NCBI GenBank assembly: GCA_037447605.1
Contig: CM074811.1
Coordinates: forward strand, 1,984,001-2,048,000
DNA length: 64,000 nt
Source: Zygnema circumcarinatum SAG 698-1b
Taxonomy: Eukaryota; Plantae; Zygnematophyceae
Direction of reading: 5' to 3'
In this document: one piece after another, positions 1-64,000 of the stretch
How the letters are laid out: each line of letters begins with the position of its first letter
How positions within the stretch are numbered: position 1 is the stretch's first letter
Position numbers and translations under genes: made by a program
The notes under the pieces: generated by a model
What the model saw: the letters and a program-made list of their open reading frames with translations, nothing else
What the model was told of the DNA's origin: nothing
Database searches by the model: none

Positions 1-506
1 AGTTACTCATAATTTCCGTAATTTTCTTTAGTCCAATTTGAGCTTTAAGATAAGAGCCATCAGGAATCAAATTTTTTTTTAGCAAAATGACCGTGTGTGT
101 GTGAGTGAGTGAGGTACTCAATATAAAAGAAGAAGTCTGGTAGTGGAATTGAAAGGAATCAAGTGCGAGAGGTTCTACAGTACAAAGAAGAGAGCACGAA
201 TCGAACAAAAAACTGCAAATACTATATCAGAAAACTTGTGGATTTCTTTTTTAATGATTTAATTTGAGCTAAAGCCATCCAAATGCTTCGAGGAACAATT
301 AACAGTCATATGTTATCCCTTCGTAGCATAAAAACCCAGAAAAACAGGGAAAATAAACTTGTAATGTTATCTTACATCGAATATGCGTCGTATTCCTACC
401 ACAATCTCACTCGAAATATGCATGTCCATTCCAAAATTTTGAGTTTTGCAAGTCTTGTAAGGTTTTACTTGTTCCCTTAGAAGTTTGATAGACGACCAGA
501 ACTCAC

Positions 507-1874
507 CGTACGCTTGCCGTCATCGGACTGAACACTGCTGCCCTTCTGCAACAAGCCGTAACGGATGCCTGGCATGAGCCCGAGGTCCTTCGCCTTCTGG
601 GGATCAAACTTTCCCTGCAGCGTTGGTAGCTCACAGACATACACCACAGCCAGGTCAGCTGGCTGTACCCTGACTCTCCCTCTGCCATTCTTAGGGCTTC
701 CATTTCCACTATTGCTAAAGCCCTCACTCTCTTTATTTGCCCTGCCGTCGTCATCAATAGGCGTAGCCCCAATTCCTACGTCCTTCGTGTCCGGAATAAG
801 TATTGCTGCTAAAATCTTCACCGTATCATCATCATAAACTGGCAATAGATCATTGGACGAGTCCAGCTTCTCCCCTGCAGTCTCCGCTTCCTTGAGAGCG
901 CCGCTTTCTTTCTGCGTATTCCCACGTCTAGGAGATCTCAACCTGCTCGGCTGCAGATCATCTCCAAAGCTCTGAGCGCGCACGACAGCGCCAGGAACAA
1001 AGGTCCTCATGGCGTCAACAAGCTTCTGCAAGTTTGAGGGTCCCATAACGTGAACTGTGGTGGATAAGTTCATCAAAGTGAGCAGGAGTCCAGGAAGGCC
1101 TCCAGCTGTCTCGCTGCAAACACGAGTAAGAAGAATATTATCTATTCGGGTGAACCGGATTTTGTGCTCCATGCAGTACCGCTGCAGGCCCTCGCCTGCA
1201 TTGAAGATAAAGCGTCGGACAGGGTTCTCCATGAACAGCATCACAGAAGGCGCGGTATCTTCAGTATCGAGCCCAGTGCCCATGATCTGCACATAAGATA
1301 GGGCAGACCTTATGGGAGCCGAATTTTTCGACCTACTAGGCGCTTTTTCTGCCACCGCAAGGAGAGCTTTTGGCGCCATAACGTCCCTCCCTCCTCCGTC
1401 AATGTTTGGCCTTTGACTCTTTCGTTGCTTTCGCGGTTCCTCCCCTTGTACCGTTTTCCCTTCGCGTTTTTTTCCAACCTTCCCTTCTTCCAAGGCCTCT
1501 TTCCCAGCTGCCTTTGCTTCTGCAACCTGACCTAAAACAACTTCCGAACTTGGAATTGCGTGCGACTTGCTTTCGTCCATTAGAGCAGCCGCAGAAAAGG
1601 GCGCACGCCAAACCTTCCTGCTGCAAAAGAAAGCTCCAGAAGCTAGCGAGCCACAGCCATTGCGAGACAAACAGCTGCTCCTTCCACAGAGACAGCCGCG
1701 AACGGCGTGCAGAGCGCCGCTGGGTGCAGGAGAGACGACGAGAGTGTGCGAAGAGAGAGGCGAGTGAGCGCCCGAGAGAGGAAATGGAATAGAAAGAAGG
1801 AGAGGGAGAGGGCGAGGGCGGGGGAGAGCGTGCGGCGCGGAGGAAGGCGCGGGCCGCAGAGGAGGCACGCGCAT
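507..1874 (-). CDS. tRNase Z, long form (ELAC2/TRZ3-4-like), first coding exon; gene continues beyond window start
   Basis: YVQIMGTGLDTEDTAPSVMLF...FIFNAGEGLQRYCMEHKIRFTRIDNILLTRVCSETAGGLPGLLLTL and exosite GKFDPQKAKDLGLMPGIRYGLLQKG match the plant long tRNase Z N-half. GTGAGT donor at 506. Start uncertain: ATG 1874 gives an S/P/R/L-rich transit-like leader; a shorter start MDESK lies downstream. Confidence 0.9.
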
Positions 1875-2531
1875 GGCGCCGCCTCTCCCTTCCTCTCTCC
1901 CGCGCGCACTGCCCTTGAGCTCAAAGCGAGAGTGAGGGGAGGCCCTGCGCCTGCGCGCTCCGGCGAGCACAGGACCGTACAACATGCCTCGTGGCCCAAT
2001 CACTGAACGCAAAGTGGGTTTGACGGAAGTACTTTGAGCAGACGGAGGGCGATGGTCGCATGGTATGCGGAGGGAAGAGGGAGGAGGACGTGGCATTAAC
2101 TCTGAAGGGAAGGCGTCCAGCGATGAAACTTTGGGAGGAAAATTCTCGTGTTGGGCTGCTGCTGCTTGTTTTCGTTCTCGTTCTCCTTACCATGGAGAGC
2201 AAGCAGCTGCTGAGTGTGGAAATTCTAATGAAGTACTCGCGGTGGGACAGCAATCAAAGTCCAAACGGGGCATAGAAGGAAGACTTCACGGGACGAACGG
2301 CCCAGTTAAACGACCAGACTGAACGGAAGAAACGAGGGCCAAAGCTACACCCAACGACAAAAAAGTGAACCACACAAAACGAAATTAAACCAAGGGAAAC
2401 AAGGAGAAACCAAAGGAAGCGAGGTGAAACGGACATTAGGGCCTATAAACAATGGGAAAACGTTCCAGAATCCTTAGCCCTTATCCAACCAATTGATGAG
2501 AAAGTCAGGGCACTCAATCGCACATTTTATC

Positions 2532-4615
2532 CTAACTGGCTTGCTCCTCTGGCCTCTCGAGTCGACTCACAATAATCTCCGGTGGATACTCCGAGCCTCT
2601 TACATGGAGCATATAGATTGCTGCACAGACACACGAAATAACTTACTTTGAGCACTCTCCAATGAAGAAAACAAATTCAGCTTCTACTCTAAGTATAGGC
2701 AATGGCCACTGGTAACAGTCTGACCGAAGTCATTCCATGTGTCAGCATAACAGGCCTGTAAGGTTATCAAAACCAGACAGTTCCAGTTGTCTTGAACAGC
2801 AACTCCTTGCGAGTAGTGGCAAACCTAATTTCAGCCGCTCTGCAGCGAGTGAAACAGATCTCACTATCTCCGAAGATTGGGTTCGCCAACTTACCATTTT
2901 CAACCTTCAGGAGACTTTGTTCCATTACCGACAGCTTTTTTCCGAGTTCCCGGACACTGTTCTTTGGGAGGTTGCTAAAGTTCTCATGCAACGACCGCAA
3001 AAAATTACAAACCAACGAGGCTGCCTCTTGCTGGCCTGCGGCAATGCTGCTTATGGCCAAGCGCATAAGCTCGCCAGTAAGGTCAGCAACCTGCAGAAAA
3101 CTCCACAGCAAGCATGAGACATAGGAACAGAGAAGTCCCGCATAGAATGTTTCACATCAACAAATATCAAGAAGATATGTACACTTCAGAATACATGGAG
3201 TATACGAGGGAGGGCTTGCTTACACCCAGAAGGTAGTCCTCCAAAGAGGCTTCAAAGGGTCGACCTGCAGAGTCCAAAATTTCAGCTATTGCAGCATTCA
3301 ATTCGTCGAGGCGAAGAAGATCGTTAGTGGTGCAATAGTGAAGGAATGTTGCAGCTTCTATGAACTCCTGCATCTGCGGACGGAACATGGAAGAGCTCAA
3401 GTGACCATCAGGTTGTGCACAAAATGAGTGCAGCAGACAAAAGATAACCTTTTGGAAGTAATGGAAGTCAATTAACATGGAACTGAACACGCTGAAGTTT
3501 TTTCCAACATGTATTCTCAGGCATACAGTGCAAAATATCTTGAACGGAACGATGGTATCTGACTGGGACATCATCAGCCTCCCATACTTCTTCCTGTCCC
3601 TCTATCTCTCAGCGGTAGACAACTCACATGACAGCTGATATAATCTACACCCATTGGATGAAGCATCATAATCAACTCGTATGGTCTGTCCGCATCACCA
3701 TGCACGGGCTTCATCGAATGTTCGCGCAACCCGTCATTGTACATTCAAGAGAAGCTCATACTCAGCCTCGCCAAAGGGTCAAGGGAATGCCTTATTCACT
3801 ATTTGACAAAAGTCTGGGCCTCTACTTGGATCATGTGCATAAGAACTTACTCCACTGGTGTATGCACTTCTAAATCTCCAGTAATCTTCTCCCTGTAACT
3901 CCCGCGCAATCCGTGTCATATGGCTGTTCTTCACTGTCTCCAGGTCCTTTGCTGCTTGCTCCAAGACGACCTTGCGATTGGCAGAAACTGCCCTGCCCCG
4001 AGCACCATGAAAGGCAGCAATACTTTCAGAAGCTGATGAAGTTGCCGCAACAAAAACGTATCGTGAATCTCAGTTGACGGGGACTGTAACTAGTACTTCA
4101 GCGGTTTGAACTTGAGAAAAAACAGATCACACCGTTGTTTACCATAATACCTGTGCAGCTGGAAAATAACTTTTTTGCTATACATGGTCAAATCTCGGCT
4201 CGCCTTCACAAGCCTCTCGCGCCGTTCATTCTGTGAATCCTCCGTCAACCTTTCCCAGTTTAATAATTGCAGTCTGCAAAGAGAGTCGTGTCATTGGGCA
4301 CTCAGACAGACATCTTCCATTTGGAGAAAGCCTGAGTCAGACTGCTTGGCACTCATAGACACGCGCATCTTGGTTTACTTAGAGACGACTACCTCATCGA
4401 CAATGCATACATAGACGATAGTCGTAGCTGTCTTTGTGAAAGCATCCTTCGGCTGCCTCAGTAGACTCGGCGAAACTTTTTTTTTCAGGCCGTAATCGTT
4501 GCATTCTCAAAGAACTAATGCAATGCTTCGAAGCAATTGTTGCCAGACTTACCACTTGATCAATCTGATGTGCATACTGCTGAAACTGGTCAGCAAACTT
4601 GCTGGAAGTTCCCAT
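2532..4615 (-). CDS. TSNAX: Translin-associated factor X (TRAX), multi-exon
   Basis: Spliced exons read MGTSSKFADQFQQYAHQIDQV/NERRERLVKASRDLTMYSKKVIFQLHR/...ELQGEDYWRFRSAYTSG/MQEFIEAATF...EDYLLG/VADLTGELMRLAI...SLLKVEN/AIYMLHVRGSEYPP...QAS*. TAG at 2532-2534. Confidence 0.92.
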
Positions 4616-6365
4616 GAATTCGTTCCAACTTTTGCCACTTCTCTTCACCTGCCACACTAGTCATTTGCAAAAAATTATGACGCCTCCACCCTTACTTGAC
4701 GCTTTTGTTGCTCACACTCTTTGGCCACTTCAGCGCAACTGAGCCACACAGTTGAATCAGCGTCATGGCATTACCCCAGCAACCACTACTCTATCCAACA
4801 TTAAAAACAGGCGCTGACCTTCTTTCAGCTCCTCGCACTGGCCCTTCCTCTCGCCTTTGGTTCCCCTTCGGAAACGACAGGATATTCAGCTTATCAAACT
4901 ACAGTCCTGTACAATCCTGAAGTGAAAATTGTCCGGCAGTTCCGCACTCAATAGCGATAAAGCTTGCGGCGAGAGCTCCCTGCAAGCCAGCAACATCATA
5001 TGATCGCGTACAGCAATAATGCTTACAATGCTTACAATGATGCTTGCAATTCTTAAATTCACGAGCATCCCTAGTGGTGAAGGCCTTGCCAGACCGAGAA
5101 CACCAAGTGCCAAATTTCCTGCTATAATTTTTTTTTTTTTCAAAGCGAGCATCTACCAATGACGACTCGCCACGTATGCAACTATGTACACGTGGCGAAC
5201 TTTAATTGGAAATGCGTCTGCAAACCGTTCAACTTGCGCCTTCCTATTCGGTGCTTTCTGCGATTTTCCTCGTTACAAGGGGCGGGGCTGCGGCAAAGCT
5301 CGCAGGGGCCTTCGGAGCAGCTCGAGTGAAGGTGAAGGCGGCGAGTGCTGCCGCTCATATGCTACCCGTCGGGGGGGAACGATTGGAGGCCCATTTGATC
5401 TCCCTCTGCTATTTGGGACAGCGTAATATTTCGAGTGCACATGAAGTGACAGTGTGGCAGAGAGAAAGCTTGTCCAATACCAAGATTTGCATGAGAAGCA
5501 TTCGCAAAGTAACAGACAAGAGACGCTGAGATAGGCTCTGTCAAATTTCAACAATATTGATTTTGATCAAATTGACTTGCCAAAAGTGGCTTGCCAGGAC
5601 TAGCTCCGCTTTTCAATTTTTGCAAATTTCTGTAACAAATATCGTTTTTAAATATAGGCCAAACTAAATAGCTTCCTACTTTATCAATTTGTATGGGCGC
5701 AATTCGCCTCCAAGGAATCTGTGCACTTGCGTACTTTCAAATATGTAAACATTTAAATATGTTAGACTGAGCCTTACTTCTTTTCTCTACTTCTTCCATT
5801 TCATCTTTAGAGGATTTTCCTTCCCGAGACATATTCAACAAGCTCAATCATCCAATGCACAGCACACTTATCCTAAAAATTTATTCCAAAATTGACCAGG
5901 AGCACAAGCATCCTATGCTTTCCCTCAAGGCTCCGGTTAACAACAACTCAGAATACGGTAGCCTTATACAGTCCCTTCCTAAAACCTAGTCACCAGAAAA
6001 CAACATGATGAACAACATGAACCATACGATCAAAGGGTCTAAAGATTCACAACACTCGCTTATCACTCAACAAGTGTGACTCTGTCCATATAGTTCCGTG
6101 CACTACTTGCGTACAGAAACTCTATGAACTCAGAACTCTATGTCTAATTGTACGGATCTCAACAGTAATTGCTCCAGATACTAAGGCAAGTAAAATGGCA
6201 CTAAAGGGATACTAAGGGCTTTCTGACGTAATCCCCAATCCAACCAGGGAACCCGTTGGGACTTATCATCACATGACCACATTTATGAACTTCACCTGTT
6301 GAAAGAGAGAGCTCATTTCCTAATTAAGTCACCGCTGCGGCAGCAAGCCACGGCTGTACACTTTT

Positions 6366-9300
6366 CTACTTTTGGCGCTTGTAAATCTTCGCCAGGAATG
6401 CCAAGAAGACCGCCTGCATGTGCAGATTCGCATCCACCCTTGCAAGCCATCTTTAGGTCGTTTGTACGGCAGGAGTTGCAGGGTCAATGTGCAGCCAATG
6501 ATGCATGGTGAGGCCGCCTCATGTATTGGAATTAACATGTGAAGCAGAGAATGAAATTCGTCACGTGGGGTTGGAACTGCAAGGAAGAATGGTCAAATCA
6601 TATGACAAGCCTAGTGCTAGGATAAATAACGCATTACCTGAAAGGAGGGGTCTTCCAGTTGAGCAATTGCTTGTCTCAGTTGAACGTATGTCACACGCTC
6701 ATATTCTACAAATGCCTCCTGCAAGAGGGAACATCCATGAGAGGAACCTTTCAGAATAGTAGAGAGAGTTCAATGAGTTCCTCCGTGTGATCTCATTGGT
6801 TTCGTCATCATTGAAGAATGCCATTCCAAGCAGCTACCCAACCAACTACAGCGACCTGAGTGATCTAAAAAATGGGATCAAATGTAAAATATTTCTGGCG
6901 ACATGCAAGAAAAAAATTGATTCGTCACTGTAGCAATTTGAAACCCTCATGCGGCCTTTGAACATTTCAGCTGCTTTTGCTTCGATTTCATGCCTAAAAG
7001 GCGTTAGAAGATACCTTCAACTTCAAGTCCTCGTAAAGTTGCTTCACTCGAGCAACGCAGTCTGGGTCTCTTTTTCCATAATTGGCCTGCCGACAGACAC
7101 ACAAATTTGCGAGAGTCCAAAAGGGCAGGAACACTTCGCTGACTTCTGAAACCATAGGAAATGAAGCCATGAGGATTATCATTTGATATATGAACACAAG
7201 TTCCCTTTTTGCCCAGCCCATCCTCCTTTCCTGCCTTCAGCCCCTACCTTCAAGTGCTCGCGCTGCTCCTCTGAGGCACGCTGCAGGGCCTGCACCACGA
7301 GCCATGAGCATTTTGTGTCTTCGATATCTGTGCCCACCTGCCTCCATCGCAGCCACCCAAAACTATGAGAACTTTGAAAGACCAACTGAGAACAAGGACA
7401 GGATCATCCAATTCACTCTACCCATGAGTCAAATCCGGCTGCATGCCATCTAGAAAGAATGCGTAGATGACAACGCTCAATTTGCAGAATCCACCGAAGT
7501 TTGCGTTAAAAGGCAACTATCAGTCTCTGAGGCCTATAACGCAACTTCTTTGACATCATACATGCAAAGGTTACAGAGAGAACTAGGGATGAGTGACAAC
7601 CAATATGCGCTTTAATCCGGGAAAATGCTGACTTTCATTTCATCACACTCCAGTGGTTAAACAATTGTTTCAGAATGATCAGATATTCTCTTGTGTGCTT
7701 TCTTGAACCTTACATCCCCAACACTGTTTTACAATTGACAATTACCTTGCCAATGAAGGAAGGGTCCCCATAGCAGTCCAGGACATCATCCTGCCATCAC
7801 CCATAGCCAACAAAACCCCCAAACTGTGAGACAGACACGCGTGGGAAACTCCTCCCCTGTTTATCAAGAAGTTGGTAGGGGCAATGGGGTGCAATTCAGG
7901 ACCTGCACTTGAAAGTAAGTTCCCATCTGCACCAAAATGTCCTTGGCCGTTTTGAACATGCTTTCATCCTTCTCGCCGGTCAGAAGCATGGCACAAGCGA
8001 CCTGCAAATAAGCCATACAATACATGAGTGAGAGCATAGCATCATAAACTTCCCCTGCACACTCAGATTTTGTATCCCTCCATATCCCTTTGAGCTTACC
8101 TTTGAGTTCTATTCCGAGTTGATGACTCATCTGACTGGGACAAATGCTTCGTCAGACAAGTTCCCACCTCAAGATTAATTTCTCACATTCGACGCTTTTT
8201 CTAGAACTACAGCAAACCACGAACGGGACGGGCCACACCCCTAACCCTAAGGAAAGAAACCTTCTCTGCCATGCAACGTGGACAAGCCAAGATTGGTCTT
8301 AATAGAGTTCATCAATGGCCATTCCTTGCCGCAAAAGGTCCTCAGCGACCGTACCGGCAAGTAAAAGGAATAATAGGCAGTTTTGTACTGCACGATTTTC
8401 ACATACCTGCAAAACATCCAGGCCCTCAAAGACTACTGTAAAGGCACAGAGAAATCAAACCAAGGGCATTGAAGGTAGAACGATGACTTACTGTCAACAG
8501 CTGCAAGCATTTTTTTTCTTGTTTAAGTGAAAGGGCAAGCGTCGTCTTCATACAATGCCCCGGTTCTAGCAAGCATTGTTCAGAACACAGAAACCCAGTG
8601 CAAGGTAAGGATGAAGTGAAAAAGGACTGGAAGAAATACACCTCACAAATGCTGAAGAGTAGAGTCCCACGATCAGGGAGGATAAATGCATTGAACAGTG
8701 AAATACGTGAACTAACTTTGTTGGTGGGGGCAAGTGGAATATCTTACGTGGAAATGGTGTACTTTGACAAATCTACCTCCCCTTCTGGAGTCGTAATCAG
8801 ATCCAGCATTTGCCCGCATGCTGTCTGATAAGAGACCTGCCCATCCACATCCGCATCCACATCCACATTCATTCATTCATTCCAAATCTTGGCACAGGTT
8901 CACAGCAGTATTCAGCCAACAATTGCATGGCCTGGCATTTACACCTTAAAAGTGAAGGAAACAGCAGTTATATAGGGCCTGAAATAGAAGACTACAGAGT
9001 TCGAAAGACGACGTTGAACGATGTTCAAGAACGACGCAGACGATGATAAATATGACTTTATGTTTGACAGAGCTTGATGATGCTCAAAAAGGGCGCTTCA
9101 ATGAATCGGACCTCGTTGAAAAGGTCGATCAGATCCACATAGTAGGGCTCAGACTTGAAGTGACGCTTGAGGATGAGGAAGATGTGGGAGCTCAACAGGA
9201 TGGCATCGTTGATGGCTATGAGGCCCACCTGCTCCTCACCCAATGCCACCCTCCTACACTGCTAGTGGGTCTGCTGACGTTAAGCTTTTAAAGGCAACTT

Positions 9301-11416
9301 GAGAAAAACAGAGCTCAATATGACCACAAGTGGAGACTGTCAGGGAAGGCAGAGAGACGGGGGTGAAGAAGAAAGCAGGGATGAGAGAGGTTCCGCTTGC
9401 ACAGGTTTTACCTTTGGGACTTTGTACCAGCAGGGATTTCCTCGGCGAGTGATTGAATGATCCATGATATCGTCCATGACCAGAAAATAGCCCTGGAGCT
9501 GAATCCACTTTCCATGCGTGCAGTCAGTCACCACTGTTGCGATTTGCCTGACTTACGTTGGGAAGATTATTGCTCGTTTTCTTCATTGACAGATTCAGAC
9601 TTGACTTCTTAAAAGGAAATCAACACTAGAATAGCTCACGCACCGAGTGACAAAAACTGCTTTGTTAACGCGTGACCAATTGATTCTATTCACACCTTAC
9701 TGTCATTCGATTCCGTCAAAAAATAAAAACGTCTAAAAGATCAAAAAGTTGTAGTCATAACACTCTCCACAGACAAGCATTAAATGGAAAGTAGATGTCT
9801 GGATAGGCTGCCTATTTACCCATTCAATGCACCATCCAAGGGAGCAGGCTTTGAAAACCTCCTCCTCAGTAAGCGCGCCATCCTTCTTCAGCAGCCTCGC
9901 ACTATCCACCACTGACAGCCCACGGTTCAATTTTCCTGCCACATTCCCAAACACTTTTCATCGTATAGGAACTTATGAATGTTATCCTGTTGCTGGACAG
10001 CGAAGGATAGTTCGTCATTTTCGGGCAGTAACCACAAAGTCAAAGAGAAAAACTCCAAATGGCAAGCAATTCACATGTAAATATCTCTTTGGCCATTGCC
10101 TGACTTTAAGAAATCCCAAATCTGACGGTCAAGCATCTGCTGCCAACTGCCTTGCTCACCTCCAGGAACGTTGTAGTCCATGTTCTGTACTCCTTCCAAC
10201 CCATAGCCCAAAAAATGGGAACAAAAGAGAAATAAGGAGATGAATATCATATCAGAAAAATACAATCCACACCTCTTTGATTTGAAGGCAATCTCATAAT
10301 ATGCCAAACTTTATCCGCAACAATGGAGACACATTGCATGTCTCAAGAAACACTGTTCGTTGGAAGCAAGAGAAAGATTACTCCAGAGAACTGGAGCACA
10401 AGAAACATCCTTTCAACTGGTCAAGGAACCCAAAAAAAGATGTCAGTATGATTGAATCCGAACATACATAAGTGGCTGCTGCTGAGAAGCTCTACTCAAC
10501 AACAACAACAACAAAAAGCTGACCTTCTCAGACCATTCTCTCGACTCTGGTGTGTGCTGAAAGCTTTCAGTATCCGCCAAAAGTCCTGCCTTCAGTATGG
10601 AGTACACCTCCAAAAACTTCTCCCGGTTAGTTGGTGCTTTAGCTTTTCCCACTCCCGTGTCATTCGCATCTGTAACAGTCAAGCCAGTAGCCCAATCCGT
10701 CCCAATAGCTCTCATTAGCCAACATCTCTAATTTTCTATTGTTTTGCAGCCTATGAGGTGATTTCGGCACTAGACGCCATAAAACTCGAGCTCATCCATT
10801 GATGGGGGGCATCTAGTGATGAAAACAAATGCTAATAAGTCAAGATCAAAAAAGCAATTTAGTTATTATTGGAGCCATTAACTCTATATGAATCACTTGC
10901 GGTCTCCTCTCTGGTTGCAAAAGAAGTTATTCAACCGGAGGGATAAGTCAAATATTAAGAGGTTAAAGAAGCTAAAGGTTGGGCATTTGCCAGAATGACA
11001 GTCGATCCACCCTCGATAAATAGTGACTAAAAGGGATTCCAGTTTGCCACAACGAATATAAGAGCGAGGCACGGCTGGTTAACGGGATAGAAGTGACATA
11101 CATTCATCCCGAGAAAAATTGATATGGAGGAATCTTGTCTCGTGATACCCGCTAAAGAATAATGCACCATGCGCTGCTGCTCCACATGGAGAGCCAAGTT
11201 CTATAAGGCTGGGCATGCTAGCTCTGTAAAGCAACTCATTGCCAATTTGATATGAGAGTTAATAATGTCGTTTCTAAGTAGAGGGGCAAAATCACTTGTC
11301 ATTCTAGTCATGAGGACTGTTGAGTGGATGGAAATTCTGAAATAGGTGGTCAGCGACGTACCGTCGCCCTTAAGAGGAACGTCAACTATTTCACCTCCGC
11401 CAGTAGAAGCAGCCAT
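6366..11416 (-). CDS. FPS: Farnesyl diphosphate synthase, multi-exon (possible 5' extension to 13170)
   Basis: [35 protein letters not shown] (first Asp-rich motif with Y/F chain-length residues), [57 protein letters not shown]-terminus KIYKRQK*. Exon 11395-11428 joins 10669 in phase to give MAASTGG-DANDT. Confidence 0.96.
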
Positions 11417-13169
11417 GGAAGCAAGCACCTTTCACCAGCAACAAAACCAACGAGTACCGTCAGTGTCCAAACACAGGGTGCATGTGGCTGAAAGTGGATG
11501 AATGGTACGAATTTACAAATCCATATCATTCTCTTTTTATTAATTGAACATAGCGAATGGAAAATCAAATGCTGCATGCGATGCATCCGAATGTGCAAAG
11601 CTCGTCAAAAACAAACCCCTCAAATCCTCTATGTTTTCCAGTATGTAACATGATAAATGAACTGAGGTTGTCTGGACCAGGTTCGGCTAGTATTATGGGA
11701 GATATAAGATTGCTGGTCAAAAACATTTAGGTCCACTTATAAAGCTCGTCGTAATCAATGTAGCGACGAAAGCATGAAGCATGTTGTCAAGCCAACGTTT
11801 GCAGGGTATGGACTATACGACTGAGCAAAAACAAACTGTTCCATTTCCCTATCAAGGCAACAGTTTAAAGGTAAAATTCTCGATGTGAGCGAACACCTCA
11901 TCAGTGTACTCAAGTGAAATACTGATACGTATCAAAATCCAACATACATGAGACGAATTAGTTTCGACAAAGGCGGTGTGTCTAAAATCAACTTTCGTTT
12001 GAAGTGAGTTGCGTAACGAGGGACTCCAGATGTTGAGAACTCCAGTTTTACCAGCACTTAACCGCTTCACAACCATCATTACACCGTTTCCTGTGAATAG
12101 AAATATAGCAGGTTAAATAAATGGCTGATGTATACAGCTGTCACTAAACCAAGCTAGGTGCTAAAGGATCAAAAGAGAAAAGTAGCTGTACTGTTGGATG
12201 TACGGAGAAAAAGTTGAGTAGTCCTGCGAACAACAAATAGCTTGAATTCAACTCCAATCTTTTGAAGATATAAGAAACGTGGACCAAACACCAAAGTGAC
12301 AAGGTATTGAACTACTGTGAACTGCTCGATTATCTGAGACCTCCCTCGCAAATAAATTCAACTTAATGGGAATGGATCAAGGGACGAGAGGTAAAGAACA
12401 TTGGTCTAAATGAGAACTCCTTCCATGAGAAGCTTCTAAGGTAACAATGGAAATGTTTTGCATAGGAAAAGGATTGTCCATCGATCTAAAATCTCCTTTT
12501 CTAAAACTGAAAAATGATATGTAGCCATCCTCACTGTAAGAAACCTATTCGACAACAGCACTCGTGGAACAATCTCAGTAGGCGCACCCTGTTGGATGAC
12601 ATAGCGACAGAAAACACACCATGCATGACCATGACAACTCTCCTTGGTATTCACGCGTTCAAAAAGGTTGGAAAAAAAAAGAAGTGAAGTATTAAAAATA
12701 AATAGGACTCCGAAGCTCAAAAGTACTTGAGCGAACGCCTGAGCCCGCATTTGCACTGAACCAACAATCTTGCAAGCTCCATGCTTGCACCTTTGCATTA
12801 CTAACAAACAAGCGAATGGTAAAATCCCAGTTCCCTGGACACTTGATCTGGAGTAGCTCCTACATTTTAAGCAAAATGGCGAGAAAACAAATACTTTGCC
12901 GCGAAATCTGCAGTAGAAGATGTGCGCATTGACATACCCTGCCGCGGCGCGCTGGTCCTCTCCGCCTGCTTGCAGAAGAAGCGCAGGCGCGCAGGCAGGC
13001 CCTCGCCCTCACCCTGCCCTTGCCCTGCTCAGCGGTCCCGCCAGCAGCCCACTCCGCCCCTCCCCGCCCCGGCCTGAGCAGCACAGCGCAGCGCTCCGTT
13101 GCAAGCTGCAAGAGGTAGGGAGGGAGAGCGCTAGGGAGGAAGGGAGAACGCTAGGAAGGGAGGGCGCCA

Positions 13170-13720
13170 TTCCCTGCAACACAGCACCATGCCGTACTGT
13201 AACTGTACTGTACAGTTCTGTACAGTACAGTAAAGGGCCCTCGTAGTTTCCACCCTGTACAGTGCGTCCCCAAGAAATTCGCCATGATTTTGCCGAAACC
13301 ACTTTTTTGTACGGTAACTCTGTGTTAGCCGTACTATTCTTACTATCCGTACTTGCTGCACTAGCCGTTACGGACTTCAGCAAAACACCGAATCTTCCCG
13401 CACTTGCCGCCGTAAGAGGCGCTCGCTCCTCTCCCCTTCTTCTTGGATTCGATACGGGACGATACGATACGATACTTTGAGTTACGATATTGTACGGTAC
13501 AGTACGATATGGTATGGTACGATACGTACGAACAAACATGAACTCTAACATAATACCGCCCGCCTATTGGTAACACGAACCTTCTATTTGCAAAATCAAG
13601 ATTTTCGCCCCATATTTGCCAAAACCATGGCGAAAATATGAGGACCCCTTACTGTACAGTACAGTACATCGGCTGTAGAGGCCGTACCGTACGGCCCGCA
13701 TTGGCAGGCAGTGTGCAGGG

Positions 13721-13755
<35 letters not shown>

Positions 13756-13786
13756 TGGCCGCGGCGTGATCGGACAAGCGAGGCCA
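13170..13786. promoter_or_regulatory. Probable divergent promoter between FPS and the tandem-NAP gene, with TACGA/GTACA-rich and (GCCT)n simple repeats
   Basis: Head-to-head ATGs at 13170 (-) and 13786 (+). Low-complexity gatacgatacgatac and gtacagtacagta tracts; (cctg)n at ~13721-13754. Confidence 0.45.
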
Positions 13787-16700
13787 TGGCCGACGCAGGG
13801 GCGGCTTCGCGGCTGCGCTCTATTCAGGTCGGCTGCTCCTCCCTCCCTCCCTCCCTCCCTCGTACACCCAGGCCGCTGCAGCAGCCTGGCTTCTTTCTGG
13901 CGATTCTCCAGGACTTTTTGAAGCTCGCAACCACTGCTGAAGGCGCTATTTTCCAGCAGCTAGCTGGAATAAAATTGAGTCGTAAAAGTAGTCAAGCTCA
14001 CAAGCGTTGAAAGTTCGTGTGTTTGGACACCGGCGAGTTTCATATTTGACGACATGCATTCCTGAAACCTGCATACGCCGCAGTATTTTTTTTTCTGGAG
14101 CGCAACACGCTTGCATTTGGTTAAAAATGATTATCCCTGAAGTTATGCAGCTACTCGCAGCTGAAAAAGCTCTAAATAGAGACTCGCATGTTTTGCGACG
14201 AAGTAGCGCTCCGTTATCTTTAAGGGGCTCCATTAACTTCATTCAACTGGATGCTCATCTCATAAGACTGGAATAGTGTGAGGAGATTTTAACACTTCTG
14301 GCTTAGCCAATACAATGCCTAAAAGCTCTGCATTCAGCATCAACTCCAGATAGTTTAGGGAATGCATTGCTAGAGCTTTCGAAACGAGCGAACTATGTAA
14401 CAAGGGTTGGGAATGTAGTGAAAACGAGTTCCTCGCTTTGTACCCCCAAGACGCACGCGAGTCACTCGTTAGTCACTTGATAACACCCTTTTTTTAGTAG
14501 ACATATTTAAATATTTAAGTTGAAGACGATGTTGAAACCATCAAGGTACTGCATGTACATTCTTTGATGGTAATCTTCGTATTTAGCGTGTTATTTTTTT
14601 CGTCGTACTTAAGCAGTTTTTCATCTTGCTTATACTCGCCAGCTGCTTGTATAAGCCAGACAGGCGTATGTGTGCGCAAGCAGTTGATACTGGAGCTAGC
14701 CAGATCAGCTATAAACTTGAAAGCATGGACAAGCAGCGTTACATTTAGGAAAAGGAGCAACCTTAGATGCCTTTAAAGGTTGTGGATAACAACTCACATT
14801 CTTGGGGCTGCCTGCAGGAAGAAATAAACGACCTTGAGGAGCGACAGAGCATAAAAAAGGCAGAACGAGAGAAGGCCTTTTTGGATGCTTGCGCACCACT
14901 GTACGAAGTGAGAACAACTTCGATAGAGAGAACCGCTCATGCAGGTTACTGGATGTTTTCATGACTTGATTTAATTCAACCTTGTCGACGAGTTACTATG
15001 AAGTTCCGTCGTTTCTTCTTTCCTTGTTTTACGAGGCATATAATTCTCTTAATCCCTTTGCCAAGAGATAACTCTGTGTTGCATCTATTCGCCTAGGGTG
15101 TTGTCTCACTTCTCTGCCATGGGCTTTGTTTACACCTTTAGAAACGCAGAAAGATTGTGAGGGGAGATGTGGAGCCGACAGAAGAGGAGGACGAACTTCA
15201 CGATGGGGAGGAGATCCACAGTGACGAGGCGAGAGGTGGCTCCAAAGCGACGAAAGGCATTCCGCTTTTTTGGTTGACTGTCCTAAAGAACCAGGTCATT
15301 GGCGTGAATCGCTCATTTGCCTGCCTCTTCTTCTTGAATCACTTTTGTCACAACAATGAAGAAGGTATATCAATGACGTCCATGCATTTTCATATTAGAT
15401 TGCCGCCTCGTTTTTTTCTATGCCTCAATTGTGGCAGACCCGCAGTCAGAAAAAGTGTGTTTGAATAGTAATGTTTTCGCACGTGTCCCGTCAGAAACAT
15501 TACGAGGTTTGCAATCCCACCGGCACACATTCTTACTATGGGCGGCGCCTTCCTGACGCCCCTCAAATTGCTATCTCTAGCTGCAATTTTTGCTATCACA
15601 GCTCTAATATATGGCTTGCAATTCCACCATCTTGTATTGTGCGCGTTCCTACACTATGATTTCTTACCCTGAATGCAACTTTTATCTGCTTCTGGTGCTT
15701 GTACAAGTTTATTTGCCGCTTCATATCCCACCTACCCATGAAGCATTTTCTTTGCTTGCACTGGCAACAAAATCTCAAGCTTTGGATCAATGAGAACCTT
15801 TGTTAGGTATCGTTGTTGAGAACCTGCTGTGCATTCCAAGTGGCCTCGCAGAAGGCCATCTACATTGCGGCCTAACCTATCTCCAAAATGCTGTTCTTTG
15901 GAACTTCCCTGGACTCCTAGAAGGAAAAGGAAAACCCTCATTCACGCATTACTTCGCTATGTTTGGCTCTCCTTGTATGGCGCCCCCACTGCAGGACGTC
16001 ACGTCAGGATACCTCAAAAATAGAGATGATGACGTTTTGGCATATCTCGAAGATATTCGCTGCATGCGTCCAAAATCCAATCCATGGGGGTATGTTGAAC
16101 CTCCATAGGCAGAGACTCCCTTTGGCCAAGTGCATGTTGTCCTTTGCTTAAGCAGGCCAGGGATATTGTACAAATGGGTACTTCTCCAGAAAATAACTAG
16201 CAGAACTCTCTTACCTCGCTGACCCTCAAGTTGGGATGTGAGGAAGTTTTTAAAATGAGCTTTACTTGAGCCTCAGAAGCCAACTCGTAAAATTTTGGAA
16301 GTTGCGAGGAATATGTGATGGGCACTGTATTCTGATCTATGTGTTGCCGGCAAAGATTTTTTTTTTGCCTGCTTCATTCCACTCTTTTTCCGCTGTGGTT
16401 ATCATTGTGTGCAGGTTCCGTGTGGAGTTTATTTTCGCCGTGAACCCGTTTTTCCATGACAGGATGCTTGTGAAGGAGGTCCAACTCCCGTACTCCGGTG
16501 CGCCCATGAGTGAAGCAGCTCTCACAGAGACTCCGCCAATACGGTGGAAAAGTACAGAAAGCAACGTCACTGTCTCTGTGAAGGCCCCTCCGAAATCTGC
16601 AAAGAAGCAGAAGGTAAGGCAGGATTCGCTGTTCTCTCCCACACGTGTCTGCTGCCTCCCTGATTGGCAGCTCAATGATTGGCTTCCAGCTCCCCTGCTG

Positions 16701-18853
16701 TGGGGCCCGTGCAGGGGGGAAAGGGGCGGAAGGAGGAGTATGCTCCTGCAGGGGAAGGGAAGGCAAAGCCCTGCCAGTCGTTCTTCAGCTTCTTCACAGA
16801 GGGAGGCCAAGGGAAGAGGAGAGGTGGGGTAGTCGGTGCTGATGAGGAGGATGAAGGGGAGTTGGACTTTGTGGGAGGAGGAGCCGAGCATGTACAAGTG
16901 CCGGCAGATCATTGGGAGGTTCTTATGGCGCTATGGCATGAGGTATGCCCATGCTTCAGGATTGTTGTGTTTGCAATGTTTTGGTTGGGAAGCAAACCAC
17001 GACAGGCGTGCAAATTTGGTGTGATATGTTTTTTTTACGAGGCAGAAGATAACACATCGTTTGGGTAGCAGATCTGTTCTCTTCTTCTTCTGTTCTCACC
17101 TTTTCAGACATATCATGAGAATCTTTTGAATTTGGGATTCCTTCTCCTTCATTCAAGCACTTGTTGGTTCTGCAGATGAGTGTCCTCTATATGTTCTCCC
17201 AAATGTTTTGTGAACCTGCATAGACTATCGGGGGTTTGCTGCTGCAGGTGGTTCCCTCTGCAGTGGAGCTGTTCATCTCGGGCGGCTTTCCCTCGTCCGG
17301 AAATAAGTTGGATGAAGATGACGAGTATGGAGTTGTTGACCCAGATAGCAAAGGGCTGGAGAACTTACCACTACCTATTCAGAGACGAGTCAGGTGAGGG
17401 ATAGTGGCGAGAGAGAGAGGAAGGGAGGGAGGGAGGGAGGGAAGGGGTGACGGGAAGCTGGACTGGTAGAAGGGGGGTAACGACTGATTGGGCGAAAGGC
17501 TTGATCATACAAGTGACTGGTGTATGGTTGTGTGTCAGAATGCAGTTGATGCTCTGCACTACTCGGAATGTGAAACTTTGGTTTGCATACTGAAGAAATT
17601 CTCACATAGCGATGCTGTTAGTACGTTGATGCAGAGCGCTACAGCATTTTCACGCAAAGCAGACAGCCCTTAAGCGGGAATACGTTCAGACCTTGTCTGA
17701 GATAAGTGATGATTTTGAGAGTGATGCCGCTGGCCTCTACGCACAACGAAAAGCCATAGTTTTGGGGAAAGCAGAGAAGAGGTGAGTAAGTCACGCACTA
17801 ACCCAGAGCTATCTGTGCCTGCTGACCTCTGTCCTCTTTCCTTCACTCAATTCTCCACTCCATCTGTTGCATGTCCTTTCTCTCCTCCTCTTTCTTCCCC
17901 CGCATTGTCTTAATAGGACTTCTGCCTTTCCTGTGCTTTTCAGTGGCAATCCCGCCGATATGAATGTGCCTCGGTTTTGGCTTCTTGTTCTCAAAAGCTG
18001 CCCCGCAACAGTGGAGCTACTTCGGCAAAGAGACGAGCTCCTTTTGAGCCATTTGGCAGACATTCGCTGTCGTAAGCGCAAGGAAGGTGCAGGCTTCCAT
18101 ATCGACTTTGAGTTTTTGGGGAATTGCAAGTTGTGGATGGACAACCGAGTGCTGACCAAGACATTCATCTCCGCCTCCGAAGGGGGAGAGTTTCTGCGAA
18201 CGGAGAGCACACCAGTAGTCTGGCAGGAGGATATGCAGGTGACAGTAAAGACAGTTTCGACTGGGAAAGGAACGGGTAAAAACAGGCCATGCCCCAGGTA
18301 AGTCTTTTTTTTCGCTTGCGTATGTAAAGCCAACGGAGCGGGCTTTTGCATATGTGACAGCTTTGAGAGAAGGCATTCGTTGCTACACATTGCAGCCTTT
18401 GTTAGCTTTCTACGAGCACGAGTCACCTCTGTGTTAGCACCCTCCTTTGGAATACTATCGGCCGTAGCCGGAAACCGGCGCTAAAGGCGCCCCTTAGTTC
18501 ATTGTCTTTATGTCTTCTACTCGCAAAGTTGTGACCAGCACCATTGCATGAGCGACTCCATTTTCTTTACCTATAACTGGCTGCAACTGCCTTTCATGCA
18601 GTCCGGTTACTTACTGCTTTTCTGATGGGGTGGAGGTTTCAGCTTTTTCCACTTGTTTGACCAGAAGAGGACTCAGCTTTTGTTTGCTGGCGAGGACACA
18701 GCGCCGCTCTCTGCTGCCGCTCTAAGGGACAGAGAGGCTGAGCTTGGGGCAGCATTGCGGGAAGTTGTCGTTCCTCGAGCCGTTGAACTCTATGAGACTT
18801 CGCAGACATGGGATCATGGGGACGAGGATGAAAGTGACGACGATGATGATGAC

Positions 18854-18884
<31 letters not shown>

Positions 18885-19285
18885 CCGAGGTATGTGGATG
18901 CATACATAAATCAGCAGTCTATGGCATGGCCGGGCTGTGCCGCATTGTATGATTCAGAGATGAGTGTTGCATGTTCCTTTGCAGTAGTGAAGTTGCGCAG
19001 TGTTCCGGAGCACATCTCTTTCTCAAACCCCATCTTTTCATGGTTCGGTCGTTGAATGCGCTTGTGCAGGACGATGAAGATCTGAATGACCCCTCCTCTA
19101 TTGAGAAGAAACTGAAAGCAAGAAAAAAGTCACGGCGGAAGAACAGAGGTGATGATGATGATGATCGCGTGTGCTGCGGTCTGTCTCGCAACGCCGCCAT
19201 GACTCTCCTCCTTCTGCTCGTATTCAGCAGCCAGGTGTTCGCGTACTTCGATTCCATTCTCGCGTTCTTTGGTTATTCAATCTAA
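13786..19285 (+). CDS. Protein with two tandem NAP1 (nucleosome assembly protein) domains, poly-Asp tract, basic patch and C-terminal hydrophobic helix; 638 aa, 11 exons
   Basis: Exons 13786-13827, 14818-14907, 15142-15294, 15995-16089, 16415-16613, 16715-16942, 17248-17393, 17635-17781, 17944-18297, 18643-18889, 19070-19285 join in phase (1917 nt). NAP motifs occur twice: PLYEKRRKIVRG/GIPLFWLTVLKN/YLEDI/NPFF/CQSFFSFF/VVPSAVELF and LYAQRKAIVLG/VPRFWLLVLK/HLADI/CPSFFHLF/VVPRAVELY. Confidence 0.88.
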
Positions 19286-19789
19286 ACTCAGCCATGCGGC
19301 GGCCTCACATCATAGTGCGCGCTGAGCGCTCAATCTAAGGGCTATTTCTCTGTCCTATTTTTTCGTGAAGGAATTTTTGTGCTGTGGAACAAAGATGTGG
19401 CCAAGTGATGGTTTGTAAAGTTTCAAAAATGAAAATAAAATGTCGTCAGTTTTCACTCGGGTTTGTGTGTCGTTTGGAAGATCTAACGGCCGTTGGCCCG
19501 TAATCTCACACGCGGTTATCCAGCCGTCAGCATGCCAGTCGTGCGCACGTGGTATATCCAACGGTCGATAAACTTGAGATCTCGCACGCGTCTATCCAAC
19601 GGTCAGTCTCCAGATGTGGCACGTGTGGCATATGCAGTACGGTAGGTGGTTTTTTAACCCGAAAATCCGCTGCGTCGACTGTAAACTGGTCTGAATATTG
19701 TCGGTCCACTCCAAAATTTTTAAGAGCAGGAAAATTTCTGAAGTTTTGAAGAGAAATTTGAATTTTTAATCGTGCAGTGCACAGAACTT

Positions 19790-20580
19790 AATCTCCAAAC
19801 CGGAGACCCAAACTCTCAACCTTAAACCCTAGATCTCAAACTTGAAACCCCATATACCCTTTACCCTATAGGGTTTAGGGTTTAGGGTTTAGAGTTTAGG
19901 GTTTTCCCTAAACCTCAAATTCCATTTCAAATTCTAAACCCTGAATCTGAATCCTGAACCCTTCAAAACTTTAAACCTGAAACCCTGACCCCAAAACCGA
20001 AATTCCACCTCCGAACCTTCAATTCTAAACCCTAAACCCAAAGGTAAAGAGTATATGAATAAACCCTTAACTCTAACTCTTAATCTTTAACTCCTAAACA
20101 ATGAATCCAAAACCCTAAACCTTTAACTTCCACCCTAACTCCCAAACCCTAAGGTCGTAAGATTTTTTTAGCAAAATGAAAAGCGACAAACGATTGGTGT
20201 GCACCAGAAACAATCTCGTGTTTGTGCAAAGTACAAGAACCGGAGAAATAAAAAAAGAGAAATCCTCAATTCGTGAGTGCTCTCCATTGTTATGCAAACT
20301 CAACCGCAGGCTAAAAGTTTTTGCTGTGTATCGCAGTGCATCGTATCGTATCTCGAAATTTCACATCATGTCGAAACGAACTATATCGTATCGCCAAGTA
20401 TCACATCGCCTTGTATCGTCTTGCTCACTTACCCTAAACCCTAACCATCAATCCTACATATCGTATCGTATCGTGTCGGCAAGTATCACATCGCCTTGTA
20501 TCGTCTTGCTCACTAAACTTTAGACCCTAAACCCTAAACCATCAACCCTACATATCGTATCGTATCGTGTCATATCGTTC
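19790..20580. repeat. Degenerate interstitial telomeric repeats (CCCTAAA/TTTAGGG) with TCGTA pentamer tracts and a ~90-bp direct duplication
   Basis: gggtttagggtttagggtttagagtttaggg at 19871-19901, flanked by many aaaccct variants. caagtatcacatcgccttgtatcgtcttgctcact...ccctaaaccctaa..catcaa.cctacatatcgtatcgtatcgtgtc occurs twice (~20395 and ~20480). Confidence 0.75.
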
Positions 20581-21043
20581 CATGTCAAATCGTATGGTAT
20601 TTCGCATATCCCGTCGTGAAAGGATGTATTTGCACTCGGGAGAAATCTCAATGTGAAGACAGCCAGAAACGAGGATACAGACATTCACTAATTTCTTCAG
20701 TGCTACTTTTGTACACGGAATGGTAGTGAATCAACACAAACAAGAAACAGAAAATGATTGATTCAGAAGGAAAACAATTTTTAGAAGTGGTCTGTCTGAG
20801 AGAGTGTTTGCACATGAGCGCTCTTCCCGCAGGGAGAGAAAGAATAGAGTGAAAATCATCAATGACACGGATCCAATAGACTTAAAAAATCCTAAAACCC
20901 CTTTTTACAGCCGAATAGGTTTTCTAAAAACCCATTCATACCCCCACCCTCTCCCTTTTTTTTTATAATATTTCCAGCCCCAGCGAGTCTTTAGGGTTTC
21001 GTAGAGTCCCCCACTCCAATTAACAGAGAGACGAGGTGTCATT

Positions 21044-24000
21044 TCACGCCACAGGAACCTCCGCCATGGATGCGGCACTCTCCTCCGCCGACTTCTGAGC
21101 GAAGCCACTCTCCATCGGCGCCAGTTTTGCAGCGGCAGCCATGGCGACTGCGTTCATCGCGCTTATCTGCTCGTCCTTTATCTGCTCATGGAACATGGGA
21201 CACACGAAATGCGGCAAAAGGTGAGGTCAGTAACTCTCTACAGTGACTGCAGCACAAAAGCAGGGATCCAAGTGAGGTTCCTGCTTGGCTAAGTAAGGGG
21301 CCAAGTTGGTAGTAGTGGTGTTTTTAGGGCACTTTTTAACTGCAGAGGAAGCAAGAGTAATTCACACCTTGAGCATGGCCGCGAGGTCGGCTCCGTCGTC
21401 GAGGGCCTGGAGGTCTCCGATCGTGATTGTCTGCAACACATCGAGGCCACACATTACTGAAAAATCGCTTTGGAACCAGAGGAGGTGCCTAAATGCCTCC
21501 AAACAAGAAGCTGCCTTGTGTGTAAAAATGGCATGTAGCTCGTCTCCAGATGTACCTGAAGCTGCTCGGGCTCCAAGACTATTTTCCGGCGGTGTTCAAT
21601 GAGTTCGATGATGTCGATTCCGGTCATGGACGTTAAGCCCAAAGCCACAAGATCCTCTTCCGGTTTCAGTTCCTGCCCCTGCAGATCACAATACGATCAA
21701 GATTAGTGCGCAGATAAGTTCCATCCTATCGACTTCAGGCTCAAAGTCCCCCTTACCCTCCCCTCCCCCATTACCTGACGAACCTGACCTGGGATTCGGA
21801 AGCTGGGGAAAAGTTACCATATAAGACCTGCGTATCTCAATCTGCTACTTGCAGCTTCATGAACGCACTAATGGGTAGGTGTAGGAACCTGAATTCCCAT
21901 CATGGTAGTCACAGCTTCCAGAAATGTTTTGCCATCCCATTTCTCTGCACCCTTGTCCACTTCTGCTTCCTGTGGCAGGGAGGCATCAGATTTAGCGGAT
22001 TCGAGGGCCGATTCCTGCAGCATTTTTTCCTCAATTGCTTGTAGTTCAGAGGTGTTAAGGCTAACGCTTTGCTCGGGAGCCGAAGACAACTCTTCTTCTT
22101 CGGCTGCCTCAGCCTTCCTGCGTTCTTCCTGCCGCCAGCAATTCACGTTCCAAGTGTCAAGAGACAATTCTACTTACAGATATTTGAATAGTTCGTGGGC
22201 TTCGTTGGTGGTAGTAAACGTTGCAATGTGGATATAATAATATTACGAGATTTGTATATAATGTCTACAGCCTGGCAGAGAGAAACCTGTAGTGCAGCGG
22301 CGTTGAGAGAGCAGCAGTCCTTGTTAAGAATCTTAAGCGCGCCAAGCGTCAACTTTGAGCTTGTCTCCTTCCGCCGAATCTTCCCGCTTGTCGTCTTGGG
22401 AATCTGTTCAAGCCGAAATCCAAATTAAACTCCTCCCACCTGGCAGTCCTATTGTCATTCACTCCCTCCTCAGACATGAGAAATCAGCTCAAAATGCAGG
22501 GGGGGGACAAACCGTGCGTGGAGCGATGAGAGCGATTGTGCTGGGAACAATTCCATGGCCGCCCACCACCGCCTTCCGGATGTCGGCGGTGACGGCGGCG
22601 AGCTCGCCCGCAGTGAGTCCCGCGGACCGCACTTCGGCGACGATGGCGACCGTCTCCTCCTCCGAGGGGGCGCCCGCGCCTGCTTTGATGGCGAATGCGG
22701 CCACGCATCCAGCGCGGACATGCTCGGATGCCACCTCCGCTGTTCTCTCAACGTCCTGCCACAGGAGGAAGGGAGTGGGAGGGGGAGAGGGAGAGGGAGA
22801 GGGAGAGGGAGAGGGAGAGGTGACCAATATTAAACCAAACGAGGACTGCTCCAACTAATGTGCGAATTCTCACCCTTTCACGAAGGAAAGGATGAAAGAC
22901 AGGAGGAAGGGAGAGGGAGAGGGAGAGGGAGAGGGAGAGAGTTAGTCACATTAGTTGGACTGCTCCAACAAAGGAAAGGAAAGGATGAAAGTACCTGTGG
23001 GTAGTAGTTCCTTCCGCGGATGATGATGAGGTCCTTGATGCGTCCAGTCACAAACATCTCACCCTCGACAATGATGGCAAGATCGCCCGTTCGAAGGTAC
23101 TCCCCATCGTCAGATCCGGGTGCTCCGGGTGCCATTTTTGCATGAAATGTCTGCGCAATGTAGCTTTTTAGATTTGTAGGCGATACCTATCGTGTAGGTT
23201 TGGAAGCTTTCCAGGCTCTGGTAAGCTACAAGATTTGTCAAATGACAGCCTTAAATGTGTCGCGCACATATTTCCTCATTAACTTGCGAGTTTACTTGCC
23301 AGCAGGAAGTTAAATACTTATCTAAACTTCAGAAGCTAAAATGTCAATGCCCAACACATCCTCTAGAGGAGCTACAATCGGCAAGAGCCGACCTACCTCC
23401 TTGCTGAGCTCCTCCTTCTTCCAGTAGCCGAGGGCCACACTGTGACTGCGCAGCCATATCTCACCCTCCTCTCCCTCCTTACACACAACGTGTGTGTCGG
23501 GGTTCACCAAGGCCATCCGCCCGTCCATCACAAACATCTCCACTTGCCCACTCGAGTGTACTCTGTGACGTTTCTTGCCCTCTCCAATGTATATGACCTG
23601 CCAAACACAATAATCAGTAAAGGCCCTCCAATTAGAAACATCTTCTTCTCACTCGCGAGCTTCTTGCGGATGATTGGCTTGCTCGGAAGACCGATAGGGG
23701 CTGGCTAACTGGCTAGCTGGCTAGCTGGCTGACTGGCTAGCTGGCTGACTGGCTGACTGGCTAGCTGGCTAGCTGGCTGACTGGCTGACTGGCTAGCTGG
23801 CTAGCTGGCTGACTGGCTAGCTGGCTAGCTGGCTAGCTGGCTAGCTGGCTGACTGGCTAGCTGGCTGGTTAGACTGAATGCTCACCTTGCTGCCCCAGGC
23901 CGAGACTCCCACCACATGTTCGGCGAGGCCATAGCAGGGGCACATGGCAGACGGCTGCCAGCCGTACCGTGAAAAGGCGGCATTCCACTTCTCCATGGAT

Positions 24001-26303
24001 TCCGCCCTCACGGGCTCCGCAGCGTTCATGAGGAACTCCAGGGAGCTCAGGTCCAGGCCGTCCGGAGCGTCCTTCTCGGCGTTGAATTTGCGCGTGCAAA
24101 GTTCTAAGGCGAAGTTGGGAGCTGCAGTGTGGGTGATCTGCGTCCAAGTGTCGAAGAGGTCATTTACAACAGAAACTAGGTGGAAAAGCAACACTTGTTT
24201 TAGATGCACTAGAAATTAAGTTCTGGGAGCAATTGTTGCCGGCATTGCACGACGTGTCACGGTGATTGCGAGTCGCTCACTTTGAACCGGCTCATGAACT
24301 GCACCCAAAGCGAGGGCCGTTTGATGAATGTGATTGGCGACATGTAGAACCCGCTCGCTCCTGTGCTGAGCGTGATCATGTACGCCACGATGAGGCCCAG
24401 GTCGTGGTACTGCAGGGAACCCACAGAATTTTTGAGTGTTCAGAAATTACAGTCAGTAACCGCAGATGCGTTCAAAGTTATGGAATAGTGCATGCGCTGA
24501 GAGTGTCCTTATTGAGACGACCGATAGTCACATACCTGTGGAAGCCAGCTCAAGAAGCGGGTATTTTCATCAAAGCGCATTGCTCTGCACAAGGCAGAGA
24601 CACGAGATGAGCCGTGTTTGTAACTAAATCACGACCAATCGAGGAATTATGTACCCTTACAAGGTGAACCCCCCCCCCAGGCAGTGCCGGATCCAGTTTT
24701 TTTGTTGAGGGGGGCCTTAGCCCTCTTTCAGCATAAAATACATAAGAAAATAAAAAAAATTCTAAACCTGAGGGGAGACTACCCTCTTTCAGCATAAAAC
24801 ACAAAAGATAAGGTTGTGAAAAGTTCATTTTTAAAACCTGAGGGGGGGTCTAAGCCCCTCCAACTTGTATATGTAGGTCCGCCCCTGTCCTGCCAGGAAA
24901 ACACACCTTGGTAACTTGGTGAGGTGGTGGCCAATGTTGGAGTGCGCTACCATGACTCCCTTGGGGTCCGCAGTAGAGCCCGACGTGTACTGGAGAAAGG
25001 CTACCGGGCTTGCAGGCGGCGGAAAGATCCTCGCCATGGGCTTTGAGAATGGCTGCACATCTCACACTTGAAGTCAGCCTCATGAAGGATTGTAGTGAAA
25101 ACCTGCCGGCCCAAGGTGGGACAGAAATTCATGGGGAGGTACACAAAAGGTGGGGTTGTAGGGTTTTTAGGGTTGCGAAGACTTTTAAATTTAAAAAAAA
25201 ATTGTAGATTATGTGCATTAATAGCACCAAGTTCGCTCGGTTATCTAAAGGTGTATTATTTTCTGTAATAGAATTAGCAAGGATTACCTTGATTCCATCC
25301 GTTGTTTTCCAGACTTCTCCCGGCCATCGGATGCAGCGTACATATGACATGAGGACCACATTGTAGTAGCTGCGACATACATCACGGGGAAATAGGCGGT
25401 TCAATGTTCTGAGCAGCATGCATGGGAACATTCCACCCGCTAGCTTAAGCAGGGTTCGCAGAAATCGCATTGCTCGAGAAACTACCGCGGCAAACTAACC
25501 GCGTATTGAGAGCTTACTGGAGAGTAGCCTCTTATTAAAAATGTAAGCCACCTATGGAAGTTAAGGTGGGGGCATGTATGCGCAGACCTTTTGCTTGTAA
25601 GGACAAGTTTGGCCTCCGAGTCCGCGACCAGCCTCGTCAGCTTAGGAAGATCTTTGGTGAGGTCGTTTGGATTTGGAGGATACGACGGCACCGCGATGGC
25701 TCCTGCAATCAAACGATTGGCTGAGCCACAGGTGGGAGCTGCCTCCAATGCATTGACGACGTCAAGGACGCGAAAATATTGAAGGAAGAAGAAAATTCGT
25801 ATTCGTATTTCGACGTATTCGTAGAGCACATACCTGCGTGCAGGCAGGCCACGAAAGCTACAAGAAACTCGAGGCCGGGCGGGTACACAAGAACCACTCG
25901 GTCTCCGTTCTTCACTTTCCATGAGTCCAGCATGGTCGCCGCGATGGCGCGCGACTTCGCATCAAACTGTGGAGATCAGATAAAAGATGGGGTTTGAATA
26001 TGTTCTGTATTGAGATCTTACATGAGATGGAGAATCGTGGCACGTCAACGCATAAAAAAAACTCACCTCTGCGTACGTGAAGCTCTGTGAAATTTGCCCG
26101 TTCTCCTCCACCCATGAAAGAGCAGGCTTTGACGGGTACTTCTGAACAGACTCCTCCAAAAACTGAAAAAAATTCTTCACCTCCTCTGTTTCCCACTTCA
26201 ATCGCACCTCAAACGGCGGCACAGTGAACTTGCGTGGATGGGGTACGTCACACGGACCGGGAAATGTCTTGAACTTGCCATTCTTTGTTTCCATTTCCGC
26301 CAT
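21044..26303 (-). CDS. Fatty acyl-AMP ligase (FAAL)-like adenylation domain fused to a C-terminal acyl carrier protein domain, multi-exon
   Basis: GDRVVLVYPPGLEFLVAFVACL, AFLQYTSGSTADPKGVMV, SWLPQYHDLGLI, APNFALELC, NAAEPV, PCYGLAEH, GEIWLRSHSVALGYW, LRTGDL, GRIKDLIIIRGRNYYPQDVE, IPKTTSGKIRR. An acidic linker follows, then EEDLVALGLTSMTGIDIIELIE...TITIGDL (ACP; Ser codon 21628-21630). TGA at 21044. Confidence 0.9.
23700..23870. repeat. Intronic compound microsatellite (CTGG-CTAG/CTGA octamer units)
   Basis: About 20 copies of ctggctag/ctggctga just inside an intron of the FAAL gene. Confidence 0.9.
24682..24887. mobile_element. Possible small non-autonomous DNA transposon (MITE-like) in a FAAL intron
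   Basis: Imperfect terminal inverted repeats cagtgccggatc ... ggtccgcccctg. Internal direct repeats ccctctttcagcataaaa x2 and aaacctgagggg x2. No clean TSD. Confidence 0.45.
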
Positions 26304-27783
26304 GCCTTCGAGTGGCGAGAGAGAGAGGGAGAGAGAGAGAGACAGAGAGACAGAGAGAGAAAGCGCGAGAGAGAGAAGGGAGAAGGGCAGGCGTAGCAGG
26401 GAGGGAGAACCCGTTCTTTCCGAGCACGAGCTGCGCCTTCTTAAGCGGCGTGGCCCGGAGCATGGGGCGTGCCGGCCGCCCGGCGGTCCGCCCTCGGCGA
26501 CGCTGCGACCCGCGCGGCGGCGCCTCCTTCTTCGCGCTTCTCGCCGGAGCCGTCACGCAGGCGGCAGGGTCAGTTTCGGAGCGATTTGTCACGTCACGCG
26601 GTAGCCGGTAACGCCGGAAACTGACCGGCGGCCATGCAAATGGTTGTGACCGCTCGTCGAACCTGCTGAAGATCCGCGGGGAATAAGGGGTTACGGTAAT
26701 GGAGACCTTGAGAAAGTATGCAACCATGTGAGCATCTGTCCCATTCACACAATACACTAACGGAGGGTCCGTCCTCTCGCGCCTCACCTCCATTCGTTCC
26801 GTTCGTTTCATTCCTCCAATCTTCGTTGTAACCTCGACGAAGCGATACGTGGTCTGAGTATCAAAACGAAACCCTTCAGCGGCGCTGGCGGGCTGTGCTC
26901 AATCACACGAGATCGATGAAAAGTCCTCGCTCTGCAAGACGGCAAATGAAAATGTTTGTCCGCCATCTCAGTATTTCAACCAACTGAACGTTGAGGAATT
27001 TGATACTTGGGTCCAATCTGCCATGTAATAAGGAATGCAGGATTTAGATACACCAAAAGTAGAGACGTGCATAGCGCGACCTAATCCAACTACGAACCAG
27101 AACTGACCTCAAAATTGTGCTACCAAGTGGGTCAGATTGGTCTACGCGCCATAGAGTTTGATCGTCACGAATCCGCACGATTTCCGCTATCTTGTACGCC
27201 TAGAAAACTAGACATTTGTCGTGCCTTCAGTGTGACACACATTTTCAGAAATCACTTTGCAGAAGTGGACAGGAGCGACTCATGAGGCCATTGCTGGTCA
27301 CTATGCATTGGAGCGGATGAAGAAATCATTGCATTGCATTTTTTTTTGCGCTAAAATGCGTATGCTGAACGAAAAGAAGTGCAAAGCTGAAGCTGAAATT
27401 TCATCAGCAAAATTTTGAGGGTTTTAGGGTTGTAAGCTTCCACTCACCTCCCTCCTTCACTCCCTCCACACCTTCCAATGAGAATCCGCCACGTATGCTA
27501 AGTCAACATTGAACCGAGACGGCGACCGTGACGCGACATGAGAACCGCGCGTCGCGCAGTTTGCAGAGCACGCATGGACTAAACCGCGCGGCGCCCCTCG
27601 CTCCCGACCGCGCCGCTGCGGGTACAGTACGGACAACGTACGAACATACGGATTCGTACACTTCCCTGAAGCTTGCACTCCTGACTCGTCTAGCCTCTGT
27701 AGCGGACTGGGAGGAAGGGACGCTTTGGAGGGAGCGCTAGGCCAGTTGGTGGAGGGCCATGGCCATGGCCATGGCGACATCAT

Positions 27784-30700
27784 ATGGCTGCAGGTTGCCG
27801 CGCGCTGGCTCGGGGAGAGAGTGAAGGAATTCTGTGGGAGGGCGTCTGTGCGGGAGAATCAGCATGCTGCGGGGGGATCGCCTTGTATGCTGCTGTTCCC
27901 TCCTCCTGCTGTTCTTGCCTCTGTTTTTGCTTGTCCTTGCAAACTGCGCGATTTATGTTTTGCGATGCGTAATTTATTATGGTTCCGGTTCTAACGAAAG
28001 AATTTAGAACAGCGGAGCTGTGGAAATCACGGTTTGCACCGTGTGAGGCTGTCAAGGTTATTTCTTGTTTAGGCAGCGCAGTGTGTAGGATATTGGAGGC
28101 ATGTCCTGCAGCTGCAAAAGGTATCATGCGCTCTTACATGCCTGAAATAGGTGATTAATGCTTGCAATTTCTGACGCTGATTACAGGATTATCTGAAGAG
28201 CAGTCGCAGCTACTCCGACCTCCGGGATGACGACGAGGGGTTGGAAGACGAGCAGGAACGGCACTTCTCTCAGGAAGCTCTTGATACCATCCAACAGAGA
28301 AAAGACCAGAAAAACAAGTTGCAGGAGTTGGTCAGGCAAAAGAACAAGAGCAAGAACACCTACAGAGAGATAGAGGAAAATGAGTACGAGGAGTACGAGG
28401 AGGAATATGAGGAGACGAGACCTGCAAAAGAGAAAATTCATTCAAAACCTCCAATGCCGAAGGCAGACGTTAATGGTGGTCGCGCGGGGCAGCATTCGAC
28501 TGGAGGCACGAAGCTGTTCGACAGGTAAGTTCACGAGCTCATCATTTCTGTCATTGGCAAGTGAACGGTTACACGGGGTCGACTTAGAATAGAGTGTAAT
28601 TGGACACGCATACACGAACGAAGAGAGCTATAAGATAGTACTCACATACTGGCTTACCTCAGGTGTCCTCCCTGAAGCTTACCTAAGCATTCCAGAAGGT
28701 GCTTTGCATTTATTATTTCTTCTCAAAAAGCAACGGCTTTTGAACTGTTATTGTAACATGTATGTACAGCAGTTTGCGAAGTTGCCAGCTGGAGATGAAG
28801 GAGATCTTGCCGGATGTCATTTTTTTCCAGCTATTGAAGTTAGTAAAGCAATGGGTCTATGGATTGAGCTAATATCATGCAAAAAATATCAATGGGAAGT
28901 TACAAGTGGAAGAGAAGTCTCGTATTAAGTACTCGCTCGCTTCATCTACAGAAATGACTATAGGTACATCAATGTTTTTTCTTAACGAAGAAAGAAAGAA
29001 AGGAAAGAGTGCCTGAAAGTTGAGCTTAGACAAGGACAAGATACTTAAGAATTCTTTCAAAGCTCATCTAGTTGCGAGGGAGTAAAAGCATCCTTTTTGT
29101 GTATTGTTTAATACGAGCCTATTGCACACCACGGATGTTTTATCGTAGGGTTGCCATGAGTTCAAGTGCTTGACATCGATCCACATTGAGCTGATTTTCA
29201 CTAGAAAACTGTGATAGCATCCAGCAACGAACGTTATCCGCCTGTAGCCTTAATTCTTTGTAGGGCTCATAGTTGCTTCAGACCCTTCAACCACTGAGTA
29301 GTCAACCACTGAATAAGTGAAGGTTTTGTGCGTGCCATTTTTTTGTAAGCGCTTAGACGGTACATTGTCACCGTACGAGTCCTGCTTTCGCGGTTTTGCA
29401 GTTGTGTTTCGTCTCGAAGAGATAGGTGAAGCGACTAACGAGGCAGGCAGATTGCATACGTCTGAAATGAAGAATCCCAACATGTTATTGAGTCTAAGGT
29501 ATAGAGGCGTGGGTTGGCCAGCTTCGGTCAGTTTTTTGGACCTTCACAGCGAGTGTTGGCACCGCGCATTTTGGAGGAAGCGAAAGCAAGAGCGAATGCA
29601 GAGCGCATCGCTGCCAGGGAGGGGGTGGAACAAAAGGAGGTGTGTATCTTACTCCTGTTCGAGTCTGCAGTCAGATTGGACAGCAATTGTGAATGCTGAA
29701 GTAGTCGATTAGTGTACTTTTATCGACAGTCACGTTGAGAAGGTTGAGGATTTTTTTAAATTCATGGGCATGTAGAAAAGTTTTCATCTTGATAACAGAT
29801 CGACTGTCCGAATCTTGTTGACCTGTTGTAGCATGGGAAATTAATCGAGGAACTTTTGGAACGAGCACTTGTGAGACGCTACTAGGCCTCAACTTTTTAG
29901 GCAGTACTCCGGAGTGTCTGCGAAGTCTTATGGAGCTCAATTGCTTGTTCGCAAAGGAGACTGACTTGTTTTTGTGCTTGTGTATGCAGAGGCTGAAAGA
30001 ACAAAAGGCGCGTGCTGTACAGAGCTCTAGTGACAGAAGGAGACCTGCATCAGGCGGACAAGAAGCCGCTCCTTCATCACAGCGAGTGCCAGAGGTAAGT
30101 ACTTGCATGAATAAGCGAGCAGATGGCATCTGACTTCGTCCAAGTCATGGATTATGCAGGTACAGGAGAGTGAGTGTCGTTTATCAGGTTTGATTTCATG
30201 TATCTCACTATGAACCATCTTCTGTGTAGTTTTTTGGCACCTGTTGTCTCTGCAGGGTACGAGCATCTCAACAGTGATTCTTTTTGCTTAAAATTTCCCT
30301 AAGCTGGTTTCTGAAGACCGTGGTAGTTTTGCTAGCTGCTTTAATTGAATGGTGTATACCTCTCGTCTTTTTTTCAGAAAGTTATCAAGGCCCGCCAGTT
30401 AAAGGCTGCTCGAGACTACTCGTTTCTATTCAACGATGATGACGGCGCTGCCCCGCAACCTTCTGAAGCGCATGAAAAAAGAAAGGCGGCAGCAGCCCAA
30501 GAACAACAGGCAATCAGGCAACCGTCAGGTCAGCCTTCAGCATATCATAGTCTGCTAGCCACTAACTCACTGACTGATCCAAGACTCATTCAGTCGTTTC
30601 TCTCTATTTTTCCTTCCTCTGTCTATTTCCTCCTTCTTGATGCTTTTTGTCGGTCATGGCGGTGGAAGTGCTAGAGATGGTGAGAGCGTGCACTACTGGA

Positions 30701-32782
30701 GATTTCATGAGAAGTCTATGAGAAGTCTATGCATGACCAAAAGTTGGGAAGCACCCGAGTGAGGCCATTTTCTTCAGAGAAAGATGCTAAGGCACAACTC
30801 TCGACTACCGTAGGCTATGTAGTACCTTCATTTGAGGTCTCTGCAACCCCTACTTTTTGTTCTATTTAGTGGCTCAAGACTTCAAATACTGTCAGGAGTT
30901 TTTGAAAGTGCTCAAAGCATGACCAATTGAACCGTCTGGCAACCAATCAGGTGACAAGCCAAGGAGCCATGCATCTCCTTCCTCAACCCGTCCTCGTCCT
31001 TTAGTTCCAAAGTCTTCGGAAGTAAGAAGGGATCGGCCTCCAGCACAGGCTTCAGACAGGCCCAAGCCATCACTTCATCGTGAAAAAGAAGGGCATTCAT
31101 CTGCCGGCCTCAGAAATGGTTCTGCTGTTTCTGGGCGGTCAGCTGAGGCTAAGTCTTCTGAGCATGTTCGAGGCAGACCATTGCAGAAGTCAGGTGCACC
31201 CAAGCAAAGCTCCGGCTTATTGAGACCTGTAACATATGAGAAAGTGCAAGCAAGGCAAGGTGGTCCAAGAGTAGCAGAGAGTGGAGGAGCACCTGTGGGT
31301 AGGGGAAGCACAGAAGCTTTGAGGGATTTAGTGTCAGAGAGAACCGTTGTGAGGGAGAAGCCGACTGCACGACCAGGAGACGCACGTCCGGCAAGTCAAG
31401 GGATGCTCAACGGAAAGCCGAAAGCTGCAGAATCTGCTCAGGTGTCTGCTCTCACTTTGTTGAAATTTCTTGAAGAAACAGATTGTTGAATTTGTTGAAG
31501 GGCCAATCTGAGGAAAATTGTCGTACAGTATTGCAGCGTACTGGCGGATTGAGGTGCGTTAGCAGATGTTTATGTTTTTTGTTTCACCACGCTGAAGGTA
31601 AAGGAGCTTCAAGCTTCTTGCACTTTGCCATGAGGCGAGTGCCTTAATGCCGAAGTCTTGCCTTCTAGTTTTGCTGGGAAATGTTCATGGGCCTGTGTTT
31701 TAATGCGTTTTTACTGCCGTGGTGCGGTTGACTATTGAGCAGCGGAATAGAATCGAAGGTAATCGGGTCCCCATTTCCCAGAGCAGGCCCATGCCGCCCC
31801 CGAAGCAGCCGGCCCCCTTGCGGCCTGCACTGAAGGGGCCGCCGCGGCAGCAGCAGAAGGCTGGAGGGCTCCAAAGACCAGCAGAGACGCCTTTGCGACG
31901 GAGTGGAGAGAGGCAGATGGAAGTATCGAGAAGGCCGGAGTCGACCGAAAGTCGGCCTCCTCCACTCAAGAAGGCTGCAGTTTCAAGAAGGCGAGAGGAA
32001 GAGGACGACGACGACGATTCAGCGGACTCGTTTTTGGAGGAAGATGATTTTGACATGAGAAAGGGGGGAAGATCGGCATTAAGCTCAGTTCTAGGAATGT
32101 TCAGGTAAGGCTTTTTCTGTGTCGAGGAATCATTGCACCTAAGTTTTGTGGAGATAACAGGACTCGTTAACTGCATTACAAGAGGTACGCGAGCTGTGTC
32201 TGTTTCGTGCCTTACTGAGTGGATGTCTCGTCAACTATCTCCAAGGTAAGCTTGAGGATCAGGAATGGCGCGAAGGAGCGGGGTAAATACTGAATAGTCA
32301 CAGTAGGTTTTACTGAAATGAGTTGGTTTTGGAAACCACTTGAGCTAATCATCTACTGAAGTTTTTGGAGGGAGCAGGCGGAATTATAGAGAGAACCACA
32401 CACGTGATTATGATGAGGACAGTGACGATGGGGCTATGGAGGTTGGCTGGGATCAAGTAAGGCGAGAGGAGTCGAGGAGGTGAGACTTCTGGCTGATCTT
32501 TGAATTCTTGCTTGAGTGGCTCCTCTGAATCTCTCACGTCATTAGTCTGTATAAGCTATTCCGAGTAGCTTTCTTATCCTGCCACCATGGAAAGTGCTAT
32601 TGCATGATGGCCTTTGCGAGGGACTGAAGTCGCTTCAGAACAGGTTGGACCGAGGTCTGTTGGTGACGTAGTGCTGTTTCTCATGCAGTGCGAGGGTTGC
32701 AAAGGAGGAGGATGAACGCGAAGCCGCGTTGGAGGAGGAGAGGGAGAGGCGGAGACTGGAGAAGAAAAAGCGGAAACTTTGA
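27784..32782 (+). CDS. SPT2: SPT2 chromatin protein, multi-exon
   Basis: SFGQFFGPSQRVLAPRILEE and KAARDYSFLFNDD resemble plant SPT2 motifs. C-terminal SPT2 domain: SSVLGMFR...DEDSDDGAMEVGWDQVRREESRSARVAKEEDERE...KKRKL*. The 5' exons (ATG 27784) are tentative. Confidence 0.85.
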
Positions 32783-33740
32783 GCACACTAAGTTTGTAGC
32801 AAAAAACTAATTCTTTGCCTGAGGTGTGTCCACCTGTGGATATGCTTCAACCTCATTTTTTTAACCTCGTTTTTTTTAGTGCCAGACGGCGTAAAAAAAA
32901 ACCATCCTCAGGCAGGCTGTGAATGCCCGGATACAGTTCCTACTTTTTGCACTGACAGGCGTAGAAACGGCTTCATGTCAGGAAATCCTGCAGTTGCACT
33001 CTCCTCAAGTTTGAAGTGTTCCTGCTCTTGGAACATGTGACACACTCAGACCTGCTCTACGTCAAAGTTCCAACATGTCAGGGCTTCTCTTGAGCCTGTA
33101 AGCCGCGTGAGAAGAGCCCTGTCAAAAGCAATTTCAAGCATGTTTCCTTTCTTTATTTTTTCCTTAATTCAGACAAAGGTAGAATCTGCCTCTTGCCAGG
33201 CAGCCCATATGTGGCCTTTCTGCAGTTCATCAAGAGGTGCAAAGCAGCGCTGTGGACTGGACTCCTAGTCTCATTTCATTTCCTAGTCTCGCCTCATTTC
33301 TTCCTTCAAATTTTGTACGGGCTGCCTTTTCCTAAATTTCCCTACAGTTTACCATCCTTGGCTCCCGGATATTGCTCATCTCTGCATTCCAGGGTGCACC
33401 TCCCTGCCAAGACTATGCAACGTCCCGCCACACCGTTTGAAAGCTGTCAGCAAGCAAAGACTAGGAAAGGGAATAAGGGCTGGAAGTGACGGGATCGGGA
33501 GTTCTAAATTGAGAAAATAAAATGAACTTCTCTTGCCCAAGATCGAAGTAAGCACAACTGAATTTCTTGGAGAGTGTGAAATGTCTCCCCTGAACCAATT
33601 GTACTGTATCAAAGGCTTCTGACTGAGGAGCTTGTGGACCTATCTCAGCCTTTGCTGGTCCGAATGCTGCAAAGGAATCATTCACTTTTCCGTGAATGAA
33701 AATTCCGTCCTTTTGAAGGTATGTCTGCCGTGTGCTGAAT

Positions 33741-34198
33741 CTCAGCAACTGAACCAGGCGGCGATAATCGGAGCACCTGGCGCCGCGCTTGACTCATCGC
33801 CCATCCCCACCACTAAACCTAACCTCAAAAATTAATCTGCCCTTCAAATATTGCCAAGCAAAAATTCTTCTGAACAAAGCAATTTGAGTGCCAAAAGCCA
33901 ATATAAAACTACTTTATACTCGCCAAAGAATGACCTCTCTCTATGAATGCAACTTCTTCATCCGACCCTCCGAATCCCCACCCCCACCCCCACCCCCTCC
34001 CTCTCCCTCTCCCTCTCCCTCTCCCTCACTCCCACCCTCCCTCTCCGAACGCAGCGTCTCCTCATCCTGCGCCGAGTACCGTCCGAAGGGGTCCGTGCGG
34101 TCGCTTCCCGCCAGGCGCAGCGAGAAGGCGACGAGCGGCGTCGCCAGGCACAGCCACACCACGCGCCGCGCGTTCTGCGCCGATATGCGCACCGCCAT
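33741..34198 (-). CDS. Possible small uncharacterised protein with an N-terminal hydrophobic segment
   Basis: GC-rich ATG-led MAVRISAQNARRVVWLCLATPLVAFSLRLAGSDRTDPFGRYSAQDEETL followed by an intron-like (GGAGAG)n tract. Downstream exon structure is not resolved and no family was recognised. Confidence 0.25.
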
Positions 34199-35337
34199 GG
34201 CTGCCGCCGAGGGGAGGGAGGACGAAAGAAGTTGCGGCGAGGGAGGGCAGGAAAATGAAGCAGGTTCAACCTTTGGCCGATTCCTGGGTCAACAGTGGAA
34301 CCGCCACATAACTGCGAATAGTTCATTTGTTGATCTGAATCGTGCCGGTGCGTTTCCATGACAGTCGTTCCGCGACTAGTTGTGCTTCCCGTTCGTCCAT
34401 GTGTCCGCAGCGGCAGACAGTTTTCTACCAGTTTTCTTGTTCCAGTTTCCACGTGCACCCGTGTATACATTTCAAGACTGCCACGTGAACCATTCACAGC
34501 CCGCCACGTGCCAGATTGCTGGCCATATTTGCCACAGAGGCATAATAGTCACCCTCTGAACAGAACGACCTCGTGCTGACGTGGCACACGCTCTGTCTCT
34601 GGTGTTTCCAACAATGGGCCGATCTGACGACGACCAGTGCTGTTCTTGGCTCGCCACGTGTCAGAAGTCAGCCGTATCCAAAACAAATTTGTAGAAAGCG
34701 AAACTTGATCGCATCGCATGGCAGCGACGCCATTGGCACGAGGGGCGCCCGGACGACCCTGCAGGTATGGATGAAGGGAGAAAGGGAGGAAGGCGGACCG
34801 GGAGACAGAGGCACCGTCTGCCCTAATCCCGCCCGTCCCATTCTCCTTCGAGCAGATCGACCCGCAGTGCCAGACACAAAAATTAACATGAAAATGTTCC
34901 GACTTCTCACCAAAGGCAGCTCATAACATTCCATAGCACAATTTTCAACTTATCACAAATCTCGACATTTGAATCGCGATCATAGTCTGCTGCCCAACCA
35001 AAGGCCGCGATCGACTGTCTGCATGACGCCGCAATGCCAACGAGACACGAACGCAGACGACAAACCATCCATCCCCCAAGCGTGTCTTTATGCATCCCCT
35101 GTGCATGCCTGCCATGGTGCGTCCACTCCCTCATCATGCCATGCATGTGCAGGTACGTAGAGCCATAATAAGTTTGACCGCCGCCGCCTCAAGGTGCCGA
35201 GGAGGGAGGAGGGGCGTCACGCGCCCCATGGGGCGCTCTCGCATGCGACAAAAGTCGCATGCCTACGTGCACGTGCTGCTCGTCGGGACGCAGACTTTGG
35301 CCGCGGTCGTGTACTGCGCCCTGAGGGGTGTCAAGAG

Positions 35338-35450
35338 NNNNNNNNNNNNNNNNNNNNNNNNNNNNNNNNNNNNNNNNNNNNNNNNNNNNNNNNNNNNNNN
35401 NNNNNNNNNNNNNNNNNNNNNNNNNNNNNNNNNNNNNGGGNNNNNNNNNN
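35338..35450. other. Assembly gap (100 N + ggg + 10 N)
   Basis: Runs of n. Confidence 1.
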
Positions 35451-35544
35451 TAGGCAGTCTACGGATCCTGCTCGTCGTTTTTAATAGTCTGCGTGTTGCT
35501 GACTATTTCCGTCATGATTAGCATTCGAAATAGCACTGACCTCC

Positions 35545-36689
35545 TCCAGTGCATACGTGACGGAGCAGTTGCTCGCACTCGTCACATTCACCACAGTGCC
35601 TCCCGGAAGGGGCCTGCTGCAGTTCAGACCCTGAAATGGAGGGAGAGGGAGAGGGGTGCAGACAGTTGGTCTGATGTCACGCAAGGCATCACACGACGCT
35701 TCGTGGTAAGAGATTTCCAACAAGACAACAAGATTTTGCACACAAAATTTGCTCGAAAGAGAACGTGCTTTCCTTTCCATAACTTCTCAGCACGATGCGT
35801 TAGCACCAAGTCCTTGAACTGACCTGGTTTTGTGCTGTGAAAGCCGCCTTGGGGATGCCATATGTTCCGTACAGACTTGTGCAGGGTAAACTGGTATTCA
35901 CTGGGACAGTATAGCTCAGCAGGCGTCCACCTAGAAGTACAGCTGCAACGAAGAACCAAGACGATGAAGTCAGCCAATTTTTAAACAGATTCAATAAACA
36001 AGAGTTACAAAATTGTATCGGTAAAACTTCGATAAAACAATCAGCTAACGTTTGAAGATATATGCACAGAATGCCTTGACGTTTGCCCCGGGCTTGCGAG
36101 TCTGTCGGGTGCGGACCGGGGAGGCAGGTGAGGGCCTCTTCGGACGCGTCCGGCGAATAGCCGAGAGGGCAAATGCACATGTACGTTCCGTTGAGCGCTG
36201 CGTTGTCCACGCATGTGCCCACGCCGCACGGATTCCGTGATGTGAACGTGCATGGAGACGCTGCCACGTGGCAAACAGGCGTAAGGCATTAGGGCGTGCA
36301 GCGGAATCACAAGAGGAGAAGGGTAATAATAAAAGTAAGCTATCGTGAAGCAAAAAAAGAAAGGAATGCTGTGGTCTGTGGCCCTTGATTTGGAGATTCA
36401 GCTGCACGAGGACAAATGCAGTGTAAAGTTGCAGCAGAGTCGATACGTGCATAGTCTTCATGCAGCATCTTGAATAAAAGCATAAGCGTAGGCATTTTTC
36501 TTACCGGGTGCACATGTCTGCGTTCCGTCTGAGTTCGTAACGTTCACAAAGTTGTCAGCACATTCGCACACGTTTGTGGTGCCGGAAGGAAAGCAGACGC
36601 CGTTGCCGCAGGGGTTCATCTGCCCCGGGCCGTACGACAGCCGCAAGACGCGGCGGGTGAAGCTGAAGGAGTTGCAAGGGTCGCTTGCT
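35545..36689 (-). CDS. Two EGF-like exons and Cys-type LysM exons of the modular gene
   Basis: NPCGNGVCFPSGTTNVCECADNF...TCAP; SPCTFTSRNPCGVGTCVDN...YMCICPLGY...TCLP; YTVPVNTSLPCTSLYGTYGIPKAAFTAQNQ/GLNCSRPLPGGTVVNV; then CSVTYALEE, the start of a probable second LysM. Confidence 0.75.
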
Positions 36690-37227
36690 GCACCGCTCGG
36701 GAAGAAGGGAAACAAAGGAGAACAGATAAACTGCTTGCTCTGGTGATCAAGTGGTACTACTTTCTTCCGAGTGTGGTTAGGCCAAAGAAAGTCGATTCTG
36801 AAACGTTCAAAACCTTTTCTGCCAGGACGCTAGTTTTCCATGGACGGAGCACTTTGACAACAAAGCATTTGGATTTGGAACTCCAGTGCATCGGCATGTT
36901 TGTATAATGTTTACGACATGGAAGACTACGTCGAGCATTACCGGACCACCATGCAAAACCAGGCAGTGAAAGAAAGCGTTTGTCAGGTCGCAACCATCGG
37001 GACTTGCTACAGTTAGTTTTTCATGTGACGTCAAGTCAATATAAAGGGTGAAGGTCTTCCACAGCAATCCCACAATGCATGCACTGCATCCAACTGCACA
37101 AAGATTCTCAGCAGCAACTAGTTTCCGTAATCTGGTATGTCATAAAGGCATCGGCTTCAGTCACCAAGGAAACGACAAAAGCCAGCAGTGCCTGTTCAAA
37201 GAACAAGCAGACACGTGGCGTTCCCAC

Positions 37228-38605
37228 CTGGAAGTTGAACGATTGGGATGAGTGGCGGTCTGACATTGATGCCGCAAATTCCGTAGCCGCCGGTCACCTT
37301 CATGTACATGTAGCCTTTGTCGCCCCAGTTGGGTCCCCAGGAATTGCGGATGATCCAATATGGCGGCGCAGCCGTCAAGTCGTAGCCCACAACGACCACG
37401 GCGTGGTCCACACCGTCGGAGAAGCACTCCTCGTCATCGAACACGCCCTGCAACAGGAAGAACATACAGCCTTGCTGAGAAAAAAACAAATGCAGTTGTA
37501 CATCAAAATACCAACTAAACCGTAAGAGGTCAGAATCAGTGACTAAGGACGCTCACCATTGCCGGGTTGTAGTTCAAAAAGCTGTCAGAACTTGCTTCGA
37601 CAGCAACCACTGCTGGCTGTTGCTGGAGAGCCAGCAAAAGGCCAAGCCAGCCGTTCACCTGGACACTCTCGTATGACAAAATGCGTACCCTGACTTCCTG
37701 CATTTTGGCGGCACAAGTCGGGTGCACTATTCAATCAAAGGCCTTGACCATTCCAGAATACTATTTCAGATATCAAGGTATGTACGTATCAATCACGAAC
37801 GGGGCATCGCAACTGAGGAAGGTGCGACTGCAAAGACGAATAAAAAAGAAGCAAACGAAGTTGACGAGCCTTGAAACTCAGAATCGGTTGCAATTCAAGG
37901 GTACATACTTGGCCCACGTTGCAGCTCGATGGACCACTATAGTTAGCGGAGGGGATGAGGCCAGCGGTAGCCGCGTAGTTGAGTGCGTCAGCTGGCTGGC
38001 CGCTGCTGCTGCAGTTAAGACTTGGTGCTGGACAGCTAAGGAGCTGGTCTTCAGCAAATCCAAGCACGGGCTGCCTCAGTGGTTGCCTTCCCGCGTTGGC
38101 AATATACCAGGCGCTTTCGACCGCTGAAATGGCTGCAAATATCCAGCATGTACCTGAAAAGGGAAGAAAAACTCATCTCCTCTCAGGAACAAGTCCTTGT
38201 AGACTCAAAAAAGTGCTATGCAATTGCTCCTCTCGCACGAACAGAGTAGTGGATGGCCTTAAATTCCTATCTAGTTTGCGGAATCTAGAAGGGTCAGCCT
38301 GTGAAACATAAAGACCTGGTCGCATGGCCAGCAGGCTCAAAACTTGGATACTCTGACAGAAGACCACATGGGTCTGGAGAATTCTAAATCTGAGTGAGAG
38401 GTGAGCGAGCACGCACTGCAGCCCCGCTGGTCCTTGGCGGGCGGCACGGCGCGCTGCCGGGCCCAGTTCCAGTTGGTGGCGACGAGCCACGACGGCGCGT
38501 CGTCCTCCGACGCGATGTACCCCGCGCTCGCATATCTAAATTACGCGTTCAACTTCGAGGACGCGTTGGCGGCGACAGGACTCGTCAGGCCGAAACCGCG
38601 CCCCT
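37228..38605 (-). CDS. Papain-family (C1A) cysteine protease domain, 4 exons, part of the modular gene
   Basis: WNWARQRAVPPAKDQRGC/STCWIFAAISAVES (oxyanion Q, catalytic C), QQPAVVAVEAS, DHAVVVVGYD (catalytic H), YWIIRNSWGPNWGDKGY (catalytic N), GICGI. Confidence 0.93.
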
Positions 38606-38865
38606 CTGTGCAGGTTTAAAGGGACACAGATAAACGCCAATTAAAAACAAAGGCCTCTTCCTACTCCCTCGCAATAACACGTTCTGCAACATCTACGCTG
38701 CAGTGTTCAACCACTCATGGCAAGATCCTTGTGTTTATTTGGACTGCTTCGTGCATTTGAGCCGCTTCTGTGACTGTGATCAACTCTAGACTTCGTTCAA
38801 CTCGGAGACTACAAGAGGAATAAAACGTCACTCCATAGAAGACCGCCTCTGTATAAAAACATACC

Positions 38866-41800
38866 AAATGTGCAAGTGGCTGGAGACTCCCTCGCGGAAT
38901 ATCCCTCCTCGCACGTGCAGGCCCCATCCAATCCGGAACAAAGGCCGCGGCCTCCGCATGCTCCGCGGGGCTGCGAAGCTTCGCAGAAACTGCGGCACTG
39001 CGAGGGGTCTTTCTGGTCGGGCGCAGACCCGCACTTGCTCGGCCACGTGTCGTCGAAGGTGAAACAGTTCCCAAAGAACAAATCATTGCACACTGGGACG
39101 CCATTAACGGTAAAGGACGGAGTTCCGGAAAAGTAGTTGTTGGCGAATCCCATGGTGGGATCTATCACTGAGTCAAGTTGCAAAGCCAATGGGCCAGAAA
39201 GAATGTTGTTTCTTAAGTCTCTGCCAAATGAAAGACAAGCGCATAAGAAAATTGGCATGGCAGAGCATTACATCCACATTCACAGGATTGGCGCAGTGTG
39301 GGGTTCCACTTCCTCATTCAGCAGTGGAGAAACAGTTGAGGAACCGTTTATGGCTATCCTCCACTCTAGTGCAGTAACTGTGTGACTTGATACCCATCAT
39401 AAATAGCGAGAACAACATGTCCTTGGGTTAGTGCTGCCATTATAACTCGTTACCCGTTCTCCTCAACTTTCAGCCTTTCCTCTCGTAGCAAAAACCCCAA
39501 TTGAACGAGCAGTTAGGTACAACTTGTGTAATCAAAGACGCTTTCCGTGGAGATCACACCAACAAGGTCATCCATGCCATGTTCGTTATACGTCAGGTAC
39601 ACTAGTATCCAAAGGAAGACATACAACTATATTAATAATAACGGTGAGCAATGCATTCGTACATTCGAACAAGCTTAGGGATTAGACTGGAATGACAGAG
39701 AAATCACAAGTCAGAAAAACTCTGAACCGTATGCATTTGGATTGGCCAGATGACTCAAGTGCTCATTCAGAAAATTCTGTAGTTCCCATGAATAATTCAA
39801 TGAGCTTTTCTAAAAGGAGACTGGTTCGTCGTCATTAAACACAAGGGCAAGGGAAAAAAACCACTAGTGTCAAACATCTTACAAGGAACTTAGGCTTCTG
39901 AAATTGTTGAACGTTGGTGGAATAGTGCCCACGAGACTGTTGGACGACAAATCCCTGTCAAGGAGCGGAGAATACGCAAAAAAATAGATCAGGGATGTGT
40001 CTTGTTATGTAAACTACGGCAAAAATGGAAGGCATTCTTCCAACAATTAAGAAATTTGCCTCGTAGAGTGTAATTTCCTCGAGTTCATGACAGTTCTGAT
40101 ACAGCTTTCAGTGAACAAGGTAGTCAGACAAGCCATGCCAAAAGAGGGGTAACATCGCTCCGACAAACTCATCCAACAACAAGTCTGAAAGACACCAAGG
40201 TTTCGGGTGACCCATGTCACGCGCAGACTGTTAAGAACTGAAACGGTCCATTCTCCATTACAATCGAGTCTGAAAGTTAAAATGACATACGCAGTAAGAA
40301 GGCTTCGCATGCTCGCCAGAGATGATGGAAGGCTCCCGTTCAAATTATTGTCAGATAAGTCTCTGCAACCAAGGACAGCTCCTTGCATTAGCCAGTCAAG
40401 TAGAACTCGTATACTCTGTTCAGGGGTCCTTGACGCACAAATGGTCATGCTCCACGAGGCTCTAGCATGGAAACCATTGCCTTTTGGGGTAAAACAGATA
40501 AGAATCAAATCATAAGGATAGTTGTGTAGCCAATGTCTTTGTTCAAGTTTTGTAACGAACAAAGTGAGAGAGACACTTTTTTTCTCTCGGGAACATACAT
40601 TTTTATTGAATATAAAATTGTGAGGTTGAGGAGCTTTACTCAAAACGAGAGAAGTTTACATTCCATACATGTCATGCCATCTATGCTCAACCCTAGATGT
40701 ACAGCCGGATGACGACGAGCATTTCAGTAATGATAGCATATAAAACCTACGTAACTACCTTGAAAGAAATCAACGACCGTGTGTTCAGCGGTTGCCTTCG
40801 TACATGCTTTATAGTAGTAGTTGGGGTTACTTTTGAAAATAGACAGCAACACTATGCTACAAGAAAATTTGTAAAATAACAAGGAACAACATGGTGTGAG
40901 TCTCACAGAGTCTGGACATTTGTAAGGTTCCCAATAGATTCCGGAATGCCACCACTTAGCGCATTATTGTCCAGCTTCCTGCTTTTCCTCGTGATACAAA
41001 GCCAAAAAAAAGCATAACATTCAACGTGTCACCTAACGACATGAAACCCTCCAAATAATCAAAGCATGACAGCGACTAAGTAAGAACCTCCTATAGGCTC
41101 GCATCCGTGGTGAAGGTGGAAAGGTGATATCGAATATCTTTCAGTATCAAATGTTCAAAGCGAAGGATGTGGTAAGCCATAAGAGCCGTCTATTTTCGTA
41201 ACTTAGTTTTCTTATTCAACTAAGGGAAGAACGCGCTGTAAGGGAAGCAATCAATTCCGGCGCGTTACCAATCAAATGCAAATAGTAAGGTCAGGAAAGA
41301 TTTATTTACAGCACTCTAAGGTTTCGAAGGTTCCCAATTGAGGCTGGGATCACTCCACCGAAATTGTTGCCGCTCAAGTCCCTAAACACAAGCAGGTCTC
41401 AAACAAAGCGGTCAGTCCTCAGTTCCTATGTCAGAGCAAAGGATAAAATCTCTCGAACAGCTGAAAAACTTAGGCAACTGCACAATCTAACTGCAAGCAA
41501 TAAAAAGAACTCAAGAAACGTATCCTTGTCATGATATTGCATACATTAAAAATAGTGAGGTTGAGGAGCTTTACTCAAAACGAGAGAAGTTTACATTCCA
41601 TATATGTCATGTCATCTATGGTCAACCCTAGATGTACAGCCGGATGAAGACGAGCATTTTAGTAACGATAGCATATAAAACCTACGTAACTACCTTGAAA
41701 GAAATCAACGACCGTGTGTTCAGCGGTTGCTTTGCTACACGCTTTATAGTAGTTGAGGTTACTTGTGAAATAAGACAGCAACGCTATGCTTCAGGAAAAT

Positions 41801-43346
41801 TTGTAGAACGACATAGACGACACAAGTTTGAACAAGATGGTGCGAGTCTCACAGCGTCTGGACATTTGTAAGGTTCCCAATAGATTCCGGAATGGCTCCA
41901 ATTAGCGAATTACTGTTCAGCTTCCTGTTTTGCCTCTCGATGCAAAGCGAAGAAAACAGCATAGCATTCAACTTGTCACCTAACGACATGAATTCCTCCA
42001 AAGAATCAAAGTATGACAGCAACTAAGTAAGAACCTCCTATAGGCTCGCATCTGTGGTGAAGGTGGAAATGTGATATCTAATTTCTTCGAGTGTCAAAGT
42101 TCAAAACGAAGGATGTGGTCAGCCATAGGAGCCGTTTATTTTCGTTACTAAATTTTCTTATTCTAGTAAAGGATAAGGAACGCGCTTTAAGGGAAGGAAT
42201 CAATTCCGGCACGTTACGGATTAAATGCAAACAGTAAGGTCACGAATGATTTATTTACAGCACTCTAAGATTTCGAAGGTTCCCAATTGAGGCTGGGACC
42301 ACTCCACCGAAATTGTTCCCGCTCAAGTCCCTAAACACAAGCAGGTATCAAACAAAGCGGTGAGTCCTCAGTTCCAATGTCAGAGCAAAGGATGAAGTCT
42401 TTCCACCAGCTTAAAAACTTAGGCAACTGCTCAATCTAACTGCAAGCAATAAAAAGAACTCAAAAACGATATCCTTGTCGTGATATTGCATACAGGATTC
42501 TGCTCCGACTGCATTCATAACATTGAATGCCGCTTTTGCAGAGTCCGATGTGTACACTCACAGCTCTTGCAGAGTATCCAAGAAACCAATGGAGTTTGGG
42601 ATGCTTCCGTTCAGTTTGAAACCAGGAAGCTTTCTGCAAGGAGAATAGATTGTTTTAAAGATAACGTCCATCCAAAGCATTATCCTAACCAGCTAAAATG
42701 ACACTTTCGAGTTATACTACTGGAATTATTCAGAAATAGGGCTCTCAGCAATACGACTTTTTTAGGTATTCACTCAGACGAAAGCATGCCACACTACTTC
42801 AACGTCAGCCTTCTGCCCTTCAGGGCATTAGCCATGAATGAAGCAGCGAGGGGATATACGCACTCAAAACTGAGTCGCAAGACTTGCCCAGTGGCCATTC
42901 TCCCAAGCATGAAAAGCACTAAACTGTCATGTCCGGAACAAGAGCCTAACCTATGAAAAGTCTAACACACAGTGACGTTATCTTTTTCTCAGCGCGTTCC
43001 TGAAAACTGCCTTGCCGTCACCGGAACTGACGACACTCCACGGTGAAGCGAAATCGCCCATAAATGTAGATACTGCACTATGTGTAAGGACCGGATCCCG
43101 CATGCAATCAACATTTTACGTAGAGGAAGCAATTGAGAGACTGATAGGGAGCCATAACCTAGTTTCCTACGATCCATGTAATAGGCAATATAAGGAAGAG
43201 TAAGTGGACGTACACTGAAACCAGGACCTGATTATTATCACACTTCACTCCGCTCCATCGGCACAAAGAAACACCAGGTTTCCAGTCGACTAACTTGTTT
43301 CTAGGATCGCTTACAATTGCCGCTTTGAAACTCAGAAGAACTTGTT
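38866..43346 (-). CDS. Second LRR block: LRRNT exon, seven 72-nt LRR exons and an LRR-cap/EGF exon
   Basis: 43214-43346 EQVLLSFKAAIVSDPRNKLVDWKPGVSLCRWSGVKCD. 72-nt exons at 42562-42633, 42259-42330, 41853-41924, 41310-41381, 40907-40978, 40291-40362, 39883-39954 (e.g. DLSGNNFGGVVPASIGNLRNLRVL). Then DLRNNILSG...CRSFC...CGGRGLCSGLDGACTCEEGY. Confidence 0.9.
40610..42495. repeat. Tandem duplication of a ~945-bp unit carrying two LRR exons
   Basis: gtgaggttgaggagctttactcaaaacgagagaagtttacattcc at ~40620 and ~41555. Paired exons DLSGNNFGGV(I/V)PASIGNLRNLRVL and KL(D/N)(N/S)N..IPESIGNLTNVQTL occur in both copies. Confidence 0.92.
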
Positions 43347-43678
43347 CTGCACAATAGCATAGAAGATATTTTACATTACTTACAAGTGAGCGTTCTGTTG
43401 ACCTCTCTAGGAATCTGATGCAATATGATAACTTTTAGTGTCGTGTGCAGAGGATTATTACAGATCTCTCGTCAAAAAGAAACTAACTCCCCATCCGATA
43501 GCCAAATGATAACAAAACAAGAATTGACTGCAACACAACTTCGTAGTGATCTTCAAGTTCAACGATTGTGCAGACTCGAATCCAAACATTCCAAAATGAT
43601 CAGAAGAAAGACAGGGGCGAACTGTAACACTACAAAACAGAAGCCATAGGAGGTGGCAAGGAACAAGGCGAAGAGTAC

Positions 43679-45151
43679 CAGCAGCGGTAAGGGGAGGAGG
43701 GAAGGAAGGAGAAGCTCTCGGAGGGGGCATTCGAGGAGGGGGTCGAGGGCTGAGAGGAGGTAGACGCGAGGGAAGGGGAGGAGGAGAGAGGCTCGGAGGT
43801 GGTGGTGAAGGAGGAGGAAGGGGTGGTGGAGGACGGGGAGGAGGAGAGAGGCTCGGGGTGGTGGTGAAGGAGGAGGAAGGGGTGGTGGAGAAGGGCTTGG
43901 AGGGGGTGGTGGAGGAGGAGGAAGGGGTGGTGGAGAAGGGCTTGGAGGGGGTGGTGGAGGAGGAGGAAGGGGTGGTGGAGAAGGGCTTGGAGGGGGTGGT
44001 GGAGGAGGAGGAAGGGGTGGTGGAGAAGGGCTTGGTGGAGGGGGTGGTGGAGGAGGAGGAAGGGGAGGTGGAGGGGGTGGTGGAGGAGGAGGAAGGGGTG
44101 GTGGAGAAGGGCTTGGAGGGAGTGGTGAACGCGGAGGACGGGGAGGAGGAGAGGGGCTCGGAGGGGTGTGGTGAAGGAGGAGGACGGGGTGAAGGGCTTG
44201 GAGGGAGTGGTGAACGCGGAGGACGGGGAGGAGGAGAGGGGCTCGGAGGTGGTGGTGAAGGAGGAGGAAGGGGTGGTGGAGAAGGGCTTGGAGGGGGTGG
44301 TGGAGGAGGAGGAAGGGGTGGTGGAGAAGGGCTTGGAGGGGGTGGTGGAGGAGGAGGAAGGGGAGGAGGAGGGGGTAGGCCGCGGAGGAGGGGAGAAGGG
44401 GTGGTGAAGGCGGAGGAAGGGGGGGAGGAGGAGGGAGGCTCGGAGGTGGTGGTGAAGGAGGAGGAAGGGGTGGTGGAGAAGGGCTTGAGGGGGTGGTGGA
44501 GGAGGAGGAAGGGGTGGTGGAGAAGGGCTTGGAGGGGGTGGTGGAGGAGGAGGAAGGGGTGGTGGAGAAGGGCTTGGAGGGGGTGGTGGAGGAGGAGGAA
44601 GGGGTGGTGGAGAAGGGCTTGGAGGGAGTGGTGGAGGAGGAGGAAGGGGTGGTGGAGAAGGGCTTGGAGGGAGTGGTGAACGCGGAGGACGGGGAGGAGG
44701 AGAGGGGCTCGGAGGTGGTGGTGAAGGAGGAGGAAGGGGTGGTGGAGAAGGGCTTGGAGGGAGTGGTGAACGCGGAGGACGGGGAGGAGGAGAGGGGCTC
44801 GGAGGTGGTGGTGGAGGAGGAAGGGGTGGTGGAGAAGGGCTTGGAGGGGGTGGTGGAGGAGGAAGGGGTGGTGGAGAAGGGCTTGGAGGGGGTGGTGGAG
44901 GAGGAGGAAGGGGTGGTGGAGAAGGGCTTGGAGGGAGTGGTGGAGGAGGAGGGCTTGGAGAGGGAGTGGTGAACGCGGAGGACGGGGAGGAGGAGAGGGG
45001 CTCGGAGGTGGTGGTGAAGGAGGAAGGGGTGGTGGAGAAGGGCTTGGAGGGGGTGGTGGAGGAGGAGGACTCGGAGAGGGACGTCGAGGAGGGGGTCGAG
45101 GACTCGGAGGAGGTGGACGCGGAGGAAGGGATGGAGGAGGCGATGTTGAAG
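43679..45151 (-). repeat. 1473-nt exon of 45-bp minisatellite units encoding a Ser/Pro-rich (HRGP/extensin-like) stalk
   Basis: Flanked by cag| and |gt, phase 1-1, no stops. The unit translates PPPPPSPSPPPLPPP, with internal compensated register shifts. Confidence 0.85.
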
Positions 45152-45798
45152 CTGCAGTAATTCAGGGCACTTTATGAGTTTCCGTTCATACTTAAAGGTG
45201 GATTCACTTCTTCCATAGATTACATATTCTAATCAAAGCACGTCCCTATTAACGTTCTGGGATGATGCAGAACGAAATCGAAACTATTCAGAAGAAAATA
45301 GAGTTACTACAATTCTTTTGTCGTGATATTTTATCATCGACGTGCCTCTCAGGCATCTCCACAGAAAATCAGATGCCTATGTCACTTATCGAGCTACGCA
45401 ATTCTGACTTTGAAAGCAGCAAGGTCAAACTCGCAGGGTATCTAGCTACTGCAAATGGGGCTGCGATATGTTATGGCTTGCACAGGATTGTAATTCATCG
45501 AGAAGATTATCGCAAGCTTCAAACATGATATCGAAACGGCACTTTCGATACATCCTAATAAACTTTGCGCCATTTACTGAATGAGATTGCAGAGTTCACC
45601 ACGTAATGCTTGCGACATGCTTCTATAAGTTCGAGAATTGAACCACATATATTGGCGGCATCACATGGATCGCATTAAGTGTGCTCTATCAACAACGACA
45701 GTGTAAAAGTTGATAGCAATGCGATAGTTTCCACAACCTCTGCCACCCTGTACTTTTCCTTTCTTGTGAGTATTTACAAGCAGCAAGTTGCAACTCAC

Positions 45799-46760
45799 CA
45801 CACGTGCCCGATGCCAGCGCATATCCCTTGTCGCATGTGCACGTGGCCGTGTCGTACCCGCACGTGCCGCGGCCCCCGCACGCTCCCTCGGGCGAACCGC
45901 TCTGGCAGAAGGCCGCGCAACCTTGCGAAGGTCTCTGCGCTTGAGCTGCGCCACATCCTGTGATATCGCGATAAATGCAGTTGTTGTTGTTGTAGTTGGA
46001 GGAGCAATAAGGTTGCCCGTTCTTTGTAATGTTGATTGGCCCGGAGAAGTAGTTGTATTGGAAATCTAGGTCCTGAAGGTAATCGCTAGCAAGAGTTATG
46101 GAGCCAGTCAATTTGTTGTTGTTGAAGTACCTGATGACAATAAGGGTGGCGCGTTAGAGGGAGAGAGAGAGAGGAACTTTCCAACAAAACCCATTCAAGT
46201 CTTCCTTGTGTCATAGCCACTGAAAACATTCGCTCGTGCTGTCTGCAAAGTTTCTGACTCCTTCACGACCCTACACAACCTGCAGCCTGCAAATAGTGAA
46301 CCCCTAAATCTCTAAGCCTTTCCCTACACCCATTCTGCCTGCAATCCCATCAACCTTGAACCCACTAAACCCCCATAGCTTCTGAAGCCTTTAACTGATA
46401 AGCCCCTAAAACCCCTCGAACTTAATGGCCAGTCTGAACCCTAGCCCTAATCCGTAAACTCTAAATCCTAAACTCTCTACGACAAAGTCCAATCTCTTGC
46501 ATGCAAAAAGTGCGCGTTATTGGGCGTCAAAAAAGCCCACGCCGTGACAGAAGTGACCAAAAATATGGCATAAACTTAAAACTCATGCAAGCGCGAAATA
46601 AATGTGATAGTTTGAGAGGTACAAATGCTCGGCCGAGAGCAAAAAATTCAAACTGCAGATGCAGCGTTATCGATGCAGTGGTGCTTACAGGTACTGCAGT
46701 CCGGTGAGTTTAGAGATGAAGCCGGACACTCTCCCCTCCAGTTTGTTGCTGCTCAGGTCC
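45799..46760 (-). CDS. End of first LRR block plus Cys cap and EGF-like domain
   Basis: 46689-46760 DLSSNKLEGRVSGFISKLTGLQYL; 45799-46130 YFNNNKLTGSI...LDFQYNYFSG...NCIY...QRPSQGCAAFC...CGGRGTCGYDTATCTCDKGYALASGTC. Confidence 0.88.
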
Positions 46761-47477
46761 CTATAGACATACGCAACGACAAAAAGTTCAACAAAAAGGA
46801 TAATGCTGGTTCTGGACTGAACAGGATTAAATCAGGTATCCAACTCTACGTTCTATCGAAATCTCAAACGCAGTCTCACAAAAAGGGAGTGCGAGATTAA
46901 AATTTTACTCGCATATATTGCAAGATGCAAAGAAGTCACTGCACTTATGATTTCAGAAAAAAAGCCATACAAATTCATACAAATCATACAAGTTTGCGAG
47001 GTTCCCAATAGAGTTCGGGATGACGCCCCTCAGAATTAGTCAAGCGTCTACATGTGAATTGGCATCCACCGATCTTCATAAAAAGCTTCGCGAGCTCCAC
47101 GGATGTTTCGCAGAAAAAAAAAAGAAAATTGAAACTCGGTTGAATGATTGCTCAAATGCAAACCGAAGCTCCAAGTTGCCACGTGCCAACCGACCAATGA
47201 GCAGCTTCGCGGCATCTCCTCCTCCATGGGGGGCGGAGGCGGCGGAGGGCTCTGCGCAGCATATGGCATGGAGGAGGAGATGCCGCCATGGGCCACGCGC
47301 AGTTGACACGACACGGGTCCTCTCAAGGGCGGAAGGCACCGCTCGCAGGCACCGCCAGGAGGAGGAGTGGCGCAGGGCAGAATTTGAAGTGAATCTGACA
47401 CTGCGACGTGATTGGTTGGAAGATTCTCGACACGTCAGTATGATCTGATACGGGGCGAGGGGCTTTCAGCTTCTTAA

Positions 47478-50425
47478 ATACTTACAAGTATTGCAGATTC
47501 GCAAGGTTGCCGATAGAATCCGGGACAAACCCACTTAGGGAATTATAAGCCAAGTCTCTGCCAAAAATTAAAAAAAAACTAGGCACTGAATAAACATGCT
47601 GCCACGACTAGCATTTTTATCACTGGCATTCCTCTGTTTGGCATTTCCATCACTTTCATTTCAGATTTCTGGGGAAAATTACTCACAAGTAGGACAGAAT
47701 CGCAAGGTTCTTGATAGAATCCGGGATAGACCCTATTAGGGAATTTGAAGACAGGTCTCTGCCAAAAAAAAAACAAGGCACTGAATAAACATGCTGCCAC
47801 GACTAGCATTCAACTCACTGGCATTCCTCTGTCTGACATTTCTATCTCTGGCAATTCAGATTTATGGGGAAAAATACTTACAAGTATTGCAGATTCGTAA
47901 GATTGCCGATAGAATCCGGAATTGACCCCGTTAGGGAATTATAAGACAAGTCTCTGCCAAAAATTAAAAAAAAACTAGGCACTGAATAAACATGCTGCCA
48001 CGACTAGCATTTTTATCACTGGCATTCCTCTGTTTGGCATTTCCATCACTTTCATTTCAGATTTATGGGGAAAAATACTTACAACGTTTGCAGATTCGCA
48101 AGGTTGCCGATAGAATCCGGGACAAACCCAAATAGGAATTATAAGACAAGTCTCTGCCAAAAATTAAAAAAAAAACTAGGCACTGAATAAACATGCTGCC
48201 ACGACTAGCATTTTTATCACTGGCATTCCTCTGTTTGGCATTTCCATCACTTTCATTTCAGATTTATGGGGAAAAATACTTACAAGTATTGCAGATTTGC
48301 AAGGTTGCCGATAGAATCTGGGATAAACCCTGTTAGGGAATTAGAGGACAAGGATCTGCCAAAAATAAAAAAACATGGGAATTGAATAAACATGCTGCCA
48401 CGACTAGCATTTCTATTACTGGCATTCCTCTTTCTAACATTTCTATCACTTTCATTTCAGATTTATGGGGAAAAATACTTACAACCAAAAAAGATTCGCA
48501 AGGTTGCCGATAGAATCCGGGACAAACCCAAATAGGGAATTATAAGACAAGTCTCTGCCAAAAATTAAAAAAAAACTAGGCACTGAATAAACATGCTGCC
48601 ACGACTAGCATTTCTATCACTGGCATTCCTCTGTTTGGCATTTCCATCACTTTCATTTCAGATTTATGGGGAAAAATACTTACAAGTATTGCAGATTCGC
48701 AAGGTTGCCGATAGAATCCGGGACAAACCCACTTAGGGAATTATAAGACAAGTCTCTGCCAAAAATTAAAAAAAAACTAGGCACTGAATAAACATGCTGC
48801 CACGACTAGCATTTCTATCACTGGCATTCCTCTGTTTGGCATTTCCATCACTTTCATTTCAGATTTATGGGGAAAAATACTTACAAGTATTGCAGATTCG
48901 CAAGGTTGCCGATAGAATCCGGGATAAACCCACTTAGGGAATTATAAAACAAGTTTCTGCCAAAAATTAAGAAAAAACTAGGCACTGAATAAACATGCTG
49001 CCACGACTAGCATTTCTATCACTGGCATTCCTCTGTTTGGCATTTCCATCACTTTCATTTCAGATTTATGGGGAAAAATACTTACAAGTATTGCAGATTC
49101 GCAAGGTTGCCGATAGAATCCGGGACAAACCCACTTAGGGAATTATAAGACAAGTCTCTGCCAAAAATTAAAAAAAAACTAGGCACTGAATAAACATGCT
49201 GCCACGACTAGCATTTCTATCACTGGCATTCCTCTGTTTGGCATTTCCATCACTTTCATTTCAGATTTATGGGGAAAAATACTTACAAGTATTGCAGATT
49301 CGCAAGGTTGCCGATAGAATCCGGGACAAACCCACTTAGGGAATTATAAGACAAGTCTCTGCCAAAAATTAAAAAAAAACTAGGCACTGAATAAACATGC
49401 TGCCACGACTAGCATTTCTATCACTGGCATTCCTCTGTTTGGCATTTCCATCACTTTCATTTCAGATTTATGGGGAAAAATACTTACAAGTATTGCAGAT
49501 TCGCAAGGTTGCCGATAGAATCCGGGACAAACCCACTTAGGGAATTATAAGACAAGTCTCTGCCAAAAATTAAAAAAAAACTAGGCACTGAATAAACATG
49601 CTGCCACGACTAGCATTTCTATCACTGGCATTCCTCTGTTTGGCATTTCCATCACTTTCATTTCAGATTTATGGGGAAAAATACTTACAAGTATTGCAGA
49701 TTTGCAAGGTTGCCGATAGAATCTGGGATAAACCCTGTTAGGGAATTAGAGGACAAGGATCTGCCAAAAATAAAAAAACATGGGAATTGAATAAACATGC
49801 TGCCACGACTAGCATTTCTATTACTGGCATTCCTCTTTCTAACATTTCTATCACTTTCATTTCAGATTTATGGGGAAAAATACTTACAACCAAAAAAGAT
49901 TCGCAAGGTTGCCGATAGAATCCGGGATAGACCCAAATAGGGAATTATAAGACAAGTCTCTGCCAAAAAGTAAAAAAAAAGGCACTGAATAAACATGCTG
50001 CCACGACTAGCATTTCTTTCACTGGCATTCCTCTGTCTGACATTTCTATCTCTGGCAATTCAGATTTATAAGGAAAAATACTTACAAGTATTACAGATTC
50101 GTAAGGTTGCCGATAGAATCCGGAATTGACCCCGTTAGGGAATTATAAGACAAGTCTCTGCCAAAAAGAAAAAAAAAAGGGCACTGAATAAACATGCTGC
50201 CACGACTAGCATTTCTCTCACTGGCATTCCTCTGTCTGGCATTTCTATCTCTTTCATTTCAGATTTATGGGGAAAAATACTTACAAGTATTGCAGATTCG
50301 CAAGGTTGCCGATAGAATCCGGGATAAACCCCGTTAGGGAATTATGAGCCAAGTCTCTGCCAAAAATTAAAAAAATACTAGGCACTGAATAAACATGCTG
50401 CCACGACTAGCATTTCTATCACTGA
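47478..50425 (-). repeat. Tandem array of 15 ~200-bp units, each one 72-nt LRR exon plus intron
   Basis: Exon low coordinates: 47486, 47687, 47882, 48083, 48284, 48483, 48684, 48885, 49086, 49287, 49488, 49689, 49888, 50086, 50285. Each is bounded by ttttggcag| and |gtaag (one gtgag). Consensus DLSYNSLSGFVPDSIGNLANLQYL. Confidence 0.95.
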
Positions 50426-50753
50426 CACTTTATGGAATGGAGACATTCAGAAATTTTTCAACTTTTTCTGGTTACCGATGGCAGGTGAAATGGTTCCTTC
50501 AACGCCGTAGGACCATAAAACTCCATGACATAACATGACTAGCATTTCATAAGGCAGGTTAACTGGGAGAGCGTCAGAAGAAGAAAGGGCCGCGGGCAGG
50601 AGAAGGACTGCTCCGGGCGGCATTTTCTAGCCGCTTTCTGAGGAGTCTGCTTCCCGCAGACCCTCCTCGCAGCCTCGGGCTGCAGTTCAGCAGCTATGGA
50701 ATCCGCGGAGCCCCCAACATCACAAGCGGGTCTTCAGTCAAAGTGTGGCTCAC

Positions 50754-51128
50754 AGCACAGTAACGCGCCCACTTGCGTCGCATGTGATATCGATCCAGTT
50801 GCTGCAGAGGCGGTTACTCGACTTCCAGGAGGAGAGCTGTGAAGGGTTGTTGAATGCCGCTTTGACAGCGAGAAGTGCGTCCCCTGCGCCCAAGCGCAAG
50901 CAGGTGCAGGATTAGATTGAGGCCGCGGTCCGCTTCAAAAAGCACAAAGAGAGGCCATGCCACGGGCAGGCCGCCTCTCCCCTGCTTCCATAGAGGGCGG
51001 GCGGGCGGGCCGCGGCGGCTCACTGTCTCGCGGGTCGATGGCCTGAGCGGCGGCTTCGCGCGGGGCGGCGGCGGCGGCAAAGAGGAGGAGCGCCGCCGCG
51101 AGAGAGAGAGAGACCGCGCGCGCGCCAT
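50754..51128 (-). CDS. Signal peptide exon and first LRRNT exon of the modular gene
   Basis: 51024-51128 AVSLSLAAALLLFAAAAAPREAAAQAIDPRD; 50754-50883 RDALLAVKAAFNNPSQLSSWKSSNRLCSNWIDITCDASGRVTVL, ending in phase 2. Confidence 0.85.
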
Positions 51129-53024
51129 CGCGGCCAAGCGCCCGCCGGAGACACCAGGGGACGGGACGCGGGGGCGGCCAGAGGCGAGGAGAGGGCGCGG
51201 AGGGGAGGGAAGGGGCCTGCTCTATGGGAAGGCGCACTGCGCCATGGCTTGGGACAGGGACACGCAGGGGCGCGTTGACTTGGGACGGTTGGGATGTGAC
51301 CGAAATTCCCCCAAGGAATGGTTTATCGAATTTAGTACTGTACAAACGGTACCTTTCATGACTTCATATCGATGCGACGTCTGAAGTACTAGTTTCTAAA
51401 TATATCTCGATGCGCAGAACTAATCGTTTCGCGCATGGCAAATAGATTTGGCGGTTTGCGGTGATTCGACGTTGATTTTATGCGAGACCGTCCGAAACCG
51501 CCATACTTCGTACGGATAGCGGTCTCGATCCACCGACATTATTACATACGGCACCGACATCGCAAGAGGAGGACGCGAGCCAAAAAAAAAATCTACGCGC
51601 TGTGGACCAATCGGCGTCGGTCAATGAAATTAGAGCCAGCTCGCTCCCTGTACGGACGGGAGGGCAGGGGGCCTTCTCCAGGGCTTGCAGGGCGCCGGGG
51701 ACCCACAGGCCACAGCGCGCATCAGGACAAGGCCTCCCGTACTGTCGGCCAGCTGGCGGACGGAGGACGGTCCAATGGGCCAATGGGCGTCCTATAACGT
51801 CACAGGTCACGCGAGGTCACTGATTGGCTGCGGTGAGGCTTGCGGTTTTGTACATCCAGAGGGCCAATACTGAATGGACGGCAAAAAGACAAAATAGTTT
51901 CCGGGCACTAAATACCGAATTCATAAACCGGTATGATAGAAATTTCCTGGAAATGAAGACTCGCCGCGTCACCATCAGGAACAACCCAGGTTACTTCCGC
52001 CCTCAAAGAGTAAACATGTGATATCCGACGTGGCCCGATGTCCACCGCGCGATGGACCCGACCCCAATTCTCGGCCGTGCGATGCGCGATCTGCCGCGAG
52101 AAATTTGCGGCGCTTCCAGGACGACCTAAGGATTTAACCGCGCCAGCCATTTTTTGTGACGTCATATTTTCCAGGATCGTCCGTCATCAACTAATCCCGT
52201 AGCGACTTTTTTCGTCATTTTTGTGCACGCCGTCGGGCAGCAGAATTTGACCTGACCTCTGGTTCTCCAACCATTCATACTGAATGGTGTTACGTTAAGG
52301 GCACATCGGGCGGCATAATTTGTCACTTCACCCACATAACAGGTCGCAGTGTCGACTTGGCCACAGGGCAACAGAGTGAATCGGCTGTTACATCAGGACA
52401 AAGCCGATGTTCGATGTCCTGCTCTCTGTCGCTCAGTTACAGCCACAGTTACAGTTAGCGAATTGTCCTGTTCGTTTTCCAGCGGTTTTCGTGTTCACAC
52501 GTTCCGTATTTCCCGAACGGTACGGACATTGCCTCGTCTGCGAAGGGGTTGGCGCCAAGCCGCTTTGAGCCTCGCAGGCGACCGAACGGCCTTCCTTCGT
52601 CTGCGAAGGCGGCGCGATCCGGCCGGCTGCGTCTGCGAGCTTGCAACAGGTGAAATTTGACCTCATGAAATAGAGGCACGACGGTAATTATTTTTCACCT
52701 TTGTGCCTCGCAAAAGTGTAGAAGAAGCCTTCAAGATAGGACGTACGAACTCTAACTGACTGGGCACTACCTCCAATCCCCTCCACAGTGACAAAAACTT
52801 GCCTCTATCCACTACCACCAGGCGCTTAGACACCCAGCCTCAAGAACGAGGGAGCCTCCAAGTCCGCCCAACCTTGCAATTGAACTCTTATGGCCCACGT
52901 CTGACCTCCAAAGACGATAGCACGCCATCGTGCAGCCGAAGCGACCTCAAGCTAACAAGACCTTGAACAAGGCTAAAGCATGACGGTTGGAAGCAGGCCC
53001 ACATTAGTGGCTGAAGGCATTCCC

Positions 53025-56748
<3,724 letters not shown>

Positions 56749-56918
56749 TGCTGAGACTCCACTACACGCCCGCCCGTTGCTTGAAGCGCCTGCTTTCGTT
56801 TTCTCGCCAAGAAGCGGGAAGCGTCTCGGTGCCCTTCAATAGGCGGGAGAGCAAATAAAGGAGCCTTCTACAGCGATTGTCGCTCTGCTTTCTCTGCATT
56901 AAAGCTCTGAAAAGCCTC

Positions 56919-59900
56919 ATGGCTGTCGCCTTAGGGTTTGCAGAACAATTGTCATGGCTGCCAATCACCAAGAGCGGCCCTTCTGGAGAGTCCAGGAAGC
57001 TGCCCGGCTCTGCGGATTACCAGCTGGCAGGAGGGAGACAGCAGGTAGTGAGCCATCCTGCTTCGGTCGCATGTGGGAGCGAGGAGGCCTTCCTTGTTTT
57101 CTTTCTGCCTTGCTTCAGCAGTGGGATTGACTCATATTTTTCAGCATAATGCAGCTTTTGGAAAAAAGATTGGTTTACTATAAAGTGCTACCAGCTTTTT
57201 TGCCAGAATTTCTTTCTCGAACAGCGACAATGCCCAAAATGGTTAACATTCTTCACGTCGCCAGCATTGCCGTTATCTCCAATTGTCTAGCAATCAGCAT
57301 ATTTATATCTCATACTCCTATCTTTCTATACAAGTAACTGCCGAACTGGCTAGAAAGCACCATATCAATGTGACCCTCCTAACTTGCATGTCCAGTGGTC
57401 ATGAGTGCTGCCTTTGTAAGGAACATTCACATTATGATTATTATTAAGATCATGTTTCAAATCAATAGCAAGTATGCTTTTGGCTTATCTTATCTTATCT
57501 ACTGATGGAACTATTAACTCGTAATCGACAAATCGGCTGGTGCAACATAAATTGGTTTCCTCTTGATAATTAACTCTTTACATTCGAACCGCCGGGAACA
57601 CGATGGGAAAATATTTTACATTTAAAGCTCAGCACGTCAGTGACTTCCACAATGTTAGAGCTGTATGACGATTGCTGCTTTGAGAGCTCAAGCTGAGCCA
57701 TTAAAAATCATGTTCTAGTTTATTTTTCCATGTACAGTATCGCTTTATGTCTATGCTAATTCTTCTATTGAACAGGTTTTCACCACTTCATTTTTCTTCT
57801 GATAATTTATCTTATGGCCATCTTCGTATAACTTAACTAACTATTATCTGTATGTTGTCTGTCTAAAATAGGAACATACCGAGCTTAGGGACTCAGCCGA
57901 GCAAGCTTTTTTGTGTGTGTTTGCTTTTTCTGATGCAGATGAAGGTAACAGGAGTAGTGAAATGCTGTGCGCTGCGGCACCACTGCGAGAAGTCCAGCAA
58001 TTCTCCACTCAGCTTAGCGGATCTAAATTTTTGGCGGTTTTCTCAAGGGAGATCTGCCATTAAACATTCTGTTGCGGCTCATGCGACTTTAGGGGCCAGT
58101 GCAGATTCGGAAGAATCCGGGCAGCAGGAGACGAACGCAGACCGCCCAAAGGTCGCATTATTGTTGGAAGTGGAAGGGTAATACCTCCAGATTTATCTTT
58201 GCATTGTGAAACTCTTCTCTGTTTCTTTTTTCTGATTTCGTTCAAAAAACTTGGATCTTGTGATATTGATATCTTTTTCTGTGTGTGTTTGCTCCTCTCC
58301 TTGGGTTAGACGATGTAATCCCACTCAGCACGTTAGGTCTCCTGCCTTTGGAAAACACGTCCCTTGCTTGTAGATCCATTATGGAAGAGCAATGCTGGAC
58401 ATAAGCAGTGGTGTTGTTGACCTGTGCAGAGTTCTGGCAGATGTGCACAAGTTCGGCCATCGGATGGCTTTCAATAAGGGTGACGTGGCTAACCATGCCC
58501 ATTGAGAAGTTTCCTTTTTTGGGGGTATTTTCGAGTTATGTAATATATAGTCTTCTGTTCCGTGAGTATGTCTGATTGAAATAATGAGGGGTTGGGTGTG
58601 CAGCTTTTCAGGAGCTCAAACTGGAGGCTTCCAGCTGGACTCCTTCTATATATGCTGAGCTGCTAAGGTGAGAAGGGAAACCAATTGAGCATTCCAAAGT
58701 TTCCTTGGTCCCCTGAAGGACAACAATGCAAACTTCAATTTTGGGTAGTGATATTGATCACAACCTGGTTCATCGAAAATTGAAACTAAGTCGGTTGCAT
58801 TCCAGGAGTTGCGCAGTCCAATCATCTTTGCTGAGAAGAGGTTCAGAAGCCACCATTTTGTGAGAAAGTCGCTTAATGTGAGAACGGAATCCTGGAATGT
58901 ATTTGAAACTCGTAAGCAGTACATGTGCAGGCAGGCTGGAGGAAATGAGGAAGAGATGCTGGCTAACTTTTTCAACAAGGTGGGCATGCAAAAAGGAGAA
59001 GCCCACGTTTAAGCCTTTCTAGGAGAGGGTTGCAGTAAACAATGCATTCAAGATTTTCCTCTTGCGGAATAAGTACAAAACGGATACAAAAGGGAGAGTG
59101 AAGCAGTTTCCAATTCTATATTGTGCAAATGTTGACTAGCTGCTCATTTGTCGGCTAGCATGCATGTATGCGTGCATGCAGGCAGGCTGGCCATCTACAG
59201 TGGCCCTGCCGGAAAGGAGCAGCTTTTTGGAGCAAGTGTTGAAACTTAAGGTCAGCTTTACTCATGCCATCCACTTTATCATCTCTTTTCAGGTTAGCTC
59301 GATCTCGATTCTACAGCTCGAGCATCGCAACAAGGAACAATACTAAGTTCCAGATTAGAAAAGGATAGATTTGGAGGCCTCTCCATACAGTTTGGTAGGA
59401 AGAAAGCCTTACCGTTCTGAATAGACTGGTTAACCTCTTATTATAGATCTCCTCATGAAAACTTGAATACAAAGTATCATCGTATCGACATCCGGGTTGA
59501 GGATATCGATGGAAACTGACATGCATTCTGGGGCTATTGAGGTGTAACGCTTACCTTCATTTCCCTTTGCTTCTTTGAAATCTTGTTGAAGACGAACCTG
59601 CACCATCCAACAGACTCCCTTCTGCTGTCCTGCTTACATGTGTTCCGCTTCGTTCAAACTTCGTGATCAATATCTGCGATTCGATAGCTTACACCTTATG
59701 AGCACAGCTTCTTGCTGTGCGAGAGCTTTCAATTTCCTTAATTCAGCAGGCTGCCCTGTGATTCGCATACTTTCCACATTTCCCATTTTTCCCATATGTT
59801 CTTGGGTTGTGTGCCTCACTGCAGCGCAGAATTTTGGAGCAGTCGGTCGCTGAAGGGAGCGTTCCGCTTCGGCCCGGACTGGAGGAGTGAGTGGGCCAAT

Positions 59901-61846
59901 AGCAGCAAAGCCTTTCAATAGTTTGAGCAGCCACAAATTTCACCCAGACCTTCTCAGCCTGCTGCTGCCGTTTGGGCTCCATATCAGTCAAGGATTGTAT
60001 TCAGGCGAATTAGACTTGGGAATGGAGAATCAGCCTGCTACTAGGTGATATATGTATGGAAGAAAAATACGGCTGTGGGTGAGGTCAGGCGATGCTGCTT
60101 TGGATGTCCAGCCTTTCCCAATCTGCCTTCCGCTGTAACTGTCAATGGCCCCATTTGATTGGTTGTGAAGACACATGGCTTGTGCAATTCATTATGAGCA
60201 AAGTCGAATGATGGAAGTTATGAACGTGGCGTGACTTTGTTGAGTGTCAAGGGCAGTATTAAGCAGGACTGAAGCTTATAAATTCCGCATTGTGGATCAG
60301 TCTGAATGCGCATTTATTCTGGTAGGATCTCAAGCGAAGGCTGACAATCTATGTAGCTTCCGCTGCATGAATACATTCTGATGAGAGTATGAAAGATAGT
60401 GATGCAGGTTCATAGATGAGGCCATTGCGGCAGGCGTGCCTGTAGCGATAATAACAGCATACACCAAATGTGGAGAGACAGTGGCATGGTAACTCACTCT
60501 TCAAATCTCTACTCTTGATCTCCAGTCATATGCTCCTTTAAGGCATGGAATCTTTTTGTTGACCATACAGGTAGAAAATGCTAAAGCATTGATGTGTGGC
60601 ATGCAGGGATCTTGTGCAACGCTTAGGAGTTGAGCGCGCATCAGCAATAACAAGGGTGGGAGAGGCAGAGGTAGAGGCTAGTGCCTATGGGCAAGTGGTC
60701 CTAGGAAAGGGAGCATCTTCAGGGCTTGAGGAAGTGCTGGCCAATCAGATTGCTGAAGCAGGTACAGTCTCACCCTCGAAGATAGAGCCCACGTTCTACT
60801 TCTCATTATGATAACGTTAACATTGTGTAGCCCGCCTTGCTAAAATTGCCACATCATGCAGCACAACAGGTGTGGTGGTTAAGTGGTCCGGAACAAGGAA
60901 AGGCAAGGCTTGGAAATCTTTAGGACTGGAACATTCTGTAGTTATATGGTAGCTTTTCTTCGTATTATAAGTGCCAACAAGGTTGAGTTTTGACTCGTCC
61001 TGATCGCCTGCCCCTCACCATAGTTTCCGGTTGGCCTATTGCTGCATGACAGTGGCAGCTGAGAAGCAGCGGTTGGCGGAGGAGGTCGCCCGGCAGCTGA
61101 AAGTGACTGTGGAGCTGGACACTGGCTCCGGCCGCATGTATGTGCCGTTACCCGCCCCAACTGCCTGGGCTGCATTCCAAAGCATGTATCATGCGGAGCT
61201 CATGATATGCCTCGGGATTAGACCACCTCAAGCTGGCGGAGCTTCAATCACTACAACTTTGCCTGTTCTGTGTTCACCTCATTCTGTTGCTAAGGCATGG
61301 CTCGTCAAAACTCAGTCTTGTTTTACTCTCTCTCCCTCCCTCCCTCCCTGCCCTCCCTCCCTCCCTCCCTCCCTCCCTCCCTCCCTCCCCTCCTTCTCTC
61401 CCTCCCTCCCTCCCTCCCTACCCTCCCTCCCTCCCTCCCTCAGGTCCCGGCGAGGAGTGGCCGCGTTGCGAGCAGCGGCGGAGGCAGTCGGAGTGGAGGC
61501 CTCGCGGTGCGTGGTCCTGGCGGGGTCGCACTCGGGCCTGCAGGCGGCATGCGCGGCCGCCATGCCCTGCGTGGTGGTGCGCAGCAGGTGGGGGCACGGC
61601 ACTACCCTGCACTGCACTGCACTGCACTACTGCACTGCACTGCATCGCGTTGCTGCTGTCTGCGCTTCTCAGGAATGATCAGACTTGCACATGTTCTTTG
61701 TGGTGAACAGCATCACGTCACGGGCTGAATTCCCGCAAGCAAGGGCAGCCATGGAGGGCTTTGGTCCTGGTGCTCTCACGGTGGCGCGGCTCCTACGTCT
61801 CCTGCAGCAGCAGCAGCAGCAGGGTCCTTCGCCTGAGAAGAGTTGA
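56919..61846 (+). CDS. CbbY-like HAD-superfamily protein (degenerate motif I), multi-exon, transit-peptide-like leader
   Basis: ALLLEVEG/VLADVHKFGHRMAFNK/AFQELKL..WTPSIYAELL, GWP, PLRPGLEEFIDEA, EVEASAYGQVVLGKG, AAEKQRLAEEVA, AALRAAAEAVG...CVVLAGSHSG...MPCVVVRSSITSRAEFP..MEGFG; TGA 61844-61846. Confidence 0.85.
61328..61442. repeat. (CCCT)n intronic microsatellite serving as polypyrimidine tract
   Basis: ~110 bp of ccct units ending at the cag acceptor at 61443. Confidence 0.9.
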
Positions 61847-62781
61847 CCTGCAGGACTACTGGGCGTTGTAATATGGTGGTGTTCCGTCCTGCTTATTGCT
61901 CCAACGCAAGAGAAGAAAAAAAGCGCTTTGGCTCTTGGTAGGTCCGCTCTTAACAGCGAGAGGAGCGAGCAGTTGGGAGCAATGGATGAGTCAACCAGGA
62001 CCATGTGAAGGCGTGCCTGCGTGTGCCATAAGACGGGATTAGGTCTTACGAGCAGCCAACGCGCTGGAGCAGCCCCTGTCCCCACATGGGTTTGTTTATT
62101 GACTTTGTACATGTTGTGAGGCAGCCATTGGCGAATCGTTGGCTTTGTGCGACTCCCAATAATTCGACTTTTAGGGTTGTCGTTTGATGCAGAATGATGG
62201 GCGCCCCCGTTTTGAATTCGCTATTATAATTTGTTGTAACCAACTTTTCTCGTTATAATTCGGTTTGCTCGTGCAAGGTGATGATGCCAAGGAAACGAAA
62301 ACAAAACAAAACATAAAAAAACCTTTACAAAAACGCAGAAAGCACGAAGCACGAAGCACTGGGTTTGGGGTTTAAGGTTTAGGGTTTAGAGATTGCCGGC
62401 ATGATGCGCCGATGGTTCTCTGTCTTGAAAAGAGAAAATGACATTGAGCTCACGATGGCGAGGCCTTCAAATGTACGTGGACAAAAGCAGCATTTGGAAC
62501 CACGACGGACATGTCGCCAAGGACACTGAATTGAAACAGTCGATAAGCATTGCAATACGATACGGTAACAATACGATACGATACAATACGATGATTTGCT
62601 TTCCCATGCGATGCAATGAAATAGATACGATACGATACTGTACGATACAATATTTTCGTTGTATTTGTCGATACGGTATCACGTAGAGGGCGCGCCACTG
62701 CGCTCCCCTTTAAACTTCCTGTGGCTGTCTTGGGGGGGGGCGGCAAGGGCTCGTGGTTTGAATGGGAGAGGGGGGCCGGCC

Positions 62782-63733
62782 ATGGAGGGCGATCGGGGGG
62801 TGCGTGTGAGGAAGCTTTTGGAAGAGGAGGTCGCTGAATGGCTGGACGATGAGGCCATTTCGGGGATGTTTCAGGCTCCAAATGAGCATGCAGACGATAC
62901 AAACTCCATAAAGTTCAATTTCTGGTCGTCGTTGATTCTTCGCATTGCTGGACACTTGGAAACCATAACCATCACCGCAGAAGAGGTGGCTCTTTCCTCG
63001 AGCGTTTTTAGGGTTCTCATTGCCTCATTTTTTTGGCTGCTACAAAGTCAGTCAGAGAACAGAAGCCACTTCCTGAAAGGCGGAGTTCAGTTGTGTTCAA
63101 GGACTTTTTTGCTATCTAGATAGTTAGAAAATTAGCTCATAAATTTCAACTCCATTGTTCCAAATGAAGTAATTAGGCCGTATTACGAACTTATTTTCAA
63201 GACCACCACTTAAACTGGTTTGTGAAATGCAGGTGCAATTTGAATGGTTTATGAGGAGAGGATTGTTGCCTATGGGTATGGATATCGTTCTGGTGAGGAT
63301 TCTTGCAACATTCCGTCCAGAGTGCTAATATAGTGAAGACTTGCTCTAAAACAAGTTGAGGCTTAACTGCCCGGAAGAGGGTTGGCTCGAGACCAGCTCT
63401 TCTAATTGATTGTCTTGATACAGAATTTGCTTGACCGTGTTCTATGATAAAGAGGTCTTAATTCTGCATTTTGCATTCTTGTTTAAATTGCCGGTGCCGA
63501 AAACAAGATTGCGCGGGTCAAACTGCCTTGTGTTGTGATTTGGAGGTTGTGTTGTTCAGGCGGACATGTTGGAGAAAGGCCGTTTGCAAAAGCTGCAGCA
63601 AATGCTGCCACCGCAGCGGACATGGCTCGCCTGGTTTCGGTCAAGTGCTGGTGCAGCTACATCCTGGACAGTGCGTGGATTTGATAGCAGTGATACGCCT
63701 TCTCAAACGTTTGTCGTAATGCCGGTTTTGAAG
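62782..63733 (+). CDS. CHMP7: CHMP7-like (ESCRT-II/III hybrid) protein, first three exons; continues beyond window
   Basis: LEEEVAEWLDDE...KFNFWSSLILRIAGHL/VQFEWFMRRGLLPMGMDIVL/ADMLEKG resembles the plant CHMP7 N-terminal winged-helix region. Confidence 0.75.
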
Positions 63734-64000
63734 GTAAGTGCCCTTTTTTAGGCTATCAAACTTAATTACTCTTCTATCATCAAATGCTCTGTTTTGAAAG
63801 TATGTAGTTAGCATGCCATCTCACAGCATAAAATCGTAGTCCCCATTTCAGGCCTTCAGTTCGAAGACCTGTTAGATTAGACTATTATCAAAGATGAATT
63901 TTGAAAGATTTAAATGCAGCACGGTATGTAAGTTTTCCTATTACAAACCTGGCAATGCAGAGCTAAATAGGCGAAAGCTAGTAGGATGATGAACCCCTGA

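What the first reader, a model, noticed from the sequence alone, without database searches (positions are those of the whole stretch)
13786..19285. Single-chain double NAP1 histone chaperone with an NLS-like patch and a tail anchor
Seen: one uninterrupted 638-aa ORF with two full, mutually divergent NAP domains. The second has its own dimerisation helix (LENLPLPIQRRVRALQ). It is followed by poly-Asp, KKLKARKKSRRK, VCCG and a terminal hydrophobic stretch AAMTLLLLLVFSSQVFAYFDSILAFFGYSI*. Known: NAP1 is a soluble homodimer, and plant NAP1s usually end in a CaaX farnesylation box. Inference: an intramolecular pseudo-dimer tethered to a membrane (inner nuclear envelope or ER) that docks or stores histones; the CC motif could be S-acylated.
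Basis: partly seen in the sequence, partly recalled or inferred. Interest (0 to 1): 0.8.

Follow-up and report, generated by a model that had tools for sequence, protein, structure and literature searches.

The report
Membrane-anchored double NAP histone chaperone
This alga expresses a real, correctly spliced gene that joins two copies of the normally soluble, dimer-forming NAP1 histone chaperone in one chain and ends it in a membrane-spanning tail; the same layout is conserved across green algae and I found no paper describing it.

Summary
Eleven GT..AG exons (13786-19285, + strand) give a 638-aa protein with two full NAP domains. An acidic run, a basic patch, a VCCG motif and a hydrophobic C-terminus follow them. 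Spliced transcript contigs from four independent studies support all ten junctions. The end of domain 1 and the start of domain 2 lie inside one exon.

It is not a one-off. A full HMMER scan found the same layout, NAP-NAP-acidic-basic-C-terminal hydrophobic helix, in these groups:
- other streptophyte algae, including Mesotaenium;
- Chlorophyceae, Trebouxiophyceae and Ulvophyceae.

Domain 1s group together in a tree, and domain 2s fall in lineage-specific clades apart from them. The fusion therefore probably predates the split of the two green lineages. The window's tail is as conserved as the NAP cores, at 59.5% identity.

AlphaFold models of two orthologues (pTM 0.56 and 0.63) place the two long helices antiparallel in one chain. 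That is a built-in pseudo-dimer.

Membrane identity, histone binding and S-acylation are untested; tail rules favour the ER or nuclear envelope. I class it as a new variant of a known family.

The parts
13786..13827 (+). Exon 1: start codon and first 14 aa, the beginning of the long helix of domain 1
   Evidence: The junction to exon 2 is seen as 70-87 nt overhangs in runs X1 and X2, whose 30-mer is unique at 13795-13824.
14818..17286 (+). Exons 2-7 (first part): the rest of NAP domain 1, aa 15-282, ending VVPSAVELFISGG
   Evidence: Pfam NAP on exons 3-6. Local HMM domain 1, envelope aa 5-305, 166 bits. Junctions 14907/15142, 15294/15995, 16089/16415, 16613/16715 and 16942/17248 are in all four runs.
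17287..17355 (+). Acidic linker of about 23 aa between the two domains, inside exon 7
   Evidence: Exon 7 (17248-17393) holds the end of domain 1, the linker and the start of the domain 2 helix with no stop. The Glu/Asp-Tyr/Phe-x-Val-Val motif recurs in relatives.
17356..18820 (+). Exons 7 (end) to 10: NAP domain 2, aa 306-544, with its own long helix
   Evidence: Pfam NAP on exons 8, 9 and 10 (20.4, 73.1 and 14.9 bits). Local HMM domain 2, 204 bits. Junctions 17393/17635, 17781/17944 and 18297/18643 are in all four runs.
18821..18889 (+). Acidic tract (Asp/Glu run, mostly GAT repeats) at the end of exon 10; it continues into exon 11
   Evidence: It is the counterpart of the acidic C-terminal tail of ordinary NAP1. 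Transcript contigs break in this repeat.
19070..19285 (+). Exon 11: last 71 aa and the stop codon
   Evidence: Contigs of all four runs start 31-33 nt upstream of 19068 with the unique end of exon 10. Intron 10 has depth 0-3.4, against about 100 for the exons.
19106..19141 (+). Basic patch KKLKARKKSRRK, aa 580-591
   Evidence: Net charge is +3 to +7 in the 30 aa before the hydrophobic helix in nine of eleven family members; the two exceptions are P0035, with net charge 0, and the truncated P0010.
19169..19180 (+). VCCG motif, aa 601-604, on the cytosolic side near the membrane
   Evidence: VCCGLSRN is identical in the window protein, P0001 and P0002. It is absent from most chlorophyte members.
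19193..19249 (+). Predicted transmembrane helix, aa 609-627
   Evidence: Kyte-Doolittle 19-residue mean is 1.89, the maximum of the protein. The next best elsewhere is 1.41. The equivalent segments are helical in the AlphaFold models: 633-659 in P0001 and 556-584 in P0044.
19250..19282 (+). 11-aa C-terminal element after the helix; no basic residue, net charge -1
   Evidence: It fits the ER-type rule quoted in PMC8644595.

Best explanation
Shown: this is one expressed gene for a 638-aa protein made of two diverged NAP (NAP1-type histone chaperone) domains in tandem. An acidic tract, a basic juxtamembrane patch and one hydrophobic helix that ends 11 residues from the C-terminus follow the domains. 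It belongs to an old green-algal family with this same layout. Inferred from models of two orthologues: the two long N-terminal helices, which in ordinary NAP1 pair between two subunits, pair with each other inside the single chain. The protein would then be a ready-made asymmetric 'heterodimer'. Inferred from sequence rules: the tail inserts after translation as a tail anchor, most likely into the ER, which is continuous with the outer nuclear membrane. The whole chaperone body would then face the cytosol or nucleoplasm. Inferred from family membership: the body, with its acidic tract, binds basic cargo at the membrane surface, most likely H2A-H2B, as a tethered histone acceptor or buffer. 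Green algae and plants also attach ordinary NAP1 to membranes through a farnesylated CKQQ end. This family uses a permanent protein anchor instead.
For: Gene and transcript:
- The model has 11 GT..AG exons.
- All ten junctions are seen in spliced contigs from four studies. Single contigs of 1361-1576 nt span both domains.
- The overhang 30-mers are unique and map to the exon ends.

Domains:
- Pfam NAP matches both halves.
- A local HMM gives 166 and 204 bits.
- In the models each half aligns to NAP1, SET and Vps75 structures at Z up to 20.

Family:
- Proteins with two NAP stretches and a hydrophobic C-terminus occur in Mesotaenium, an unnamed transcriptome, Myrmecia, Edaphochlamys, Volvox, Gonium, Neomeris, Bryopsis and two metagenome proteins.
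- In the tree, the domain 1s of ten members form one clade (SH-aLRT 99). The domain 2s form separate streptophyte (92) and chlorophyte (96) clades.

Tail:
- Ten of eleven members have one hydrophobic 19-mer (Kyte-Doolittle 1.9-3.25) ending 0-14 aa from the C-terminus. None has another such segment, and nine of the eleven have a net positive flank.
- Window aa 600-638 are 59.5% identical to both streptophyte orthologues, as high as the NAP cores.

Pairing in cis:
- pTM is 0.56 and 0.63 although 26% and 17% of residues are disordered.
- Matches to antiparallel helical hairpins span model residues 1 to about 400 and 1 to 322.

ER rule: a nonpolar or negative C-terminal element (PMC8644595).
Against: - No experiment bears on localisation, membrane insertion or histone binding.
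- The tools gave no model coordinates. Pairing in cis rests on pTM and on the ranges of low-Z (4.6-6.8) hairpin matches, in orthologues and not in the window protein itself.
- The window's hydrophobic helix is the weakest of the family (1.89) and holds Ser-Ser-Gln.
- Domain 2 of the window protein is nearly neutral (net charge -1, pI 6.7), unlike typical acidic NAP domains.
- Chlorophycean members carry Arg/Lys after the helix, which by the same rules could point to organelle outer membranes.
- Transcript contigs break in the GAT repeat, so no single contig runs from exon 1 to exon 11.
Confidence: 0.6

Rival explanations
1. The architecture is the same, but the anchor sits in the chloroplast or mitochondrial outer membrane. 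The acidic NAP body then handles basic non-histone cargo there, for example precursor or ribosomal proteins, or RNA.
For: Chlorophycean and trebouxiophyte members have basic residues after the helix, for example an Arg-Ser-Lys or Arg-Gly-Arg stretch. Positive C-terminal elements are associated with organelle outer membranes (PMC8644595). A NAP-like protein of Chlamydomonas, cNAPL, works in the chloroplast and binds RNA (PMC1636423).
Against: The window protein and both streptophyte orthologues have no or one basic residue after the helix, and no RK/ST-type or dibasic motif. cNAPL is a single-domain soluble protein with a transit peptide and is not a member of this family.
Confidence: 0.15
2. 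The two long helices pair in trans, domain 1 with domain 1 and domain 2 with domain 2 of other chains. This would give membrane-bound dimers or chains rather than a single-chain pseudo-dimer.
For: Both helices keep full length, and ordinary NAPs dimerise in trans. The evidence for pairing in cis is only a prediction without coordinates.
Against: Two independently modelled orthologues, about 28% identical, give the same antiparallel contact in cis. Their pTM values are well above what one domain alone could contribute. The short linker of about 23 aa is conserved in length.
Confidence: 0.15
3. The hydrophobic C-terminus is not a membrane span. It is a protein-interaction helix or a degradation signal, and the protein is soluble.
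For: The window's segment is only moderately hydrophobic (1.89). It contains a conserved Gln, and a conserved Asp directly follows it. That conservation suggests specific contacts.
Against: Across distant lineages the sequence changes but the length, position at the extreme C-terminus, hydrophobicity (up to 3.25) and positive flank are kept. That is the signature of a tail anchor. Conserved polar residues inside membrane helices are common at helix-helix contacts.
Confidence: 0.08
4. It is a gene-model artefact: two neighbouring NAP genes, or a tail exon that is not really joined.
For: Some database proteins with two NAP domains and no tail (P0004, P0037, P0107, P0134) look like recent tandem copies or merged models.
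Against: The junction of the two domains lies within exon 7. Spliced contigs from four studies cover both domains and the last junction. Complete transcript ORFs of other species have the same layout.
Confidence: 0.02

Closest known systems
NAP1 / NAP1-like histone chaperones (Pfam PF00956; structures 2AYU, 5G2E, 6K00)
   Same: Both halves have the NAP fold: a long helix plus an alpha/beta domain, at Z about 18-20. Both match Pfam NAP. An acidic C-terminal tract follows domain 2.
   Different: Known NAP1s have one domain per chain, are soluble and form homodimers in trans. Here two diverged domains (37% identity) sit in one chain, followed by a transmembrane tail. There is no N-terminal extension.
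Farnesylated NAP1 of plants and green algae (C-terminal CKQQ)
   Same: It is a member of the same family that is attached to membranes in the green lineage. The CKQQ end is reported for plant and Chlamydomonas NAP (PMC1636423) and is seen in hits P0011, P0016 and P0030.
   Different: The window protein ends in ...GYSI with no Cys at position -4, so it has no CaaX box. Its anchor is a protein helix and not a lipid. It has two domains instead of one.
Plant nuclear-envelope proteins anchored by a C-terminal membrane helix (NEAPs at the inner membrane, tail-anchored WITs at the outer membrane)
   Same: They have a soluble body followed by a membrane helix at the extreme C-terminus (PMC7746247). 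From my own recollection, NEAPs also carry an NLS before the helix.
   Different: There is no sequence relationship. Their bodies are coiled coils and not a chaperone fold. No localisation data exist for the NAP-NAP family.
cNAPL, the chloroplast NAP-like protein of Chlamydomonas
   Same: It is a NAP-family member of a green alga with a non-nuclear location (PMC1636423).
   Different: cNAPL has 350 aa, one domain and an N-terminal transit peptide, and is predicted soluble. It has no tail anchor.

Membership tests
NAP family (PF00956) | Profile match above the curated threshold | tested here: met
   Single exons already pass 28.6 bits: exon 3 scores 37.2, exon 5 scores 34.8 and exon 9 scores 73.1. 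Orthologue P0001 scores 274 bits in two stretches.
NAP family (PF00956) | Long N-terminal dimerisation helix followed by an alpha/beta domain | tested here: met
   This was tested on orthologues only. The long helices are 2-49 and 344-394 in P0001, and 3-49 and 278-327 in P0044. Each half aligns to NAP1 structures at Z 18-20. The window sequence aligns to these helices without gaps.
NAP family (PF00956) | Binding of histones H2A-H2B and/or H3-H4 | not testable with these tools
   Only net charge could be computed. Domain 1 is -15 and domain 2 is -1, plus an acidic tract of about 30 residues.
Tail-anchored membrane proteins | A single transmembrane helix within about 30 residues of the C-terminus | tested here: met
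   The best 19-residue window is aa 609-627 (Kyte-Doolittle 1.89), 11 residues from the end. This holds in 10 of 11 family members.
Tail-anchored membrane proteins | No signal peptide and no other hydrophobic segment | tested here: met
   The next best hydropathy window is 1.41, inside a NAP helix. The N-terminus is polar and helical. No dedicated signal-peptide predictor was available.
Tail-anchored membrane proteins | Post-translational insertion with the N-terminus in the cytosol | not testable with these tools
   This needs insertion or localisation experiments.
CaaX-prenylated NAP1 | C-terminal Cys-aliphatic-aliphatic-X box | tested here: not met
   The spliced product ends ...FFGYSI. Only a rare read-through of intron 10 would end in a Cys-Arg-Ile-Val box.

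The most novel reading that the evidence does not exclude
Green algae have kept, since before the chlorophyte/streptophyte split, a single-chain asymmetric NAP pseudo-dimer bolted to the ER/nuclear-envelope membrane. It would hold or hand over histones at the membrane surface as a membrane-bound histone buffer. Land plants appear to have lost it and kept only farnesylated NAP1.
Probability: 0.3. Interest if true: 0.75.

Novelty: new variant of a known kind. Interest (0 to 1): 0.62.

Why it matters
NAP1-type chaperones are textbook soluble homodimers. A conserved natural version would matter in three ways:
- The two halves are fused and have diverged, so it shows what an obligate asymmetric NAP dimer looks like.
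- The anchor suggests that some histone or basic-protein handling in green algae happens at a membrane surface.
- It offers a permanent-anchor counterpart to the poorly understood farnesylation of plant NAP1.

Related species that are grown in the laboratory (Volvox, Gonium, Mesotaenium) also carry the gene, so localisation and binding tests should be practical. Databases label the members only as 'hypothetical protein' or 'nucleosome assembly protein'.

Tried and rejected
- Word-index protein searches with P0001, both whole and restricted to domain 2, returned only ordinary single-domain NAPs. They did not even return Mesotaenium P0002, so they say nothing about distribution. The third search, with P0007, added only Gonium and a second Volvox sequence.
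- The ESM Atlas feature search and shape search returned only generic NAP clusters.
- Six literature searches for double or tandem NAP domains, tail-anchored NAP1 and membrane-anchored histone chaperones found nothing relevant.
- I considered cNAPL of Chlamydomonas as a possible known relative and rejected it: it has one domain, a transit peptide and is soluble.
- I considered a KASH-like luminal tail and rejected it by eye: the family has no conserved terminal Pro-Thr-type motif.
- Shared intron positions between the two domains would indicate a recent internal duplication. None coincide; the nearest pair is offset by 3 codons. This is consistent with an old duplication.
- The joined 638-aa model has no reference, so I did not submit it to any search or folding tool. 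Searches were run exon by exon. The joined protein was used only inside local scripts for translation, hydropathy, a local HMM, MAFFT and the tree. The folded proteins are the orthologues P0001 and P0044.
Full report
**Observation**

I rebuilt the gene model from the window sequence. Eleven exons on the + strand join into a 1917-nt reading frame of 638 codons plus stop, and every intron is GT..AG. The exons are 13786-13827, 14818-14907, 15142-15294, 15995-16089, 16415-16613, 16715-16942, 17248-17393, 17635-17781, 17944-18297, 18643-18889 and 19070-19285.

The ORF is uninterrupted only after splicing.

Scanned exon by exon, by reference, Pfam NAP (PF00956) covers two successive full passes of the profile:
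- Exons 3-6 cover profile positions 41-229. Exons 3 and 5 score above the gathering score on their own.
- Exons 8-10 cover positions 5-264. Exon 9 scores 73.1 bits.

A NAP HMM that I built locally from 76 single-domain hits gives two domains on the spliced model, 166 and 204 bits. The two domains are 37% identical over 206 aligned positions, z=29 against shuffles.

The joined protein has no reference, so it was never sent to a search or folding tool. It was used only inside local scripts.

**Transcription and splicing**

The runs that hold this stretch hold about half of its sampled words, as expected for exons without introns. I laid contigs from four runs of four different studies on 13700-19400.
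- Eight junctions appear exactly as in the model, in all four runs. They include 16942/17248 and 17393/17635.
- Single contigs of 1361-1576 nt run through both NAP domains.
- The tool skipped two repeat stretches, so the first and last junctions appear as overhangs.
- The overhang before 14815 is the end of exon 1, and the overhang before 19068 is the end of exon 10.
- Each 30-mer overhang occurs once in the window, at 13795-13824 and 18858-18887, directly before the donor sites.
- Intron 10 has depth 0-3.4, against about 100 in the exons.

The run type is only guessed by the tool. However, contigs lacking all introns can only come from RNA.

Limits of this evidence:
- These are assembled contigs and not reads.
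- They break in the GAT repeat, so exons 1-11 are not seen on one molecule.

Independently of RNA, the end of domain 1, the linker and the start of the domain 2 helix lie within the single exon 7.

**A conserved family**

I ran the one exhaustive HMMER scan because the novelty claim rests on the presence or absence of relatives. The query was exon 9. The scan returned 381 proteins, and the best were not ordinary NAPs.
- P0001 has 662 aa and is 58% identical to the query.
- P0002 has 539 aa and is 47% identical.
- Both have two NAP stretches, with the query matching the second one.

Reading the sequences shows the same order of parts in P0001, P0002, P0003, P0007, P0008, P0035, P0044, P0096, P0119 and P0266. 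The order is NAP, short acidic linker, NAP, acidic tract, basic patch, then a hydrophobic helix at the very C-terminus.

Their sources are as follows:

| Protein | Source |
|---|---|
| P0001 | unnamed Trinity transcriptome (complete ORF) |
| P0002 | Mesotaenium endlicherianum |
| P0003 | Myrmecia bisecta |
| P0007 | Edaphochlamys debaryana |
| P0035 | Volvox africanus |
| P0266 | Gonium pectorale |
| P0008 | Neomeris dumetosa |
| P0044 | Bryopsis sp. |
| P0096, P0119 | metagenomes |

Ostreobium P0010 has both domains but a differently modelled end. All named members are labelled 'hypothetical protein' or 'nucleosome assembly protein'.

In a tree of separated domains with 30 single-domain NAPs:
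- The domain 1s of ten members form one clade (SH-aLRT 99), split into streptophyte and chlorophyte branches.
- The domain 2s form a streptophyte clade (92) and a chlorophyte clade (96). The branch that joins these two clades is weak.
- The long-branch metagenome protein P0096 does not join either set cleanly.
- Two-domain proteins without a tail (P0004, P0006) have their own two domains as sisters, so they are independent and recent.

The fusion therefore most likely predates the split of Chlorophyta and Streptophyta. No land-plant protein with this layout appeared among the 150 listed hits. That is suggestive of absence, not proof.

**The tail**
- In ten of eleven members, the most hydrophobic 19-residue window (Kyte-Doolittle 1.9-3.25) ends 0-14 residues from the C-terminus.
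- The 30 residues before it carry net charge +3 to +7 in nine of the eleven members. The exceptions are P0035, with net charge 0, and the truncated P0010.
- No other segment comes close in hydrophobicity.
- The window's value, 1.89 at aa 609-627, is the lowest of the family but above the usual 1.6 threshold.
- Window aa 600-638 are 59.5% identical to both streptophyte orthologues. That equals the NAP cores (54-68%) and exceeds the linker (20-29%).
- A Gln inside the helix is conserved in 8 of the 10 members with a complete tail, and an Asp just after the helix in 7 of them.
- The VCCGLSRN motif is identical in the three streptophyte-type proteins only.
- Pfam finds nothing in exon 11.

These are the sequence criteria of a tail-anchored protein.

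A review of plant tail-anchored proteins gives these rules (PMC8644595):
- ER targeting: a hydrophobic helix followed by nonpolar, negative or no residues.
- Organelle outer membranes: moderately positive or dibasic ends, or RK/ST ends.

The window's 11-residue end has no basic residue and net charge -1, which fits the ER type. Some chlorophycean ends carry Arg/Lys, so the membrane may differ between lineages.

**One chain, one pseudo-dimer?**

I folded two orthologues that are about 28% identical, each with the family alignment.

| Model | Mean pLDDT | pTM | Long helices | Terminal helix |
|---|---|---|---|---|
| P0001 | 71.7 | 0.56 | 2-49 and 344-394 | 633-659 |
| P0044 | 77.3 | 0.63 | 3-49 and 278-327 | 556-584 |

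Each half aligns to NAP1, SET, NRP1 and Vps75 structures with Z up to about 20.

The tools returned no coordinates. Two indirect results bear on the arrangement of the domains.
- A single domain makes up at most about 40% of either chain, and 17-26% of residues are disordered. The pTM values therefore require a confidently fixed arrangement of both domains.
- After the NAP-family rows, the structural aligner lists antiparallel two-helix hairpins. These include the RNA polymerase clamp coiled coil, colicin Ia and the DHp hairpin of kinase HK853. Their aligned ranges run from model residue 1 to about 400 in P0001 and from 1 to about 322 in P0044.
- Only the two long helices can supply such a match, so in both models they lie side by side and antiparallel. 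That is the geometry of a NAP dimer.

**Mechanism I commit to**

The protein is a tail-anchored, cytosol- or nucleoplasm-facing, single-chain asymmetric NAP pseudo-dimer on the ER/nuclear-envelope membrane system. It binds basic cargo, most likely H2A-H2B, helped by its acidic tract.
- Shown: the gene, its splicing, its domains, and conservation of the layout and the tail.
- Inferred: pairing in cis, membrane insertion, which membrane, the cargo, and S-acylation.

The basic patch may be an NLS, or it may be the ordinary positive flank of a tail anchor. I cannot separate these.

Precedents exist for C-terminally anchored nuclear-envelope proteins in plants (NEAPs, WITs; PMC7746247). There is also a precedent for lipid anchoring of NAP1 through CKQQ in plants and Chlamydomonas (PMC1636423).

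**Comparison and novelty**

Both halves are members of the NAP family, so this is not a new kind of protein. The combination of two diverged domains in one chain with a conserved tail anchor is not described in any paper I could find. This scan had not noted it before. Chlamydomonas cNAPL is a different, single-domain, soluble chloroplast protein. I class the finding as a new variant of a known kind.

**Surroundings**
- Upstream on the opposite strand lie exons of a polyprenyl synthetase gene.
- Downstream is the gene noted by the scan at 21044-26303.
- Low-depth contigs cover parts of introns 1, 3 and 4.

Noticed in passing
window 18890-18955: If intron 10 were retained, the frame would run on for 22 codons and stop with a Cys-Arg-Ile-Val end. 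That is a CaaX-like box in place of the tail anchor. Depth in the intron is 0-3.4 against about 100 in the exons, so such a form is rare at best.
   Followed up: partly
window 14481-14907: In run X5 a contig of depth 21 runs unbroken from intron 1 into exon 2, and another covers 13876-14257. An in-frame ATG at 14767 would give an alternative N-terminus that replaces the first 14 residues. This could be intron retention or a second start.
   Followed up: partly
window 7864-8130 and 9733-9954, minus strand: Two ORF pieces match Pfam polyprenyl synthetase (22-23 bits each, profile positions 149-185 and 15-51). An intron-rich farnesyl/polyprenyl diphosphate synthase-like gene probably lies upstream on the opposite strand.
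   Followed up: partly
window 13720-13765, 13838-13862, 17405-17451, 18833-18893: Short tandem tetranucleotide and trinucleotide runs: (CTGC)n just before the start codon, (CCCT)n in intron 1, (GGGA)n in intron 7, and the coding (GAT)n run. The reads tool skipped these, and transcript contigs break at the last one.
   Followed up: no
proteins P0004, P0006, P0015, P0037, P0107, P0134 (not in the window): Other database proteins with two NAP domains but no hydrophobic tail. For P0004 and P0006 the two domains are each other's closest relatives (SH-aLRT 100). They are therefore separate, recent duplications or merged gene models and not members of this family.
   Followed up: partly
proteins P0096, P0157, P0158 (metagenome, not in the window): A very divergent double-NAP protein whose hydrophobic helix ends at the last residue. 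Both of its domains sit on long branches, so its place in the family and its organism are open.
   Followed up: no

Follow-up and report, generated by a model that had tools for sequence, protein, structure and literature searches.

Does this locus encode, as the initial annotation proposed, a secreted protein in which leucine-rich repeats, EGF modules, a papain-type protease and LysM domains are joined in one chain? Within the window, meaning the whole stretch of 64,000 nucleotides analysed, the minus strand carries in succession a signal-peptide-like exon, an LRRNT-LRR-cap/EGF block, a Ser/Pro stalk, a second LRRNT-LRR-cap/EGF block, a C1A protease, two EGFs and LysM-like repeats. Sequence inspection and a phase check confirmed this domain order and most of the proposed splice phases, but the supposedly uninterrupted reading frame is broken by a TAA at 38543-38541 and, as assembled, by lesions in the 5' half. 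On balance, and with guarded confidence, we read the locus as a transcribed copy, disabled by a nonsense codon, of a secreted LRR-EGF-C1A-LysM gene family; this copy carries an additional LRR-EGF head, mounted on a Ser/Pro rod. The family's host is probably a streptophyte alga of the zygnematophyte type.

The body from the second LRR block to the LysM-like repeats

Contigs from DNA runs and from two RNA-like runs were compared with the assembly at positions below 41200, the assembly gap excluded, and the two RNA-like runs contain spliced joints from the exon at 40978-40907 down to the LysM-like exons. The second LRR block opens with an N-cap exon (43214-43346; Pfam LRRNT_2, E=1.9e-10), followed by seven clean 72-nt LRR exons (39883-42633), two of which derive from a 940-bp duplication. 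The last three of its LRR introns are documented by RNA joints, and the intron from 41310 to 40978 by a loose RNA end. The last LRRs, a Cys cap and an EGF, hereafter EGF2, follow at 38865-39220, supported by profile and RNA joints; the predicted structure of this cap-EGF module (pLDDT 84) gave no significant match in the PDB and TM scores of at most 0.46 in the structure atlas.

The linker exon (38417-38605), whose splice sites are defined by RNA, leads into the mature protease and includes the oxyanion-hole Gln. It is followed by exons with the catalytic Cys (37909-38153; Pfam Peptidase_C1, E=6.7e-6), with the middle of the domain (37557-37697; RNA joints, 54% identical to the homologue L003 from another alga) and with the catalytic His and Asn (37228-37447; Pfam E=5e-18, PDB cathepsin K E=1.6e-15). 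All four residues of the proposed Q/C/H/N set are thus present, downstream of the TAA. Both S1-site glycines (papain positions 23 and 65) are Ser here. An I29 prodomain was not detected by Pfam, and the span between EGF2 and the mature domain, about 45 residues here and equally long in L003, leaves no room for one.

Past the protease the two further EGFs hold up, both with RNA joints: an EGF-like exon with 6 Cys and a long first loop (36505-36687), recognized by pattern and unmatched by Pfam EGF, and an EGF4 exon (36117-36260) found by Pfam EGF with E=2e-7. The LysM domains are putative. A degenerate first repeat, joined by RNA, starts at 35824-35942 and fits the pattern by eye, without the G-D-T, and the exon at 35541-35630, placed by an RNA joint, holds its end and the start of a second repeat that reads Y-x4-G-D-T-C in our hand translation of a loose RNA end from run X7; exon by exon, Pfam, NCBIfam and PDB returned no LysM match. 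The stretch 35451-35540 is intron, and the next exon, beginning with this canonical G-D-T-C, lies in the assembly gap (35338-35450), which according to the loose RNA end contains at least one further LysM exon. The probable last coding piece (35263-35337) has a LysM-type end and a TAG; its acceptor would be hidden in the gap.

Outside the signal peptide no 19-residue window exceeds a KD of 1.21 and no kinase exon was seen, in agreement with the initial annotation. The locus thus shows no transmembrane segment, with or without a kinase, of the kind that marks LRR receptor-like kinases and proteins.

An in-frame stop ahead of the protease

The TAA lies 21 codons past EGF2, some ten codons short of the mature protease and ahead of every catalytic residue, in a frame set by RNA-defined splice sites. 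DNA contig X1 #5 (38223-38917) crosses it with 0 differences, and the RNA contigs X7 #21 and X8 #27 span the linker exon, both of their differences being a 9-nt run-over into the intron. In run X7 all A>x and T>x changes were assigned to places other than the TAA, and altogether the stop is found in three runs, which come from three studies. Assembly error as its source is ruled out by these DNA and RNA contigs. The gap-free alignment of the RNA contigs also excludes a GT..AG micro-intron of 9 nt enclosing the stop, and an alternative acceptor at 38536 would give the wrong frame. In a neighbouring FGGY kinase gene TAA stands directly after the end of the Pfam profile, where the gene would naturally terminate; on the strength of this one gene we take the codon as a true stop here as well and discard a non-standard code with TAA=Gln. 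From the stop to the catalytic Cys the frame contains no Met, and L003 reads open at the position of the stop.

The open frame from start codon to protease that a C1A enzyme needs is interrupted in both DNA and RNA, and most likely no protease is produced from this copy. A working sensor-protease cannot be upheld at this locus, since the protease lies behind a TAA that reads verify. The stop is young, because the protease, EGF and LysM exons beyond it are free of lesions and have kept their splice sites. The copy is transcribed and spliced, and translation meets the TAA before any catalytic residue; with at least 8 junctions downstream of the stop, the mRNA is a likely substrate of nonsense-mediated decay (NMD). 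The copy is probably decaying while a close paralogue stays expressed.

The 5' half and the Ser/Pro stalk

The signal peptide proposed for exon 1 (51024-51128) is recognizable as a hydrophobic segment with a KD19 of 2.05, in a shifted frame of the assembly; the sole ATG, at 51128, is separated from this segment by a (GC)n(CT)n microsatellite and misses its frame by 2 nt, and exon 1 has no Met in the signal-peptide frame. The first LRR N-cap exon (50754-50883; phase 1 to 2) was assigned by eye from its 2 Cys and matches nothing in Pfam or NCBIfam. It is followed by a relic first-LRR exon of 72 nt (50451-50522), bordered by GG/CT instead of AG/GT, and by an array of 15 LRR exons (47486-50356) arranged as a 201-bp exon-plus-intron tandem repeat, in which one exon (50157-50086) contains an in-frame TAA and another (48153-48083) measures 71 nt. 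Downstream lie a defective 67-nt LRR exon with frameshift and stop (46981-47047), a clean 72-nt LRR exon (46689-46760) and, by sequence and profile, the last LRRs, Cys cap and EGF of module 1 (45799-46130). The cap/EGF exons of the two modules are 38% identical, with 10 Cys and a Pfam EGF_2 E of about 0.01 each. Of the two LRR blocks described as complete, the second merits the term, whereas the first, where the lesions other than the linker stop cluster, includes four defective LRR exons, the relic among them, all of them phase-2 cassettes that could be skipped in frame.

The stalk exon (43679-45151) comprises 1473 nt or 491 codons with phase 1 at entry and exit, in keeping with the proposed Ser/Pro stalk of about 490 residues, but its Pro-rich frame, about 70% Pro and composed of Pro, Ser, Leu and Arg, switches at least 5 times, with a net in-frame result. 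The stalk shifts, the exon-1 slip and the 71-nt exon all lie in homopolymers or microsatellites, where the assembly may be wrong. Land-plant LRX/PEX proteins likewise combine a secreted LRR head with a Ser/Pro-rich stalk and have neither transmembrane segment nor kinase. In an LRX protein a C-terminal extensin with Tyr/Lys cross-link motifs follows a single LRR domain, whereas here a cap-EGF intervenes after the LRRs, the stalk is internal, made of Pro runs without such motifs, and a second head and a protease follow.

Matching splice phases are what would join head and stalk to the second block, and the read evidence covers only positions below 41200. Two genes are accordingly conceivable, an LRX-like LRR-EGF-stalk gene from 51128 to about 43460 and an LRR-EGF-protease-LysM unit beginning at the second N-cap, as the stalk donor GTACTC is weak and free-standing LRR-EGF-Ser/Pro proteins exist (P0016). 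We consider this division very unlikely: the phases agree, 1 to 1, the 332-nt spacer between stalk and second N-cap ends in a clean acceptor and offers neither an in-frame Met nor a signal peptide for a second start, and the TAA disables the protease regardless.

Block 2 is flawless from LRRNT to EGF2 and the defective cassettes of block 1 are skippable, an observation that runs against our favoured reading, as do the possible assembly errors and the lesion-free exons past the stop. Combined with a stop that sits cleanly between domains, the state of block 2 lends itself to a rather unlikely but sizeable possibility, a working, protease-less secreted dumbbell of signal peptide, LRR-EGF head, Hyp-rich rod of about 490 residues, second head and 21-residue tail, which would cross-link or sense two wall ligands like a two-headed LRX, the protease exons now serving as 3' UTR. 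Another alga naturally produces transcripts for an LRR-cap/EGF with a Ser/Pro tail behind it (P0001/P0016), and in the LRR array the difference per site is 0.24 for ligand-face codons but 0.07 for introns. Such a protein, however, could exist only if the slip in exon 1 and the shifts in the stalk were artefacts of the assembly, the many downstream junctions would generally predict NMD, and the relic and stop-bearing LRR exons indicate relaxed selection. The intact and spliced exons past the stop, together with one unlisted difference of run X6 within 38467-38743, could instead point to a full-length sensor-protease made here by stop-codon readthrough or encoded by an intact allele in other strains. 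This too seems very unlikely, given that UAA followed by U is generally the least leaky context, that TAA is an ordinary stop in the neighbouring gene and that the runs of three studies share it; the linker exon has phases 1-1, yet none of the listed joints leaves it out, and its omission would cost the protein the oxyanion-hole Gln.

A family of LRR-EGF-protease genes

DNA and RNA both contain a paralogue of about 90% identity. The 16 listed differences to it, a small and filtered sample, comprise 8 synonymous and 8 non-synonymous changes, which suggests past purifying selection and counts against the favoured reading of a disabled copy. L003 shows LRRNT-LRR-cap/EGF-linker-C1A with the same order and intron positions as here before its sequence ends within the protease; because its exon order is shared and its linker open, intact kin exist. 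The one-chain LRR-EGF-papain design finds support as a trait of the family, as RNA joints at our locus connect LRR-cap/EGF via the short linker to protease, EGF and LysM exons and L003 repeats the arrangement up to the protease. Two Closterium loci (L001, L002) encode the cap-EGF, with no protease found nearby. The databases yielded no full-length protein with the complete architecture, structure atlas searches led to generic LRR and C1A clusters, and homologous-protein searches and a metagenome scan gave no matches with length-limited queries that make this result uninformative.

The cap-EGF module recurs with 33-45% identity and a conserved Cys pattern in LRR-cap-EGF proteins of Closterium and Mesotaenium and in the algal receptor kinase P0014, which runs on into a transmembrane segment and kinase where our locus has the protease. 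A cysteine protease of the Volvox extracellular matrix, the subject of work by Amon and colleagues from 1998 that PMC9818292 cites, resembles the family in being a secreted green-algal enzyme; it is reportedly induced by pheromone and wounding, carries chitin-binding repeats and is tied to signals of defence and mating, and it reportedly differs in having no LRR or EGF modules. We found no paper on the architecture or the family as a whole, and the claimed lack of precedent holds to that extent; for Chlamydomonas reinhardtii a catalogue records C1A+LysM fusions, in part including EGF (C1A with two to three LysM; LysM/SRCR/EGF/FTP/C1A), which are absent from vascular plants and listed neither for Klebsormidium nor for Chara (PMC6362431, Suppl. 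Table 3). Likened by domain content, these fusions share with our locus the papain domain and LysM repeats, in one case also EGF, in a green alga, whereas this in silico catalogue lists no LRR-cap-EGF or HRGP rod with them (PMC6362431). By analogy only, the expanded family of modular secreted papain-like proteases in Aphanomyces (C1A-CBM1, C1A-CAP, C1A-ML), active by activity-based profiling, also couples C1A through a disordered linker to a binding module, but in an oomycete pathogen, with other binding modules and no LRR, EGF or LysM (PMC10084794).

Intact members would be secreted and held by their LysM repeats on GlcNAc polymers such as chitin or peptidoglycan, an HRGP-like rod anchoring them in the wall. 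The LRR-cap-EGF arm, known as a module of algal receptor kinases, could bind a protein target or, alternatively, stand in for the absent I29 prodomain in shielding the active site, and the C1A domain would then cleave nearby microbial or wall proteins. Immunity, mate recognition and wall remodelling, suggested by the initial annotation, are candidate roles. We put forward as an unlikely extension that the gene arose when a receptor-type LRR-EGF head, whose array of 15 cassette exons evolves fast, was added to a fixed LRR-EGF-papain-LysM body, and that the young stop now turns the product from a sensor-protease into a two-headed wall protein without a protease; low readthrough, or an intact allele in other strains, would still yield the full one-chain sensor-protease. 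If true, the latter would be an undescribed kind of extracellular recognise-and-cut defence.

Most likely, the locus is a damaged member of a real, hitherto undescribed gene family. With its protease cut off by a verified stop it is a poor entry point to that family, and its use lies in the evidence of quick turnover given by young tandem LRR exons, a close paralogue and a fresh nonsense change, a turnover that fits a role against other organisms. The family itself unites an LRR ectodomain, LysM, an HRGP rod and a papain protease, which in land plants belong to separate proteins.

Exon structure and splicing of the mosaic locus

Six-frame translation and a splice-site scan place the mosaic gene (35263-51128) on the minus strand, its introns having GT-AG ends. 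Exon 1 with the start codon region (51128-51024) is followed by the first LRR N-cap exon, an LRR array (47486-50356) of 15 LRR exons forming a 201-bp tandem repeat plus two more LRR exons, a cap+EGF exon with 10 Cys and a Ser/Pro stalk exon of 1473 nt. Downstream of the stalk, a second LRR N-cap exon (Pfam LRRNT_2, E=2e-10) leads into block 2, in which seven intact 72-nt LRR exons precede a second cap+EGF exon (EGF2). A linker exon of 189 nt then separates block 2 from a C1A protease in three exons (Pfam, E=7e-6 and 5e-18), two EGF exons with 6 Cys each (Pfam, E=2e-7 for one) and LysM-like exons that continue into an assembly gap (35338-35450). Profile searches of the spliced model were performed exon by exon, and the joined translation served frame checking only.

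The protease carries the oxyanion Gln as well as the catalytic Cys, His and Asn, and the translated locus has no transmembrane segment, both as described in the initial annotation. Judging from the sequence, its specificity may be changed, as the two papain S1-site glycines (23 and 65) are Ser here (38417-38153 and 38010-37990). The I29 prodomain is absent, with a linker of approximately 45 residues in its place.

Two sequencing runs, X7 and X8, were taken as RNA because they contain GT-AG joints missing from the DNA runs and their intron bins are empty. Reads were compared with 35451-41200 only. Their contigs join the block 2 exons (40907>40362, 40290>39953, 39883>39220), block 2 to the linker (38865>38605), the protease exons to one another (37908>37696, 37556>37446) and to the tail EGFs (37228>36687), the two EGFs (36505>36260), and the EGFs to the LysM-like exons (36117>35942, 35823>35629); loose contig ends back 41310>40978 and 38417>38153. 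Each junction is used, which, given short contigs and a paralogue of ~90% identity present in DNA and RNA, does not imply a single molecule across all of them. The claimed domain mosaic is borne out by the sequence itself, with splicing in RNA seen for its 3' two-thirds. Half of the listed coding differences to the paralogue (8 of 16) are synonymous; its DNA depth is similar, and it is expressed in X7 and X8 (38028-38110, 39149-39210). At 36584, in the first of the tail EGF exons, a further run, X6, has an in-frame 6-nt insertion that may be allelic or paralogous, and the intronic stretch 36795-36986 is a short high-copy repeat (depth ~7200 in a contig of DNA run X1 vs ~190 for single-copy DNA).

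The gap-side flank 35451-35540 is intron. At 35540, an X7 contig runs out of the LysM-like exon and continues for at least 255 loose letters, which, translated by hand in phase 0, start with G-D-T-C-T-S-V and complete a canonical LysM start. This exon is missing from 35451-41200 and therefore lies in or beyond the gap, although the contig could stem from the paralogue. Two LysM repeats would fit the estimated size, and more are possible. The main result, the stop codon described below, lies ~3 kb upstream and is unaffected.

A stop codon ahead of the protease

Given the RNA-defined splice sites, an in-frame TAA (38543-38541) lies in the linker exon, 21 codons past EGF2. DNA contig X1 #5 (38223-38917) matches without differences, and the depth over this stretch amounts to one contig. 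The full linker exon is also spanned by spliced contigs X7 #21 and X8 #27, whose two differences are precisely those expected from a 9-letter run-over into the next intron. Since the A>C, A>G, A>T and T>C counts of X7 are fully accounted for at other listed places and T>A and T>G are nil, the TAA in X7 is settled. TAA is evidently a stop in this genome, because one neighbouring gene, encoding an FGGY kinase, terminates with TAA at the close of its Pfam profile. No Met lies between the TAA and the catalytic Cys. The proposal of a full-length working sensor-protease is therefore not supported for this locus, which as assembled cannot make the protease-bearing protein.

The FGGY-family sugar kinase gene occupies 53025-56000 on the minus strand, and its last exon matches Pfam FGGY_C. 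By eye, putative genes for a fatty acyl-AMP ligase with carrier domain (21000-26300), a two-domain NAP1-like protein (13800-19300), a prenyl-diphosphate synthase (6000-10700), a translin-like (2770-5200) and an SPT2-like protein (28000-32000) were also recognized, as well as a contig-internal telomere-like heptamer x5 (19869-19904).

Condition of the 5' half

As assembled, the sole ATG and the signal peptide are offset in frame by 2 nt. Both splice sites of the first LRR exon are gone, an array exon reads TAA in place of the CAA of its siblings, and two further LRR exons are off-length (71 and 67 nt), so that of the two LRR blocks annotated as complete only block 2 stands. Within the stalk, the Pro-rich frame changes five or more times without a net shift. 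The indels in microsatellites and homopolymers are possible assembly errors; substitutions and a 5-nt loss look like real lesions. All four defective LRR exons are phase-2 cassettes whose skipping would keep the frame. The putative joins from head to stalk to block 2 are backed by matching phases and by an LRR-cap/EGF-Ser/Pro product that another alga naturally transcribes.

Units 5, 6 and 9 of the array do not differ even in their introns, thus the array copy number may be inflated. A higher-order duplicate (49959-49560 and 48554-48154) shows 4 differences, and in block 2 a 940-bp duplication of ~87% identity (40612-42500) doubles a pair of LRR exons. Among eight distinct array units, ligand-face codons show 0.24 differences per site, other codons 0.12 and introns 0.07.

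Relatives, fate of this copy and putative role

The window is algal rather than human and probably stems from a streptophyte alga related to Closterium and Mesotaenium, in which the best protein matches lie (33-45% identity). Among database proteins, none carrying the complete chain was retrieved, and no paper describing the architecture was found in full-text literature covering mostly non-subscription papers. L003, a genomic locus of another organism (565-4054, 38% GC, short introns), encodes a signal-like exon, LRRNT, ~13 LRR exons, cap+EGF, an open linker and two C1A exons, matching our locus in exon order and intron positions and ending inside the protease. The fusion thus predates this copy, making the stop a derived feature. 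The LRR-cap-EGF module is shared with an algal LRR receptor kinase (P0014); its C-cap+EGF part (38865-39220) also occurs in LRR proteins that stand alone in Closterium and Mesotaenium. The predicted structure of this part is confident (pLDDT 84), without a significant solved match in the PDB.

Amon et al. are said to have described in 1998 a wound- and pheromone-induced Volvox cysteine protease with chitin-binding repeats. In its way of working, the architecture is likened to a lectin-tethered secreted papain, LRX proteins and receptor kinases being excluded by the tested features. For Chlamydomonas, C1A+LysM fusions, one with EGF domains, have been catalogued; vascular plants are said to lack them (PMC6362431). 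In Aphanomyces, secreted papains of modular build that carry binding domains are active (PMC10084794).

This copy yields spliced RNA with a stop ahead of the protease, and we lean towards NMD of the transcript and decay of the copy. A stable, protease-less two-headed wall protein appears rather unlikely: the TAA falls between domains and the four defective LRR exons are skippable in frame, but the out-of-frame ATG and the stalk frame switches argue against it as assembled. Improbable by comparison are two separate genes and, to the same degree, stop-codon readthrough or an intact allele, for which X6 offers one difference somewhere within 38467-38743 and against which the TAA stands in DNA and spliced RNA.

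Overall, the locus is most plausibly a transcribed but damaged copy from an algal gene family that is real though undescribed; its likewise undescribed architecture is backed by RNA and has a homologue in one other species. From domain knowledge, intact members would first be secreted; LysM would tether them to GlcNAc polymers and the rod to the wall, the LRR-cap-EGF arm would bind a target or shield the active site for the missing prodomain, and the C1A domain would do the cutting. Owing to LysM and the fast change of the LRR face (0.24 per site vs 0.07 in introns), defence appears the likeliest putative role of the family.

Follow-up and report, generated by a model that had tools for sequence, protein, structure and literature searches.

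The array and its host gene

The window analysed here, a stretch of 64,000 nt from Zygnema circumcarinatum SAG 698-1b, carries a tandem array of 15 LRR exon and intron units on its minus strand (Table 1). Tandem Repeats Finder placed the array at 47476-50424 (period 201, 14.7 copies, 91% matches, score 4828), and reading of the splice sites resolved 15 LRR exons lying head-to-tail, which confirmed the array of 15 units with near-identical introns given in a preliminary description. We numbered the units 1-15 in the order of transcription, starting from 50356. The acceptor is TTTTGGCAG in all 15 units, the donor is GTAAGT in 14 units and GTGAGT in one, and the introns are 123-130 nt long and 84-100% alike. 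Each exon encodes one plant-type LRR; 14 exons are 72 nt long with phase 2-2, and the remaining one is 71 nt. Every junction codon is TT/A (Leu; the slash marks the intron), and the intron splits the beta-strand as xxL/xLxxN. Altogether, the array contains 11 distinct exon sequences and 9 distinct introns.

Intact units number 13 of 15. For these, the earlier statement that each unit is a symmetric 72-nt exon held; it failed for unit 2, which has an in-frame TAA, and for unit 12, which is one base short. Both broken units share the strong splice sites of the others. The peptide variants listed in that description were all present, and PDSIGNL, which it had called almost fixed, was found in 14 of 15 units. 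A non-coding satellite was rejected in view of the splice sites, the frame and the conservation of the framework.

Pfam domain searches run exon by exon gave matches to LRRNT_2, EGF and Peptidase_C1, and the scanned exons had no match to ROC, COR or NB-ARC. A membrane anchor or transmembrane helix and a kinase domain were likewise not found, the exons downstream of the array being of extensin, LRR, EGF and papain types. Since phases are compatible from the LRRNT exon to the last exons, we read all of them as one gene, in which the array would encode the LRR domain in the first module of a large secreted LRR-EGF-extensin-LRR-EGF-papain-EGF(-LysM) protein. The host gene (35541-51128, minus strand) has the appearance of a two-module mosaic, LRR-EGF followed by extensin and then by LRR-EGF-papain-EGF, and relatives have LysM repeats in the region of 35541-36687. 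At the 5′ end, no in-frame ATG was found upstream of the signal-peptide-like stretch before a stop. The DNA flanking the degenerate first LRR exon carries array intron remnants.

Several other features were observed in the window. In the intron after the array, a perfect inverted repeat of 20 nt encloses a 38-nt loop at 47209-47286, and a weaker second arm lies at 47349-47367. Telomere-like TAGGGTT / AACCCTA runs lie inside the scaffold at 19790-19904, 20384-20571 and 46280-46470, including degenerate runs in an intron of the array host gene. A long open frame at 480-2186 (minus strand) encodes a domain of tRNase Z type (Pfam Lactamase_B_4, E 1.8e-14).

Table 1. Positions of the array, its host gene and a neighbouring gene within the window
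Feature	Position	Strand	Remarks
FGGY-type sugar kinase gene	53025-56385	minus	intact, 8 exons, apparently one GC donor; used as assembly-quality control
First exon	51024-51128	minus	ATG out of frame with signal-peptide-like hydrophobic stretch; shift in CG/TC microsatellite
LRR N-terminal cap exon	50754-50883	minus	Pfam LRRNT_2, E 4.5e-10
Degenerate first LRR exon	50451-50522	minus	open 72-nt LRR without AG acceptor or GT donor
Tandem array	47478-50424	minus	15 LRR exon and intron units, period about 201 bp
Unit 2 exon	50086-50157	minus	in-frame TAA at 50093-50091; CAA there in 11 other units
308-bp stretch, units 3-4	49620-49927	minus	exactly equal to 48215-48522 (units 10-11), lag 1405; starts inside an exon
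Youngest block, units 5-9	48533-49702	minus	identical stretches of 530, 392, 366 and 355 bp, each at a whole-unit lag
Unit 12 exon	48083-48153	minus	71 nt, frameshift, C run one base short; assembly error possible
LRR exon	46689-46760	minus	72 nt, phase 2, unique intron
Last LRRs and Cys-rich EGF-like cap exon	45799-46130	minus	
Extensin-like Ser-Pro exon	43679-45151	minus	1473 nt; Pro-rich frame switches 5 or 6 times, net shift zero
Second LRRNT_2 exon	43214-43346	minus	E 2.2e-10
Seven more LRR exons	39883-42633	minus	72 nt, phase 2
Two-exon duplication	40614-42494		949 bp, within the seven further LRR exons
Second LRR and EGF-like cap exon	38865-39220	minus	
Papain (Peptidase_C1) domain	37228-38605	minus	four exons; Cys-Trp, His and Asn motifs readable
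In-frame TAA, first papain exon	38543-38541	minus	
Two EGF-type exons and two further exons	35541-36687	minus	run into N gap at about 35450

Growth of the array and variation on the binding face

Exact matches within the array fall at whole-unit lags (201, 402, 603, 804, 1005 and 1405), the last of which is a jump of seven units. Units 5, 6 and 9 are identical, with unit 7 being 1 nt and unit 8 3 nt off, and exons 5, 6, 7 and 9 share one sequence. The other unit lineages (3/10, 4/11, 2/13, 14 and 1) show 9-32 nt differences. Units 3 and 4 differ from units 10 and 11 by 1 and 2 nt per unit, and the nearest neighbour of unit 13 (47882) is unit 2 (50086), with 9 differences. The preliminary description had noted a pair at 48284/48483 (units 11/10) that comes back at 49689/49888 (units 4/3), and a resemblance of 47882 to 50086, taking both as a footprint of unequal crossing over. 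Both likenesses are real, the former being the 308-bp exact match in Table 1, and unequal crossing over is supported by the whole-unit lags together with the seven-unit jump.

In a four-gamete test, 60 of 378 site pairs were incompatible, 15 of them within the exon, although some may reflect repeat mutation at hypervariable sites. The minimum number of recombination intervals was Rm=4, with the same reservation that repeat mutation may explain some conflicts. Since three of these four intervals fall inside the exon, units do not move as whole cassettes, and recombination in the array takes the form of ordinary crossing over or conversion, driven by homology and indifferent to where exons begin and end. 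Units 3 and 10 carry a Phe-Trp variant (49888-49897 and 48483-48492, minus strand) in the form of a six-base patch that looks like the poly-T acceptor tract of the intron; a local template switch could in principle have produced this patch, though this is speculative.

Nucleotide diversity among units was 0.121 in exons compared with 0.058 in introns, so substitutions are not spread evenly over the two, and variation is concentrated on the concave face, as had been suggested. Face positions followed the established consensus of plant LRRs, and the five codons concerned (15 of 171 columns) hold 18 of the 59 derived alleles (permutation p about 5e-6), these counts being distinct alleles among related copies and not independent events. 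The amino-acid-changing rate per site is 1.11 on the face, compared with 0.15 for framework and convex positions (p=4e-5) and with 0.22 changes per site in introns, the last being a difference of about 5-fold (p=2e-5). Introns alone were rejected as a neutral yardstick, since silent sites of the exons changed 2.6-4 times faster than introns, at a rate of 0.58 outside the variable codons (p=0.03 against introns) and 0.94 overall. Measured against these silent sites, face dN / exon dS was 1.2-1.9, which is not significant (p=0.40 and 0.12).

Purifying selection thus acts on the scaffold of framework and convex residues, and the face is free to change. Diversifying selection that holds exon variants against intron homogenisation is suggested, and positive selection goes no further than that because exon silent sites outpace introns too. 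The older 949-bp duplication in the same gene has the usual pattern, with 41 of 330 intron positions (12%) differing compared with 3 of 72 (4%) and 7 of 72 (10%) in its exons, which argues that the pattern of the array is not a general property of introns in this genome.

State of the gene and alternative explanations

The lesions of this copy are the TAA in unit 2, the TAA at 38543-38541, the degenerate first LRR exon, the out-of-frame ATG and the 71-nt unit 12, to which the repeated frame switches of the extensin exon may be added. When all units are spliced in, translation ends about 89 residues past the start of the LRRNT exon, and when unit 2 is omitted it ends at residue 307, after unit 12. 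The open reading frame does not run through the protease, as a TAA stands before the papain domain; this codon sits in unique sequence, where the related proteins P0029 and P0053 have Leu. The neighbouring sugar kinase gene, which we take to be D-ribulose kinase-like, reads through cleanly, so unique sequence in this region is not error-ridden. Because that gene and other unique exons are clean, the two TAA substitutions are harder to dismiss than the indels in homopolymer or microsatellite tracts, which may be assembly errors. Taking together the two nonsense codons, the dead exon and the frameshifts, we judge this copy considerably more likely to be a dead or dying allele than not.

It is doubtful, though well worth weighing, that an array of the same origin belongs to a gene that is alive, its lesions being assembly errors or private to the strain, and its 15 units being constitutively spliced into one long LRR arm. 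The indels do lie where polishing with short reads fails, namely C runs, CG/TC repeats and the tandem array; splice sites are intact and uniform in 15 of 15 units, most other exons are open, and relatives are expressed. However, both TAA codons are substitutions, one of them in unique sequence beside error-free exons, and the first LRR exon has neither of its splice sites. As for the word content of sequencing runs, 61-69% of the words of the stretch are present in six DNA runs, 27-31% in six runs of unknown kind (which could be RNA) and 9% in one run guessed to be RNA. Words contained in exons would make up about 21% of the total, and these shares decide nothing. There is also a very slim chance that part of the copy number reflects an assembly artefact, with the identical units 5-9 mis-expanded or collapsed. 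Exact repeats reach 530 bp, no DNA run contains more than 69% of the words and indel-like errors lie nearby; against this stand the 11 distinct exons and 9 distinct introns, the structured higher-order repeats, and a total array length of only 2.9 kb.

A special cassette design for the array was rejected, since the same exon layout is found throughout the family. The layout is common to eight other LRR exons of the gene and to Closterium relatives, and is thus not special; among plant LRR genes, the symmetric 72-nt exon is the ancestral arrangement (PMC3050792). What is distinctive in the array is only the youth of its duplications. Skipping of any unit in frame is a possibility, which is not in itself evidence of skipping. 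The preliminary description had proposed a combinatorial device for receptor diversification, working by exon shuffling or skipping, and this was not supported: the exon layout is ancestral, recombination takes place inside exons, strands are few, inverted spares and signals are absent, and the gene has inactivating lesions.

In its splicing form, such a device would skip units combinatorially to give a repertoire of faces, with units 2 and 12 as skipped, spare non-coding cassettes comparable to those of Ectocarpus ROCO genes. The exons are symmetric, their junctions divide each beta-strand, and the first intron already contains a degenerate LRR exon; inactivated exons in LRR arrays and LRR splice variants have been reported for brown algae (PMC3341825, PMC11378527). 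We nevertheless regard this account as improbable. Units 2 and 12 have splice sites as strong as the rest, and no docking and selector pairing between the array and the flanking introns was found above shuffled sequences (16-30 of 40 shuffles were as strong). Introns of 123-130 nt do not force exon exclusion. Pairing of the Dscam type was rejected, as duplex energies were within the range of shuffles, and the longest inverted match inside the array is 8 nt. The splice repertoire from the array would be small, with seven distinct strands built at the junctions in all and QYLDLSY accounting for 7 of 14. The protease would be stopped regardless, and skipping the 189-nt exon with that stop removes the start of the mature papain. 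The fuller claim, namely that the gene is expressed while routinely skipping broken and other units, that a land-plant-related alga splices a homogenised array into a repertoire of secreted LRR faces, and that intron homogenisation actively feeds conversion inside exons, is in our estimate very improbable.

Programmed somatic rearrangement, in which the array would be assembled from donor cassettes as in VLR genes, is extremely unlikely. Patches of more than one base are frequent in exons (10 of the 27 distinct patches), as donor conversion would give, but their share is similar in introns (5 of 16). Pattern scan and blastn found no plus-strand (inverted spare) LRR exons in the gene, no inverted or outlying copies of array units and no donor copies were found elsewhere in the window, and no RSS-like motifs were detected. 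Somatic recombination has also never been shown in brown algae, being unreported for their ROCO genes (PMC11378527).

The explanation we favour, and consider somewhat more probable than not, is germline unequal crossing over and conversion of LRR exon and intron units in a probably decaying gene of a secreted LRR-papain protein. As each LRR is encoded by an ancestral-type 72-nt phase-2 exon, copying exon and intron together leaves the frame intact. Some five older unit types were multiplied in this way, one of them (units 5-9) very recently, and became a patchwork through crossovers or conversions, which fall within exons and introns alike. Framework and convex residues were kept by purifying selection, with face residues changing freely or under diversifying selection. 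Conversion may have homogenised the introns while selection kept exon variants, which would leave exons more diverged than introns. The ligand of the protein may have been of wall or microbial origin, and the array may have tuned the length and surface of the binding arm from one generation to the next, and not during the life of an individual. The present copy would be a dead or dying allele of that gene.

Relatives and known LRR exon systems

A profile of the two LRR and EGF exons recovered 43 relatives, the named ones coming from Mesotaenium and Closterium gene sets and one transcript assembly. A protein homologue search with a single LRR-EGF exon gave no match, and the pattern of the array exon had no exact match in metagenome contigs. 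A search with P0029 found 14 proteins, mostly of Closterium, with the LRR-papain-(EGF)-LysM or a related body; full-length relatives with the LRR-EGF-papain-EGF-LysM body exist, two of them from transcript assemblies. The papain exons of Zygnema are 42-62% identical to P0029 and P0053, and the LRRNT-LRR-EGF-Peptidase_C1-EGF-EGF order is present together with sequence similarity to the streptophyte family. Streptophyte LRR-EGF-papain-EGF-LysM proteins (for example, Closterium CLOM_g12756, and P0029 and P0053-P0065) thus have the same body and the same 72-nt LRR exons. Compared with them, the Zygnema gene adds an LRR-EGF-extensin head, which holds the array, and a stop before the protease. At four Closterium loci, the same 72-nt LRR exons were found, but neighbouring introns were just 28-60% alike and the LRR exons were not covered by a tandem array; the Closterium genes checked are thus without a homogenised array, unlike the Zygnema gene. 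Closterium Naga37s-1 has two tandem LRR-papain modules in one gene model (locus L005:1541-17975). A paper search on Zygnematophyceae, LRR and papain gave no description of the family, and the main text of the Zygnema genome paper (PMC11096116) has no mention of LysM.

The locus is a snapshot of growth and decay in genes with one LRR per exon, in which the same gene pairs a young array, more diverged in exons than in introns, with an older duplication of normal pattern. The array lends support to a birth-and-death mode of evolution in the secreted LRR-papain-LysM proteins, an unstudied algal family. An apparently broken copy is a poor test of the brown-algal hypothesis of LRR repertoires made by splicing or recombination.

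Tandem cassettes for variable binding surfaces are also used by the mutually exclusive exon clusters of Dscam and by VLR assembly in lampreys. Unlike these systems, the Zygnema array showed no docking and selector pairing, donor cassette pool or incomplete germline gene. The proposed analogy with brown-algal 72-nt phase-2 LRR exons is supported (PMC3341825, PMC11378527). The ROCO arrays of Ectocarpus and Saccharina likewise encode a 24-residue LRR per 72-nt phase-2 exon, with variable concave-face residues, intragenic recombination and inactivated exons inside the array (PMC3341825, PMC11378527). In the Zygnema assembly, the corresponding, apparently inactivated exons are unit 2 (stop), unit 12 (frameshift) and 50522-50451 (without splice sites). 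Brown-algal ROCO genes also have splice variants (PMC11378527). Their host is a ROC-COR GTPase and that of Zygnema is a secreted papain mosaic, and the Zygnema array differs from them in having near-identical introns and no inverted spare exons. The boundary xxL/xLxx, matched by consensus reading, resembles the Ectocarpus kinase type II and not type I; type II exons have shown no shuffling (PMC3341825).

Land-plant LRR receptor kinases (ERECTA, SERK and rice group 5) have the same phase-2 intron at the first Leu of xxLxLxx, and land-plant genes with one LRR per exon share the LxxLxLxxNxLxGxIP repeat, the LRRNT_2 cap and growth by exon duplication (PMC3050792). Compared with those kinases, the duplications of Zygnema are younger, with introns still 84-100% alike, and no kinase or membrane anchor was found. 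Tetrahymena LRR arrays have 90-bp exons, thousands of genes and an associated retrotransposon (PMC6564038), none of which was seen in the Zygnema window. However, they are built of the same kind of tandem phase-2 exon and intron units grown by unequal crossing over, and their youngest units keep nucleotide similarity, as the units of the Zygnema array do (PMC6564038). The route of growth is thus already known, and the Zygnema locus is a young, face-variable array in an unstudied algal protease family.
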